Below, in pieces: positions 1 to 64,000 of a DNA stretch of 64,000 nucleotides; position 1 is the stretch's first letter; each line of letters starts with the position of its first letter. The notes beneath the pieces were generated by a model, which was not told the origin of the DNA, searched no databases, and worked only from the letters and a program-made list of their open reading frames with translations. The translations under genes and the position numbers were made by a program. The stretch is from a virus (Duplodnaviria; Heunggongvirae; Uroviricota; Caudoviricetes), in IMG/VR virus record IMGVR_UViG_3300027608_000011; one strand, given 5' to 3'.

Positions 1-8646: not shown

Positions 8647-9477
8647 ATGGCAAAGAAAATACAAACACAAACGCAGACTAACATAGATCTTGACAACATC
8701 TTTAAGACTGGTACAGCTCGTCCTGTTGTTAAGCATACGGAAAAGCCCAAGGTTAAGCCTGTACAGGATAAGCCTAAAGTTGTAAACATTAACAAGGCCA
8801 ATGTCTCTAAAACATTAGGTGCTACAAGTAAAATACAGCCTACACAGGCCATGCAGGATATGCTAGGCAAGATGCTAGACATTAAACTTGACGCCGACTT
8901 GCCTGCTTACTTGGATGAGAATTACATTGACTTAGAAGCTACAGTAAATTTATCTTTGGAAGAAACTATACTGTTTAACGATAGTGGCATTGAGCCCAAG
9001 CCCCCAGAGACCTTGCCCACAGTTATAGTTAAGACTACTACATTGGCAACCACCGCAGAACACGCATTACGCAAGGCAGGCTACTTGGTACCGGATTTCC
9101 ACCAAGTAGCGGCACTGCCTGGTAACGTTAAAGACCAAATTAGACAGCTAGGACGTAGTGTGTTTAAGACTATGACAATTACGCCTACTAACAAAATCTT
9201 TGTAGTAGCTAACTTAGGCGGACAGGGTCCTAACACAGACAGAGAAGTGCAAAGTGTGGCAGAATGGGTTAGAAGCAATGGTCAGGACTATGGTAACGGC
9301 TCTATCAACTTTGATAGGTCTATACCAGGGTATAAAGCAGAGACACATTTATATACGGCGGCAGGCATTACGTGGTTGTTAGTTAAAGACTTTGCCGGAC
9401 AATACATTTATGCCTGGCCTGAAAAGGAAAGTTTGTTTAGGATAGAAGTTAACAAGTTATTAAAAATATTTCATTAA
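8647..9477 (+). CDS. hypothetical protein (276 aa)
   Basis: ORF tightly following the previous gene. Confidence 0.55.
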   Translation: MAKKIQTQTQTNIDLDNIFKTGTARPVVKHTEKPKVKPVQDKPKVVNINKANVSKTLGATSKIQPTQAMQDMLGKMLDIKLDADLPAYLDENYIDLEATVNLSLEETILFNDSGIEPKPPETLPTVIVKTTTLATTAEHALRKAGYLVPDFHQVAALPGNVKDQIRQLGRSVFKTMTITPTNKIFVVANLGGQGPNTDREVQSVAEWVRSNGQDYGNGSINFDRSIPGYKAETHLYTAAGITWLLVKDFAGQYIYAWPEKESLFRIEVNKLLKIFH

Positions 9478-9509
9478 AAAACGGCTAGTCAATAAATAGC
9501 AGTTTAAAT

Positions 9510-9583
9510 GCCCCGGTGACGGAATTGGTATACGTGTTGGTCTTAGAAGCCAAATTTTAGGAGTTCGAGTCTCCTCTGGGGCA
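9510..9583 (+). tRNA. type I tRNA with anticodon TAG (Leu anticodon but no long variable arm)
   Basis: acceptor GCCCCGG/CTGGGGC, AC stem TTGGT/GCCAA loop CTTAGAA, 5 nt variable loop, T-arm AGGAGTTCGAGTCTCCT, A73, CCA. Confidence 0.55.
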
Positions 9584-9728
9584 CCATTAATAGTTTACAT
9601 ATAAATGCTTTCTGAGTAGCTACACTGGAATAACACTGAACTTGACTTATTCTGCAGAACGGTCAAGAGGTGCCAGGAAGAGCAGGGCTACCGTGGATTC
9701 AAGCGCCACAGAGAGCACCTATATGTAT

Positions 9729-9799
9729 GCGGGGTTCGTAAAATGGTATTACCCTATCCTTCCAAGTTAGAGTCAGGAGTTCGATTCTCCTACCCCGCT
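9729..9799 (+). tRNA. tRNA-Gly (anticodon TCC)
   Basis: close to E. coli Gly(UCC): D-arm TCGTAAAATGGTATTACC, loop CTTCCAA, U73, CCA. Confidence 0.85.
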
Positions 9800-9832
9800 C
9801 CATAATTTTATAGTTAGTGTAGCATACTGAAT

Positions 9833-10300
9833 ATGTTACAAAGTAAATTAAAGAAGAAAATGTTACATCTAGTACAAAATCTTAGTGATAAATTTGCTCT
9901 TCATTTGAATGAAGATCCAGTTCGACCAAACATACCACATGTGGACCGTGTCGGCAGTAACAAGGATATTTTTGTTTTAAGAGACGAAGCCGGTAAAGCT
10001 AAGGCTATTACTTGTGTGAGTTATCAACAAACTATTCCTACCAATGAAGCAGGCTTATTTGAACAAGCAGACTTGCCAAACATAGCAGTATTTTACACAA
10101 TATGGAGTTACAAGGCAGGCGCAGGCAAGCAATTAATTTTTGATGCAGTAAGACATATACGAGCAACAAAAAGTGATGTTGTTAGATTTGTTACTCTTAG
10201 TCCAAAGACAGATACTGCAAAGAAGTTCCATTTACGCAACGGTGCAACTGTGCATAGAGAAAATACTGACACAGTTAATTACGAATATTTGGGGGTGTAG
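9833..10300 (+). CDS. hypothetical protein (155 aa)
   Basis: ORF; its stop codon lies inside the first nucleotides of tRNA-Ala. Confidence 0.4.
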   Translation: MLQSKLKKKMLHLVQNLSDKFALHLNEDPVRPNIPHVDRVGSNKDIFVLRDEAGKAKAITCVSYQQTIPTNEAGLFEQADLPNIAVFYTIWSYKAGAGKQLIFDAVRHIRATKSDVVRFVTLSPKTDTAKKFHLRNGATVHRENTDTVNYEYLGV

Positions 10301-10363
10301 CTCAGTTGGGAGAGCGGCTGGTTTGCAACCAGTAGGTCGCAGGTTCGATCCCTGTCTCCTCCA
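10291..10363 (+). tRNA. tRNA-Ala (anticodon TGC)
   Basis: G3-U70 identity pair, loop TTTGCAA, D-arm GCTCAGTTGGGAGAGC, A73, CCA. Confidence 0.9.
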
Positions 10364-10366
10364 CCA

Positions 10367-10595
10367 GAAAACCCGGACGCCCTTGTCCGTTATACAAAGG
10401 GGGTGAGGCAATCACCATAGACAGTGCTAGGTACGCTAGGACTTAACCTCACGATCCCATTTACGGATACGGAAATAGCCCAGGGTAAGGTACATCGCCT
10501 GCGCCATAAGCAGAAATGATGTGGACAGAGTAACCGCTCAGTCTGGGGCTCCTGTGGTGGGAGTAGCCGGACACTAATTCACACTAAGTTAAATA
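10367..10595 (+). ncRNA. GC-rich non-coding segment downstream of tRNA-Ala (candidate structured RNA)
   Basis: 230 nt with no ORF or SD and markedly higher GC than the flanks. Confidence 0.25.
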
Positions 10596-10600
10596 CGTGC

Positions 10601-11203
10601 ATGAGATACACAATAATAGAAGATTGCAGTCCTTACTACGTTCGATTTACATTTGAAGGTTTAGATAAAATAGTACAGTTCATAAAAGAACATGATCACT
10701 TAGTACATCTACATAATAAGTTTATAGGATATAGTCATTTAGACTTTCATGAAGATATTGCATTGCAAATAATGGACATGTTGCCAATGAGCAATCTTGT
10801 TCCGTTTAACAAAGAAAGAGTTGCTATTTTCGAAACTCCGCCTGGCGGTGGATGCGGAATACATAAGGACGGAATGTGGTCACTGACTAGCTTTAACATA
10901 ATCATAGAAACACATGACGAGTTATGCGAAACAACGTTTTACAGCGATATCGAAATGAGGCACAGCCAACCAACTGGAATGCCATATGTTAGGCATATAT
11001 TTTCAGATTATAATAAGTTAGCTATGTTTAAACCTATAAAATCTATGGTAGCCAAAGAAGGAGAAATGATATTGTTTAATCCTAACATATGGCATGCTTG
11101 GCAAAATATTAAATCTCCATATAAGCGAAGAGTAGTTACATTACGTCTAGTAGATCCTAGTGCTGTGACTTTTGACGAAATGAAAAATAAATTGTTTACA
11201 TAA
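10601..11203 (+). CDS. 2OG-Fe(II) oxygenase/cupin-like protein
   Basis: 200 aa; HxD (GIHKDG) and downstream His (WHAW) motif arrangement. Confidence 0.5.
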   Translation: MRYTIIEDCSPYYVRFTFEGLDKIVQFIKEHDHLVHLHNKFIGYSHLDFHEDIALQIMDMLPMSNLVPFNKERVAIFETPPGGGCGIHKDGMWSLTSFNIIIETHDELCETTFYSDIEMRHSQPTGMPYVRHIFSDYNKLAMFKPIKSMVAKEGEMILFNPNIWHAWQNIKSPYKRRVVTLRLVDPSAVTFDEMKNKLFT

Positions 11204-11254
11204 TTCACCATTACACACGGTGTACAATAGGATAAGTAGTGTGTAAACAAATAT

Positions 11255-11325
11255 CGCGGGCAGGGCGGCCACCACTCCGGTCTCATAAGCCAGGAGCATC
11301 CCAGGTTCAAATCCTGGGCCCGCAA
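11255..11325 (+). tRNA. tRNA-Met (anticodon CAT), initiator-like
   Basis: CGCGGGC...GCCCGCA acceptor with C1-A72 mismatch as in bacterial tRNA-fMet, loop CTCATAA, T-arm CCAGGTTCAAATCCTGG, ends GCAACCA. Confidence 0.7.
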
Positions 11326-11340
11326 CCATTAAATAGTGTT

Positions 11341-11910
11341 ATGAAGGACAGAGACTTTTATTCGAATATTAATATTCCCTTGCCAAATATAGATTGGCAA
11401 ACTGTGTGGGGCGACAGTTCACCTATTGGTGAAACCACACCACGTTGGAAACCGATTATAGACTTAAACAATATTTGGCCTACAGAAATACATGAAAAGT
11501 TTAAAAGCATAGGACTCAGGCTATCAATGGCAAGAGTGTTTAAATGGCACAGTCGGCCTTTCTTCCCATGGCATATCGATGGCAATGAAAAAGGCACTAC
11601 AAAATGTGCATTGAATTGGGTAGTGCAAGGTATCGGGGTTATTCAATGGAATGATAGTATGATACTGGATGGACATACAAATGGTCTAGCAACTGCCGCC
11701 GCGGCCGGTCGGTTTAATGATCCTTATACTTGTCAAACGTTGCCACATGAAAAACAATATTTGGTTGATACTTCGGTTCCTCACAGAGTTGTGGTAGGTG
11801 AAGAAATGAAAGATCGAATTACAGTGAGTATATTGTTCCGTGATAATTGGCTATGGCCTTATTATAGAACAAGAGATAAACTTGCTAGTGTGGGTCTAAT
11901 AGCTGAATGA
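11341..11910 (+). CDS. HxD-cupin paralog family member (AspH/2OG-oxygenase-like)
   Basis: start moved to the Met downstream of the tRNA; PWHIDG and CALNWVVQG family motifs. Confidence 0.55.
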   Translation: MKDRDFYSNINIPLPNIDWQTVWGDSSPIGETTPRWKPIIDLNNIWPTEIHEKFKSIGLRLSMARVFKWHSRPFFPWHIDGNEKGTTKCALNWVVQGIGVIQWNDSMILDGHTNGLATAAAAGRFNDPYTCQTLPHEKQYLVDTSVPHRVVVGEEMKDRITVSILFRDNWLWPYYRTRDKLASVGLIAE

Positions 11911-12448
11911 AATCTTCAAAACCTATAATAGGTGTCACGCTTAAAAACATTCTATGAGCATCGGTAGTTTGAACTTTAGCATGTGGATGATCTGTTCTTA
12001 GTAACATTGCAGAGTCCATAGTTAAACAGAATCTATCTAATTCTACTGCTCCAGTTGGTTGTTCCGAATACGAAGTTGCTTTATACTGTCCGTTACCAAT
12101 TGACTCTAATCGTTCTACAACACTATCTACAGTATAAAAAATTGTGTCGGCACCAATACCACAATTTTGAATGGGTATATTAAGTGCAACAGGTCGTGGA
12201 TCGCGATGTATCATTTTATACATTTTATCATTGACTATAGCATTTGGTGTAGTATAATGTAATACTGCAATGTTACTAACAGGAAAATTATTTTGTAGTT
12301 TACGAAAATAATTAGAATCAAAATCATCTAAGTTAATCATTTGGCCATGTCCTTGTCGACCACGGCCTTTGAAAAGTTGTATTAACTCTTGCCTATCATC
12401 CTCAGTATACATTAATGCAGGTAGAGATATTTTATAATATAGCATCAC
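11885..12448 (-). CDS. HxD-cupin paralog family member
   Basis: 187 aa; MIHRD...VALNIPIQNCGIGADTIFY. Confidence 0.6.
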   Translation of the reverse strand: MMLYYKISLPALMYTEDDRQELIQLFKGRGRQGHGQMINLDDFDSNYFRKLQNNFPVSNIAVLHYTTPNAIVNDKMYKMIHRDPRPVALNIPIQNCGIGADTIFYTVDSVVERLESIGNGQYKATSYSEQPTGAVELDRFCLTMDSAMLLRTDHPHAKVQTTDAHRMFLSVTPIIGFEDFIQLLDPH

Positions 12449-12481
12449 AATATTTAGTTGAATAATAAATAGTTTTAATAC

Positions 12482-12554
<73 letters not shown>

Positions 12555-12650
12555 CCAAAGTTTTGTGGTAAGGAAAGTAAAAGGAGAATGGGCAAGTCTG
12601 TCGCTACTAAACGTCTGACTAGATACCTCACCTGCCATAATTAATTATAC

Positions 12651-12724
12651 CCGTGTGTAGCTCAGCCTGGTAGAGCTCTGCGTTTGGGACGCAGTGGTCG
12701 CATGTTCGAATCGTGTCACACGGA
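12651..12724 (+). tRNA. tRNA-Pro (anticodon TGG)
   Basis: C1-G72, AC stem CTGCG/CGCAG loop TTTGGGA, T-loop TTCGAAT, A73, CCA. Confidence 0.85.
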
Positions 12725-12732
12725 CCAATTTT

Positions 12733-12805
12733 AGGACTTTAGCTCAGTTGGTAGAGCGTCTGCCTTACACGCAGAATGTCGTCAGTTCGAACCTGGCAAG
12801 TCCTA
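12733..12805 (+). tRNA. tRNA-Val (anticodon TAC)
   Basis: acceptor AGGACTT/AAGTCCT, AC stem TCTGC/GCAGA loop CTTACAC, T-arm GTCAGTTCGAACCTGGC, A73, CCA. Confidence 0.85.
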
Positions 12806-12815
12806 CCATAAATGC

Positions 12816-12844
12816 TTGACAATGTCAACTGTGTAGTATATAAT
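12816..12844 (+). promoter_or_regulatory. sigma70-type promoter TTGACA-17-TATAAT
   Basis: consensus hexamers preceding the stem-closed element. Confidence 0.5.
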
Positions 12845-12849
12845 ATATT

Positions 12850-13110
12850 AAATTGTAATTAGTATGAACGTACCCCTCGGCGGGGACTGCTACAAGTGAG
12901 AAGTAGGATATTACGCATGCCACTGACCCACACGTTGTGAAACGCAAAGTTATGCTCGATGCCTGTATTAAGAATATCGGGTACCCCCGAGGCTCCATTG
13001 ATGCAAGAATACCCTGCCAGATGTATGTCGAGTTCCAACGTTCATGACGTTGACTGTCCAGACGTTTCACTGTCGTAACGTAGTTTTAGTATGTTCATAC
13101 TAATTATAAT
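12850..13110 (+). ncRNA. candidate 260 nt structured RNA closed by a 17 bp terminal stem, between tRNA-Val and tRNA-Ser
   Basis: TAATTAGTATGAACGTA...TAGTATGTTCATACTAATTA inverted repeat; interior GC-rich with CCTCGG/CCGAGG long-range pairing; no ORF; own promoter. Confidence 0.4.
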
Positions 13111-13111
13111 T

Positions 13112-13202
13112 GGAGAGCTGGGTGAGCGGCTGAAACCACCTTCCTGCTAAGAAGACGTCCGGGCATAAACCCGGACCGAGGGTTCGAATCCCTCGCTCTC
13201 CA
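13112..13202 (+). tRNA. tRNA-Ser (anticodon GCT), type II
   Basis: D-arm GGGTGAGCGGCTGAAACC, loop CTGCTAA, variable-arm hairpin CGTCCGGGCATAAACCCGGACC, T-arm GAGGGTTCGAATCCCTC, CCA. Confidence 0.85.
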
Positions 13203-13214
13203 CCAATAAATCTA

Positions 13215-13883
13215 ATGTATCAATTCATACCCGTAAATATTTCTCAGCACGAAGCAATATTAGGTAAAGATTTCAGCGCAAGATTTGCCACAGAAATGTT
13301 TAACTACTATGCACCGTTTAAGCGGAGAAATCGTAAAATACAAATAGCCAAAGAAACGTGGGAATATGCAGTCGCTGATAGTATCGATAATGCTACATGG
13401 ACTGGTGCAGGGTCAAGTGTGGTCGATGTTGTTACTCCATTGGCAGATTTCGATGTTAAAGGATTAAGCGCAAAAGATATATTATCTATTAGTTCAGAGG
13501 CCAGCTACTTGCAAAATTTACAAAGCATCAATGATGGCTTTGTTAACTTGATTAACGAAAGCGATTTCACTGGACTGTATAACATGTTTGTTGCTCCGTT
13601 AAAAACCAAGCTGAAAGATACAAATAACTTGCATATTCTTGTGATTGTACGCATAAACAATGACAAAAGTGTATGCTATGCACTATTAAAAGTTGTCCCT
13701 AGTAACTTGAGCTTAGATGAGTTCATTAATAAAATTCATATGAAGACACCCCGAGTTATGTACGTACCTATGATTGATAGTAAATACGGTAATACAGTTT
13801 TTACAGTGGCTAAACGTAGACTAGAACTAAGAGTCGATTGTAAAGGGCTGTCGCCATACATGGTGACTTCGCATACCATATAA
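13215..13883 (+). CDS. hypothetical protein (222 aa)
   Basis: ORF immediately after tRNA-Ser. Confidence 0.55.
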   Translation: MYQFIPVNISQHEAILGKDFSARFATEMFNYYAPFKRRNRKIQIAKETWEYAVADSIDNATWTGAGSSVVDVVTPLADFDVKGLSAKDILSISSEASYLQNLQSINDGFVNLINESDFTGLYNMFVAPLKTKLKDTNNLHILVIVRINNDKSVCYALLKVVPSNLSLDEFINKIHMKTPRVMYVPMIDSKYGNTVFTVAKRRLELRVDCKGLSPYMVTSHTI

Positions 13884-13922
13884 TACTCAATCATAAATAT
13901 GTGTACTTAATGAAAGATACAC

Positions 13923-14738
13923 ATGAAACAACTTATATTGTTGGTACTATTTACTGTTAGTAATCTAGCAAATGCGTGGGAACAACGTGCCCCACTGCCA
14001 CCACAAGCATGCCAAGTACATAGCCCTTACGGTTTTGCACAAACACAGCGACCAACGCTACCAATTTGCCGCGAAGCATATCTAGTAGCCTATGATGCTC
14101 CTGTAAAGATTCCTGCTTATGTGGCATATACACTAACCCCTCCCAATGCATTAGGATGTTTTCCACGTACAAATGCTTTTGTTCCTGACCAATCCTTAAA
14201 TGGCACAGGTGCTCGTCCAGATGACTATGCTGGCACAGGCTACGACAAAGGACACGCCGCCCCCGATGGTGACTTGAGTTGGAGTCAGCAAGTGGAGTAC
14301 GAATCATTTCTAATGACTAACATGTATCCACAGCACGGAAGTTTGAACCGTGGCATTTGGAAACTGTTAGAAACAGCAGTTCGCGGTTGGGCAGTACAAA
14401 CGAATCAAAGTTATACAATTTTTGTTGGTGCGTTCTACGGTGCGAATGACCCAACAATTGGTAATGGTGTCATTGTTCCACATGGCTATTACAAGATTGT
14501 AATCAATAATAATACAAAACAAATTGCAGGCTGGACCTTTCCGCATACTAAGCCATACGTAAACTTAGGCAACGACTTAACAGTATTTCGTAAGCCAGTA
14601 GCTGACATTATGAAACAAGCCGGAGTACAGTACAAGTTTCCAGCAGGTGCGATTGAAATTGCCCCAGGTCGAGAATGGCCGGTAGACTTTGGTGCATTAA
14701 CTAATGCCAAACGTGCTAAGTGTGGCCGACCAGAATAA
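13923..14738 (+). CDS. secreted DNA/RNA non-specific endonuclease (Serratia NucA / EndoG family)
   Basis: signal peptide MKQLILLVLFTVSNLANA; DKGHAAP (DRGH-like active site) and NMYPQ motifs. Confidence 0.65.
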   Translation: MKQLILLVLFTVSNLANAWEQRAPLPPQACQVHSPYGFAQTQRPTLPICREAYLVAYDAPVKIPAYVAYTLTPPNALGCFPRTNAFVPDQSLNGTGARPDDYAGTGYDKGHAAPDGDLSWSQQVEYESFLMTNMYPQHGSLNRGIWKLLETAVRGWAVQTNQSYTIFVGAFYGANDPTIGNGVIVPHGYYKIVINNNTKQIAGWTFPHTKPYVNLGNDLTVFRKPVADIMKQAGVQYKFPAGAIEIAPGREWPVDFGALTNAKRAKCGRPE

Positions 14739-14775
14739 TACTTGACATTACACTATAATATAGTATAATTATAAT

Positions 14776-15486
14776 ATGATAGAAACATTAAAATCCGGGA
14801 TCAATCCCGACAAATACATTTATAAAACTAAGTTAACATTTGGACTAGAATTTGGTGAACGTCTGCGACAGCAAGCAAATAGGGACGACAGTTATTTTCC
14901 TCCTCGTGCGAACTATGAAAATGGTCTTAAAGATCCTTGGGGTGTGTACGAAAGTATCGGCTTAGAAAAAAGTAAAGAGCTACTACGTAGATATAAACAA
15001 ATTAAAAATACTTACCCGGGCGAGGATCCTATAGAATTTAAGCAATTTTATCTGCCGGATGATGCCGCACAAGAACTGTTAGATTTGACTCCGCAGTTTC
15101 TTAAAGACTTGAGTCCAGGAGAGCCTGTACCGATTTTTCAAATTGGTGAAGGTGGTAGTGTATTACCTGCACATCATGGGCACAAACGCAAGTGTTCTAT
15201 ATTTTTACTTTTACAAAGTAGTAATGAACAAACAAGATGGTATGAGCCCACTGCACCATTTGAAACAATATCTACTACTAGGATTCCAGATTTAGATAAA
15301 ATTGAATGTGTAGTAAATGCCACGATAGAACAAGGTAACTGGTACGTGTTTAATCACTTAACATGGCATAGCGTACACAGATATGGCGGCGCAAAACGCA
15401 TTAATGTAGGACTAGATTTTGATAATGTAAGGGCAGAGGACTTGGTTGCAGTAATCAAAGAACACGAAAAAACTTTGATAGATTAA
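14776..15486 (+). CDS. hypothetical protein, possibly distant cupin paralog
   Basis: 236 aa; PAHHGH and WHSVH histidine clusters. Confidence 0.4.
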   Translation: MIETLKSGINPDKYIYKTKLTFGLEFGERLRQQANRDDSYFPPRANYENGLKDPWGVYESIGLEKSKELLRRYKQIKNTYPGEDPIEFKQFYLPDDAAQELLDLTPQFLKDLSPGEPVPIFQIGEGGSVLPAHHGHKRKCSIFLLLQSSNEQTRWYEPTAPFETISTTRIPDLDKIECVVNATIEQGNWYVFNHLTWHSVHRYGGAKRINVGLDFDNVRAEDLVAVIKEHEKTLID

Positions 15487-16076
15487 GTAGCACTAGTTAA
15501 TAACAAGTGCAACCTGGCAGTATTAGATCCGTTATGAAATGTATGTGTTATATTAATTGGATCCAAATACCATACTCTATCATCTGCTGGCATGTGTAAC
15601 TTATACACATCCTTGTCATCTTTAAACAACCAATAACAATCAGTGTTGGTCACTATAGGCACATGATACCTGTTTGGGGTATGCGGATCAGTATGAAACC
15701 TATAACCATTGTTAGGACCTAACCAAACAAGCTGTGCTCGCCCACAGAATCCATGATGTCTGTCATACAGTTTATGAACTAATTTACCCACATATAAATC
15801 TTCGGCCTCTTTTAAATGCTCGGTGAAATTGGCTTCATCTATGTTCTGTTCTACTAAATGTGCATGGCTGGCACTATATTTGCGCCACGCATCCTCTCCG
15901 ACCAGTCCAGGTAAATGCGTTAAATTAATAGCAAAGCCTAGCCTAGAACATATATCGTCAATATCTAGACAAAGCCTATTTAATAGTGTTATAATACTGT
16001 CATATAGTTGTTTTTGATCTACGGTTATTCCGTCAATTGGATAACAATACGGAGGCAAAATATCAACTTGTTTCAT
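15483..16076 (-). CDS. Asp/Asn beta-hydroxylase-like cupin (HxD...H)
   Basis: 197 aa; RFHTDPH and THTFHNG motifs. Confidence 0.5.
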   Translation of the reverse strand: MKQVDILPPYCYPIDGITVDQKQLYDSIITLLNRLCLDIDDICSRLGFAINLTHLPGLVGEDAWRKYSASHAHLVEQNIDEANFTEHLKEAEDLYVGKLVHKLYDRHHGFCGRAQLVWLGPNNGYRFHTDPHTPNRYHVPIVTNTDCYWLFKDDKDVYKLHMPADDRVWYLDPINITHTFHNGSNTARLHLLLTSAT

Positions 16077-16107
16077 ATACGTATTTACACTATATAAATA
16101 TTATAAA

Positions 16108-16863
16108 ATGCACTATAATCCAACTTTATCCAGACTGCTTCAACTAGCAGGTTACGCAAGTTTATTCTTTTTATTATACTGGACTGTGGCCGAAGATTGG
16201 ACCTGGATCATTTATAGCCTGTTGTATTATAAAATTGTAGTTGGATTGTTTGGAAATCAAATAGCGCAACATAGATATTTTAGTCATAACAGTTTTAAAG
16301 CGACCCCATTGGTTCATAAATTACTAGCTATAGTATCTTGTACTACAGCAATTAGTCCGATAGTGTATGCAAGTGTACATCGTCAACATCACAAATACAG
16401 TGACACAATCAAAGATGTACATAGTCCGAATAATGGATTTATACATAGTGCGTTTACTTGGTCATGGAACATGGATAAAAAAGTGAAACCGGCAATTGAT
16501 TTAATGAGAGACGAGTTTTTGTTAATATTGCACGAAAATATGTACAACATTATTATCTTTGGCAACATAATGTTATGCTTAATTGATTGGCGCTTATCAG
16601 CATTTATATTTTTAGCAGGCATAGGCTGGAATTACTTGCACATGGGCTTGTTTAGAAGTGCATTATTTCACATGAGGCTACCAGGAAGCTACAAAAATTT
16701 TGACGTAGCTGATGATAGTTGGAATAACAAATATTTACAGATACTTGATATAGGTGAAGGATTACATAATAATCATCACAAGTATCCTAGTAAATACAAT
16801 CAAGCAACAGCGCCCGGCGAATATGATTTTGCAGGATGGGTAGTTAAAAAATTGTTTATATGA
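16108..16863 (+). CDS. membrane delta-9 fatty-acid desaturase (DesC/SCD-like), paralog 1 of 4
   Basis: His boxes HRYFSH, HRQHHKYSDTIKDVHSP, GEGLHNNHHKYP. Confidence 0.75.
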   Translation: MHYNPTLSRLLQLAGYASLFFLLYWTVAEDWTWIIYSLLYYKIVVGLFGNQIAQHRYFSHNSFKATPLVHKLLAIVSCTTAISPIVYASVHRQHHKYSDTIKDVHSPNNGFIHSAFTWSWNMDKKVKPAIDLMRDEFLLILHENMYNIIIFGNIMLCLIDWRLSAFIFLAGIGWNYLHMGLFRSALFHMRLPGSYKNFDVADDSWNNKYLQILDIGEGLHNNHHKYPSKYNQATAPGEYDFAGWVVKKLFI

Positions 16864-17657
16864 TAGAAGACAAACAGATAGGGGCACGACCTTTAGAATT
16901 TTTATGGAAACGAGTTGGCCTTTTTAGTGTGCCGATTACAATACTATGGATGTTCTTTAATCCCAGTGACTGGCCATGGCTATTAGCAGGAATTATATTT
17001 GGCAAGTTTTTTGTTGGCATGATAGGTAAAAATATTGCTTTCCATCGTTACATCTGTCATAGAAGTTTTAAAACTAGCAAAGCTAAACATTACTTTTTAC
17101 TGTTTGCAAATTCATTTAGTACCAACAGTCCGTTAACTGCGGCCACAGTACATAGATACCACCATAAACACAGTGATACTAATAAGGACCCACATAGCCC
17201 TAAGATATATGGTTTTTGGAATTCATTGTTTTGGAGAGAACGAGTAGTACAGAATAAAAAAGCAATGCAGTTGCCGGTTGACTTAATGAGAGATCCTTCA
17301 CTTATGTGGTTACATAACAATTGCATTTTAGTGTATGGCGTGTACGCCTTGTTATGTCTGTTAATTAGTTGGAAGTTAATGGTATTTTGTTTGTTCTTTG
17401 CTACAGGATTAACTGCAATAAACAACAGTATTATTTTTATTGCATTAGTACATATGAAGATTTGGGGAAGTTACAGAAACTTTGACACAGCAGACCAGAG
17501 TTATAATTCTAAATTTTTGGAAATACTAAGTCCCGGAGAAGGCTATCATAATAATCATCATATGTATCCGGGCAAGTACAACATGGCAATTATGCCAGGC
17601 GAATTTGATTTAGCAGGATGGATTGTCGATAAGGTATTTGTTAATGAAATTAAATGA
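16860..17657 (+). CDS. delta-9 fatty-acid desaturase paralog 2 of 4
   Basis: HRYICH, HRYHHKHSDTNKDPHSP, GEGYHNNHHMYP; start overlaps previous stop. Confidence 0.75.
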   Translation: MIEDKQIGARPLEFLWKRVGLFSVPITILWMFFNPSDWPWLLAGIIFGKFFVGMIGKNIAFHRYICHRSFKTSKAKHYFLLFANSFSTNSPLTAATVHRYHHKHSDTNKDPHSPKIYGFWNSLFWRERVVQNKKAMQLPVDLMRDPSLMWLHNNCILVYGVYALLCLLISWKLMVFCLFFATGLTAINNSIIFIALVHMKIWGSYRNFDTADQSYNSKFLEILSPGEGYHNNHHMYPGKYNMAIMPGEFDLAGWIVDKVFVNEIK

Positions 17658-18468
17658 TATTAATAAAACTGCATTACTAATCAGTACACTTCGTATATCA
17701 AGTATCATAAGTATACCTTTTTGTTTTCTATGGGTTTGTTTTAACCCCAGTGACTGGCCTTGGCTATTGGGCGGCATTATTTGGGTTCGTCTATATGTGC
17801 AACCATTGGTTCGTAGCATGATGTTACATAGATATTTTAGTCATCGTAGTTTTAAAGTTAGTGACCGGGTGCATAAATTTTTCTGTATATCGTCTATATT
17901 TGCGGCTGTGAGTCCAGTTACTGCGGCCGCAATACATAGATTCCACCATAAATTCAGCGACACACCTAAGGACCCACATAGCCCATTAAATGGTATATGG
18001 AGTAGTTTAAGTTATAATCGAAAATTAGTATTAGGATTTAACTACAGTGGGTATATGGATAAAGCAACAGTACCATTTGATTTACTACGTGACAGGTCGG
18101 CGAGGTTTATACATAACAATCTAGCCGTGTTATGCTTAGGTACAATGTTATTATGTGTGTTAGTGTCGTGGAAATTACTTATATTTGGATATGTATTTGG
18201 TGTAGGCCTTGCTCTTGCTGAAACCGGAATCCTTAACATTGTATATGGCCATAAAAAAGCATGGGGTGGATATAGAAATTTTGATACGACTGATAACAGT
18301 TACAATACAAAATGGATCAATTGGTGGTTCGGAGACGGATTTCATAATAATCATCATGCTAAACCGGGCGCTTGGAATCAAAGTACAAAACCAGATGAAA
18401 TAGATTATGTTGCGTATGCAATAAAATATATATTTGCAGAAAAGGATAGCTTACGTGAAATACATTAA
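17623..18468 (+). CDS. delta-9 fatty-acid desaturase paralog 3 of 4
   Basis: HRYFSH, HRFHHKFSDTPKDPHSP, GDGFHNNHHAKP. Confidence 0.7.
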   Translation: MSIRYLLMKLNDINKTALLISTLRISSIISIPFCFLWVCFNPSDWPWLLGGIIWVRLYVQPLVRSMMLHRYFSHRSFKVSDRVHKFFCISSIFAAVSPVTAAAIHRFHHKFSDTPKDPHSPLNGIWSSLSYNRKLVLGFNYSGYMDKATVPFDLLRDRSARFIHNNLAVLCLGTMLLCVLVSWKLLIFGYVFGVGLALAETGILNIVYGHKKAWGGYRNFDTTDNSYNTKWINWWFGDGFHNNHHAKPGAWNQSTKPDEIDYVAYAIKYIFAEKDSLREIH

Positions 18469-19231
18469 TCTTAGCAACATCGCTAGTATTGCGTTTTTGT
18501 TTACAATAGGATGGATTATTATAAATCCTGCAGATTGGTATTGGCTGGTAATTATGTTACTGTGGGAAAAGATTGTTATAGAGATTCTTAGTAAAGAGAT
18601 TGCTAGCCATAGATACTTTAGTCATAAAAGTTTTAAAACAGGAAAGTTCAGACACTATTTTTTAACAGCTTGTACAATATTTGGCCCAGGCGATCCTATT
18701 ACTATTACTGCTATGCATCGCAAGCATCATAAAAATGCAGATACCAAAGATGATCCTCACAGCCCAATGGACGGGGTGTGGAAGATTTTAAGTTATACAA
18801 TTTTTACAGAACAGTTACATACAAATTTACGTGCCCGTGCAAAAAGTTTTCCATGGCCGGTTGATTTAATACGCGATCCTGTTCTTGTATTCTGTCATAA
18901 ACATGCCAGTAAAGTGTTTACAGTTATATGTTTGTTGTTGGCCATTGTTAGTTGGAAGTTCGTTGTGTTTGTATTATTAACTGGCAGACGTGTGTTTCAG
19001 ATTAATACAATTATCTGCGGACTCATACTCACACATTCAAAGTTACCTGGCGGTTATAGAAATTTCGATACTGCTGATAACAGTTATAATACTCCGTGGC
19101 TTGGAATATTTCATCCCGGGGAAGCATACCACAACAATCACCACCACCAGCAAGGTGCATGGAATTTTGCAATGAAGCCAAATGAATTTGACAGTGTTGG
19201 ATGGATCATAGGAAAGGTATTTGCAAAATGA
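18434..19231 (+). CDS. delta-9 fatty-acid desaturase paralog 4 of 4
   Basis: HRYFSH, HRKHHKNADTKDDPHSP, GEAYHNNHHHQQ. Confidence 0.7.
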   Translation: MQKRIAYVKYINLSNIASIAFLFTIGWIIINPADWYWLVIMLLWEKIVIEILSKEIASHRYFSHKSFKTGKFRHYFLTACTIFGPGDPITITAMHRKHHKNADTKDDPHSPMDGVWKILSYTIFTEQLHTNLRARAKSFPWPVDLIRDPVLVFCHKHASKVFTVICLLLAIVSWKFVVFVLLTGRRVFQINTIICGLILTHSKLPGGYRNFDTADNSYNTPWLGIFHPGEAYHNNHHHQQGAWNFAMKPNEFDSVGWIIGKVFAK

Positions 19232-19776
19232 ATTACTATCCGTTAACTTTACCTATTACTAATCCACTTAATCCTAATTTTGTATTCCCCGATGTAACCA
19301 GCATACCTGATCCGTGGACCATATGGTTACCCGAAGCTAAAGATATATTGTCTGATGAAGTATTTGCATGGTTTAAAGAAATTAAGTCAATGCCACATTT
19401 TGTACATTTATTTTATGGCAAAGCAGGTCGCGAATGTAAAATACACACAGACGGAATTAAAAATCCAGTGCCTGCCGCAATCAATTGGGTACTGAGCGGA
19501 CAGTCCAGTGAAATGATATGGTACGACCCGTTGACTGAAGGTAACATAGAATACGTAACGGGTAGTAAGCGAGAACACATATATTGGTTAGACAACGAAG
19601 TTACAGAAATTGCAAGACATCAAATTACAGTACCAACATTAGTAAGAACAGATATACCACATAAGACAATAAACAATAGTAATGACGACAGATGGTGTCT
19701 TAGTGTTAGGTTTTGGCCGGGTAAGCCATGGAATAAAACTGTTGATATGTTAAAGGACTATATAAAGCCTCTTTAG
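19201..19776 (+). CDS. HxD-cupin paralog family member
   Basis: KIHTDG...AAINWVLSGQSSEMIWYD. Confidence 0.55.
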   Translation: MDHRKGICKMNYYPLTLPITNPLNPNFVFPDVTSIPDPWTIWLPEAKDILSDEVFAWFKEIKSMPHFVHLFYGKAGRECKIHTDGIKNPVPAAINWVLSGQSSEMIWYDPLTEGNIEYVTGSKREHIYWLDNEVTEIARHQITVPTLVRTDIPHKTINNSNDDRWCLSVRFWPGKPWNKTVDMLKDYIKPL

Positions 19777-19838
19777 TTCAATGGATAGAATTAGAGTCTT
19801 CGAAACTCAGGATGGTGGTTCGATTCCATCAAGGGGCG
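19767..19838 (+). tRNA. tRNA-Arg (anticodon TCG), tentative
   Basis: acceptor GCCTCTT/AAGGGGC (one G-U), loop CTTCGAA on a 4 bp stem, T-arm GGTGGTTCGATTCCATC, G73, CCA. Confidence 0.55.
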
Positions 19839-20260
19839 CCATTAAGGTTACGTGCAGTTCTAAGCACTGAACTCATAATTTTAAAATTGTTGCTGGCCAT
19901 TTCCAATAACTCGTTGGCTGGATTAGTACTAGTGCTAGCCATACCAAATGCTATTTCCCCCATATCAGCGAAATACTGTTTTGTAGGCCATTTGCTATTC
20001 TTAATTTGCCAGCCATCGATGAATAAACATTCTTCTCCAATATCTTGTAATGCATTGGCCTTTCGTGTTCCAAACAAAGATTGAGCAGTTAGTATTTTAA
20101 GTGAAATAGGTTGTTCCCAAATATTAGTGCGTTCCATTGTTTTGGCAATCACATGAACCAAAAATGCTTCCACTTCAGTATCCAAAATTATATGACTTTT
20201 ACCCTGGGCTTCCATTACAATTTCCCAGCCTGCTTTAACGTATGGTTGCCAATATTTCAT
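19829..20260 (-). CDS. hypothetical protein (143 aa)
   Basis: ORF; 3' end abuts the tRNA on the opposite strand. Confidence 0.45.
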   Translation of the reverse strand: MKYWQPYVKAGWEIVMEAQGKSHIILDTEVEAFLVHVIAKTMERTNIWEQPISLKILTAQSLFGTRKANALQDIGEECLFIDGWQIKNSKWPTKQYFADMGEIAFGMASTSTNPANELLEMASNNFKIMSSVLRTARNLNGAP

Positions 20261-20275
20261 AAAAATATTTATGTT

Positions 20276-20304
20276 GACACGTAAATGAATATATAGTATA
20301 ATAC
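20276..20304 (+). promoter_or_regulatory. sigma70-type promoter TTGACA-17-TATAAT upstream of tRNA-Arg(TCT)
   Basis: consensus hexamers. Confidence 0.5.
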
Positions 20305-20312
20305 AGTATTAC

Positions 20313-20384
20313 CTGGCGTTCGTTCAATGGACAGGACAACATTCTTCTAAAGTGTGAATAGTGGTTCGATTCCACTACGCCGGG
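20313..20384 (+). tRNA. tRNA-Arg (anticodon TCT)
   Basis: acceptor CTGGCGT/ACGCCGG, AC stem ACATT/AGTGT loop CTTCTAA, T-arm AGTGGTTCGATTCCACT, G73, CCA. Confidence 0.7.
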
Positions 20385-20406
20385 CCAGTTAACATAAAGG
20401 AAATAT

Positions 20407-20607
20407 ATGGCACGTATTACATCTGAAGAAGCAGTAAATGCTATCGGGAACCGTTTTGATTTGGTATTAATTGCGTCAGCGCGAGCAAGGGAACTAATGC
20501 GCGGCCATCGTGCAAAAGTAGAAAGCAATAACAAGCCCATTGTTACAGCCCTTAGAGAAATTGAACAGGGCAAAATTGGTAGAGATTATCTAAATAAAAT
20601 TAAATAA
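20407..20607 (+). CDS. rpoZ: DNA-directed RNA polymerase omega subunit homolog
   Basis: 66 aa [30 protein letters not shown]...[13 protein letters not shown] aligns over its length with E. coli RpoZ ([30 protein letters not shown]...VIALREIEEGLI). Confidence 0.8.
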   Translation: [66 protein letters not shown]

Positions 20608-20626
20608 TATACAAAATGGAGTTAAT

Positions 20627-20824
20627 ATGGAAATATCTCGAGTAGCAGAACAAAATGCAGAAATGTATCGACTAATGGAAATTAAAAAGTTAGATCAACG
20701 CCACGAGGAACTTAGAGTAGAAGCAGAGCGTGTTAAAGCACGTATAAAAGATAACGAAGATAAACGAATAGAAATGAATCGCCAAATGAATCGAGCGGGA
20801 CAAAACGTAGACAAGTTAGCGTAA
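20627..20824 (+). CDS. small charged coiled-coil protein (65 aa)
   Basis: ORF with SD; Glu/Arg/Lys-rich heptad-like sequence. Confidence 0.45.
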   Translation: MEISRVAEQNAEMYRLMEIKKLDQRHEELRVEAERVKARIKDNEDKRIEMNRQMNRAGQNVDKLA

Positions 20825-20833
20825 AGGAAAATT

Positions 20834-21373
20834 ATGCCATGGATTCAAAACGTTGGAATGGGTGATATTAAACTGGGCCATCACTTTGACCCAGGTGTCA
20901 ATGCTATGCTGATTCAAATTGTGGATCCGCCCGGCAACTTTCCCACTCCGTTGTACACATTCAAACAAGTTCATCAGTTCCAATTCCTTGATGTAGAGGA
21001 AAAGGATAAAGTTGACGATGAAGAAATGCGTTGTAGCCAAGAGCAGGCCGATGAACTTGTTCGACTACTAGAACACGCATTGGATAACAGAATGAATGTA
21101 ATTGTTCATTGCCATGCTGGTATTTGCCGTAGCGGCGCAGTATGTGAAGTTGGTGTTATGTTGGGCTTTAACGACACAGAAATGTTCCGTAGTCCCAATC
21201 TGCTGGTCAAGCATCGCATGATGAAAGCCTTGGGGTGGACATATGACGAACAGGAGTCTCACTCTGTCAATGGGACTCCTGTTGACGAAGACTGGGGCAA
21301 CAAGTATGAAAAAGTGTATACACTGGCCGATGCTCGCCGCAAGTACAGAGAAAATTACGAAGGTGATATCTAA
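20834..21373 (+). CDS. protein-tyrosine/dual-specificity phosphatase
   Basis: CX5R signature VHCHAGICRSGA. Confidence 0.75.
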   Translation: MPWIQNVGMGDIKLGHHFDPGVNAMLIQIVDPPGNFPTPLYTFKQVHQFQFLDVEEKDKVDDEEMRCSQEQADELVRLLEHALDNRMNVIVHCHAGICRSGAVCEVGVMLGFNDTEMFRSPNLLVKHRMMKALGWTYDEQESHSVNGTPVDEDWGNKYEKVYTLADARRKYRENYEGDI

Positions 21374-21801
21374 TGTTAGACTGTTTAATTTTAGGTGATA
21401 GCATTGCAGTAGGTACCCAACAGTTCAGACCTGAATGTGTAGCGTATGCAAAAGGCGGCATTAATAGTTGGCAATGGAATAAACAAAACAAGCAACAAAG
21501 CCTTGCCGCCAAAACAGTTATTATAAGCCTGGGATCAAATGATCATGCAGGTGTGCGAACATTATGGGAATTACAAGAACTAAGACGAAGAGTATTTGCT
21601 GACAAAGTTTATTGGATTTTACCAGCTGGTAATCATCCCAAAAGCGATGTTAGTATAGTGGATGTACAAAAAATGGTTAAATTAGTAGCTGACGATTACA
21701 ATGACGTAGTATTACCAATACTGTCGTTGCAATCGGATAAAATACATCCAAGTCGGAAAGGCTATAAAGCACTAGCAGAGGAAACTAAAAATGGTAACTA
21801 G
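21373..21801 (+). CDS. SGNH/GDSL hydrolase (esterase/lipase)
   Basis: ILGDSIAVG block I and LGSNDH block. Confidence 0.55.
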   Translation: MLDCLILGDSIAVGTQQFRPECVAYAKGGINSWQWNKQNKQQSLAAKTVIISLGSNDHAGVRTLWELQELRRRVFADKVYWILPAGNHPKSDVSIVDVQKMVKLVADDYNDVVLPILSLQSDKIHPSRKGYKALAEETKNGN

Positions 21802-22012
21802 AACAAGAGAAGTAGTTGTAGTAAATAAATGTCAGTGTAAACTATGCCTGGATATTATTGAAAGCAGACACCGACATGATTTTGTATCTTGTAAGTGTGG
21901 TGCCATATTCACTGATGGCGGCAAGGAATACATTCGTCGTGGAGCAAAAGAACTCAGCGACATTGTTGACCTAAGTGAAACATATACAGAGGAGTACGAA
22001 TCAGAATGGTAA
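21791..22012 (+). CDS. small zinc-ribbon protein (73 aa)
   Basis: CQCKLC...CKCG cysteine pairs. Confidence 0.45.
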   Translation: MVTRTREVVVVNKCQCKLCLDIIESRHRHDFVSCKCGAIFTDGGKEYIRRGAKELSDIVDLSETYTEEYESEW

Positions 22013-22121
22013 CTTATATATTAATAATCGGCGGCGTATTGTCAGTCGTATGGGCATTTTATAAATTAAGAGATTTGTATTATCTTATTAAGATTACAAA
22101 TGAAATACACGACGACACAAA

Positions 22122-22772
22122 ATGAATGATCTATTATATGGTGCATTAGACATCCCTGAAATAGATAGAAAAAAAGCACTATCTGAAATTAAAAACTTAA
22201 CTTTATTTAAGTATTGGTTTTGGGATAGTTATAGAGCAACTACTATGCTTCCGGTGATGACTCTACACGGGAGACCTGAAAATGTAAGTCATTATACAGA
22301 AGGTAGCGGTACTGGAGATTTTGCATGGACCAGTTATGCTCCTCCTACTCTCAGAGAATATTGCGAAAAGTATATATTGCCTATCACTGGTAACACACGT
22401 ATTATGGTACTGGCAACAAAGCCCGGGCAAGAAAATAAGGAACATATTGATTGTGATCCTTCATCCTTTGGATTATTACAACATAAATTAAGATTTGTAT
22501 TACAGGGACGAACAGACAGTCTTTATTTTATTACAAAGAACGGAGAACGAGTGCATATACCTAACACATCTAAACCATTTATTATGGACGGCAGTTGGCC
22601 ACACGGAATGATTAATAATTTCGAATTAGTAAAATATACAGTGGCATTTGGATCTCCGTGGCAAGGCAATCATGAATATAATCAACTAACCGACGTATTG
22701 TATAGGTCTAATTATGAGCTTCCAGAAAACTATCCAACGTACTTTGATCAAAGCAAACCTGACGGATCCTAA
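22122..22772 (+). CDS. HxD-cupin paralog family member
   Basis: 216 aa; EHIDCD motif. Confidence 0.45.
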   Translation: MNDLLYGALDIPEIDRKKALSEIKNLTLFKYWFWDSYRATTMLPVMTLHGRPENVSHYTEGSGTGDFAWTSYAPPTLREYCEKYILPITGNTRIMVLATKPGQENKEHIDCDPSSFGLLQHKLRFVLQGRTDSLYFITKNGERVHIPNTSKPFIMDGSWPHGMINNFELVKYTVAFGSPWQGNHEYNQLTDVLYRSNYELPENYPTYFDQSKPDGS

Positions 22773-22968
22773 GTTAGAGTATCTTAAAGTAAGAGTAGGT
22801 CGTCATGGTTGGAAGTCATTATTACAATGGTGTATTGCATCATTGCCCGCCGGCGAAGATGAGTGGATTCCAGTTCCTACCGCTGGGTATTTTTTAATGA
22901 CTAAAGAATCATATTTTTTATATAGGTTACATCATGGCGACAGGTCAGCTATACACCAAGAAACTTAA
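22714..22968 (+). CDS. small hypothetical protein (84 aa)
   Basis: ORF. Confidence 0.35.
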   Translation: MSFQKTIQRTLIKANLTDPKLEYLKVRVGRHGWKSLLQWCIASLPAGEDEWIPVPTAGYFLMTKESYFLYRLHHGDRSAIHQET

Positions 22969-23263
22969 ACGATTAGATAAACGATTCAGCTCATATGATC
23001 GTTTCAAGTATCTAATTGAATTTAACGGTCAAAGGCGCCAGCTTGGCTTAATAGAACTAAGGAACTGGTGTTGGAAAACATTCGGCCCCGGGGTTGAAAT
23101 TTCGTCCATGGATCATTGGTGGTCACATTTAGATGATTCTGAAAAAGATTATTACGGACTTAGTAATAATTGGGCATGGAAAGATGAAGAGTATTCAAAT
23201 CGAATCTACATTAAAGGAGACGAAGAGCTTTTAATGTTACGACTAAGTGGGTTTATTACTTAA
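22934..23263 (+). CDS. small hypothetical protein (109 aa)
   Basis: ORF. Confidence 0.4.
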   Translation: MATGQLYTKKLKRLDKRFSSYDRFKYLIEFNGQRRQLGLIELRNWCWKTFGPGVEISSMDHWWSHLDDSEKDYYGLSNNWAWKDEEYSNRIYIKGDEELLMLRLSGFIT

Positions 23264-23505
23264 TGATAAAGTGGCGTGAACTCAAACCGTTAAGATTGCA
23301 GGCTTATAGGCTTCAAGACCCATCATGGCCTAGTAATCCTGGATACCCCGGAGGATCCAGCAATCCAACCTATCTTAAAGAAGAAGACTTCTACCCAATA
23401 GTAGAATGGTGTGAACAAACCGGGTGTGGCCGTCGAATGTCATTTGATCAATTTTGGTTTTATAACCAGCAAGAACTGCTGATGTTTACATTGAGGTGGG
23501 CATGA
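23263..23505 (+). CDS. small protein with C-terminal MFTLRWA motif (paralog of 24715..24924)
   Basis: shared C-terminal motif. Confidence 0.4.
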   Translation: MIKWRELKPLRLQAYRLQDPSWPSNPGYPGGSSNPTYLKEEDFYPIVEWCEQTGCGRRMSFDQFWFYNQQELLMFTLRWA

Positions 23506-23560
23506 GCTTTAATGTTTGGCAGTTTAAGAATGAAAAACAAATCACCATGTTCTTAATTAA

Positions 23561-24718
23561 GTGGGCAGAATGAATACGCAGGCAATAACACGCAATACCC
23601 TAGCAGGCATTACCACAAGTCTTGCTATGGTGCCAGAGGTTGTGGCCTTTGCACTATTAGCACACGTTAATCCCTTAGTAGGTTTGTATGCCGCAGTTAT
23701 ACTAGGACTAGTCACTGCTTTGTTTGGAGGCAGACCTGGCTTGATAAGTGGAGGTGCTGGTAGCTTGGCTGTGGTCAGTGTGGCACTGGTTGTAACACAT
23801 GGAGTAGAATACTTGTTTGCCTGTATTGTGCTTATGGGTGCGATACAGTTTGCGTTTGGAGCGTTCAAGTTAGGCAAGCTAATCAAGCTGGTATCGCCCA
23901 GTGTAATGACAGGCTTTGTGAATGGATTGGCTTTGGTAATTTTTATGGCACAGTTTCATGAAATTCCTGCCCAAGGATTTGCCTTGTACTCTATGTTGGG
24001 ATTAATCGGCGTAACTATTCTCGGAGTACTAATTGCTCCACGGATTACTCGGCATATACCGGGAAGTTTGTTTGGTATTGTGCTTGTGACTGCTGTGGTA
24101 TATGCGTTTGGCATCACAACAAAAACAGTAGGAGACATAGCTCATATTAGTGGAGCCATGCCCTCATTCCATTTACCTAACGTGCCATTCACATTAGAAA
24201 CATTATGGATCGTGCTACCCTACAGCGTGATACTGGCCGCGGTTGGCCTAATTGAAACACTACTAACTGCCAACTTAGTGGACAAGACCATTGGCGGAAC
24301 AAATCAGCCCAACAGGGAAAGCATGGCTCAGGGTGCAGGTAATGTGTTGACAGGCCTGTTTGGTGGCATGGGCGGTTGCGCTATGATTGGGCAAACTGTT
24401 ATCAACTTGGAAGCAGGTGGACATCACCGTTTGGCAGGCGTAGTGGAAGCATTGGCCATCCTAGCTTATATTGTGTTTGCTAGTTTCATAATTGAATCAA
24501 TACCTATTGCGGCCCTGATTGGTGTCATGTGTGTAGTGTGCTATCACACATTTGATTGGAGCAGTTTATCTTTTAAAGGTAAGCCAAGACAAGACATTGC
24601 TGTGATGCTGACAGTTACCGTGGCCACAGTTGTATTCAATTTAGCCTATGCCGTTTTACTTGGAGTAGTATTGACCAGCATGTTATACTACTGGAAACAT
24701 ATCGCAAGCAAAACATGA
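23561..24718 (+). CDS. SulP-family-like anion permease transmembrane domain (sulfate/bicarbonate-transporter-like, no STAS domain)
   Basis: 385 aa polytopic membrane protein; N-terminal LAGITTSLAMVPEVVAFALLA resembles the SulP signature. Confidence 0.5.
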   Translation: MGRMNTQAITRNTLAGITTSLAMVPEVVAFALLAHVNPLVGLYAAVILGLVTALFGGRPGLISGGAGSLAVVSVALVVTHGVEYLFACIVLMGAIQFAFGAFKLGKLIKLVSPSVMTGFVNGLALVIFMAQFHEIPAQGFALYSMLGLIGVTILGVLIAPRITRHIPGSLFGIVLVTAVVYAFGITTKTVGDIAHISGAMPSFHLPNVPFTLETLWIVLPYSVILAAVGLIETLLTANLVDKTIGGTNQPNRESMAQGAGNVLTGLFGGMGGCAMIGQTVINLEAGGHHRLAGVVEALAILAYIVFASFIIESIPIAALIGVMCVVCYHTFDWSSLSFKGKPRQDIAVMLTVTVATVVFNLAYAVLLGVVLTSMLYYWKHIASKT

Positions 24719-24924
24719 CAGTTACACTACCATACGATCCGGTTTGGACAGCTTTAGATTGGGCTAAGACACATTGCCCTAGTTATATCACAAATGAGTC
24801 TGTTAATACCACAAGACTAAAGAAGGTGCCAGGTGGCTGGGTTAGGGTTAATGACCCTAACATTGTGTATTTCTTCAGTGACGAAAAAGATGCATTACTG
24901 TTTGCCCTGAGGTGGGCCGGTTGA
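24715..24924 (+). CDS. small protein with C-terminal LFALRWAG motif
   Basis: paralog of 23263..23505. Confidence 0.4.
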   Translation: MTVTLPYDPVWTALDWAKTHCPSYITNESVNTTRLKKVPGGWVRVNDPNIVYFFSDEKDALLFALRWAG

Positions 24925-25002
24925 CAATAAATCAAATATATTGTATACTATGTAAACGGAATCCGGTAGTCAGACGTTAAATATATATACAAGGAGTTTA
25001 AC

Positions 25003-25335
25003 ATGAAAAAACTGCTAATTACATTGGCCTTAGTAGCCGCAAGCATTGTCCCAGCTCAGGCCCAACACAGGCATGGCGGACACGGGCACCACGGATATCG
25101 AGGCGGATATGGTTACGGTTGGGTAGCCCCGGCAGTTATTGCAGGCTTTGGTACTGCATTGTATCTGCAAAATCAGCGACCTGTATATGTTGAACAGCAA
25201 CCGGTATATGTTTATCCTCCAGTATACCCACAACAACCAATTGTGCAACAAGCACCGCAATGTCCTGCGGGATACAGACCAGAAGTAGTGTTTGATCCAT
25301 CTAGGAACACAAACATTATAGCGTGTACGCAATAA
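25003..25335 (+). CDS. secreted Gly/His/Tyr-rich protein (110 aa)
   Basis: signal peptide; HGGHGHHGYRGGYGYGW; promoter TTGACA-17-TATACT at 24926; strong SD. Confidence 0.55.
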   Translation: MKKLLITLALVAASIVPAQAQHRHGGHGHHGYRGGYGYGWVAPAVIAGFGTALYLQNQRPVYVEQQPVYVYPPVYPQQPIVQQAPQCPAGYRPEVVFDPSRNTNIIACTQ

Positions 25336-25340
25336 AAACA

Positions 25341-25364
25341 AAAGCCCCGAAAGGGGCTTTTTTA
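25341..25364 (+). terminator. rho-independent terminator
   Basis: GCCCCGAAAGGGGC hairpin followed by TTTTTT. Confidence 0.75.
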
Positions 25365-25964
25365 TCTCCACTGTTTTATCAGTCCCTTTGATTCTAAATA
25401 ATCTCTGGCTTGGTCAAATTTATTTGGCTTTATATGCCAGCTGGCCAGCACTCTAGTTTTCCTTCCTCGATTCTTAACATCATGTGGAAGGGTTACATTA
25501 AGTAACGTTGGCTCAGTACAATTAAATGTATATACTGGCTTAGGCATATTTGCCGGCCCGCATCGAATAACATTATACCACATTGCTCTACTCATCATCT
25601 GATTAGTGGTACTGGGTTGATCCCAGTTAGGATCATCTTCCGGTATATCATAATAATTAGTTGACGTATGCTCGTCGCAGTCATATACTGGAATGTTTAG
25701 TACTGCATTACGTGGATACTGTTCTGTTTTATCTATGTGTAATGGAAATGTATAAGCAGGTAAAATTTTAAACCACCCCAAATGATTGTCTAAGAAATCA
25801 TATTTGTCCATTAATGATTTAAAGTAAGGTACATTGGCAGGATTTTCATCACCATAACCTACTGCTATAGACTTAGCATAGTGCGTTTGATAATGGTTTT
25901 GAAAAAATGATAAGTCGTATTCAAAGTCAACTGGTAGTGCAATGTCATAATTATAGTTGGTCAT
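25362..25964 (-). CDS. HxD-cupin paralog family member
   Basis: LHIDK...AVLNIPVYDCDEHTSTNYYD. Confidence 0.55.
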   Translation of the reverse strand: MTNYNYDIALPVDFEYDLSFFQNHYQTHYAKSIAVGYGDENPANVPYFKSLMDKYDFLDNHLGWFKILPAYTFPLHIDKTEQYPRNAVLNIPVYDCDEHTSTNYYDIPEDDPNWDQPSTTNQMMSRAMWYNVIRCGPANMPKPVYTFNCTEPTLLNVTLPHDVKNRGRKTRVLASWHIKPNKFDQARDYLESKGLIKQWR

Positions 25965-26036
25965 AATTATATTTATAGTTAATGGTTTCTAGTTTTACCA
26001 TTTTTCCAATAAATATAAGAGCAAACAGGGGATACT

Positions 26037-26543
26037 ATGGCAACAATGATGCGAGGCCCAGCAGGGGCACGTGGCCCAGCAGGGGCACAAGGAATTCCAG
26101 GTAAAGCTGGACCAAAAGGCGACCGTGGTCCAGCTGGCGGAGCAACAGGACCGCAAGGACCAAAAGGCGATGTTGGACCACAAGGACAACAAGGAGTGAC
26201 TGGCAATGACGGCGCCCGCGGCCCAAAAGGAGATGTTGGACCAATCGGTGACACTGGACCACGTGGTATGGCTGGGCCTGCTGGCCCACAAGGTGAGCGC
26301 GGCCTCCAAGGAGATCCTGGTCCACGCGGTTTACTTGGACAAACTGGTGCAAGTGCATATGAATTGGCAGTATCGCACGGATTCCAAGGAAATGAATCAC
26401 AATGGATTAGTAGTCTTACACCTATTTCTAATATTCCTACAGGAGGAATTATTATGTGGGATGGACCTGTACAAAGTATTCCCGTTGGATGGTTATTGCA
26501 TGGTCAACAAGCTGATATTTGTTACATTAAAAAAACAGCCTGA
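26037..26543 (+). CDS. collagen-like triple-helix repeat protein with C-terminal globular domain
   Basis: about 30 uninterrupted G-X-Y triplets ([29 protein letters not shown]...). Confidence 0.8.
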
Positions 26544-26578
26544 TAATTTAATTATAGTTGTAGTTAATAAATATCAGT

Positions 26579-27127
26579 ATGGACCAATACTTCAGTCAGG
26601 TTAACTCAATTAAAATATCCCCAAGTGATCAAACTATAATTTTTAATAACTGTAAAGACGTAGTTAGACGAGGGGTAGGGTATCCAGTTAAACGAGAATT
26701 GCTAGAACCGTTTCTCAGTGAATTTTATAAACTCTATCCAGAAAAGTTATTCCACAAAGTTTTTGGTATATACCTAACTGATCCCGACGCTACTAAAACT
26801 GATCCATTCTGGACCATCCACCAAGACATGCGTCCGTGTGCGCTAAACATACCAATCCACAATTGTGGTGAAGGTGCAGATACCGTTATATTTGATGATA
26901 CTAAATTACAAAGCAAAGCAACATATAACAACGAAATAAAAAGAATGAATTTTTTATTAACTGGAGAAAAAATAGTATTGACAAAGTATACTCAAGACAT
27001 GTATACTACATATCTATTAAACGCACATCAGCCTCATTGCGCCAGTAACTTGTCTAGGCCTAATAGGATGATTTTGAGTTTAGGACCAAACATGCCATAC
27101 AAAGAAGCATTAGCAACTTTTAAATGA
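26579..27127 (+). CDS. HxD-cupin paralog family member
   Basis: IHQDMRPCALNIPIHNCGEGADTVIFDD. Confidence 0.6.
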   Translation: MDQYFSQVNSIKISPSDQTIIFNNCKDVVRRGVGYPVKRELLEPFLSEFYKLYPEKLFHKVFGIYLTDPDATKTDPFWTIHQDMRPCALNIPIHNCGEGADTVIFDDTKLQSKATYNNEIKRMNFLLTGEKIVLTKYTQDMYTTYLLNAHQPHCASNLSRPNRMILSLGPNMPYKEALATFK

Positions 27128-27176
27128 TTGATATGATAGTAAATACACTATCATACATTAACACACAGGAGAATTT

Positions 27177-27440
27177 ATGACAGTAACAGCCGAACAAATC
27201 CAAGCAGAATTTATTGATTTAATTAAAACGGTACTACGTAGAAAAGATACTGATTCTTACACCGGCGATACTGATCTGATCAAAGACTTAGACCTAGATA
27301 GCCTAGACATTCTAGAAGTTCTAGTTGAAATTCAAGAGAAGTACGAATTTGATATTCCTGATAAAAAGGATGCAGAGCGTTTGACTACAATTGGTTCAGC
27401 TAGTGCTTTCATTGCTGAACTTATTAATCGCAAAGCCTGA
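27177..27440 (+). CDS. acpP: acyl carrier protein
   Basis: 87 aa acidic protein with DLDLDSLDILEVLVEIQEKYEFDIPD (DSL phosphopantetheine-attachment motif). Confidence 0.8.
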   Translation: MTVTAEQIQAEFIDLIKTVLRRKDTDSYTGDTDLIKDLDLDSLDILEVLVEIQEKYEFDIPDKKDAERLTTIGSASAFIAELINRKA

Positions 27441-28016
27441 TACCAAACTATCATACTCAGGGTTATCCACAAATCGCAACGATGCGACTACACGATGACT
27501 AGGATTGGTTCGGTTATCCACGTTGTGCCAGCTGTCTGTTTTGACCAATCTGACTTCGTTTAACGGAGGCATTGTTTCAACTGGTTCCCAATTAGTTTGA
27601 TCCAAACTGTCAGGAGCCAAATAAAAGTTGTATCCTTTTCTGTGCTCTTTGATTAATCTGGTTAGGCCTTCCGGATCGCTACGATCTTGATACCATACTT
27701 GTACTCCACTATCGCAGTTAAACAAGGGAATATTTAAAGCACATCGTTTAAATGGGAAATCATGCAAGTTACCATCAATGTGTATTCCACCAAAACTTTT
27801 TGCTTTGGTAACAAAGAACTTAACAGTAACAACAGGGCACACTGACTCAATCCAATTGAAGACCTTAATTGACCTTAATCGGTCAGGTAACATATCTGCA
27901 TAGTCGTGCGTTCCTTTTTGGTCCATTAAATCTTTGAATTCGGACAAGAATGTAGTTTGCAGTTTGGATTTTAACTGTGAGAAATCTGCAACAATTGGAG
28001 TAAAATAAGTTGACAT
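27396..28016 (-). CDS. HxD-cupin paralog family member
   Basis: IHIDGNLHDFPFKRCALNIPLFNCDSGVQVWYQD. Confidence 0.6.
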   Translation of the reverse strand: MSTYFTPIVADFSQLKSKLQTTFLSEFKDLMDQKGTHDYADMLPDRLRSIKVFNWIESVCPVVTVKFFVTKAKSFGGIHIDGNLHDFPFKRCALNIPLFNCDSGVQVWYQDRSDPEGLTRLIKEHRKGYNFYLAPDSLDQTNWEPVETMPPLNEVRLVKTDSWHNVDNRTNPSHRVVASLRFVDNPEYDSLVSGFAINKFSNESTS

Positions 28017-28070
28017 TAATTGGATTATATTGTATAATTTACTTATGTACTACGACTTAAGGAGTCAACA

Positions 28071-30062
28071 ATGTTTAAAAAAAGTTTAATTGCACTTACT
28101 ATAGGAACGATGTTCAGCCCTGTTTACTCCCAAACAGTAGAACAAACAATGAATGTAAATGCCTATAGCCTAGTAGGTGTGCAAGACGCATGGGCTAGAG
28201 GCTTTACTGGTAAAGGTCAACGAATTGGTATTCTAGACACCGGCGTTGATTTGAAGAATAAAGATTTAGGATCAAAAGTAGTTTCAGCAAGTGGACTATA
28301 CTCTGGTATATATGCTGATGATATTCGAGGCCACGGAACTTATATGGCTAGTATTGCGGCAGGCGCAAAAAATAATGTTGGTATTGTAGGTGTGGCGTAT
28401 GATGCTAATATTATATCTTACAAAGCAGGAATTGGTCAAAATATCTACGAGAATGGCGTCCAAAAAGGCTTGAAGTATTTGGCCGACAGAAGTGCTGGTG
28501 TAATTAATATGAGCTTGGGTACTAGTATACAGTCTTATAATTTTAAGAATTATTATACTGACTTGGGCAATGGTGTATATAAAAGTAAATTTGGTAACGA
28601 TGCATATAGGACCATGAACACCACGTTGCCATATATGGCCTATGCTACACAAAAGGGCAGTATCTTAGTTATAGCCGCGGGCAATGATGGGAACCCAGTA
28701 CCGTCTGCACCCGCAAACTTTGTTACATTAACTGGCGGCGACGGCAAATTGATATTAGGTGGCCGAGCATTGGTTGTGGGCGCAGTTAATGACTTGGGTC
28801 AGATTGCTCCATGGAGCAATAAGGCTGGTAGTATTTGTAACCAATTTATTAACAGTGTATGTAAAGACACTTATAAAATCAGTGACTTTTATATTCTAGC
28901 TCCAGGAGCAAGTATTAGTGCTTCCCAAAGTGGTAGCATACAGGCAGTAAATAGAGTAAGTGGTACCAGTCCTGCAACTGCGGTCGTGTCGGGCGGAGTA
29001 GCAATACTTAAACAAGCATGGCCTACGTTAAAGCCAGAACAAATTGTTCAACTGTTAACAACAACTGCAAACAAAAACATACCCGGATACGATCCTAAGA
29101 TATATGGACAAGGTATTATGGATCTTAATAAAGCAACTATGCCTCAGGGCACACTGGCATTGTCAAGTAAAACAGGCTTGGCCCAAAGCAATACCCAGTT
29201 GACTACTGGTATGGTTACTGGAGCATTGGGTGCATTAACTACCACTAGCATTATGAATAATGCCCAGTTTGTTGATAATTATGGAAGAAACTATGCTTTA
29301 GATATGAGCAAAGTAATGGTTAATAATCTTACGAACTTTAATCAGAATTTTACTTACATGGGTCTTAGTACTGCACAGGCCAATTACGGCGGCTTTAAAG
29401 CAGGATCAGTCGGTTACGAATTCTCGCAAAGCTATGATGGTTTTGCTACACGACAAAAATTAGATACTAAGTTTGGATGGGTTGGTGTGGAAGCAGGATC
29501 AGTTACTGAGAGCAACGGTGTTTTGGGCTCACAGGGCGCAGGTGCATTTAATCCAGGTACTGCATCAACTTCGTTCTATGGTGTTAGTGCTGGATATAAT
29601 TTACAGGATCAAACTGAATTATACGGAGGCATGTCTTTTGGTAAAACAAATGCAAAAGCCTCAGCTGACGGATTAATCTCAGGTTACAGTAATATTCAAA
29701 CAATGAGTTACCATATGGGATACAAAACTAATTTGAATTTTGTAAATAAAGATACCTTGGATTTTAAATTTACTGTTCTTCCGTTTGTTACTAAAGGACA
29801 TGCCACAGTTAGTGCTACTACAGGTTACACTTATACAGAAGACAGTGACGGCAATACTTCAGCAACACCTATTAATACTACAGATAACGTAAGTCTTAAA
29901 ACATCGTATAGACAAATGGCAACAACTATGAGCTATAGCGCACCGCTTAGATTGTTTGCCAAAGATGATCGTGCAATTATTAGTTTTAGCACGATATTTG
30001 ATAATCAAGGCTCTAAATCAGTTACCCCAGTGGCATACGTTGGATATCAATCACGTTTTTAA
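28071..30062 (+). CDS. secreted subtilisin-like (S8) serine protease with C-terminal beta-barrel-like domain ending in Phe
   Basis: signal peptide; catalytic blocks GILDTGVD, HGTYMASIAAG, SGTSPATAVVSG; terminal ...YQSRF. Confidence 0.8.
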   Translation: MFKKSLIALTIGTMFSPVYSQTVEQTMNVNAYSLVGVQDAWARGFTGKGQRIGILDTGVDLKNKDLGSKVVSASGLYSGIYADDIRGHGTYMASIAAGAKNNVGIVGVAYDANIISYKAGIGQNIYENGVQKGLKYLADRSAGVINMSLGTSIQSYNFKNYYTDLGNGVYKSKFGNDAYRTMNTTLPYMAYATQKGSILVIAAGNDGNPVPSAPANFVTLTGGDGKLILGGRALVVGAVNDLGQIAPWSNKAGSICNQFINSVCKDTYKISDFYILAPGASISASQSGSIQAVNRVSGTSPATAVVSGGVAILKQAWPTLKPEQIVQLLTTTANKNIPGYDPKIYGQGIMDLNKATMPQGTLALSSKTGLAQSNTQLTTGMVTGALGALTTTSIMNNAQFVDNYGRNYALDMSKVMVNNLTNFNQNFTYMGLSTAQANYGGFKAGSVGYEFSQSYDGFATRQKLDTKFGWVGVEAGSVTESNGVLGSQGAGAFNPGTASTSFYGVSAGYNLQDQTELYGGMSFGKTNAKASADGLISGYSNIQTMSYHMGYKTNLNFVNKDTLDFKFTVLPFVTKGHATVSATTGYTYTEDSDGNTSATPINTTDNVSLKTSYRQMATTMSYSAPLRLFAKDDRAIISFSTIFDNQGSKSVTPVAYVGYQSRF

Positions 30063-30113
30063 TGGTTGCAAATTATTGCAATATATAGTATAATACATTT
30101 TTAAGGAATTAAT

Positions 30114-30338
30114 ATGACATGCAGAGGATATGACCCCAAGGCAATGAAATTGCCAAGCCAATACAAAATTAGAGGCCGAGATTTCAAAGACATGATGCTT
30201 GAAGCGATTAGATATGCTGAAGGAACAAAATACCTTGCTAATGATAAGAAAAAAGATCGTAACCGCGGCCAAGGCAAAAGAGAAGGAACAAGTTATACTA
30301 ACCATGGCGGCAATGCCGCAACTCCAACACAGGGTTAA
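30114..30338 (+). CDS. small basic hypothetical protein (74 aa)
   Basis: ORF with SD. Confidence 0.4.
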   Translation: MTCRGYDPKAMKLPSQYKIRGRDFKDMMLEAIRYAEGTKYLANDKKKDRNRGQGKREGTSYTNHGGNAATPTQG

Positions 30339-30340
30339 CA

Positions 30341-30538
30341 ATGAGTGACCCATTAGACGAAGCTGATCACTTAGCCAATTTATTTCTCGAGAAGGCTCTT
30401 GCCAAAAAGAAAATTGCGCCAGAGAAGACGGGATTTTGTTTGTATTGCGAAGAGCCAACACCTGGTGTTTTCTGCTCGAAAGAATGCAGAGAAGATCACG
30501 AACGGATTGAACGAGTAAAAGCTATCCAAGGAACATAA
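30341..30538 (+). CDS. TraR/DksA-like C4 zinc-finger protein (65 aa)
   Basis: CLYCEEP...FCSKEC after a helical N-terminus. Confidence 0.45.
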   Translation: MSDPLDEADHLANLFLEKALAKKKIAPEKTGFCLYCEEPTPGVFCSKECREDHERIERVKAIQGT

Positions 30539-30759
30539 TGTATAAAACTGTTTACACCGAAGTTGAAGTAGACGTAGAGTTGAGCGATTTTGAAACAGAT
30601 GATCTAATTGAAGAATTGGAAAGTCGCGGCGCTGGTACTACTGAATATGGCGATGGCAAAGAAGTGCTACAAGCAATTTACGAAAAACGCAGAGCGGGTA
30701 AAGATTATCAAATGGATTTAGATCAACTTATTTGGTTAGGACTAGGACGTATTGTATGA
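30538..30759 (+). CDS. small acidic hypothetical protein
   Basis: ORF, ATGA overlaps with neighbours. Confidence 0.4.
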   Translation: MYKTVYTEVEVDVELSDFETDDLIEELESRGAGTTEYGDGKEVLQAIYEKRRAGKDYQMDLDQLIWLGLGRIV

Positions 30760-31010
30760 GCAAAGCTAAACACAAACCACATCAATGGATCGACGGCGAA
30801 ACTGCGGATCGCATCACCAGTCTTAATCTAAAAGACTATCGTGCGTATCTCAAGAAAGAGATCAAGCAGTGGAAGAAGAATCCAAAGAGCAATGCTAACC
30901 CTAAAGGCACATGGATGCATCCTGAAGATGTGGGACTTAATATGCAGACCATTGCGGCACTGGATTTGATTATCAGTCACTTTCCAGAAACACAGGATGA
31001 AATAAAATGA
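30756..31010 (+). CDS. small hypothetical protein
   Basis: start at ATG overlapping upstream stop (ATGA). Confidence 0.4.
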   Translation: MSKAKHKPHQWIDGETADRITSLNLKDYRAYLKKEIKQWKKNPKSNANPKGTWMHPEDVGLNMQTIAALDLIISHFPETQDEIK

Positions 31011-31450
31011 TTAGAGAATTTATCAATATTGTAGAATCCCTTGATAAGGGCATTACCGATGCATGGTTTAAAGACGGTGGATTTAAAACCTACAAGCGAC
31101 CAGCAAAAGAAAAATATGAGATTGCAGACAAACCTGGCACCATTGAAACACTGGAAGGGCCAGTTAAGTATCCTGCAGGCTACTATATTATGACCGGGCC
31201 AAAAGGAGAACAATATCCTATTACTCCTGAAAAGTTTGCAGATCTTAAAGATGATTTAGGTAACGGTGTTTGTACACCAAAAAAGATCATTAAATTTGCT
31301 AAGTTAGCAGATCATTCAGGATCAGTTGACACCAGCTGGGGTGAAAAGTTAAACTACAATCCCGGCGAAGATGTTATTGTGCGCCATGGCGAAAATGACT
31401 ACGGTGTTGTAAAGAAAGATATCTTTGCACAAACCTACGAGAAAATGTAA
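31007..31450 (+). CDS. hypothetical protein (147 aa)
   Basis: ORF. Confidence 0.45.
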   Translation: MIREFINIVESLDKGITDAWFKDGGFKTYKRPAKEKYEIADKPGTIETLEGPVKYPAGYYIMTGPKGEQYPITPEKFADLKDDLGNGVCTPKKIIKFAKLADHSGSVDTSWGEKLNYNPGEDVIVRHGENDYGVVKKDIFAQTYEKM

Positions 31451-31626
31451 TGATTAGACTCTGGCTAGTATTTGCTATCCTTGCCTTACTGATCCATCTT
31501 GGTATCACTGCCTGGAGAAAGATGGAAGGCAAGGAACGTTGGACATTGACAAAGTCTGTTGCGTATAGCATAATTGTCGCATCACTAACTATTTTAGTGA
31601 TGACTGTAATCGTAATTTTATTTTAA
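31450..31626 (+). CDS. small membrane protein (58 aa, below ORF-track cutoff)
   Basis: ATGA overlap start; two hydrophobic helices. Confidence 0.35.
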   Translation: MIRLWLVFAILALLIHLGITAWRKMEGKERWTLTKSVAYSIIVASLTILVMTVIVILF

Positions 31627-31634
31627 GGAAACAC

Positions 31635-32435
31635 ATGAAACGTATTTTGACTCTCTCCGTTCTTGCCGCGGCTGTGCTGGCAACAGGTTGTACTCGTATT
31701 GAAACTGGTGAAGTTGGTGTGCGAGTTGGATTCGACAAACAGGTTCAAAGTGGTGAACTGTTGCCCGGCTCATTCAATCAAAGTATTATTGGTGAAGTGT
31801 TAACTTTTCCAATCAAAGACGTCAATGTCACACTCAACGACATGACTCCAGTTGCCAAAGACAACTCGACCATGAAAGACTTTGATGCTGTGGTTGTCTA
31901 CAACATCAATCCTCAGCAAGTGAGTGAATTGTATGCAACAAAGAACAAGAGTTTCCACGCTGAGTTCAAAGGCGATACCTATGTGATGTACAACTACATT
32001 GTTCAGAACGCTCGTAACGCTATCTACAAAGCCGCTCGCAAGTACGAAGCCCTGGACATGGCAGATGCTCGTAGCGACATGGAAAACTTTATCAAGGAAG
32101 AAATTGTTCGCAATCTTGCTGAGGAAAAGTTGGACGGCAGTATCAGTATTAGTCAAGTGCTAATCCGTAATATTGTGCCAGCTGACAGTGTGGTAGCAAG
32201 TGCTAACGAATTGGTCAAGGCCAAAAACGAATTCAAGACTGAAGAAGTCAAAGTTGCTACTGCCCGTAAACGTAACGAAAGTATGCAGGCCAACCCAATG
32301 GCAATTCCTTTGCTGATGGCAGAAGCTCAAGCAGAAGCCATGCGTAAGTTGCCAGATGCTATTGCCAACTTCAAGGGCCAGACACTGGTCATCAACGGTG
32401 TTGTGACTCCTACTGTACAAACCAACGGTAAGTAA
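31635..32435 (+). CDS. SPFH/band-7 (HflK/C-like) domain lipoprotein
   Basis: lipobox LATGC; block VLTFPIKDVNVTLNDMTPVAKDNSTMKDFDAVVVYNINP typical of SPFH domains. Confidence 0.55.
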   Translation: MKRILTLSVLAAAVLATGCTRIETGEVGVRVGFDKQVQSGELLPGSFNQSIIGEVLTFPIKDVNVTLNDMTPVAKDNSTMKDFDAVVVYNINPQQVSELYATKNKSFHAEFKGDTYVMYNYIVQNARNAIYKAARKYEALDMADARSDMENFIKEEIVRNLAEEKLDGSISISQVLIRNIVPADSVVASANELVKAKNEFKTEEVKVATARKRNESMQANPMAIPLLMAEAQAEAMRKLPDAIANFKGQTLVINGVVTPTVQTNGK

Positions 32436-32436
32436 T

Positions 32437-32622
32437 ATGCTTTGGACTCTAATACTATTCGCACATGTTGGTATGATGAGTGACAAGGATTCTATGGCGC
32501 TGACTTCGGTGCCAGGATTCCGAAATCAACCAGAATGTTTAGCCGCCGGCAAAGCCGCTGAAAAGATGGCCTCTGGAACAACTAAGGTTATGAAATTTAC
32601 GTGTGTTGAGGTTACTAAATGA
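32437..32622 (+). CDS. small membrane protein (61 aa)
   Basis: ORF. Confidence 0.35.
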   Translation: MLWTLILFAHVGMMSDKDSMALTSVPGFRNQPECLAAGKAAEKMASGTTKVMKFTCVEVTK

Positions 32623-32634
32623 AGGACGATAAAG

Positions 32635-32877
32635 ATGTTTGATTGGTTTAAAAAGCCTGCCTATGCTAACGTAGTTCCAATTTTTCCAGATCAGGTTACA
32701 TACGTTGAACCGCCAAAGGCAGAAGAACTTCATTATAGTATTGGCATAACCAGTGAAGACAGGATAGCTTTAAAAATAGGCTATACTACACTTACTATGA
32801 ATCGAAAAGGCGTTGAACATTTAATTCAACAGCTATCTGTATTCCGTGATCAACTTGACGAAGAGGATGAAAAATGA
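32635..32877 (+). CDS. hypothetical protein (80 aa)
   Basis: ORF. Confidence 0.4.
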   Translation: MFDWFKKPAYANVVPIFPDQVTYVEPPKAEELHYSIGITSEDRIALKIGYTTLTMNRKGVEHLIQQLSVFRDQLDEEDEK

Positions 32878-33455
32878 AACAAGAACTAGATAAACTGTTG
32901 TGTGAGAAGTATCCAAAGATGATGGTCAACCGTAACAAGTCCATGATGGAAACTTGTATGTGTTGGGGTTTTAGTTGCGGCGATGGCTGGTTCAATATTC
33001 TGGACCAGCTCATGGGTAATATCCAACATCACATTGATTGGAAAGAGAAACAACGCACGTGGGCTAAAGAATATAATGAAATGGCCGCACAGGCCAAAGC
33101 CGGCAATTTTGATTTGTTTGAAGAAACTACAAAGGCTCAACCCAATGACAAGTATAAAGAACAACGCCTGGCGGAAATTGTTGCCGGAGACTTTAGAGAA
33201 GTACCCGAGTCCATTCCACAAGTGACCTTGGACCAAGTTAAAGAAAAGTTCGGTACACTGAGATTTTATTACTCGGGTGGTGATGACTATATCAGCGGAA
33301 TGGTTAGTCTAGCAGAAAGCATGACAGCAGTTACTTGCGAAGGTTGTGGAAATCCCGGCAAAAGTCGAGGTGGTGGATGGATTCATACTTACTGTGATCC
33401 TTGCGAAGAAGCACGTAACCAAGAATATAAAAAGGAAATTGAAGATGTTGCTTAA
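32874..33455 (+). CDS. hypothetical Cys-rich protein, paralog of 34531..34947
   Basis: shared blocks DGWFNILDQL / DGWYDIVDQL and LRFYYSGGD / LRVYWSGGD. Confidence 0.5.
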   Translation: MKQELDKLLCEKYPKMMVNRNKSMMETCMCWGFSCGDGWFNILDQLMGNIQHHIDWKEKQRTWAKEYNEMAAQAKAGNFDLFEETTKAQPNDKYKEQRLAEIVAGDFREVPESIPQVTLDQVKEKFGTLRFYYSGGDDYISGMVSLAESMTAVTCEGCGNPGKSRGGGWIHTYCDPCEEARNQEYKKEIEDVA

Positions 33456-33645
33456 CGGAAAACTTGTACTTTTAGCAAGTTCCATTTTTGCTATATTGAT
33501 ACTTGCAGGAAGTATAGTATTTTTATATCCGTCAGTTGGATATCGTGTATATTACAACTGTGACATATCAGAGATTAGTCCTGACTATCCCATGGAAGTT
33601 AAAGAAAAATGTCGTCAACTTCGACTCCACAAACACCTACTGTAA
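33445..33645 (+). CDS. small membrane protein (66 aa)
   Basis: SD AAAAGGAAA; hydrophobic N-terminus. Confidence 0.35.
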   Translation: MLLNGKLVLLASSIFAILILAGSIVFLYPSVGYRVYYNCDISEISPDYPMEVKEKCRQLRLHKHLL

Positions 33646-33836
33646 TAAAAGTGATATTATATTGGGATGATATTACAGTATCATGGGATCATACTGTAGA
33701 TCGAATTATTGCCTGTTTCGGCCTGCCCGGAGGTAAGTACACTACAGAGGTAAGTCAAGTTGGCGACTGGATGTCGTTTAATTTTTCAGATCCTAAAGAT
33801 GCTCTTGTAGCTAAATTAATGGTAGGTGGCGTATGA
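33609..33836 (+). CDS. small protein, tandem paralog A (ends PKDALVAKLMVGGV)
   Basis: conserved C-terminus shared with the next ORF. Confidence 0.45.
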   Translation: MSSTSTPQTPTVIKVILYWDDITVSWDHTVDRIIACFGLPGGKYTTEVSQVGDWMSFNFSDPKDALVAKLMVGGV

Positions 33837-34072
33837 CTTTAGAAGAAGAAGTTTTACAAAACGCAGTCCAAGCAGTAGTAAAACAAATAGATTTTAATGT
33901 GCTGGCAGATGCACTAGGCTGGACTAGAGTTGAATTAGTCAAAGTTAGTAATGATACATTAGAATGGTTTGACGATAATTGTCAAGGCGAATATCGTTAT
34001 CATCGTGACACTTTTATTTTTGAAAATCCCAAGGATGCTCTTATCGCTAAATTAATGTTAGGAGCAGTATGA
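33833..34072 (+). CDS. small protein, tandem paralog B (ends PKDALIAKLMLGAV)
   Basis: ATGA overlap; shared C-terminal motif. Confidence 0.45.
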   Translation: MTLEEEVLQNAVQAVVKQIDFNVLADALGWTRVELVKVSNDTLEWFDDNCQGEYRYHRDTFIFENPKDALIAKLMLGAV

Positions 34073-34305
34073 AAGAGTTAGAATTTACACAAGATAAATT
34101 TACAGTGAAGTGGATGGCACATTCAATTCCTATGCTGGTGTTTTATCATGCGGATGGCACAGATACTAGAATTGCGATGAACAAAAGAGATCTGCAAAAA
34201 GTAGGCAAAGAACTTTATGAGTTTATTAAATTTTATGAAGAAGATTTTAGTCCAAAAAATATTGATAAGTCGCTAACACAACAGGACTTTGAAGATGATA
34301 TGTGA
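34069..34305 (+). CDS. small hypothetical protein
   Basis: ORF. Confidence 0.4.
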   Translation: MKELEFTQDKFTVKWMAHSIPMLVFYHADGTDTRIAMNKRDLQKVGKELYEFIKFYEEDFSPKNIDKSLTQQDFEDDM

Positions 34306-34534
34306 ACTATCGGATGTTGAGATTATATCAGCTGAAGTAGCTGGTATGCAAGTTGACTACGAAATATTCAATCCCACATTCTTAGCTGTTAAGAACAATG
34401 AAATAGCAGAAGAAATTTTAAAATCTAATATGGGTATACGAGTACAAAAATTACCTTATACTATCGACAAATGTTCTTGCCTTGTGTTCGAGCATCAAGA
34501 AGATGCATTAATGGTATACCTAAGGTATAAATGA
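34289..34534 (+). CDS. small hypothetical protein
   Basis: ORF. Confidence 0.4.
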   Translation: MKMICELSDVEIISAEVAGMQVDYEIFNPTFLAVKNNEIAEEILKSNMGIRVQKLPYTIDKCSCLVFEHQEDALMVYLRYK

Positions 34535-34947
34535 AACAAGATTTAATTAAAGAGTTATATACGAAGTATCCAGATATGTTTCGTATTAGTAAAGATCACG
34601 AAGGGTTCATTAGACCTGCAAAGATATTATGTGATGATGGATGGTACGATATTGTTGATCAGTTGTGTTGGACGATTAGTCATTACGTAGACTACAAAAA
34701 TAACTACACCAATGAGCCAGTAAGCCCAGTGGTCTTTTCACTTATACGAGAAAAGATCGGTGGACTAAGAGTATATTGGTCTGGCGGTGACCTTTATGTT
34801 AGAGGCGTAATAGATATGGCTTGTAATATGTCTACCAAGGTCTGCGAAATATCTGGCAGACCTGGAGACTTATACGCTAAAAATGGCTGGTACAAAAGTG
34901 TTGCACACGATATGTACGAAGAGTTAGGCTTTCAAAAAGACGAATAA
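34531..34947 (+). CDS. hypothetical protein, paralog of 32874..33455
   Basis: shared sequence blocks. Confidence 0.5.
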   Translation: MKQDLIKELYTKYPDMFRISKDHEGFIRPAKILCDDGWYDIVDQLCWTISHYVDYKNNYTNEPVSPVVFSLIREKIGGLRVYWSGGDLYVRGVIDMACNMSTKVCEISGRPGDLYAKNGWYKSVAHDMYEELGFQKDE

Positions 34948-35544
34948 TCAATCTGGATTATCGAAATTCGTTTTTGGCGCTCTCATTTTACTTGGGGCAC
35001 CTGTTGCAATTACATCCCCAGTCGCTGGCGCTCCAAAGCCTGGATTGCCGTTAAAGCTACTTGGCGCTGAAGGTGCGCTTCCAAACCCGCTTCCGCCAAA
35101 GCTACTTGGTGCTGTTGCAATTGGTGTTGTGCCCCAGCTTGGTGCTGGTGCACCACTACCGCTGGAAGCACCGAAGCCCCCTGCCTGAGGTTGGCCAAAT
35201 GCTGGTGTCCCGCTCGCAAATCCTGTTGCTGGTGTTTGTGCTCCGCCATTGTTTGCTCCGTTTAGTTTTTCTTGTGTACGACCAAATGCCGCAATACCTA
35301 AAACTGCACCCATTGCAATGTGGAATAATCCAGCGCCTTGCAGGGTCAATGGGTTCCATTGTGTAATAGTAGTATGGGTTACTGTTTGCAGTAAACTCCA
35401 TAGTACTGGGAATACAACCATGTCCATGGTACAGATCAGCATATACATCCAACCCATCATTGGACGCCATTTGCTGTTCATCCAATCTTCTTTTTTTAGT
35501 TCGCTCTCGCTTTTAGTAACTTCTTCTGACATGGGTTTCTCCAT
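34948..35544 (-). CDS. membrane protein with long Gly/Ala/Ser/Pro/Phe-rich (FG-repeat-like) C-terminal tail
   Basis: 198 aa; N-terminal TM helices then low-complexity GFGASSGSGAPAPSWG... tail. Confidence 0.5.
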   Translation of the reverse strand: MEKPMSEEVTKSESELKKEDWMNSKWRPMMGWMYMLICTMDMVVFPVLWSLLQTVTHTTITQWNPLTLQGAGLFHIAMGAVLGIAAFGRTQEKLNGANNGGAQTPATGFASGTPAFGQPQAGGFGASSGSGAPAPSWGTTPIATAPSSFGGSGFGSAPSAPSSFNGNPGFGAPATGDVIATGAPSKMRAPKTNFDNPD

Positions 35545-35576
35545 TTAAATATACAAATATTTATCCAAAATGTCGA

Positions 35577-35605
35577 TTGACAATAAATCCAATTAAATAT
35601 ATAAT
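35577..35605 (+). promoter_or_regulatory. conserved early promoter, copy 1 (TTGACAATAAATCCAATTAAATATATAAT)
   Basis: member of an 8-copy family sharing hexamers and a 17 nt spacer. Confidence 0.6.
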
Positions 35606-35762
35606 ACTTAAACTATGAAGACTACTATTCAAATTGTTATCCCTAGACAGCGCACCCGTGCTCATAAGGTTCTGTTTGACCAAAATTCACCCTTTAAACA
35701 AAAAGTAGTACAATCAAAGGTGCAGTATACTCGCAGGGCTAAACACCCTGGAAAATCTGTCG

Positions 35763-35972
35763 ATGACAACTAAAAAGCAAATTGAGCAAGATATTCATAA
35801 TTATATTGCCCATACGTTAACCAAAAGGACCGGGGGCAACCCCCAACGAAAGATGTTGGCATTAGTGTATGTTGTTGGGTACTTGCAAAGTATATTAGCA
35901 GAATCGTTGTATGAAAATCCTACTTATATTCAGCAAAATTTGCTGGCTAGACTTAAAAAAGACAAAGATTGA
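35763..35972 (+). CDS. small early protein (69 aa)
   Basis: ORF behind promoter copy 1. Confidence 0.45.
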   Translation: MTTKKQIEQDIHNYIAHTLTKRTGGNPQRKMLALVYVVGYLQSILAESLYENPTYIQQNLLARLKKDKD

Positions 35973-35997
35973 CAATAAATCCAATTAATTATATAAT
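35969..35997 (+). promoter_or_regulatory. conserved early promoter, copy 2
   Basis: TTGACAATAAATCCAATTAATTATATAAT. Confidence 0.6.
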
Positions 35998-36039
35998 ATA
36001 CGCATAGTAAGAAATAAGGTTGTTCCAAAAAGACAAAGA

Positions 36040-36068
36040 TTGACATTAAATTGAATTAATTGTATAAT
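36040..36068 (+). promoter_or_regulatory. conserved early promoter, copy 3 (within a 70 bp tandem duplication)
   Basis: TTGACATTAAATTGAATTAATTGTATAAT; downstream ACGCATAGTAAGAAATAAGGTTGTTCCAAAAAG is duplicated at 35998 and 36068. Confidence 0.6.
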
Positions 36069-36089
36069 ATACGCATAGTAAGAAATAAG

Positions 36090-36370
36090 GTTGTTCCAAA
36101 AAGCGAGACACGCGAAAGCAAAAAGTCAAGCAAGGAACATTAAATGGGCAATTGCCCAGCCAATCGTATTAGGGGTTACCAACTCCAGTAGGTAACTTAG
36201 CAAGAGACTAATCTGTGGCCGCACAGACTCTTCTAAGTTACAAGAAACCTTGAGATAATATCAGGAGGACGCTGGAGCAAGTTGGCCTGTAATGTGGTTG
36301 ATAGACAAGTCTGTGGACGACACAGTAGGGCAGGTTCGAAACTGCGATCTCTATCAAACATCCCCTGGTT
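36090..36370 (+). ncRNA. promoter-driven ORF-less transcript (candidate sRNA) containing a tRNA-like fragment
   Basis: no SD or ORF between promoter copies 3 and 4; hairpins CTGTG-GCCG-CACAG and GGTTACC..GGTAAC; acceptor-like TGATAGA/TCTATCA pairing around a GCAGGTTCGAAACTGC T-arm-like hairpin. Confidence 0.35.
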
Positions 36371-36374
36371 TTGG

Positions 36375-36403
36375 TTGACAATTAATCCAATTAATTGTAT
36401 AAT
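36375..36403 (+). promoter_or_regulatory. conserved early promoter, copy 4
   Basis: TTGACAATTAATCCAATTAATTGTATAAT. Confidence 0.6.
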
Positions 36404-36431
36404 ATACACTTACACACTAAGGAGCCCAGCG

Positions 36432-36575
36432 ATGCAATACACATTGATCACCAGCAAGGGCAACATCATGCAATTTTATCTCAAAGAAGTAGCAGATCTG
36501 TATCAAAGCCTACAAGGCGGTGTTGTAATAACACAACAGATTTTGGTTGACAAAACCGTGCCAGTCGTAGTATAA
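36432..36575 (+). CDS. small early protein (47 aa)
   Basis: SD TAAGGAG then ATG; the longer tracked ORF 36282..36575 is a spurious N-terminal extension. Confidence 0.45.
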   Translation: MQYTLITSKGNIMQFYLKEVADLYQSLQGGVVITQQILVDKTVPVVV

Positions 36576-36607
36576 TTAGACATACTGAAACAATCGGAGC
36601 ATAAAAT

Positions 36608-36805
36608 ATGGGTTACAAAGTGTTTGAAAAGTCCGCATACGAGCCCCGTAAAGGGCTGGAAGGCCCATTCCATTACCCCAATGGGCGGGTACTGTACTAT
36701 GACCCTATAGCGGGCAAATACTGGGATCCACGCACCGATTTTTACGTGGAATATGAAGAAGTCCAGGACCTGATGGGCGAGATTTTTGCCCGAATTAGTG
36801 CATAA
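36608..36805 (+). CDS. small early protein (65 aa)
   Basis: SD GGAG. Confidence 0.45.
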   Translation: MGYKVFEKSAYEPRKGLEGPFHYPNGRVLYYDPIAGKYWDPRTDFYVEYEEVQDLMGEIFARISA

Positions 36806-36810
36806 ATTGG

Positions 36811-36839
36811 TTGACATTAAATCCAATTAATTGTATAAT
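36811..36839 (+). promoter_or_regulatory. conserved early promoter, copy 5
   Basis: TTGACATTAAATCCAATTAATTGTATAAT. Confidence 0.6.
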
Positions 36840-36875
36840 ATACACATAGACAGCAACAAACAGGAGTTAAAATTG

Positions 36876-37367
36876 AATTGTTCCCCTACTCTTACAGCCA
36901 ATGAATTTAAGACCATTCACAATGCATTGTGTGATTTGGATTCTGTTACACAATCTTTGGAAGACGTACTGAATAAGGATCTGTATATTAAATTGGCCAA
37001 GGCAACTAGTCAGATCCGCGAAGGCCTGGCCAATGCTTATGAGCAAGACAACAAAAGTTTCGACGAAAAAATGGACCATTACGACAGCGTTCGCACAGAG
37101 CTTGGCCTGACTGCAACCTGGAGTATTTTTGAAATAAACAATTTGTCAGAACGCCATCCATTTGGCGATGTATTGCAGGTCGCATACGTGGATCATTGGG
37201 GCGGCAGTCCAGTGTTTGTTGAAGTAAATGGATCAACATGGGCGGCATTGTATGTTGCGGCCAATGCGGCCATTCGCGACAGTGGCGACGAGCATCACAG
37301 TTTCATTGAAGAATTTAAGCCTAATCCCAAGAACCCGCAACAACTGTTTCTCCATACAGGAAGTTAA
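36876..37367 (+). CDS. early protein (about 164 aa), probable TTG start
   Basis: tracked ORF start 36831 lies inside the promoter -10; SD ACAGGAG at 36863 precedes an in-frame TTG. Confidence 0.45.
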   Translation, partial: NCSPTLTANEFKTIHNALCDLDSVTQSLEDVLNKDLYIKLAKATSQIREGLANAYEQDNKSFDEKMDHYDSVRTELGLTATWSIFEINNLSERHPFGDVLQVAYVDHWGGSPVFVEVNGSTWAALYVAANAAIRDSGDEHHSFIEEFKPNPKNPQQLFLHTGS

Positions 37368-37368
37368 T

Positions 37369-37614
37369 ATGAAAGTAAAAGATCTCATTGCAGAGTTGCA
37401 AGGCTTTGACCAGGACGCAGAAGTCCATTACGAATACTGTTACGGCGACCATTGGCGTACCAATGTAGCCCCAATGGTGCAGAGCATTGACGAGGGCGTT
37501 GTGGAGTACAGTGAGTACCACCGTATGGACAAGATGGCCAACTATGAGGACAGCTACGATGAGGACACGGGCGAGCCCAAAGAAGCCATACGCCGAGTAG
37601 TGGTATTGAGTTAA
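37369..37614 (+). CDS. small early protein (81 aa)
   Basis: SD CAGGAAG then ATG. Confidence 0.45.
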   Translation: MKVKDLIAELQGFDQDAEVHYEYCYGDHWRTNVAPMVQSIDEGVVEYSEYHRMDKMANYEDSYDEDTGEPKEAIRRVVVLS

Positions 37615-37628
37615 CTAAGGACATTGAA

Positions 37629-37835
37629 ATGAAGCAAGACTACACCATGTACATCTACAAGACGGACCGTCGTACCAAGACCAGCGAGCGGCTGTACAGT
37701 ACCACAGTTTGGACGGGTAGAGACGAAGCAGGCATGCAGAGAGAAGTTGAAGAACTGCACCTGCATCACTATCCCCGTAGCCAGTTCCGTATGGAATACA
37801 TCGCCTCGATGAAGACTGTTTCGGTTGACAATTAA
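37629..37835 (+). CDS. small early protein (68 aa)
   Basis: SD AAGGA. Confidence 0.45.
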   Translation: MKQDYTMYIYKTDRRTKTSERLYSTTVWTGRDEAGMQREVEELHLHHYPRSQFRMEYIASMKTVSVDN

Positions 37836-37853
37836 TCCAATTAATTGTATAAT
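37825..37853 (+). promoter_or_regulatory. conserved early promoter, copy 6
   Basis: TTGACAATTAATCCAATTAATTGTATAAT. Confidence 0.6.
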
Positions 37854-37885
37854 ATACACATAGACACTAAAAAGGAACGCGAAAA

Positions 37886-38194
37886 ATGAACACTGAACTT
37901 AGTCAATATACTGAAGCAATCAAAGCAGATTACTCCAAATGGAGTGACAAGGCTAACATTAATCCAGCAATGAAACGTGAATTTGAACAAAGTGTGGGTC
38001 TTGACTTTGGCCGCAAATACGTTAAAATTATAGTCAAAGGTTCCGTCCACAGTTTTGTGGTTTTGGAAAACACTAAAAAGTTCGCCAAAGGTGACATCCT
38101 TAAGGCCGCAACATTCAGTAGCCCTAGCACTAATTTTGCACGTGGTAACGTGTTTACACTAGACGAGTCCAAAGTCCAGTGGACAGGCGCTTGA
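37886..38194 (+). CDS. small early protein (102 aa)
   Basis: SD AAAGGAA. Confidence 0.45.
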   Translation: MNTELSQYTEAIKADYSKWSDKANINPAMKREFEQSVGLDFGRKYVKIIVKGSVHSFVVLENTKKFAKGDILKAATFSSPSTNFARGNVFTLDESKVQWTGA

Positions 38195-38219
38195 CATTAA
38201 ATCCAATTAATTGTATAAT
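38191..38219 (+). promoter_or_regulatory. conserved early promoter, copy 7
   Basis: TTGACATTAAATCCAATTAATTGTATAAT. Confidence 0.6.
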
Positions 38220-38246
38220 ACTTGTATTGTAACAAAGGAGCAGACA

Positions 38247-38525
38247 ATGCTAACTATCCAAGAAGTTAACTCAGCAATTATGACACAGTCGTGGACTAAC
38301 ACAGAACTGTCTAGTATGATTGATGCAGTCAAGTGGAACCGCAATGCCCTGGCACGCCAGATCAAACGAAGCATTGGTCGTGGTGACAATGTAGAGTTCA
38401 CATCCAGCAAGACAGGACGTCTGACACGTGGCTTTGTCACCAAGGTTGCTATCAAGTACGTTACAGTAGACACTGGCATGGGCCTGTGGCGTGTTCCTGC
38501 TAACATGCTGACAGTGGTGGCTTAA
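38247..38525 (+). CDS. small early protein (92 aa)
   Basis: SD AAAGGAG then ATG. Confidence 0.45.
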   Translation: MLTIQEVNSAIMTQSWTNTELSSMIDAVKWNRNALARQIKRSIGRGDNVEFTSSKTGRLTRGFVTKVAIKYVTVDTGMGLWRVPANMLTVVA

Positions 38526-38663
38526 ATGAAAGTCGTGTATAACGGTTTGCTGGGCGGATGGTATATTGTGCGAGGCGCACACCAGACACCAATCAGTGGC
38601 CGCTTTGACAGCAAAGAATTAGCTCTTGCACATCTTCGCCGTCGTAATCCATTGCATATCTAA
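38526..38663 (+). CDS. small early protein (45 aa, below ORF cutoff)
   Basis: ATG overlapping upstream TAA. Confidence 0.3.
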   Translation: MKVVYNGLLGGWYIVRGAHQTPISGRFDSKELALAHLRRRNPLHI

Positions 38664-38671
38664 GGAATAAT

Positions 38672-38920
38672 ATGTCAATTCGAATTAACGGTTTGCGCCA
38701 AAAAGAAATTCAGATGTTGAATACCATGTGGGAGTTTCAGGAATTGGAAGACCTCGAAGCATGGCAACAAACGTTGCGCCCCAGCGACTACCGTCTTAGC
38801 AAACAACTCATGAACATGGTTTTAATTGAATCACTGGATCAGCATATGGCCAAAGAAACTAAATTTCCGGATGCAAAGAAAGTGTTGTCTAAGTATATGC
38901 TAAACTCTTCAGGACTATGA
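38672..38920 (+). CDS. small early protein (82 aa)
   Basis: SD AAGGAA. Confidence 0.45.
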   Translation: MSIRINGLRQKEIQMLNTMWEFQELEDLEAWQQTLRPSDYRLSKQLMNMVLIESLDQHMAKETKFPDAKKVLSKYMLNSSGL

Positions 38921-39075
38921 TGTTGTACGATTGGGTTTTGATTCTTGTCCTGACAGCTGGCCCGTTGCCTAATCCAAACGTAGAAGTGATTAGCTATCAT
39001 GCTACTAAACAGGAATGTTTGGCAGTAAAAGGACAAAAGAAGAATTATATTTGTTTACCAATAGATAGGAATTGA
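38917..39075 (+). CDS. small membrane peptide (52 aa)
   Basis: ATGA overlap; hydrophobic helix. Confidence 0.3.
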   Translation: MMLYDWVLILVLTAGPLPNPNVEVISYHATKQECLAVKGQKKNYICLPIDRN

Positions 39076-39076
39076 T

Positions 39077-39394
39077 ATGGGATTTTTTAGTTGGCGATGT
39101 GCGAAATCAGATAAGCCGGTAATGGCCGAGTGCGCTGTTGGAGGCAGTTCGTGGGAGTTTGCCAGTAAGGTGGTAGTGCTGTTTAAAAACGGAGACCGCG
39201 TTTCAGGCACATATGATGGTTATGGGCGGGTAGACGGACTTGAACTAGTTGACCTTCCGGAAGAACGATGGCGAATGGTTATTGAAAAATACTACAACAA
39301 CGAGACGTTTGATCAACTGTCACAAAATAAACATGACAGAGGTCAGGGTTTCTTTTACAATGATGAAGACCTAGTAGAGGAATTTGGAGAATAA
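39077..39394 (+). CDS. small early protein (105 aa)
   Basis: ORF. Confidence 0.45.
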   Translation: MGFFSWRCAKSDKPVMAECAVGGSSWEFASKVVVLFKNGDRVSGTYDGYGRVDGLELVDLPEERWRMVIEKYYNNETFDQLSQNKHDRGQGFFYNDEDLVEEFGE

Positions 39395-39396
39395 TT

Positions 39397-39738
39397 ATGG
39401 GATTAGATATGTATGCGGTTGCCCGCAAAGAAGGCAAAGATCAAGTTGAAATTGCTTACTGGCGTAAGCACCCTAACCTGCATGGTTGGATGGAAAAACT
39501 GGCTGAATCAAAAAATCTAGAGTACGGCACATTCAACGGCGTTGAATTAGAACTGACCTGGGACGACTTAGATGAGTTAGAACTTACTGTTAAAGAAAAG
39601 TTGTTACCCAGTACTGGTGGATTTTTCTTTGGGAATAATGCAGACGAAGAATATTTTAACGACGACTTGCAATTTATTGGCGAAGCACGGTTAAAGATGG
39701 CCGCTGGTTATCAAGTTTTTTATGACAGTTCATGGTGA
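39397..39738 (+). CDS. small early protein (113 aa)
   Basis: ORF. Confidence 0.45.
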   Translation: MGLDMYAVARKEGKDQVEIAYWRKHPNLHGWMEKLAESKNLEYGTFNGVELELTWDDLDELELTVKEKLLPSTGGFFFGNNADEEYFNDDLQFIGEARLKMAAGYQVFYDSSW

Positions 39739-39741
39739 TGT

Positions 39742-39993
39742 ATGAAAGTAGTTAGCATTGATCCCAAAGACAGAGAGATTCAAAAAAATAAACTTGAGCT
39801 ACTAGAAGTACTAGACGAAATGCGAACTCAAATTGAGTCTGGGAACATAGTAGAGTTTGTTGCAGTTAGCATCTGCGAAAATGGAGAATGCCAAATTCAT
39901 GCTAAGGTAGGAGACCTTCCAACAGGAATAGGACTATTTGAAATTGGCAAGCACATGATGATTCAGCAAGAATCATATGATGATATTGAGTAA
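39742..39993 (+). CDS. small early protein (83 aa)
   Basis: ORF. Confidence 0.45.
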   Translation: MKVVSIDPKDREIQKNKLELLEVLDEMRTQIESGNIVEFVAVSICENGECQIHAKVGDLPTGIGLFEIGKHMMIQQESYDDIE

Positions 39994-40183
39994 CCTTAAG
40001 AGAAATAGTATGAACGACCGAATTACATTATTGGCATTGAAGGCAAGTGATCCTAAAACAGGTTGGCTAGATCGTCAAAAGTTCGCCGAATCGATTGTTC
40101 GAGAATGTGCCAATGTTGCCGCTGAACACGATGCATTGGACATTTACGAAGAGATTAGAGAACATTTCGGAGTTGAAGAATGA
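39977..40183 (+). CDS. small protein, GVEE-terminus family member 1
   Basis: ends EEIREHFGVEE; stop overlaps next start. Confidence 0.45.
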   Translation: MMILSNLKRNSMNDRITLLALKASDPKTGWLDRQKFAESIVRECANVAAEHDALDIYEEIREHFGVEE

Positions 40184-40344
40184 ATAAGTCTTTTATCGTT
40201 GTTTGTACTGAGTGTTCCGAAGAACATGAAACTGAAACCGTTAAATTCTTAAATATAGAGGAAGACATTCAAGGTCGTGATATCATGTACTTTGAATGCC
40301 CTGTAACTAACTTGGAGGCTAGAAGTCTGGTCTATGCAAAATGA
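40180..40344 (+). CDS. small Cys-containing protein (54 aa)
   Basis: ATGA overlaps on both sides; CTECS...CPV. Confidence 0.35.
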   Translation: MNKSFIVVCTECSEEHETETVKFLNIEEDIQGRDIMYFECPVTNLEARSLVYAK

Positions 40345-40568
40345 ACGAACGAATTCGAGAACTTGCTGAACAGGCTACATCTATTCAAGGCCCCACTCCT
40401 TACAATCCACTTACCTTTGAAGTGTTTGATAAAGAAAAGTTTGCCGAGTTGATTGTGCAGGAATGTATTGATATTATTGCTCCTTACACTGTTAGAATGA
40501 GCAGACCCGGTGAAGAATACTTACATCCTATCAGCGAGATTAAGAAAAATTTTGGAGTTGAAGAATGA
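40341..40568 (+). CDS. small protein, GVEE-terminus family member 2
   Basis: ends EIKKNFGVEE; also shares KFAEL/SIVQECI block with member 1. Confidence 0.45.
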   Translation: MNERIRELAEQATSIQGPTPYNPLTFEVFDKEKFAELIVQECIDIIAPYTVRMSRPGEEYLHPISEIKKNFGVEE

Positions 40569-40807
40569 ACGATTATGATATGACTATACACACGAATCCC
40601 GATGCAAGAGCCTGGGCTAAATTCTTTACTGAAAAGTATAAAGTATGGTCGGAAGATGGTGTTGAATCTGACTCTGAGGCCTTAATGACTGCATGGTTCG
40701 CCAATGCTATGATGGCGATGCACGATCATTTAGTATTGAAAGGTAATCCAATCAATGGAGATCATGCTCAATATCTTTTAGATAAAGAAAATGGAGTTGA
40801 AGAATGA
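40565..40807 (+). CDS. small protein, GVEE-terminus family member 3
   Basis: ends LDKENGVEE. Confidence 0.45.
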   Translation: MNDYDMTIHTNPDARAWAKFFTEKYKVWSEDGVESDSEALMTAWFANAMMAMHDHLVLKGNPINGDHAQYLLDKENGVEE

Positions 40808-40938
40808 ATGAATTTTTAAAAGAACTTGCAGTTAACGCAGGAGCGCCTAACGAAGTTATTAATGAACTTTGGTTTAATATTTTTTGCCAAAAGTTTGCAC
40901 ATCTATTGATGATTGAAATGGAAGAGGTATCAGAATGA
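40804..40938 (+). CDS. small protein (44 aa)
   Basis: ATGA overlaps. Confidence 0.3.
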   Translation: MNEFLKELAVNAGAPNEVINELWFNIFCQKFAHLLMIEMEEVSE

Positions 40939-41198
40939 CAGGTTATAAATATAAACGTGAAAAAGCCAAGGATATAGACGAGGCCGAACAAGAGAATCAA
41001 ATGAACGAAATTGTAACAGACACTGATCAGGCACTAGCGGACTTCTTTGCCAAGGGAGGCAAAGTGCAGTACATTGCCACAGGCGTTAGTGGAAATCCCG
41101 ATGGTATTAGTTATTCTGCATGGGGTGCTGGCCGTAAAAAATTGCCAGCGATGCCAGCAACGTTGGATCCAGCTGAATCTTCTGAAGATGAATCTTAA
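40935..41198 (+). CDS. small acidic protein (87 aa)
   Basis: ORF. Confidence 0.45.
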   Translation: MTGYKYKREKAKDIDEAEQENQMNEIVTDTDQALADFFAKGGKVQYIATGVSGNPDGISYSAWGAGRKKLPAMPATLDPAESSEDES

Positions 41199-41949
41199 AA
41201 GTAAACTGGCATTAATTTTACTGTTGGTAACAGTAAATTCCCATGCCTTTCTGTTACCAACAAAAGTCGAAGTTAAAGATAGCAGGCTTGGAAAAATAGT
41301 CGAAGTCCCGGTTGAAACTTGGACTAACTGGCGGCCCGGGCCAACTATCATATTGGCACATACTTGTGCAGGTATAATACGTCCTATGGACACTGATTGG
41401 GCCAATACTATTAAGAGTTGGGGTTACAATGTTGTTATACCAGACAGTTTTAATCCACGCGGCGTCAAGGAAACATGTTTACTTCCAAGAACAGTAAGTA
41501 TGACGCAACGAAATGAAGATATCTCAAGTGTGGCAGAATGGGTATGGAAGCAAAGTTGGCACAAAGGACCAATTGGTCTTATTGGTTTTAGTAATGGTGG
41601 TTGGTTAGTATTGGAAGCTAGTAACAGGCCATTGACCAATAAAATTGCGGCAATGGTTGCGTATTATCCATGGTGTGATGTTAAGTTTCATGGTAAACCT
41701 AAAATCCCCGTACAGATACATATAGGCAAACAAGACTCATGGACTCCTGCTGAACAATGCGAACCATTAGGTTCTGTCGTGGAACTTAATATATATGAAA
41801 ATGCTTACCATAGTTTTGACAGGCATGCACCTAGAAGAGTAAGGCCCGGGCACGGTGAAAAACTTCATGTGCTAGAGTATAATCCAATGGCAACTAAATT
41901 GGCGGCCGAGAGGACTAAGGACTTTTTCCAGCATTACTTAAAGGATTAA
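41188..41949 (+). CDS. secreted alpha/beta hydrolase (dienelactone-hydrolase/esterase-like)
   Basis: start moved to MNLKSKLAL signal peptide; nucleophile elbow GFSNGG; downstream Asp/His candidates. Confidence 0.6.
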   Translation: MNLKSKLALILLLVTVNSHAFLLPTKVEVKDSRLGKIVEVPVETWTNWRPGPTIILAHTCAGIIRPMDTDWANTIKSWGYNVVIPDSFNPRGVKETCLLPRTVSMTQRNEDISSVAEWVWKQSWHKGPIGLIGFSNGGWLVLEASNRPLTNKIAAMVAYYPWCDVKFHGKPKIPVQIHIGKQDSWTPAEQCEPLGSVVELNIYENAYHSFDRHAPRRVRPGHGEKLHVLEYNPMATKLAAERTKDFFQHYLKD

Positions 41950-42019
41950 TATCCTTTTGAATAATTGCTTGATCTATATTCTTGAATTATCTCAGAAATA
42001 GTATTAATTAAATTGATTA

Positions 42020-42250
42020 TCACGCCCATGATTTGTTCCTTTTATAATCGTACTCTTTGGTCCAGTGTTCTATATCTCCCACGGATTGTGGATATTTAGA
42101 GACTAGGAATAATTCTAGTTCTGTGCTATAATTAGACTGTGAAAAAAGAGTTTTAACATATGATTTGATTTTGTCTAACATTGTTTTATTCTCCGTAGAA
42201 ACACTTATAGCGTTTCTACTAATATTTATGTTGCACCGCAATAAACCCAA
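42020..42250 (-). CDS. hypothetical protein (76 aa)
   Basis: ORF on opposite strand in an AT-rich intergenic gap. Confidence 0.3.
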
Positions 42251-42265
42251 AAGAATAGGAAATAT

Positions 42266-42856
42266 ATGAGCTTAGTACCAATTGTAGTCGAACAAACCGC
42301 CAGGGGCGAACGTAGCTACGACATTTATAGTCGCTTACTTAAAGATAGAATTATTCTATTAGAAGGTGAAGTGCATGATCAAATGGCCAATCTTATTGTG
42401 GCCCAATTATTGTTTTTGGAAAGTGAAGAGCCGGCCAAAGACATCACCTTGTTTATAAATAGTCCGGGTGGAGTCGTAACCGCAGGGCTGGCAATTTATG
42501 ATACTATGCAGTATATTAAATGTGATGTTGCTACTATTGTAATGGGACAAGCCTGCTCTATGGGTAGTTTGTTAGCCCAAGCTGGCGCAACAGGTAAACG
42601 TAGTATTTTACCAATGGCCAGGCATATGATTCACCAGCCAAGCGGCGGGGCAAGAGGACAAGCAACTGACATGCAGATTCAAGTTAACGAGATTCTAGAA
42701 ATGAAAAAGAATCTAACAGACATTTATGTATTGCACAATAGCAAACGTAAAACAGTTAAGCAGTTAAGCACTGATATGGAACGAGATTTCTTTATGAGTG
42801 CTTCGCAAAGTGTTGAATACGGCTTGGCCGATCAAGTTATTACAAAAAGGCAATAG
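42266..42856 (+). CDS. clpP: ATP-dependent Clp protease proteolytic subunit
   Basis: 196 aa; colinear with bacterial ClpP including the catalytic Ser block [10 protein letters not shown] and His block HQPSGG. Confidence 0.9.
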
Positions 42857-42857
42857 T

Positions 42858-42965
42858 ATGGATATAATTGGATTTTTAATGTTAGCTGTTTTAGCCGGCG
42901 TGTTAATCTTTGTATTTTGCAAAATACTTGACGTATTATTTAATGATGATGGACCATTTAATTAA
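42858..42965 (+). CDS. small membrane peptide (35 aa)
   Basis: ATG two nt after clpP stop; single TM helix. Confidence 0.3.
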   Translation: MDIIGFLMLAVLAGVLIFVFCKILDVLFNDDGPFN

Positions 42966-42975
42966 GGAGAAAATT

Positions 42976-43683
42976 ATGTTTGGTAACAATTATGCTGATT
43001 ATTCTGTTAGCTACCGTAGCGCAGAACAAATCAATGAATCAATGGGTAGAGTATACTTCTACATGATGCTGGCCGTACTTAATAGTATGATTGTCAGTTA
43101 CTTTGTAGGTACTACACCAGAGCTATTGCAATTCTTTTTTACGGGTATATTGAAATGGGTTGTAATTTTTGCACCTATTGCGGCAGTGTTTGGTGTAATG
43201 TATGTGCTTGCACAGAATCCACCACGTGGTACTTGTCTAGCATTATTGCATGGATTTGCGGCACTAATGGGCCTGAGCTTTGCAATGATTTTTAAAGTGT
43301 ATACTATGGGATCCATTTTTGGAGCATTCATGAGTGCGGCGATCTTGTTTGGTGTAATGAGTGCATATGGATATTTTACCAAACGAAGTTTAGACAGTAT
43401 TGGTAAGTTTATGTTTATCGGATTGATTGCTATCATTATTGCCAGCATTGTTAATATCTTTATTGGTAGTACTGTGATGCAAATGGTTATCAGTGCCCTT
43501 GCAATTATTATCTTCTTGGGACTAACAGCCTACGACACACAACAGATCCGTGAAATGGTCAGTGATGAAAATAGCACTAGTGCCATGGAAGTAAGTGGCG
43601 CCTTAACTTTGTATATGGATTTTATTAATATCTTTATTAATTTGTTACAGCTATTTGGTATTGGTAACAGCAAAGACGACTAA
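42976..43683 (+). CDS. Bax-inhibitor-1/YccA family membrane protein (FtsH modulator family)
   Basis: start at Met after SD TAAGGAG; seven TM helices; C-terminus ALTLYMDFINIFINLLQLFGIGN parallels YccA SLYVSLYNIFVSLLSILGF. Confidence 0.75.
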   Translation: MFGNNYADYSVSYRSAEQINESMGRVYFYMMLAVLNSMIVSYFVGTTPELLQFFFTGILKWVVIFAPIAAVFGVMYVLAQNPPRGTCLALLHGFAALMGLSFAMIFKVYTMGSIFGAFMSAAILFGVMSAYGYFTKRSLDSIGKFMFIGLIAIIIASIVNIFIGSTVMQMVISALAIIIFLGLTAYDTQQIREMVSDENSTSAMEVSGALTLYMDFINIFINLLQLFGIGNSKDD

Positions 43684-44042
43684 TGCAAATATCCGGGTTC
43701 GGTGTTGATATGGTGGAAAGAGAACGTGTTGAACGCATGTTCTCTAGAAATCCAAAACGTTTAATAGACTTTTTATTTTCCGATTTGGAGAAACTAGAAG
43801 TTGACAAACTACAGGGTTCTGCTATAATAACATACATAACAAAACGCATTGCAGTCAAAGAAGCATATTTTAAAGCATTGGGTACAGGGATACAAAACTT
43901 AAGAGATTGGCAAAAAGTTTGGATCGAGCACGACAAATTTGGCGCACCTATTTTAAAAAATGTTCATAATAGAACAGGGATTATATCAATCACGGATACC
44001 AAAACAACAGCATGTGCCGTTGTTATTTTAGAAAAAATTTAA
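43683..44042 (+). CDS. acpS: holo-[acyl-carrier-protein] synthase (4'-phosphopantetheinyl transferase)
   Basis: 119 aa; ISGFGVDMVERERV and AVKEAYFKALGTGI blocks match AcpS LGLGTDIVEIARI / AVKEAAAKAFGTGI. Confidence 0.85.
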   Translation: MQISGFGVDMVERERVERMFSRNPKRLIDFLFSDLEKLEVDKLQGSAIITYITKRIAVKEAYFKALGTGIQNLRDWQKVWIEHDKFGAPILKNVHNRTGIISITDTKTTACAVVILEKI

Positions 44043-44043
44043 A

Positions 44044-44616
44044 ATGAAAATTAGTTTAAGAAAAGCAAGTCAGTTACAAACAAGTATCAATGACATGATC
44101 AAAGGCATCAGTCTTAAAGATTCTGTTGAACTAACAGAGTTCGAAGACGTAGATAAATCACTAGTTAATGCACGACAAGACCTTTTGAATTCTATGCAAC
44201 GAATTCAAAATCTGTACACAGCTCTATATCATATTCGCAATTTGATTGCCCATGCAAATGCAACCAGCGGCATTAACATCAAGCTGGGTGAAATTGCCAT
44301 GTATGATAAACGTATGGGATTGTTTAATCAAATTGGTTCACTGAAACCAATGGGTGACATTGATGTTATCAAAGGCAAATTAGACAAGATTAAGACCCGT
44401 GCGGAACCATCACGTGTTAACCTGTATGGTAGTATAGATACAGTAGATACATCAGTGTTGAAACCAGAAGATGTAGTCGGCTTTAAGCAAGCGGTACTTC
44501 AAGTGAAGAAAGTGAAAACTAAACTTCAGGATGAGGTATTGGAACTAAATGTTAAGACCGAAATTGACCTAAGTGAAGATGCTGAAAAGTTTCTAGCTTC
44601 GGAAGGTCTGGTATAA
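44044..44616 (+). CDS. hypothetical protein (190 aa)
   Basis: ORF. Confidence 0.5.
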   Translation: MKISLRKASQLQTSINDMIKGISLKDSVELTEFEDVDKSLVNARQDLLNSMQRIQNLYTALYHIRNLIAHANATSGINIKLGEIAMYDKRMGLFNQIGSLKPMGDIDVIKGKLDKIKTRAEPSRVNLYGSIDTVDTSVLKPEDVVGFKQAVLQVKKVKTKLQDEVLELNVKTEIDLSEDAEKFLASEGLV

Positions 44617-44873
44617 TTTTTCTGGTAGCTTTTATTTTAAAAAGTTACCCGTAGTCAAAAGAGATGAGAATAAGCACCTAAATAATCACTACGAACGATT
44701 ATTAACTGGCTTCAAAGTCTTAAAAACTTTGGAATACTTATGTGTTCTTGTATGATTTAATCTGTCATTTGTATACAAGAAATTTATAAGTTATGTTTTT
44801 TGTTTTTTTGCCAATTGTTTAATGTCAATTGTCCAGCTTATTACTTACTTTTGTCTACGTTTTTATTTTTGAA

Positions 44874-44899
44874 AATAGCCTATTAAGGGCTATTTTTAT
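44874..44899 (+). terminator. rho-independent terminator
   Basis: ATAGCC-TATTAA-GGGCTAT hairpin followed by TTTTTATTT. Confidence 0.65.
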
Positions 44900-44928
44900 T
44901 TGACAGTTAAATCCATTTAATGTATAAT
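44900..44928 (+). promoter_or_regulatory. conserved early promoter, copy 8 (TTGACAGTTAAATCCATTTAATGTATAAT)
   Basis: same family as copies 1-7. Confidence 0.55.
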
Positions 44929-44934
44929 AGTACT

Positions 44935-45288
44935 ATGACTACAAATGCTTTCATTCTAAGTTGGGATTGTACAGGGCTTGAAGCCGCAGTCCCTATTACT
45001 CAATATGAGCAATTGGATCACCAAAATTTGCTTAATGTTATAGCAGGCAAGCCAGAAGAAGAAAATCCCGTAGGCAACATTTTGTTTAGACTGAAAATTA
45101 GGGCCCAGTTCAATAGTCAAAGATTTTACGAAATATATGCAATAGACTGTGAAGAAGAGCTAACCCAAGATGATTGGCATAGTATGTTTAAAGATGCACC
45201 ACAGGCCATGGCCGAGTTAATCCGGGAAAGAGGAATTAAGATTTTTTGTAATCGTCGTAGTAGTAACCAACAAGTAGTAATATCATGA
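44935..45288 (+). CDS. hypothetical protein (117 aa), possibly leaderless
   Basis: first plausible ATG lies 7 nt after the -10 hexamer; the tracked start 44920 is inside the -10. Confidence 0.4.
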   Translation: MTTNAFILSWDCTGLEAAVPITQYEQLDHQNLLNVIAGKPEEENPVGNILFRLKIRAQFNSQRFYEIYAIDCEEELTQDDWHSMFKDAPQAMAELIRERGIKIFCNRRSSNQQVVIS

Positions 45289-46109
45289 GAGTTAATTTAG
45301 TTAGTGACCTGCATTTGAATTTTGCAGATTTAGTATTGCCGGGTGGCGATGTATTAGTAATGGCAGGCGACATTATGGAAGCGGGACATCTTAGGAGAGC
45401 CGACAACGCTAAAAAAGATACGTTCCTTGCTGATAGGTATAGGCGCTTTATTAGCGAAGAATTATCCAAGTACAATAAGGTAGTTTATATTTGTGGTAAC
45501 CACGAGCACTATAACAATGAGTGGGAAGACACTCACATTCGTTTAAAAGCTGAATTGCCAGACCATGTTAGTTTGTTGGAATCCGAAAGTGTACGTATCG
45601 GTGATGTTGACTTTTTTGCAGGAACAATGTGGACTGACTGCAATAAAGGTGATCCGTTAACTATGCGTGTTCTTGCACACAATATGAACGATTATCATAC
45701 TATTAAATTTAAAGATGGCGTTCAAGTAAACACTACCTACGGCGGTAGCTACTGGACTAGTAAATTGCAACCCGTTCACACAAAAGAAGTATTTCATAAA
45801 ACAGTAAATGATCTTAAAACTTTTCTTAATGGAAAAGAAAAGGTTGTAGTTGTAAGTCATCATGGACCTACTCATATGAGTATTGATGAATTTTATAAAG
45901 ATGATTTTCACATGAACGGAGGTTACGTCAGTGACCTTAGTGACCTTATACTAGACAATCCTCAGATAAAATACTGGTTGCATGGACATACACATCAGCA
46001 AGTAGATTATATGGTAGGTGAAACTCGTGTATTGTGTAATGCTCGCGGCTATCACGGGCATGAGCGTAGTTCGATTAACTATGATGCCAATTTTGGCTTT
46101 GATATCTAA
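45285..46109 (+). CDS. calcineurin-like metallophosphoesterase
   Basis: SDLHLNF, AGDIME and CGNHEHY motifs (D-x-H / GD / GNHE). Confidence 0.8.
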   Translation: MRVNLVSDLHLNFADLVLPGGDVLVMAGDIMEAGHLRRADNAKKDTFLADRYRRFISEELSKYNKVVYICGNHEHYNNEWEDTHIRLKAELPDHVSLLESESVRIGDVDFFAGTMWTDCNKGDPLTMRVLAHNMNDYHTIKFKDGVQVNTTYGGSYWTSKLQPVHTKEVFHKTVNDLKTFLNGKEKVVVVSHHGPTHMSIDEFYKDDFHMNGGYVSDLSDLILDNPQIKYWLHGHTHQQVDYMVGETRVLCNARGYHGHERSSINYDANFGFDI

Positions 46110-46120
46110 AAGGAAATAAA

Positions 46121-46642
46121 ATGATTACATTAGCAGAATATTTTGAAATTACCAAATATCGTATTACCGAAGGCGATACATATGGTTGGCAATGTTACGG
46201 CCCAGATGCTTATCAGTTAAGTGCATGGAACGGGGTTCATGGCAAGGGAGGCTGGAGCACTAATATTATATTTTGTACAAAAACTCAAAAAGTGTTTGAA
46301 GTTGAAGTGTGCGATTATACCAATGACCGTGCGTATCGTTTAATTAATCCTGATTTCAAAGAGGATCATGACAACGAATCAGATGCTCGTGGGGAACTCG
46401 GCAACCAAGCGTGGGATGAAGTTAACTACACTGACTTAGAAACAGACGACGACTTTATGCAAAAGTGCTTGTCTATCGTAGAAGGCGAAGTATATGACAC
46501 CCGTGTTGAAGTCCCATTGGATCTAGACAAAGAAACAATGTTTGAACTTATGAAGATGGCCCATGGGAATGATCTGACTCTTAATCAACAGGTTGAAGAA
46601 ATACTGATGAGATGTATAAATGAAAAAGAAAATTTTATCTGA
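46121..46642 (+). CDS. hypothetical acidic protein (173 aa)
   Basis: ORF. Confidence 0.5.
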   Translation: MITLAEYFEITKYRITEGDTYGWQCYGPDAYQLSAWNGVHGKGGWSTNIIFCTKTQKVFEVEVCDYTNDRAYRLINPDFKEDHDNESDARGELGNQAWDEVNYTDLETDDDFMQKCLSIVEGEVYDTRVEVPLDLDKETMFELMKMAHGNDLTLNQQVEEILMRCINEKENFI

Positions 46643-46967
46643 CTTTTCAATTGACGAACAGTACTTAACAGATGTACAGGTTGTTACCTACCCTAAATTT
46701 GTTTCTGATTCAGAGGATGACGAGTTTATCCGAGTACTAGCAGGAAATGTTGTTAGATGTATTGGTTCTAAAGATCACGACGAGTTTACTAAATTGCGTG
46801 AACAGTTAAAATTAGATGGTTTTATTGAAATTGAACGAAGTTGGTGGAACGGTGATAGAGTACTAAAGCCGTTTACATTAAATGGCGTAAAATTTAAAAA
46901 ACACGAAAAATTTGTTTGTGCAACTGCAATGAAGGGTCATTTAAAATTTGCAAGGAAATATGGCTGA
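46620..46967 (+). CDS. hypothetical protein (115 aa)
   Basis: ORF. Confidence 0.45.
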   Translation: MKKKILSDFSIDEQYLTDVQVVTYPKFVSDSEDDEFIRVLAGNVVRCIGSKDHDEFTKLREQLKLDGFIEIERSWWNGDRVLKPFTLNGVKFKKHEKFVCATAMKGHLKFARKYG

Positions 46968-47184
46968 CATATGGCCTACTAAGGATCAGGAAAAAGTTAT
47001 TATAGTCAATATACCCGATGATGGTATAGTGGGTATAATAACTAATCCATACTGGTGGCAGGAATACATGGACCAAGGACTTGAAACATGGTGCTTGGAT
47101 AATCATATTCAATTTACTGGAATGATATTGCATTTTCCAGATATAGAAACTGCAACAATGTTTAGGTTAACTTGGGGAAACTAA
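46948..47184 (+). CDS. hypothetical protein (78 aa)
   Basis: ORF. Confidence 0.4.
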   Translation: MQGNMADIWPTKDQEKVIIVNIPDDGIVGIITNPYWWQEYMDQGLETWCLDNHIQFTGMILHFPDIETATMFRLTWGN

Positions 47185-47185
47185 A

Positions 47186-47656
47186 ATGAAAAAGATTTAT
47201 TACGAAAAAGTCGGCCGAAGGTATGTGCCTGTTGCTGAATATGATAACGATCTGTTGGACAGCTTTACCAAAGGCAACCACTTGGTAATGTGCTATCCAG
47301 GCGGATCAAGCCGTAGGTTCAATATTGAGCCAGCGTATGCTCCTATGATTGCCGCTGGACGTGTGGCAGAAGATGCTATGAGTGCCGCAGTAGTTAAGGC
47401 CAGTGAAATGCGGCCTCGACGAACACCGATTACAGAAGGACAACGCAAGGCTTGGAAGAAACTGGCTAAAGAGTTTGGCGAAGAAGTGTATTATATTGAA
47501 CTTCCTAGTGCAAGAGAAATTGCAGAAGAAGGATTAAAGGCTATGGCAGAAGAAGCAGAGAAGCTACTGACAAATCCTGCGGTTAAAGAAGCTTACAATC
47601 ATTTCTTGTTTGTGTGTGCGTTAACGAAAGAAAAAGAAGAACATGTTAAGTCTTAA
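47186..47656 (+). CDS. hypothetical protein (156 aa)
   Basis: ORF. Confidence 0.5.
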   Translation: MKKIYYEKVGRRYVPVAEYDNDLLDSFTKGNHLVMCYPGGSSRRFNIEPAYAPMIAAGRVAEDAMSAAVVKASEMRPRRTPITEGQRKAWKKLAKEFGEEVYYIELPSAREIAEEGLKAMAEEAEKLLTNPAVKEAYNHFLFVCALTKEKEEHVKS

Positions 47657-47912
47657 TTTCAATATACGCAACCCATGGAGCGACCGTTTTGAAAACTTAT
47701 GGTGCCGTGGGTATGCTACACCATTTGATAACAAATTTATTGAACTAGAAGTTACTAGAGACTTCACTCTAGTATCATTTATGTTCGATTGGACTGTGCG
47801 GCAAAGCCATGCAGGTTTAAACATTGAACTAGGCCTATTTGGCTACTGTGTTCACTTTAACTTCTACGACAATCGGCATTGGAATTACGAAAAGAAAGCG
47901 TGGGAAATATAA
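47643..47912 (+). CDS. hypothetical protein (89 aa)
   Basis: ORF. Confidence 0.4.
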   Translation: MLSLNFNIRNPWSDRFENLWCRGYATPFDNKFIELEVTRDFTLVSFMFDWTVRQSHAGLNIELGLFGYCVHFNFYDNRHWNYEKKAWEI

Positions 47913-48997
47913 ATTTGTCTACTCTTGATTTATTTTCTCCTTGTAGCATTGGCTCAGTCAACTTAGATCATCGTGTGGTTATGAGTTCAATGACCCGACT
48001 TCGATGTGAAAACTATTTGCCCACAGATGATGTAGTAGCACATTATAGACAACGCAGTAGTCGTGGCGGATTAATCTTAACAGAATCTATAGCAGTTAAT
48101 CATGAAGGTGTTGCGTGGCCTCTTATGTCTGGCATATGGGATCTTGCACAAGTCAGCGCATGGAAGAATGTTACCAGAGCAGTACATTGTCAAGACGGAA
48201 AGATATTTGCACAATTATTTCATGCTGGTAGGATTTCTCACAGTTCAATATCTCCCGGGAATGTGCCGCCAAGCGCACCCAGCGCAATAAGGCCAGCTGG
48301 TTTAACTATAAATGCCTACGGACAAAAAGTACCGTATGAAATACCAACAGAAATGACATTGCCGGTAATTAATAGAACAATTAAATCATATGTTCAGGCC
48401 GCTAAAAATTGTGTTGCCGCAGAATTTGATGGCATTGAATTGCATTGTGGAGATGGGTTTTTACTGCAACAATTTATGAATAGTAAAACAAATTGCCGCA
48501 CTGACAAATATGGAGATCCGCTAGAGTTGATTAAAGAAATAATAACAAATATAAAGTCTGAAGTTAACATACCAATTGGAATTAAAATTACACCATTTAG
48601 TGTGCAGAATGATATTACACACGACAGCATTGAGTTGTATGAAAACTTATTAAGTAGTATCGATGGCATGATAAGCTATATAACAGTTGCAGATCCTAGA
48701 ATTAACGACGACAAAGACTTGGCCCGTGCCAATTTAGAACGCACAGTATCAATTGATGTGCCACTGCAATCAGTTATTGATATACTTAGGTCTGACTTTC
48801 ATGGCGTTATTATTGGTGTTGGTGGCTTTCAACCCGAATCAATTATTGAAACTAATGTAGACTTGATTGCATTTGGTAGATGGTTCACTTCAAACCCTTC
48901 ATTACCTGACAGGATCAAGAATAAAATGCCATTAACTATGTATGATACTTCAACATTTTATCGAGGCGGCAAGAATGGGTACACGACTTTTATGTAA
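47879..48997 (+). CDS. Old Yellow Enzyme family NAD(P)H:flavin oxidoreductase (start uncertain, possibly TTG at 47915)
   Basis: N-terminal LFSP..IGSVNLDHRVVMSSMTR, HAGR, and HCGDGFLLQQFMNS blocks typical of OYE/NemA. Confidence 0.75.
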   Translation: MELRKESVGNINLSTLDLFSPCSIGSVNLDHRVVMSSMTRLRCENYLPTDDVVAHYRQRSSRGGLILTESIAVNHEGVAWPLMSGIWDLAQVSAWKNVTRAVHCQDGKIFAQLFHAGRISHSSISPGNVPPSAPSAIRPAGLTINAYGQKVPYEIPTEMTLPVINRTIKSYVQAAKNCVAAEFDGIELHCGDGFLLQQFMNSKTNCRTDKYGDPLELIKEIITNIKSEVNIPIGIKITPFSVQNDITHDSIELYENLLSSIDGMISYITVADPRINDDKDLARANLERTVSIDVPLQSVIDILRSDFHGVIIGVGGFQPESIIETNVDLIAFGRWFTSNPSLPDRIKNKMPLTMYDTSTFYRGGKNGYTTFM

Positions 48998-49006
48998 ATA
49001 ATTGTT

Positions 49007-49837
49007 ATGTATAAAATTCTAATACTCCTAGCACTTTCTGTAAGTGCATACGCAAAACCAGTAGTACCAACAGTACCTGCTTCCCATGTATTATATGAAT
49101 ATGAGACCCACAGCTACTATGTTAAAGAAAATGTAGATCAGGTTAGGCCCATAGCTAGTATTACCAAATTGTTTACTGCAATTACTGTAATACGTAGTGG
49201 TGTAAACTTAGACGAAAAAGTTAAAGTACAAGGCAAAACATATGGCCATTTTCCACGTAACACAATGCCATCAAGAATCGATTTGTTACGTGCAGTAATG
49301 ATTAGTAGTGATAATCTTGCCGCCGAGAGTTTGGCCATGGCACATCCGGGCGGCTACGATCAGTTTTTAACTGATGTTAACTTGTATATAAAAAGTTTAA
49401 AATTAAAGAATACTGTGATTGTTGATCCTACCGGATTAGGCATTGGTAACGTAAGTACTGTGAATGATCTGATAGAAGTGTTAACTAATATAAAGAATAA
49501 TCCTGTAATTAAAAATATCAGTAACGAGAAACATGCAAAGATACAAGTTGCTAAAGGAAAGAAAACAATAACAATTAATCTTAATAATACAAACCCGCAG
49601 ATTTTCGTTTATAACAATATACTAATTTCTAAAACTGGATTTACAAATCCAGCTGGTAGATGCCTTGCACTTTTAATTGAAAAAAATGGTATACAATTTG
49701 CGGTGATTATATTAGGGCAAAAGGATGTACGAGCCAGAAGCAAAATAGTAGATATGCTAATGAGTGTCCCGGTACTACCACGTGAACCCGAGCCGCCATC
49801 GCCAGCAGTAGTTGTTGATTACAATATGTTTTTTTAA
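49007..49837 (+). CDS. secreted D-alanyl-D-alanine carboxypeptidase (S11 penicillin-binding-protein fold)
   Basis: signal peptide; SxxK (SITK), SxN (SSDN) and KTG (KTGFT) motifs in the correct order. Confidence 0.75.
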   Translation: MYKILILLALSVSAYAKPVVPTVPASHVLYEYETHSYYVKENVDQVRPIASITKLFTAITVIRSGVNLDEKVKVQGKTYGHFPRNTMPSRIDLLRAVMISSDNLAAESLAMAHPGGYDQFLTDVNLYIKSLKLKNTVIVDPTGLGIGNVSTVNDLIEVLTNIKNNPVIKNISNEKHAKIQVAKGKKTITINLNNTNPQIFVYNNILISKTGFTNPAGRCLALLIEKNGIQFAVIILGQKDVRARSKIVDMLMSVPVLPREPEPPSPAVVVDYNMFF

Positions 49838-49838
49838 A

Positions 49839-50630
49839 ATGGATAATATGAAAATTGGAATTATAGGAATGGGTATAGTAGGAGTGGCCATTGACCATTC
49901 TTATTTGTTTACTGACTGTGAAGTAGTAAGACGTGATCTTGCAAAAGGATATACCGCATCGTTTGCAGAGTTTGTAGACTGTGACGGCATATTTGTCTGT
50001 GTACCGACACCAATTGGAGAAGCAGGCCAGTGCAATACTAGTATACTGGCAGATGTACTGGAAGACTTGTATCAAGTAAATTACAAAGGGGTAATTATTA
50101 GTAAATGTACTGCACCTCCCGATGCATACGAGTATCTTATTAATCAATATCCAAATTTAGTACACAGCCCGGAGTTTTTAACAGAAGCTAATGCTAGAAA
50201 CGATTACATGACTGGTAACTTGTTAGTGTTAGGCGGCTCTGATTACTTTAATAACCTAGCTGAATCAGTAATAAAACAAGCAATTGCACCCCAGCAAGTG
50301 TTTAAAGTAGATATAAAAACAGCTAGTCTTTACAAGTATTTTTTAAACAGTTACTTGGCCCTTAAAGTAGTGGCTATGAACGAATTTTATCAACTGTCAA
50401 ATGCCAACAACGTTGATTGGGAAACAATTAAGGGTATGTTGAAACAAGATAGTAGAGTTGGATCCACACATTTAAATGTGCCAGGACCCGACGGCTTATT
50501 TGGATTTGGCGGAATGTGTTTCCCTAAAGATACTAGAGCATTACTATCGTTGGCCAAGTCACAAAATGTTGATCTGTCAGTGCTTGAATCCGCAGTATAT
50601 AAAAATATTAGCTTACGCAATCTTCTTTAG
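49839..50630 (+). CDS. NAD-binding nucleotide-sugar dehydrogenase-like protein (UDP-glucose 6-dehydrogenase family, short)
   Basis: MKIGIIGMGIVG Rossmann motif and FVCVPTP block. Confidence 0.5.
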   Translation: MDNMKIGIIGMGIVGVAIDHSYLFTDCEVVRRDLAKGYTASFAEFVDCDGIFVCVPTPIGEAGQCNTSILADVLEDLYQVNYKGVIISKCTAPPDAYEYLINQYPNLVHSPEFLTEANARNDYMTGNLLVLGGSDYFNNLAESVIKQAIAPQQVFKVDIKTASLYKYFLNSYLALKVVAMNEFYQLSNANNVDWETIKGMLKQDSRVGSTHLNVPGPDGLFGFGGMCFPKDTRALLSLAKSQNVDLSVLESAVYKNISLRNLL

Positions 50631-51197
50631 AAATTCGTTAACTGCTAATACGGTATCTTCATTGAGTAATATTTCAAAATGGTTGTATGGCAGTGAAATA
50701 CTATCCATGTGTTTGTGATGTTGCTGACTATCTATTCCTACTACACCGTCATTGGGTTTGTTAATCAACGGCACATGTCCTGTGGTTGAAACTATTTGTA
50801 ACCAAGGAATGTTAATAGTTTCTAATGCTTTTCTGCTTTCTGTTACAGGAGTAGAATTTACATAAATGTCTTTTAACATTTGATACTCCGGATAATACAA
50901 ACTTAGTTGGCCGGCCGCAACGCTACCATTAAATGGTGTACTAATTGTAACACAGGCTTTGATAGTTTCTGGATATGATTGATATAGTCTACTAGCATAC
51001 AGGCCGCCCATGCTGTGTGCTATAATAATAGCATCTTTTGAAACATCCCATTCTTCTTTTATTCTAATTAGATTTTTTTCAAATGGAATAGCTGTGTCAT
51101 ATGCTATAAAGGTTTTTTTACCTTTAATTTTTGGCGTCATGTAGTTCCAAATTGAAGGAGTACAGTTAGCACCGTGTATGAATACCAAATTTTGCAT
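50613..51197 (-). CDS. alpha/beta hydrolase (lipase/esterase-like)
   Basis: start trimmed to MQNLVFIHG; GxSxG nucleophile AHSMGG. Confidence 0.55.
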   Translation of the reverse strand: MQNLVFIHGANCTPSIWNYMTPKIKGKKTFIAYDTAIPFEKNLIRIKEEWDVSKDAIIIAHSMGGLYASRLYQSYPETIKACVTISTPFNGSVAAGQLSLYYPEYQMLKDIYVNSTPVTESRKALETINIPWLQIVSTTGHVPLINKPNDGVVGIDSQQHHKHMDSISLPYNHFEILLNEDTVLAVNEFLKKIA

Positions 51198-51198
51198 G

Positions 51199-51227
51199 TT
51201 GACAAGCCTATAAATAATAGTTATAAT
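51199..51227 (+). promoter_or_regulatory. sigma70-type promoter TTGACA-17-TATAAT
   Basis: abuts the divergent minus-strand start codon. Confidence 0.5.
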
Positions 51228-51237
51228 AGTACTTATC

Positions 51238-52002
51238 ATGTTCCCGTTAGACAAAATAACAACCCTTAAAGCGAAACTAAATTCGCATCCATTATTAACT
51301 AGTAAAATTATCAATAGCAGAGATGATCTTAGACATTTCATGGAATGTCATATATTTGCTGTATTTGATTTTATGAGTTTGATAAAAACATTGCAACGAC
51401 AAATTTGCCCTAGTAGAGATGTTTGGTTACCCAGTGACTTACAACGTAAAGCTGGCAGATTTGTTAATGAAATTATACTGGCAGAAGAAAGCGATGAAGA
51501 TGTAGTCACTGGCAAATACATTAGTCATTATGATATGTACGTTGAAGCAATGAGAGAAGTAGGAGCCAGTCCTGACCTTATTATAGGTTTTGAAACATTG
51601 GTAAGAGAGTTTGGAATAGAATGGAGTTTAGACAAAGGAGATATTCCTGAAAGTTGCTATAACTTTGTTCGCAGTACATTTGATTTTATTAATACTGACA
51701 AACCACATGTTGTGGCCGCGGCATTTTGTTTTGGTAGAGAGACAATTATCCCTGATATGTTTACTGGCATCCTTTCTAATTTAGGAATTGCTCAAACAGA
51801 GGCTCCGAGATTTTGGCATTATTTAAATCGACATATTGAAGTCGACGGCGGCGAACATGGGCCTGCTAGTATTAAACTTATTGAAACGTTATGTGACAAC
51901 GATCCTGTTAAAATTGCAGAAGCAGAACGTGCGGCATTAGAAGCAATATCTGCTCGTATACGATTCTGGGACGAAGTACACAAGGAAATTATATACCGAT
52001 GA
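51238..52002 (+). CDS. DUF3050-like (heme-oxygenase-fold) protein
   Basis: block HIFAVFDFMSLIKTLQ resembles the DUF3050 family; identification from memory. Confidence 0.45.
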   Translation: MFPLDKITTLKAKLNSHPLLTSKIINSRDDLRHFMECHIFAVFDFMSLIKTLQRQICPSRDVWLPSDLQRKAGRFVNEIILAEESDEDVVTGKYISHYDMYVEAMREVGASPDLIIGFETLVREFGIEWSLDKGDIPESCYNFVRSTFDFINTDKPHVVAAAFCFGRETIIPDMFTGILSNLGIAQTEAPRFWHYLNRHIEVDGGEHGPASIKLIETLCDNDPVKIAEAERAALEAISARIRFWDEVHKEIIYR

Positions 52003-52493
52003 AACAAAAATTTATAGAGTTATATATGGACTGGGCCAAACGTTGTGCCGAATTAAGCCATGCACGTAGACTTCACGTAGGGGCGGTTATTGTTAAAGAC
52101 GATACTGTTATCAGCTATGGCTACAATGGCATGCCGGCAGGGTGGGACAACAACTGCGAGGATGAGATCGGTCATGTGCTAGATGTTGACGAAAATGTTG
52201 TTGAAATTAGATTAAAAACTAAACCAGAGGTATTACATGCTGAATCAAATGCTATTGCAAAATTGGCGAAGTCTAACAACAGTGGTCTTGGGGCTGACTT
52301 ATTTGTTACTCACAGTCCTTGTCTCGAGTGTGCCAAGCTCATTTTTCAGTCAGGCATTAGTCGTGTTTTCTATAGTGAAAACTACAGAGATGATGCTGGA
52401 GTAAAGTTTCTTCGAACTAGCGGAGTTCAAGTCAAAGAGCTTGAATTAAATGACACAACTACAACTATTCTGGACAACAACGGACCCGTATAA
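51999..52493 (+). CDS. deoxycytidylate (dCMP) deaminase
   Basis: HAESNAI zinc-binding motif and SPCLECAKLI (PCxxC) motif. Confidence 0.85.
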   Translation: MKQKFIELYMDWAKRCAELSHARRLHVGAVIVKDDTVISYGYNGMPAGWDNNCEDEIGHVLDVDENVVEIRLKTKPEVLHAESNAIAKLAKSNNSGLGADLFVTHSPCLECAKLIFQSGISRVFYSENYRDDAGVKFLRTSGVQVKELELNDTTTTILDNNGPV

Positions 52494-52731
52494 TGCCGTT
52501 GCAGATTGGCAGACATGGTTAGACTCTAATGCCGGCAACCAAGGAAAAGATTGGGGATGGTATCAATGGGCCGTAGTTGCCGGCGACAGTGACGGCTACA
52601 GTGACGAACGAACAGTTATATCTATTTGGTTTATAGATTATACCACTGCTGTATTATTCAAACTAACTCATGATTGTGAATATTATTTTGGAGAAAATAA
52701 TATTGACACGGAGGTATATCATCGTATATAA
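52450..52731 (+). CDS. hypothetical protein (93 aa)
   Basis: ORF. Confidence 0.4.
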   Translation: MTQLQLFWTTTDPYNAVADWQTWLDSNAGNQGKDWGWYQWAVVAGDSDGYSDERTVISIWFIDYTTAVLFKLTHDCEYYFGENNIDTEVYHRI

Positions 52732-52739
52732 TAACACAT

Positions 52740-52940
52740 ATGAAAAAAATAAAATCTACATTAAAAAAATCTTGGACTGTAACGGTACAAGAAGACCCTG
52801 ATAATCCAGACGAGTTGATCATGCCTTTCCCAGAAGATATGTTAGACCAAGTTGGATGGGTGGTAGGTGACACGTTAGTATGGAACGTTCTGGCCTCTGG
52901 AGAAATTACAATTAGTAAAAAGGTAGAGACTAGCACATGA
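52740..52940 (+). CDS. hypothetical protein (66 aa)
   Basis: ORF; promoter-like TTGACA-17-TATATAAT at 52707. Confidence 0.4.
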   Translation: MKKIKSTLKKSWTVTVQEDPDNPDELIMPFPEDMLDQVGWVVGDTLVWNVLASGEITISKKVETST

Positions 52941-53509
52941 AACGCCATGTTATGATCGACTTAGAAACATTGGGTACCACGCCGGATAGTGTAATACTAA
53001 CGTTGGGTGCTATTAAGTTTGATCCATGGGATGATTCTAGTACGTTAACAAATGCAGAAAATATTAAAATGGACTGCTTTTATCAACGTATTGATCCGTC
53101 GTCGTTTCCTGAGTCAAGTACGATTGATGAAGGTACACTTAAATGGTGGGCTAGTCAGAATGAAGATGTAAGGCAAGAAGCGTTTGCAGAAGACAACAGA
53201 TATCCCATCAGGACTACACTAACAGATTTTTACAAATGGCTTGGTACGTTTGATTGTGTATGGAGTAACGGTGCAACATTCGACATTGTTATGTTAGAAT
53301 GGAGTTACCGAGCACACGAAAAGGCTGTTCCATGGAAATATTGGCAAGCTAGAGACACACGAACAGTATTTGGATTTGTTAAAAATCACAGAGACTTTAT
53401 GCCAGAACAGGCATCTAGTATGAAACATCATGCGCTATGGGATTGTTGGGTACAATTAGTAACCGTACAAAACATTATCCGTAGTTTAAATATTCCGAAG
53501 CCGGAGTAA
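52937..53509 (+). CDS. DEDDh-family 3'-5' exonuclease (RNase T / oligoribonuclease-like)
   Basis: Exo I motif MIDLETLG and C-terminal HHALWD (Exo III). Confidence 0.7.
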   Translation: MKRHVMIDLETLGTTPDSVILTLGAIKFDPWDDSSTLTNAENIKMDCFYQRIDPSSFPESSTIDEGTLKWWASQNEDVRQEAFAEDNRYPIRTTLTDFYKWLGTFDCVWSNGATFDIVMLEWSYRAHEKAVPWKYWQARDTRTVFGFVKNHRDFMPEQASSMKHHALWDCWVQLVTVQNIIRSLNIPKPE

Positions 53510-53583
53510 ATATGACAGAGGACTTCAGGCATTCATCCCTCTTTAAAAATTCTGCATGTCATTGTTCATAAAGGAAAACAACA

Positions 53584-54090
53584 ATGGCGAAATATATATC
53601 AACAAAAACGTACCGACAGATTGGTCCCGTAGCATACAGGCAATGGAGAGCCGATAGTCACTGTAATTTAATACATGGGTATGCACTTAGCTTTCACTTT
53701 GAATTTGAATGTGACACGCTAGATGCAAGGAACTGGTGTATGGATTTTGGTGGACTTAAAGATCTAAAACACAACCTCGAAGATTGGTTTGATCATACTC
53801 TACTAGTAGCGCAAGATGACCCCCAGCGAGAACATTTACTTAATTTAGGTAAACTAGGACTTGCAAAAATCACAGAAGTTGAAAAAACAGGATGTGAGGG
53901 CATTGCCGCGTTTCTATATGAATATGTAAATACTATCTACTTGCCGATGTATGGTAAGACTGAGGCAGAGAGAATCTGGTGTTGTAAAGTTGAAGTTCGT
54001 GAAACGGACTCAAATATGGCTATGAGAATTGGCCATAGAGATGACAATGAGTTTGTAGAATTAGAAAAACCCAAACTCGTGTCAATTTAA
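53584..54090 (+). CDS. queD: 6-carboxy-5,6,7,8-tetrahydropterin synthase (QueD / PTPS family)
   Basis: 168 aa; conserved Cys...HGY block (DSHCNLIHGYALSFHFEFE). Confidence 0.65.
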   Translation: MAKYISTKTYRQIGPVAYRQWRADSHCNLIHGYALSFHFEFECDTLDARNWCMDFGGLKDLKHNLEDWFDHTLLVAQDDPQREHLLNLGKLGLAKITEVEKTGCEGIAAFLYEYVNTIYLPMYGKTEAERIWCCKVEVRETDSNMAMRIGHRDDNEFVELEKPKLVSI

Positions 54091-54100
54091 AGGAAATCTC

Positions 54101-54730
54101 ATGTTAGATAAAATATTGAACGGTGTAGACCGTGCATTAGCTTATAAGTTAATGTTAGCTCACATTGTTATTATTGCCATCAGTAATTACATTGTACAGT
54201 TTAAGTTTGACCTTGGTGGACACCCTATTGCTTGGGCGGCACTAACCTTCCCGTTAGTAGTTGTGTTAACTGACTTAACTGTGCGTTTGCTAGGAAAGCA
54301 AACTGGCCGTGCAGTAATTACACTAGCCTTTATTCCTGCTATTATTGCTTCGATGTTAGTAGTTAAATTAGGTGGCGCTCCGGACAGCGTAGCATTTAGA
54401 ATTGGTTTGGGTTCTGGTATGGCTTACCTTATTAGTAATCTACTAGATGTATATGTGTTCCAATACATTCGAGAAAAATTTACTGCATGGTGGTACGCTC
54501 CAACAATCAGCGCAATTGTTAGTACATTTATTGACACTTATGTATTCTTTGGTACTGCCTTCGCAGGTGGCGCAAATGAATTCATGGCCGCTAATTGGTT
54601 TACTGTTGCAACAAATAATAGTTTAAGTAAAATTGTTATTAGTCTAGTAGTTATTTTACCAGCATATGGTGTTCTACTTACTCATTTGCAAAAGAAAATT
54701 GCCAGCGAATCTGCCAATGAAAGTGAGTAA
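54101..54730 (+). CDS. yhhQ: queuosine-precursor transporter (YhhQ / DUF165)
   Basis: colinear with E. coli YhhQ: ISNYIVQ, VLTDLTVR, PAYGVLLT versus SSNYLVQ, LATDLTVR, PMYGVLLN. Confidence 0.85.
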   Translation: MLDKILNGVDRALAYKLMLAHIVIIAISNYIVQFKFDLGGHPIAWAALTFPLVVVLTDLTVRLLGKQTGRAVITLAFIPAIIASMLVVKLGGAPDSVAFRIGLGSGMAYLISNLLDVYVFQYIREKFTAWWYAPTISAIVSTFIDTYVFFGTAFAGGANEFMAANWFTVATNNSLSKIVISLVVILPAYGVLLTHLQKKIASESANESE

Positions 54731-55013
54731 TTTCACCAGTATTACTTCTGCTAGAAGTGTACATGATTTGCCGTTTAAGCATTGCTTGGGCGGCAATTCA
54801 ATTGGTCTTATAACCATTGAATGGTGCAAGACACATACAATAGGCCCATGGGCCTATTGGTTTGACATGTCGGAATGTTTAGATGATTGGGATCAAGTAA
54901 ATCAAATTGCTTATATCGGATTCAGTTCAGCCAATGATTTATTTTTATTTAATTTATCAGCGCCCGACACGTGGTTAAAAAAACTAGATGCGGATCAATT
55001 TTGGCAATACTAG
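54717..55013 (+). CDS. hypothetical protein (98 aa)
   Basis: ATG overlapping the yhhQ stop. Confidence 0.4.
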   Translation: MKVSNFTSITSARSVHDLPFKHCLGGNSIGLITIEWCKTHTIGPWAYWFDMSECLDDWDQVNQIAYIGFSSANDLFLFNLSAPDTWLKKLDADQFWQY

Positions 55014-55027
55014 TACATGAGTTAAAG

Positions 55028-55231
55028 ATGGGAGATGTCCCTGACGGCTTTGAAATGATGTTACCATTGATATGGAATAACTTTTCAAAGGATAAAGAAC
55101 ATGATTTAAAAAATGCAACAATATCATGGAAAATTCATAACAACCATGACGCTTATCAAGTTGTAGTACAATTCATAGCGCATTTCCCGGACCAAAAAGA
55201 CGAGCTAATGTATAAGCTAAAATACACATAA
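55028..55231 (+). CDS. hypothetical protein (67 aa)
   Basis: internal ATG with SD GAGTTAAAG. Confidence 0.35.
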   Translation: MGDVPDGFEMMLPLIWNNFSKDKEHDLKNATISWKIHNNHDAYQVVVQFIAHFPDQKDELMYKLKYT

Positions 55232-55420
55232 TATGCTTAGAATAATCCCAGGACACAAAACCACTGATCAAGCCAAAACTAGATCAAACGTAGTTGACAT
55301 TAATAGTCGTATTAAGAAAAGTAACATCAAAGTCATTGAAAACAAAAAGACTGATGTACCTAAAAATAAGACTAAGTGAACACTAGATAAATAAAACTAC
55401 ATGTTAATGGAGGCACACAA

Positions 55421-55825
55421 ATGCTATCAAGAATCTCTACCTTTCTAAAAGGTGTTATAAGCGGTAAGACTGACGTTGCAGAGCAACCCCCTGTTCAAAC
55501 CAAAGAAGTACCATACAAAGTTGAACCTACTCCCGTAGTACAGCATGATATTATGACCGGAATGACTTATGTTGCGCCAGCCCTATCAGCGGTCGCACCA
55601 GTAGTTGATACAGCAGATATTGCCATTGCTCAACTTCCAGACCCGGTGGCTGTACCTGCAAAGAAACAGCCAGCACCTAAAAAAGCACCAGCGAAAAAAG
55701 CTCCAGCGATGAAGACGCCGACTAAAGTACAAACATTTACTAAAGCTAAACCTGTAAAAGTAAAACCTACAGGGGCACTAACCAAGCCTCCGGTAAAAAA
55801 AAGAGCTCCGAAGCCGTCCCAATAA
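55421..55825 (+). CDS. histone H1-like Lys/Ala/Pro-rich DNA-binding protein (zero-frame product)
   Basis: 134 aa; C-terminal PAKKQPAPKKAPAKKAPAMKTPTK repeats. Confidence 0.6.
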   Translation: MLSRISTFLKGVISGKTDVAEQPPVQTKEVPYKVEPTPVVQHDIMTGMTYVAPALSAVAPVVDTADIAIAQLPDPVAVPAKKQPAPKKAPAKKAPAMKTPTKVQTFTKAKPVKVKPTGALTKPPVKKRAPKPSQ

Positions 55826-55977
55826 AAGTTAACCCGATAGTAATTAAAGCTCGAGTTGATCCTTCAACATTAGAAGGCAAAACAAAAGCTGAATTACTAT
55901 CGTTGGCCAAGTCTAAAGGTATTAGGGTTAATTCTCGTATGGGAAAACCTGCATTGATTAAACGTATAATTGGATGA
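55795..55977 (+). other. candidate -1 programmed frameshift site A_AAA_AAA plus -1-frame extension encoding an HeH/Rho-N-like motif
   Basis: slippery heptamer in the correct X_XXY_YYZ phase at 55795-55801; the -1 frame is open from 55750 to 55977, has no start codon before a late ATG, and encodes TKAELLSLAKSKGIRVNSRMGKPALIKRI. Confidence 0.5.
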
Positions 55978-56300
55978 TTACTTTAACCCAAACTGCAAGC
56001 AAGAAGATTAAACAGAATCTAGACAAGCGCGGTAAGGGCGTAGGAATTCGTATAGGTGTAAGGACCACAGGTTGTAGTGGTTTGGCGTATACTATAGAAT
56101 ACGTAGACGAATACACAGCCGAAGTAGGCGTAACCAATTTTGGACAACCAGACTTTGTAGTATTAGTTGATGCAAAAAGTTTAGCTTACTTAAATGGATT
56201 AACAATGGATTGGGTTCGAAATGGCCTCAATGAAGGATTTGATTTTGTCAATCCTAACGAACGAGATCGTTGTGGATGTGGTGAAAGTTTTAGAGTTTGA
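55974..56300 (+). CDS. IscA/HesB-family iron-sulfur cluster insertion protein
   Basis: 108 aa; RTTGCSGLAY and C-terminal CGCGESF motifs. Confidence 0.8.
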   Translation: MITLTQTASKKIKQNLDKRGKGVGIRIGVRTTGCSGLAYTIEYVDEYTAEVGVTNFGQPDFVVLVDAKSLAYLNGLTMDWVRNGLNEGFDFVNPNERDRCGCGESFRV

Positions 56301-56325
56301 CAAATGCAAAAACAGATAGTATAAT
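56297..56325 (+). promoter_or_regulatory. sigma70-type promoter TTGACA-17-TATAAT
   Basis: consensus hexamers. Confidence 0.5.
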
Positions 56326-56331
56326 ACACAG

Positions 56332-56781
56332 ATGAAACAAATTGACCTAAACAAATATAAAGATTTCGTAGAAGAAGTTACTAGCAAGCCTAGCAATGAC
56401 CTTACTACATTTATGAATCGTCTGGACCAACTAGACGGAAATTATGAAGTTTTTCAAGAAGGACTGTCGGCCGGTCAAGGTCCTGATATTAATGTTCCTT
56501 TGTTACTTACTGCATGTATGGGCTTGGCGGCAGAAGCTGGTGAATTTATTGAACTACCAAAGAAGATTATTTTCCAAGGCAAGCCATTAGACGAGGCGTC
56601 CGTTTTTCATATGAAACGTGAACTGGGTGATGTCATGTGGTATTGGATCAATGCTTGTAGAGCGTTAAACTTAGACCCCAATGATGTTATTGCAGAAAAT
56701 GTAAAGAAACTCGAAGCACGTTATCCGGGTGGTAGCTTTGATGCTTACCACAGTGAAAATCGTAAAGCGGGTGACTTATAA
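56332..56781 (+). CDS. mazG: MazG-like nucleoside triphosphate pyrophosphohydrolase
   Basis: EAGEFIE and ELGDVMWYWINACRALNLDPNDVIAENVKKLEARYP blocks. Confidence 0.8.
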   Translation: MKQIDLNKYKDFVEEVTSKPSNDLTTFMNRLDQLDGNYEVFQEGLSAGQGPDINVPLLLTACMGLAAEAGEFIELPKKIIFQGKPLDEASVFHMKRELGDVMWYWINACRALNLDPNDVIAENVKKLEARYPGGSFDAYHSENRKAGDL

Positions 56782-57026
56782 TGTTTGGAATGCACTTTGA
56801 CTCTGAAGGTTTATCCATTGAAGAACTTATGGCCAAAGAGATCGAGTTCCGAAAAAAATTAGCAACTGCACATAATGCAGGAGCAAATGCCAATATAATT
56901 TCTCAATTTGAAATGATCATCGAAGACGTTAAATTAGCAATGCAAGAAAAATTTATGATAGAAAAATTCAATAAAGAACAAACTGGGAAAAAGGACAATT
57001 TTGATGACAGTCTCAGCATTGGTTAA
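56781..57026 (+). CDS. hypothetical protein (81 aa)
   Basis: ORF. Confidence 0.4.
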   Translation: MFGMHFDSEGLSIEELMAKEIEFRKKLATAHNAGANANIISQFEMIIEDVKLAMQEKFMIEKFNKEQTGKKDNFDDSLSIG

Positions 57027-57531
57027 AGCAGATAGTGTTGGTAGAGTTACTATTGGTTCTAATGAACTATTTGAATTAATCTATCAGGACAATTACAGGC
57101 TACTCAGTATTACTCCCGACACTGGCATTCTTAAGTTTCGTGATTTATGTAAAGAATACGATGTAAACTTTAACTATAAATTAAAAGATACAAGTACAAT
57201 GTCAGAGCAAGAGTACAAAGAATATTGTGTATCTACGTGGAGTATGCCTGACAGTTATAATAACATAGATCTAGATAAGTATTTTGCTGATAAAATAACT
57301 ACATTAGAACAAGCAGAACGTGTTAGTTTAGAATTGGCAATGTTTGAAGAACGAGGATTACAGATTGTTTTACGTTTCATAATCTACTTGGTAGATACTA
57401 TGCGTGAACATAATATAGTATGGGGTGTTGGCCGCGGCAGTAGTATTGCTAGTTACTGTCTGTATCTAACAGGCTTACATAAAATAGATAGTATTAAATA
57501 TCAATTAGATATTAAGGAGTTTTTAAAATGA
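57001..57531 (+). CDS. hypothetical protein (176 aa)
   Basis: ORF. Confidence 0.45.
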   Translation: MMTVSALVKADSVGRVTIGSNELFELIYQDNYRLLSITPDTGILKFRDLCKEYDVNFNYKLKDTSTMSEQEYKEYCVSTWSMPDSYNNIDLDKYFADKITTLEQAERVSLELAMFEERGLQIVLRFIIYLVDTMREHNIVWGVGRGSSIASYCLYLTGLHKIDSIKYQLDIKEFLK

Positions 57532-57908
57532 CAAATAGACACAAGACAGCAAAAGGGCGCGAGTTTAATATGGCGGCCTTTTCTGCCGCTAACGGGGATA
57601 CAATCGCTGTTGGAAATATCTTACGTAATGCTAGAGGCGATGTAGTTGATAATCGTGGCCGAATCGTTACATCTGCCAAGGATATTGCAGATGCTTATCA
57701 CAACAGAAATCCCAATGCAGTTAAAAAGGTCAGCATAAAAGAAGACGGAAGTTTTCCATTAGCAACTGCTGATATCGAAGCGGCTCCCGAAGATGTAGTA
57801 ACCGCAGTAAAAGAATACACCAACGAAGCAGGTGATGATGTTGTTGAAAAAACATACGAAGACGGCTCAGTTGAAGTGGCAGAAAAACCTAAACCTAAAA
57901 AGAAATAA
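57528..57908 (+). CDS. hypothetical protein (126 aa)
   Basis: ORF. Confidence 0.45.
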   Translation: MTNRHKTAKGREFNMAAFSAANGDTIAVGNILRNARGDVVDNRGRIVTSAKDIADAYHNRNPNAVKKVSIKEDGSFPLATADIEAAPEDVVTAVKEYTNEAGDDVVEKTYEDGSVEVAEKPKPKKK

Positions 57909-57925
57909 ACTAAGGAAACACACAC

Positions 57926-58267
57926 ATGAACAATGAAATTAAAAACGTAACTCCTATGCCCAAGAGTATACTCGGGCGTGTACAATTTGGAGAACGTGTA
58001 ACTAAAGGCGGTATCTTTCTTAAAGATGATAACGGAAAGTCAGAAGGCATATACCCACGTTGGGCAAAGGTTTGGAAAGTTGGTACTGAAATTACTGATG
58101 TCAATCCGGGCGATTGGGTAATGGTAGAACATGGCCGTTGGAGTTTTGAAACTAAGATACAGTTAAATGGATCGGCATTTACATTCTTTAAAATTGACCC
58201 TAACGGAATTATGTTTGTTAATGAATCAGGTTTACCCGACGATGTCACTGACTTTGTTGATTTTTAA
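57926..58267 (+). CDS. groES: GroES/Hsp10-like co-chaperonin
   Basis: 113 aa; N-terminal KPLGxRVLV-like PMPKSILGRVQF, ERVTKGGIFL, and C-terminal GDWVMVEHGRW beta-hairpin pattern. Confidence 0.6.
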   Translation: MNNEIKNVTPMPKSILGRVQFGERVTKGGIFLKDDNGKSEGIYPRWAKVWKVGTEITDVNPGDWVMVEHGRWSFETKIQLNGSAFTFFKIDPNGIMFVNESGLPDDVTDFVDF

Positions 58268-58895
58268 CTAACTCAATAACTTCTTCTATTGTTAAAAACT
58301 CATTAATAGTCCAAGTAACAATAACACGCCGCTCTCTAGATTTATTAACTACACAATGTGGAAGTGTAGTTCTAAACAGGGCGGCGTTGCCACGATTGCT
58401 ATCTAGTACGTACTCTGCAATAGGAATTTTTTTGCCCATTACTGTATAGTATCCGTATTGCCCTTCATTCATAAAATTAACAAAATAGGGTGGAGGTAAG
58501 TCAAACCAAACTGTACTTGCTCCCAGGCCACAGTTATTAATGGGAAAATTAAAACTAGTGTTCCTTGGGCCATCGATATGCGTCATCGGAATTGTTCCGG
58601 CATTGGTAATTGAAAATGTTACTTTTTTATCTAACCACGGATAAGCACTACGTATTTTAAAGAACACTTCGTCGTCGTCCCACTCTACATTGTTACCAAC
58701 ATAATGATCAATTTGATTTGTGTATTTGTTGTATATTCTATTTTGGTCTTCTAAGCTAATAGAAAATCCTGGTATCTCATAATAATACATATCATGTTTA
58801 GTGATAATATTACGAGTATCTATGGTAGGGTTTCTTTCAGATTTTATCATATGCAACATTACGTATTTTACTATAATTTTCCACAGTTTTGTCAA
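58245..58895 (-). CDS. HxD-cupin paralog family member
   Basis: MTHIDGPRNTSFNFPINNCGLGASTVWFD. Confidence 0.55.
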   Translation of the reverse strand: MTKLWKIIVKYVMLHMIKSERNPTIDTRNIITKHDMYYYEIPGFSISLEDQNRIYNKYTNQIDHYVGNNVEWDDDEVFFKIRSAYPWLDKKVTFSITNAGTIPMTHIDGPRNTSFNFPINNCGLGASTVWFDLPPPYFVNFMNEGQYGYYTVMGKKIPIAEYVLDSNRGNAALFRTTLPHCVVNKSRERRVIVTWTINEFLTIEEVIELVKNQQSQ

Positions 58896-59409
58896 ACATA
58901 GTACTAATGCTCCAACTCATTAATAATCTATCAGTACTGCCTTTATTCAGTACTGCATGTGGTTTTTGCACATTTAGTACACAGGGCTTTGTAAAATTAA
59001 ACCTAAATTTTTCAACTAACTGCCCGCCTATAATCATTATATTGTTCTGAGGCACATGGGTAAATGTGTTAACAGAATCGTTAGGATCATCATAGAAAAT
59101 TGTATCCGTTCGATGATTACAATTTTTTAATGGTATGTTTAATGCACAATTTCTGTCCATTGCTATCTTACTAGGCATGTCAATATGTGGAGGCCACCAT
59201 TTTGACGTCGTAGTCCAAAAGAAACTAACGTGCTGGCTCAACCCTGGCAAAGTATTGTATAAAAAAGTTAAATATGGGTCTACTATGTAATGTATACTGA
59301 GAAAAGGCTGTCCAGGAGTTCTTTTAGTATAATAAAACTGTAAGATCCTTTCAGCGTCGATCTCTAACTCTAGTTCGTGTACAAATTCGTTTGATATAAA
59401 GTTTTGCAT
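58837..59409 (-). CDS. HxD-cupin paralog family member
   Basis: PHIDMPSKIAMDRNCALNIPLKNCNHRTDTIFYDD. Confidence 0.6.
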   Translation of the reverse strand: MQNFISNEFVHELELEIDAERILQFYYTKRTPGQPFLSIHYIVDPYLTFLYNTLPGLSQHVSFFWTTTSKWWPPHIDMPSKIAMDRNCALNIPLKNCNHRTDTIFYDDPNDSVNTFTHVPQNNIMIIGGQLVEKFRFNFTKPCVLNVQKPHAVLNKGSTDRLLMSWSISTMFDKTVENYSKIRNVAYDKI

Positions 59410-59504
59410 AGATATTTAAAACTGTATTTATTTCGCTGTTCACTAGTGTAATCTTGTAATTAAATTTGGAATAAATACTTAATAATTAAATTGGGTTAAT
59501 CACT

Positions 59505-62500
59505 ATGTCTTATACCGTAAACAAATCAGATGGAACAGGAATCGAACTTGTTGATACACAAATCGATACAACGTCCACTAGTGTAGCATTGGTGGGCAGA
59601 AATGCCCCAGGCTACGGTGAACTAGTTATGGAAAACACTGTCCATATGCTAGAAAATTTTGCCTCAGAAAATTCTCCAAACAATCCTATTGTGGGTCAGT
59701 TATGGTATCAAAAAGACACAAACAATGCGTTAAGCGGAAAACTGCACGTATATGATTTAGGTACAAATGGCGAAGTAAATCCTGTATGGAAATCTATTGG
59801 CATACTACAGACACAAGACAGCCTTCCGGCTGGATTAAACCACCAAATTGGTGATCTTTGGTTCAGGCCGTCGACTGGGTTACTTAGTGCGTATTATACT
59901 CCACCACCAAGCGAGGCTGTGCCAAACCCGATATTAGGCTGGCATGGAATCTCTGGATCCGGTTCCGGAGGTGGTGGCGGTGGCAGTATAGATTTAGGGA
60001 CATTATTGCAAACTCTTCAAGGTGCAATTACAGAAAATCAACTTGCAGAAACTTTCAGACAAAGTTTAAATCAAAGATTTGCAGATGAAGCAAACAACAG
60101 AGTTACTGGTTTAATAGCCGAAGCACAGAACCGTGTTAGTGCAATCAACGCCGAGGCCGCGGCCCGTAACACTCAACTACTAAATGAAACTACTGCTAGA
60201 AATAATGCAATTGCGGCGGCCTCCCAGGCTCAAGCGCAGGCATTAGCGGCAGAAGCTCTAGCACGTAATACTGCAATTACTACAGAAGCCAACTCTCGCA
60301 TTTCCGGATTGGCCGCAGAATCTGCAAATAGAGCAACTGCATTAGCGGCAGAGGCCACGGCACGTAATACTGCAATTACAAACTTTGCCAGTGACTTTAA
60401 TGATGACTTAGCGGCAGAGGCCGCGGCACGTGGTGCGGCAATAACTGCTGAACAAACAATTCGCCAAAGCGGAGATAGCAGTTTAAGTAGTCAAATTACT
60501 ACATTAACTGCCAGTGTAGGTTCTAGTGTAGCTGGCTTACAACAAACTCAGACTACTCAGGCAACTACAATTTCGGCGCAGGCACAGTTAATCACTCAAT
60601 TAACTGCACGTACTGGTGCGGCAGAAGCAAACATAGTTTCAGAGCAAACTGCTCGTACTACCGCAGATACTAGTTTAACTAGTCAAATTACTACATTAAG
60701 TGCCAGTGTTGGCGCTAATGCGGCCGCGATTCAATCGGAACAAACTGCTAGGGCCACCGCCGATGGATCCTTGGCTGAACAAATTACAACATTAAGTAGT
60801 GCCACTGGCTTGGACATTGCACAATTAAGAGATGAAGTACGTGCAGTAACTGGAGGAGAAGGTAGCTTAGTACAAACTGTACAAACATTAGTAGCATCAA
60901 CCGCGGCTAATACTAGCGCAATTACCACTGAACAAACTGCTAGAACTAACGCAGACAGTAGTTTAACTAATCAAATTAACACATTAAGTGCAACTACTTC
61001 AGGTAATACGGCCGCGATCCAAACAGAAGCAACAGCACGTAGTACAGCAGTTGGAACATTAACACAACAAATTAATAATCAGGCTACTACATTTAATACC
61101 AGTTTAGCTGGCATCAATGAACAGTTAACTAGCCAAGCAACCGAGCAGACTGCACAGGCTGGAACGTTAACAACGTTAAGTGCCAGTGTTGGTACTAATG
61201 CTACTGCTATTCAAACAGAAGCTACAACAAGAGCTACTGCTGATTCAACGTTAGCTAGTCAGATTACTACTTTTACTAGTGCGTTCAATGGCAACATTGC
61301 AGAATTACAAACACAGATCAATACTTTTTCTGGAAGTGACACTAGTATTGTTGCTCAACTTGATACATTAACTGCTAGTGTTGCCGGCAACACTACTGCA
61401 ATTACCAGCGAACAAACTGCCAGAGCTACTGCTGATACAGCATTAGGTACAAGAATCGATACATTAACTTCAATTGTTGCAGGTAATACTGCAACAATTA
61501 CTACAGAATCAAATACTCGAGCAACTGCTGATAGTGCATTAAGCACAAGGGTTGATGCAGTGGTAGCAAAGGCTGATAACGCTTTAGCGGGTATTGTAAC
61601 AGAACAAACAACAAGAGCTACAGCCGACAACGCATTGGCCACGCAGATTACAACTTTAAGTTCTAGGACCGACGATGCATTTGCGGCAATTCAAACAGAA
61701 GCCACAACAAGAGCTACGGCTGATACCAGTTTGAGTCAGCAAATTACAACTCTAACCTCTAGTACTGGCACTAGTTTAGCGCAACTAACAACAAATCAGG
61801 AAACAGAAACTTCTGCTAGACAATCATTAGCAACTCAGGTTACAACATTAAGTACTTCAATTGGTAATGCTCAAACTGCAATTCAAAATGAAGTCACTGC
61901 TCGCAGTACAGCAGATACCGCATTAACACAGAGCATTAACTTATTAGGTAGCGTAGTAGATAGTAATACGGCCGCAATTCAAGCTGAATCAACTGCACGT
62001 AGTGATGCAGTTAGTAGTTTAGCTACTAGTGTTAATAGTTTAGTTGCCAGCTCTGGTAGTAAAATTTATCGCCAATCGATTCAGCCAAATACTGGAATTG
62101 CCAAAGATGGAGATGTATGGTACGATACTGCCAATAATAATAAAACCTATGTGTTCACACAAAGTAATAGCCAGTGGACATTAACGGAAGACACACGTAT
62201 CACTTCAACTGCGGCTGGATTGGTAACTGAATCAACGGCTCGTACTACCGCAGACAGTGCATTAAGCAGTCAGATTACTACATTATCCAGCACAGTCAAT
62301 GGACATAGTACAAGTATTCAAACATTGGCTAGTACAACTGATGGACTAAGTGCTCAGTATGCAATTAAAGTTGATAACAACGGATATATCAGCGGTTTCG
62401 GATTATCAAGTACCAGTGCAACTGGAACACCTACTAGTGCATTCGTTATTCAAGCTGATACATTTAGTTTATATAAGGCAGGTTCGGCAAGTCCGATTGC

Positions 62501-64000
62501 ACCGTTTACAATTGATTTGACTACTACTCCTGCACGTATGAAATTTAACGGCGTGTTAACTGCTGATAAGATTATTGCTGGAAATTTAGGTGACGTGATT
62601 GGACTTGGCACTGGTGATAATATTAAATTAGATGGACCAAATAAGAAAATTGTTGTCAACGACGGAACATATGATCGAGTAGTTATAGGACAAATCAGTG
62701 CTGGTAGTTACGGAATTCAAATTAAAGATAACGCCGGCAAAACAATTATTACCAGCGGTGGCCAACTTGGCGCCGATATAACAGTATCGGGAAGTTCGGT
62801 TCCATTGGGAACATTAGCCGCAAATGCCGCAGTTGCGCCAATTAACTATGTTGGAGCATTTGCATCGGCACCCAATGTAAATCAGTATAGCGTAAATGCA
62901 GTTTATAAAAATACAGCAGACGGCAACAGTTATATTTTAGTTAGTAACAGTGGAGTGTTTAGTTGGACCATATACTTGGCAAAAGGCTCAGATGGCGCCG
63001 CTGGTGCGGCAGGATCTACTGGACCAACCGGTGCGACTGGTGCCGCAGGCGCCGCTGGTGCGGCCGGTACTAACGCCAAAGCATTATTCTTAACATCTAC
63101 TAGCCAAGTTTTCCAAGTTACCAAAGCTGGTGCAAATAGTCCAGCTAGTATTACATTCACTGCAACACCTGCAGGTGCATTAACTGGTACAGCATCGTGG
63201 ACAGTAACTTCGGGAACCGGTACATTAACTGGTACTGGAAATACTCGTACATTAACTTACGCTAACATGAGTACCGACTTAGTAACAGTACAAGCTAGTA
63301 TCACTGATGGTCCTGGTGCTAGCGGAACGTATACTGATAGTGTATCAGTAGTTAAAGTACGTGAGGGATCTGATGGTTCAGCAGGTTCAGCAGGGCAAGC
63401 CGCTGTTACTGCATTTTTAACAAACGAAGCCGCAACAGTGGCCGCGGCTACTGACGGTACTGTTGGCAGTTTTTCTGGCGTTTCTACTAGCATAGTAATA
63501 TATGTTGGCTTAACAGATGACACCAGTAACTGGAACGTTACTCGTGTTAATGGTACTGGCGTTAGTTCTACTATCAGTGGCGCAACTATTGCAATTACAG
63601 CCATGTCTGTTGACAGTGGGTCTGTTGATATTACTGCCACCAAGTCCGGTACTACTTTAACAAAGAGATTTACATTAGCTAAAAGTAAAACTGGTGCAGG
63701 AGGATCAGCTGGTGCCACAGGATTAACTGGATTAACTGGGGCCGCAGGTAGTCCCGCAGTCACAAGTTATTTGACCAACGAATCAGTTACTGTGAGTTGC
63801 GATAGTAGTGGAAATACATTAAGTGGTGCGTTGGCACCGGCATATACGGCAATGAAGGTCATATATGGCGTCACTGACGATACTGGCAACTGGGCGTTTT
63901 CTGCAAGTCCTGCATCCAGCGCAAGCAATGTGCAATGGACATTGACTGGTAATTACTTAACTATTAATAGTTTTAGTAACACCATTGATACGCATGCCAT
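59505..64000 (+). CDS. giant repetitive fibre/structural protein (tail-fibre or hemagglutinin-like), 5' partial: more than 1498 codons with no stop before the window end
   Basis: hand translation is open from ATG 59505 to the window end; Ala/Thr/Ser-rich 25-30 aa repeats (TARTTADSSLTSQITTLSASVG...), a GGGGGGS linker, collagen-like GAAGSTGPTGATGAAGAAGAAG and GAGGSAGATGLTGLTGAAG segments, and two roughly 50 aa internal repeats (LTNEAATV.../LTNESVTV...); all tracked minus-strand ORFs in 60.7-63.8 kb are its shadows. Confidence 0.75.
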   Translation, partial: MSYTVNKSDGTGIELVDTQIDTTSTSVALVGRNAPGYGELVMENTVHMLENFASENSPNNPIVGQLWYQKDTNNALSGKLHVYDLGTNGEVNPVWKSIGILQTQDSLPAGLNHQIGDLWFRPSTGLLSAYYTPPPSEAVPNPILGWHGISGSGSGGGGGGSIDLGTLLQTLQGAITENQLAETFRQSLNQRFADEANNRVTGLIAEAQNRVSAINAEAAARNTQLLNETTARNNAIAAASQAQAQALAAEALARNTAITTEANSRISGLAAESANRATALAAEATARNTAITNFASDFNDDLAAEAAARGAAITAEQTIRQSGDSSLSSQITTLTASVGSSVAGLQQTQTTQATTISAQAQLITQLTARTGAAEANIVSEQTARTTADTSLTSQITTLSASVGANAAAIQSEQTARATADGSLAEQITTLSSATGLDIAQLRDEVRAVTGGEGSLVQTVQTLVASTAANTSAITTEQTARTNADSSLTNQINTLSATTSGNTAAIQTEATARSTAVGTLTQQINNQATTFNTSLAGINEQLTSQATEQTAQAGTLTTLSASVGTNATAIQTEATTRATADSTLASQITTFTSAFNGNIAELQTQINTFSGSDTSIVAQLDTLTASVAGNTTAITSEQTARATADTALGTRIDTLTSIVAGNTATITTESNTRATADSALSTRVDAVVAKADNALAGIVTEQTTRATADNALATQITTLSSRTDDAFAAIQTEATTRATADTSLSQQITTLTSSTGTSLAQLTTNQETETSARQSLATQVTTLSTSIGNAQTAIQNEVTARSTADTALTQSINLLGSVVDSNTAAIQAESTARSDAVSSLATSVNSLVASSGSKIYRQSIQPNTGIAKDGDVWYDTANNNKTYVFTQSNSQWTLTEDTRITSTAAGLVTESTARTTADSALSSQITTLSSTVNGHSTSIQTLASTTDGLSAQYAIKVDNNGYISGFGLSSTSATGTPTSAFVIQADTFSLYKAGSASPIAPFTIDLTTTPARMKFNGVLTADKIIAGNLGDVIGLGTGDNIKLDGPNKKIVVNDGTYDRVVIGQISAGSYGIQIKDNAGKTIITSGGQLGADITVSGSSVPLGTLAANAAVAPINYVGAFASAPNVNQYSVNAVYKNTADGNSYILVSNSGVFSWTIYLAKGSDGAAGAAGSTGPTGATGAAGAAGAAGTNAKALFLTSTSQVFQVTKAGANSPASITFTATPAGALTGTASWTVTSGTGTLTGTGNTRTLTYANMSTDLVTVQASITDGPGASGTYTDSVSVVKVREGSDGSAGSAGQAAVTAFLTNEAATVAAATDGTVGSFSGVSTSIVIYVGLTDDTSNWNVTRVNGTGVSSTISGATIAITAMSVDSGSVDITATKSGTTLTKRFTLAKSKTGAGGSAGATGLTGLTGAAGSPAVTSYLTNESVTVSCDSSGNTLSGALAPAYTAMKVIYGVTDDTGNWAFSASPASSASNVQWTLTGNYLTINSFSNTIDTHA

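Follow-up and report, generated by a model that had tools for sequence, protein, structure and literature searches.

A reproducible A8 run in a split phage gene as a probable recoding site for two isoforms of a predicted DNA-binding protein

The window, which is the whole 64,000-nt stretch of DNA from an uncultivated large phage that was analysed, contains a small gene whose reading frame is broken at a homopolymer run of A's. In the preliminary description of the locus, the break was put down either to a programmed frameshift that yields two isoforms or to an indel in the homopolymer behind which one fused gene is hidden. The question is which of these two explanations applies and by which route a longer product might be made. 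Our answer, which we hold to be probable, is that the run is a real and evolutionarily maintained recoding site at which a short and a long isoform would arise by slippage. Gene callers list here a 134-aa hypothetical protein with 148 nt of 'non-coding' DNA behind it.

The elements of the split gene and its surroundings are the following:

55409 to 55413, + strand: Shine-Dalgarno (SD) sequence GGAGG, 7 nt upstream of the ATG and the strongest SD among 17 inspected gene starts

55421 to 55825, + strand: zero-frame ORF of the 134-aa short isoform, starting with the ATG at 55421 and comprising an N-terminal motif, the motif VPYKVEP and a basic tract rich in K/A/P

55795 to 55802, + strand: A8 run and candidate shift site, with A_AAA_AAA (55795-55801) in X_XXY_YYZ phase

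55823 to 55825, + strand: TAA stop of the zero frame, which lies 8 codons (counted between A-sites) past the A-site codon of the slip site

55801 to 55977, + strand: -1-frame extension of 58 codons plus TGA (55975-55977), which joined to residues 1-127 would give a 185-aa long isoform

55974 to 56300, + strand: gene for an IscA/HesB-like Fe-S biogenesis protein of 108 aa, whose ATG overlaps the TGA of the extension (ATGA)

The zero-frame codons across the run are GTA AAA AAA AGA, which corresponds to the phasing GT_A_AAA_AAA_AGA. The slippery heptamer named in the preliminary description is present in the phase given there, although the run that contains it is longer and comprises eight A's. 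Past the A-site codon AAA (55799-55801), seven sense codons follow and the eighth is the stop, as had been described; the zero frame finishes with ...PPVKKRAPKPSQ before the TAA, and the C-terminus of the short product is VKKRAPKPSQ. The position of the TAA is the same in every A8 haplotype that reaches that far, i.e. in each of the four distinct haplotypes of the extension. Open from 55750 onward, the -1 frame translates from 55801 as KSSEAVPIKVNPIVIKARVDPSTLEGKTKAELLSLAKSKGIRVNSRMGKPALIKRIIG up to its stop, with the residues of the extension running KSSEAV...GKPALIKRIIG. The junction of the conceptual 185-aa product reads ...PPVKK-KSSEAV...RIIG, the trans-frame peptide of the long isoform being VKKKSSEAVPIK and the junction peptide being written ...PPVKKKSSEAVPIK. 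The extension had been given 59 codons and an ATG within its last 15; it has 58 codons before the TGA, and its sole ATG lies 12 codons before its end, while its open frame and the overlap of its stop with the next ATG (ATGA, 55974-55977) were described correctly. An independent start for the ORF of the helix-extended-helix (HeH) module encoded in this frame was considered and rejected, because the ORF listing contains no ATG, GTG or TTG start yielding at least 30 aa in the -1 frame.

The A8 run is more than a background feature. Counting A8 and T8 runs on both strands of the 64-kb window, only this one was observed, compared to 13.3 +/- 5.5 expected from dinucleotide-preserving shuffles of the window.

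A simple explanation for the split gene would be a sequencing or assembly error at the homopolymer, in which case the true run would be A9 and the gene a plain single ORF. Miscalls at homopolymers are common, and the fused ORF is present in relatives. A search with the conceptual 185-aa fused protein against 5.8 billion protein clusters returned two groups, one of short and one of single-ORF proteins. The short group comprises seven proteins of 118-134 aa, one of which (P0001) is identical to the window product. Six of the seven end with ...VKKRAPKP[S/A/G]Q and a stop, which is the split architecture of the window; the seventh (P0002) ends with ...VKKEPRSRPNKS and a stop and originates from contig L019, in which the run is A7. 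At least 17 contigs encode the identical 134-aa product; they come from different samples and belong to assemblies of JGI, ENA and Logan. A diverged product (P0007) was found on at least 24 contigs, and the five additional short variants were traced to contigs of their own. Of the 26 loci that were fetched, 25 have A8 in the same X_XXY_YYZ phase. The outlier is L019, one contig of an old run, in which A7 is the sole non-3n difference from the window over 2.6 kb; looking for its accession in the literature gave no result. A run of seven A's is beyond repair by a -1 shift. In all other contigs of the A8 (split) clade (about 45, from many samples), which shows 87-100% nucleotide identity around the gene, A8 is the consensus. 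Since the same split occurs in independent assemblies and in diverged haplotypes, with A8 in at least 40 contigs from different pipelines and samples, it is genuine and reproducible; a sequencing error is ruled out, and the probability left to it is negligible. Searches of the 3.5-kb region with megablast and of the fused protein with tblastn gave no match in 50,697 GenBank phage records. IMG/VR contained relatives of the fused clade only, and an exact-pattern scan for a window-type junction with A7-A10 was empty there.

The second group consists of seven single-ORF proteins of 138-154 aa that read ...PKKK[A/S]EAVKV..IVIKAKVDPASLEGKTKAELL..GKAALVKRIVGQ up to their stop. This sister (fused) clade shares about 74% nucleotide identity with the window and carries A9 at the homologous position in all ten distinct DNA haplotypes, in the phase NCA AAA AAA AAG. 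With one A added to its run, the window would read V-K-K-K-S-S-E-A-V, and the conceptual shifted product aligns seamlessly with the fused orthologues. More distant relatives (L033/P0016 with 112 aa and P0018-P0022 with 81-135 aa) are also single ORFs that keep the order of N-terminal motif, basic tract and C-terminal module, and the junction of L033 has no A-run. As the relatives are fused and have A9 at the same spot, the window lineage carries a true 1-nt deletion in a Lys-codon run, with the fused gene as the ancestral state. The indel suspected in the preliminary description thus finds an explanation as an evolutionary deletion relative to the A9 relatives, not as a read error. The comparison of orthologues suggested there separates a split A8 clade from a sister clade with a single fused ORF and A9. 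The A9 of the fused clade was also considered as a selected slip site, but its invariance among the ten haplotypes is in itself not significant, since 7 of 11 other invariant Lys codons are likewise nucleotide-invariant. The family is small, and a profile search of 1.84 billion representatives found no further independent split lineages.

According to the proposed scenario, an ancestral single ORF would have encoded the N-terminal motif, the Lys/Ala/Pro-rich basic tract and a C-terminal HeH nucleic-acid-binding module, and its junctional A9 (AAA AAA AAG) would have turned into A8 in the window lineage. Standard decoding would then run into the stop 8 codons on and give the 134-aa protein without the HeH module, and a -1 frame change on A8 would give the full-length protein of 185 aa.

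A different use of the same run would be phase variation at the DNA level, with replication slippage toggling between A8 and A9 and thereby switching the HeH domain off and on. Homopolymers are hot spots of replication slippage (PMC3711429), and both the A7 of one contig and the A9 of the sister clade would be compatible with such toggling. However, A8 is the consensus of all the other split-clade contigs, A9 on a window-type gene was found neither among the 5.8 billion protein clusters nor in IMG/VR, and the two run lengths are fixed, A9 in one clade and A8 in another, with about 26% divergence between the clades. Phase variation is considered very improbable for these reasons. The change from A8 to A9 is an easy mutation, yet neither search found a window-type gene with A9, which suggests that A8 is kept and that the split state itself is favoured. 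From this retention we infer that the short form, or a certain ratio of short to long form, is needed.

If a long form is made, the -1 frame should bear marks of selection as a coding sequence. Selection was assessed on five distinct extension haplotypes (four with A8 and, as the fifth, L019 with A7) with 13 variable sites. Of these 13 sites, which all lie past the zero-frame stop, 11 vary synonymously when read in the -1 frame (binomial P = 1.2e-5), and the other two exchange D/E and S/L. Pairwise pN/pS values are 0.00-0.08 in the -1 frame, whereas the other two frames give values of about 1 or higher. The extension shows zero indels and zero stops, and the ATGA overlap is kept across lineages. 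Across the same comparisons, the neighbouring IscA-like gene has a pS of up to about 0.38. These patterns indicate that, within the split clade, purifying selection acts strongly on the HeH segment in the -1 frame and that this segment is still translated. As an extension under purifying selection and free of stops and indels, it is therefore not a decaying pseudogene.

The same data bear on the possibility of a tolerated truncation, in which the HeH module was lost by the deletion, the 134-aa protein is all that counts and the 148 nt behind it are a relic. Such a truncation would be compatible with the short zero-frame tail of conserved length, with the overlap zone of 8 codons, where two of four variable sites are silent in the zero frame but change an amino acid in the -1 frame, and with the fact that no stimulator was found. 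Nevertheless, a relic would be expected to gather stops, indels and nonsynonymous changes, and the 11 synonymous against 2 nonsynonymous changes, the pN/pS of at most 0.08, the lack of indels and the retained ATGA overlap, next to a gene with the above pS, do not fit this expectation. In addition, a non-coding gap of 148 nt would be unusual for such a densely packed region. A tolerated truncation is considered improbable. The two-isoform explanation of the preliminary description gains support in substance from the reproducible split and the purifying selection on the -1 frame.

The part of the protein that the frame change would add can be described at the level of its fold:

55861 to 55971, + strand: predicted HeH (HeH / Rho-N / SAP / LEM-like) module, extension residues 21-57, based on AF2 and Foldseek

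The AF2 model of the extension shows helices at residues 29-38 and 49-57 connected by a loop, with a pLDDT of 83-90 across residues 21-57. The best PDB match in Foldseek is the N-terminal domain of Rho (33-37 residues at an rmsd of 1.0-1.3 A, with a probability of 0.87-0.94), followed by the SAP domain of FAN1, the C-terminal domain of T4 endonuclease VII and the LEM domain of emerin; the E-values of these matches are about 1 because the domain is tiny. The Pfam family Rho_N (PF07498) scores 15.4 bits (E 0.019), which is below the gathering cutoff of 24.9, and is matched at E<1 by only two of nine family members. Weak PHROGs matches were to the C-terminal modules of several PHROGs. The HeH/Rho-N motif noted earlier in the sequence is consequently supported at the fold level, as a putative nucleic-acid-binding module, and not by a significant sequence match. 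The N-terminal motif of the short form is conserved (MLSRISTFLKGVISGKT.., pattern MLS[RK]IS.FLKG.ISGKT), and the VPYKVEP motif is shared with the distant relatives. Residues 78-134 consist of 75% K/A/P/T and have a net charge of +17. The label 'histone-H1-like' describes this composition only, since the 134-aa product has no Pfam match at E<=1, histone H1/H5 and Hc1-type domains included. The product of the split gene is a small basic protein that probably binds DNA.

Stimulatory elements of dnaX type were looked for around the run. Neither GGAG nor AGGA nor GAGG occurs in the upstream sequence ACCAAGCCTCCGGT; over about 20 nt upstream, SD-like elements are absent, and AGGGG, the closest G-rich stretch, ends about 22 nt upstream of the heptamer. 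Folding of 60-100 nt up- and downstream yielded nothing significant beside the run; the sole structure right after it is a weak 3-bp hairpin 3-6 nt past the run that is not conserved (z -0.6). No stem-loop or pseudoknot was found at dnaX-type spacing (5-9 nt past the heptamer), and a search of Rfam returned no frameshift element at the locus. A stable structure lies further downstream:

55836 to 55901, + strand: stable imperfect hairpin within the extension, with a 10-bp outer stem (GAUAGUAAUU/AAUUACUAUC)

The 100-nt fold with this hairpin has an energy of -22.6 kcal/mol (z -4.3). It begins 34 nt past the heptamer and 10 nt past the zero-frame stop and is too distant for a canonical stimulator. 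Its energy is -19.5 to -22 kcal/mol in the A8 clade compared to -10 to -16.6 kcal/mol in the A9 clade, which makes it stronger by 5-10 kcal/mol in the former. Its core can fold in both clades, but as a conserved structure the hairpin was rejected, because it shows no compensatory changes; a shuffle control (355/500) was uninformative. The downstream stimulator whose search had been proposed was thus not found at a proper spacing. The term 'dnaX-like' is not established: the heptamer has the right phase, but the polarity is opposite to that of E. coli dnaX, and because the internal SD and the hairpin of the E. coli cassette are both missing, the term should not be used in the strict sense. The A-run itself is apparently the whole signal.

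The frame could be changed on such a run by two routes. RNA polymerase may add one extra A in some of the transcripts (programmed transcriptional realignment), or two tRNA-Lys may slip in tandem on A_AAA_AAA. Both routes yield the identical 185-aa protein, and sequence analysis can therefore not separate the polymerase from the ribosome. As the main route, we give transcriptional realignment roughly even chances and ribosomal -1 slippage slightly lower ones; both may contribute, and the remaining probability belongs to other explanations.

Sites of programmed transcriptional realignment are typically homopolymers of 8 nt or more (PMC3711429), a length that the A8 run has. It is at the short end of the documented bacterial transcriptional slippage sites. 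Avoidance of long runs is a signature of slippage-prone systems (PMC1088944), and the genome-wide avoidance of A8/T8 on both strands points to slippage at the polymerase level. The absence of RNA stimulators favours the polymerase route as well, and the A7 variant, if real, would fit it better. According to Baranov et al. (2005), functional slippage is indicated by the same ORF organisation in two or more homologues that are not identical (PMC1088944); here, distinct short products and four distinct A8 extension haplotypes share this organisation. As an explanation of the data, transcriptional slippage on A8 would be at least equal to ribosomal frameshifting.

The magnesium chelatase poly-A cluster (GeneTack) resembles the split gene in its conserved -1 transition on bare A-runs, although it consists of cellular genes and differs from the phage gene in family and function (PMC3711429). 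Its poly-A cassettes gave 10% frameshift product with 7 A's, 40% with 9 and 63% with 11 in E. coli (PMC3711429). Interpolated from these published cassettes, a proportion of 10-40% long form is plausible for A8.

Purely ribosomal -1 frameshifting of the dnaX type, by a tandem slip of the P- and A-site tRNA-Lys at 55795-55801, is a serious possibility to which we give somewhat less than even chances. Its stimulus may be a collision with the ribosome terminating 8 codons downstream and not an RNA structure. The heptamer stands in perfect X_XXY_YYZ phase in all A8 loci, and A_AAA_AAA is a proven heptamer of -1 programmed ribosomal frameshifting (PRF) in an IS cluster (PMC4066793). The strength of the SD speaks for a high ribosome load, and the A-site-to-stop spacing of 8 codons is within the range of 8-10 codons in which a trailing ribosome that collides with a terminating one frameshifts more often (PMC6815119). 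In pDEST17, AAA-AAA frameshifts at the ribosome, the mRNA being without extra A's (PMC1851650). Several of these points lose weight on closer inspection, as the phase is inherited from the A9 ancestor and is no evidence of selection, the spacing of 8 codons is not improbable by chance, and the stop is UAA, whereas a slow UGA was used in the collision experiments. Furthermore, a dnaX-like internal SD and a hairpin at 5-9 nt are lacking, the strong hairpin 34 nt downstream is foldable, though weaker, in the unsplit clade too, and the avoidance of A8/T8 on both strands points to slippage of the polymerase.

Whichever route is taken, a shift might also affect the next gene. The IscA-like gene lacks an SD, and between it and the split gene no promoter was found. 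Ribosomes in the -1 frame would end at the TGA that overlaps its ATG. Because of the missing SD, the missing promoter in between and this overlap, it is plausible that translation of the IscA-like gene is coupled to the -1-frame ribosomes and thereby set by slippage. Such a coupling is reminiscent of spa13/spa32 in Shigella (PMC5009743).

A more specific form of the ribosomal route combines these elements in a natural, structure-free, collision-stimulated -1 frameshift at A8 that would also feed the IscA-like gene via ATGA. Ribosomes loaded at the strong SD would queue behind one terminating at the UAA 8 codons downstream, the leading ribosome would abut the stable hairpin starting 10 nt past the stop, and the trailing ribosome on A_AAA_AAA would slip by -1. 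If this were true, one slippery run would set both the ratio of long to short form and the dose of an Fe-S assembly gene, and the sister clade, with A9 and no IscA-like gene, would be a natural 'unswitched' control. We regard this combination as unlikely.

With slippage on A8 as the preferred explanation, the split gene mechanistically belongs with the poly-A recoding sites that yield two length variants. The dnaX genes for tau and gamma are similar in that a Lys-codon A-run gives two products with a common N-terminus and in that related genes vary between single and two ORFs and between ribosomal and transcriptional slippage (PMC3711429; PMC5009743). E. coli dnaX uses -1 PRF at A_AAA_AAG and Thermus dnaX transcriptional slippage on A9, and two-ORF dnaX genes with A7-A10 are known (PMC3711429; PMC5009743). 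The shift truncates the product in E. coli and Thermus, whereas here it would extend it, as in two-ORF dnaX. Neither of the two E. coli stimulators (the internal SD and the hairpin 6 nt downstream) is present here, and the proteins are not homologous.

In Citrobacter rodentium, tssM1 is likewise broken at a poly-A tract compared to its single-ORF homologues, and both of its length variants and their ratio are needed (PMC4256274). The tract is A11 there and A8 here, and the families are unrelated; for the phage gene, the need for both isoforms is inferred from the retention of A8 only. Another similar case is spa13 (and mxiE) of Shigella flexneri, where slippage at a homopolymer in a short ORF leads to a minority product with a C-terminal extension whose end overlaps the start of the next gene and affects the expression of that gene (PMC5009743). 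It differs in its protein family and its location on a bacterial plasmid.

Among phages, the tail-assembly chaperones G/GT are a known case of conserved -1 recoding with a short major and a C-terminally extended minor product in a fixed ratio (PMC5009743). Gene, function and slippery sequences differ, and the split gene is located in a replication and nucleotide-metabolism neighbourhood (PTPS, Vut_1, MazG, PolIII alpha) and not in a tail module. The literature searched yielded no phage precedent for an HeH extension that depends on slippage. The gene family is new for recoding, the kind of recoding is already known, and no new principle is revealed by the A8 site.

By the present evidence, the locus would encode two isoforms of a probable DNA-binding protein that differ by the HeH module. 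The few phage genes with a conserved recoding event would thereby gain a non-structural member, beyond the familiar cases of tail chaperones and capsid proteins. The sister clades with A9 (one ORF) and A8 (two frames) offer a natural comparison of a plain ORF with a slippage-dependent ratio. Since the cassette is short, has no obvious stimulators and lies 8 codons before a stop, it would be convenient for separating effects of polymerase, ribosome and collision.

The genes around the split gene form a conserved block, in the order of an Rv2179c-like exonuclease, PTPS (QueD-like), Vut_1 (YhhQ-like) and three small ORFs, followed from the split gene onward by the IscA-like gene, MazG, a small ORF and a PolIII-alpha fragment. 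The IscA-like gene occurs in the A8 clade only and is absent from the A9-clade loci; it is the only gene of the region with phage matches in the GenBank phage records, and these matches are distant.

The gene content downstream of the gene under study (55421-55977) differs between the window-type lineage, in which the reading frame is split at a run of eight A (A8 clade), and its sister relatives, which carry a single ORF with nine A at the same place (A9 clade). In the comparison with the fetched related loci L001, L028 and L034-L043, the IscA/HesB-like gene (55974-56300) was found in the A8 clade only, and the HeH gene of the A9 clade is followed directly by MazG with no IscA/HesB-like gene in between. 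Given this restriction, the gain of the IscA/HesB-like gene co-occurs with the change from A9 to A8. The following features lie within the gene or in its neighbourhood.

Features in and around the gene
55233-55379: conserved basic ORF of 48 aa (MLRIIPGHKTTDQAK...), directly upstream of the gene
55836-55901: stable imperfect hairpin within the HeH-coding extension, 10-bp outer stem, about -21 kcal/mol, z -4.3
56297-56325: predicted sigma-70 promoter, TTGACA and TATAAT spaced by 17 nt, perfect consensus (12/12)
57001-57531: ORF of 176 aa with a TTG start, whose match to DNA polymerase III alpha is confined to the NTPase part (PF07733)

The hairpin is stronger in the A8 clade than in the A9 clade by 5-10 kcal/mol. 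The changes inside it are one-sided, with wobble pairing kept in most of them, and none of them is compensatory. Between A8 sub-lineages, pS was 0.09 at the N-terminus of the gene and 0.16 in the extension, as opposed to 0.38 in the IscA-like gene, with Fisher P=0.027 for the extension relative to the IscA-like gene. The reduced synonymous divergence of the gene may be due to constraint at the RNA level, to codon bias or to recombination. The Ala/Pro/Lys-rich middle of the gene (55587-55715) is an indel hot spot, where numerous in-frame indels, each 3-23 nt long, distinguish the haplotypes; the two ends of the gene are conserved.

The run itself varies in a single contig of the A8 clade, L019 (Logan SRR077378), which has A7 in place of A8 at 2330-2336 and whose short product thus carries a tail in the +1 frame (..VKKEPRSRPNKS*). 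This is the sole indel relative to the window over 2.6 kb whose length is not a multiple of three, and it may be either real or an error. As for the decoding of the slip site, 22 tRNA genes were found in the first 20 kb of the window (505-20387: Glu x2, Asp, Val x2, Trp, Phe, Ile-tat, Gln, Arg x5, Leu x3, Gly, Ala, Met, Thr, Pro, Ser). Since none of these 22 is a tRNA-Lys gene, decoding of the Lys codons at the run presumably relies on host tRNA-Lys, unless a tRNA-Lys gene sits outside the window.

The upstream 48-aa ORF is syntenic in the A8 clade, in the A9 clade and in L033, a distant single-ORF relative. The predicted promoter ends 6 nt ahead of the start codon of the MazG-like gene (ATG at 56332) and would give a leaderless or near-leaderless mRNA. 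Both clades conserve the ORF at 57001-57531 as a small gene of its own (175 aa), which points to a polymerase encoded in pieces.

Auxiliary metabolic-type genes between 4065 and 48997 are many for a phage, including those listed here.

Auxiliary metabolic-type genes
5816-7006: radical SAM
17623-18468: fatty-acid desaturase
23561-24718: sulfate permease family
28071-30062: subtilase
41047-41949: dienelactone hydrolase
47879-48997: Old-Yellow-Enzyme-type flavin oxidoreductase
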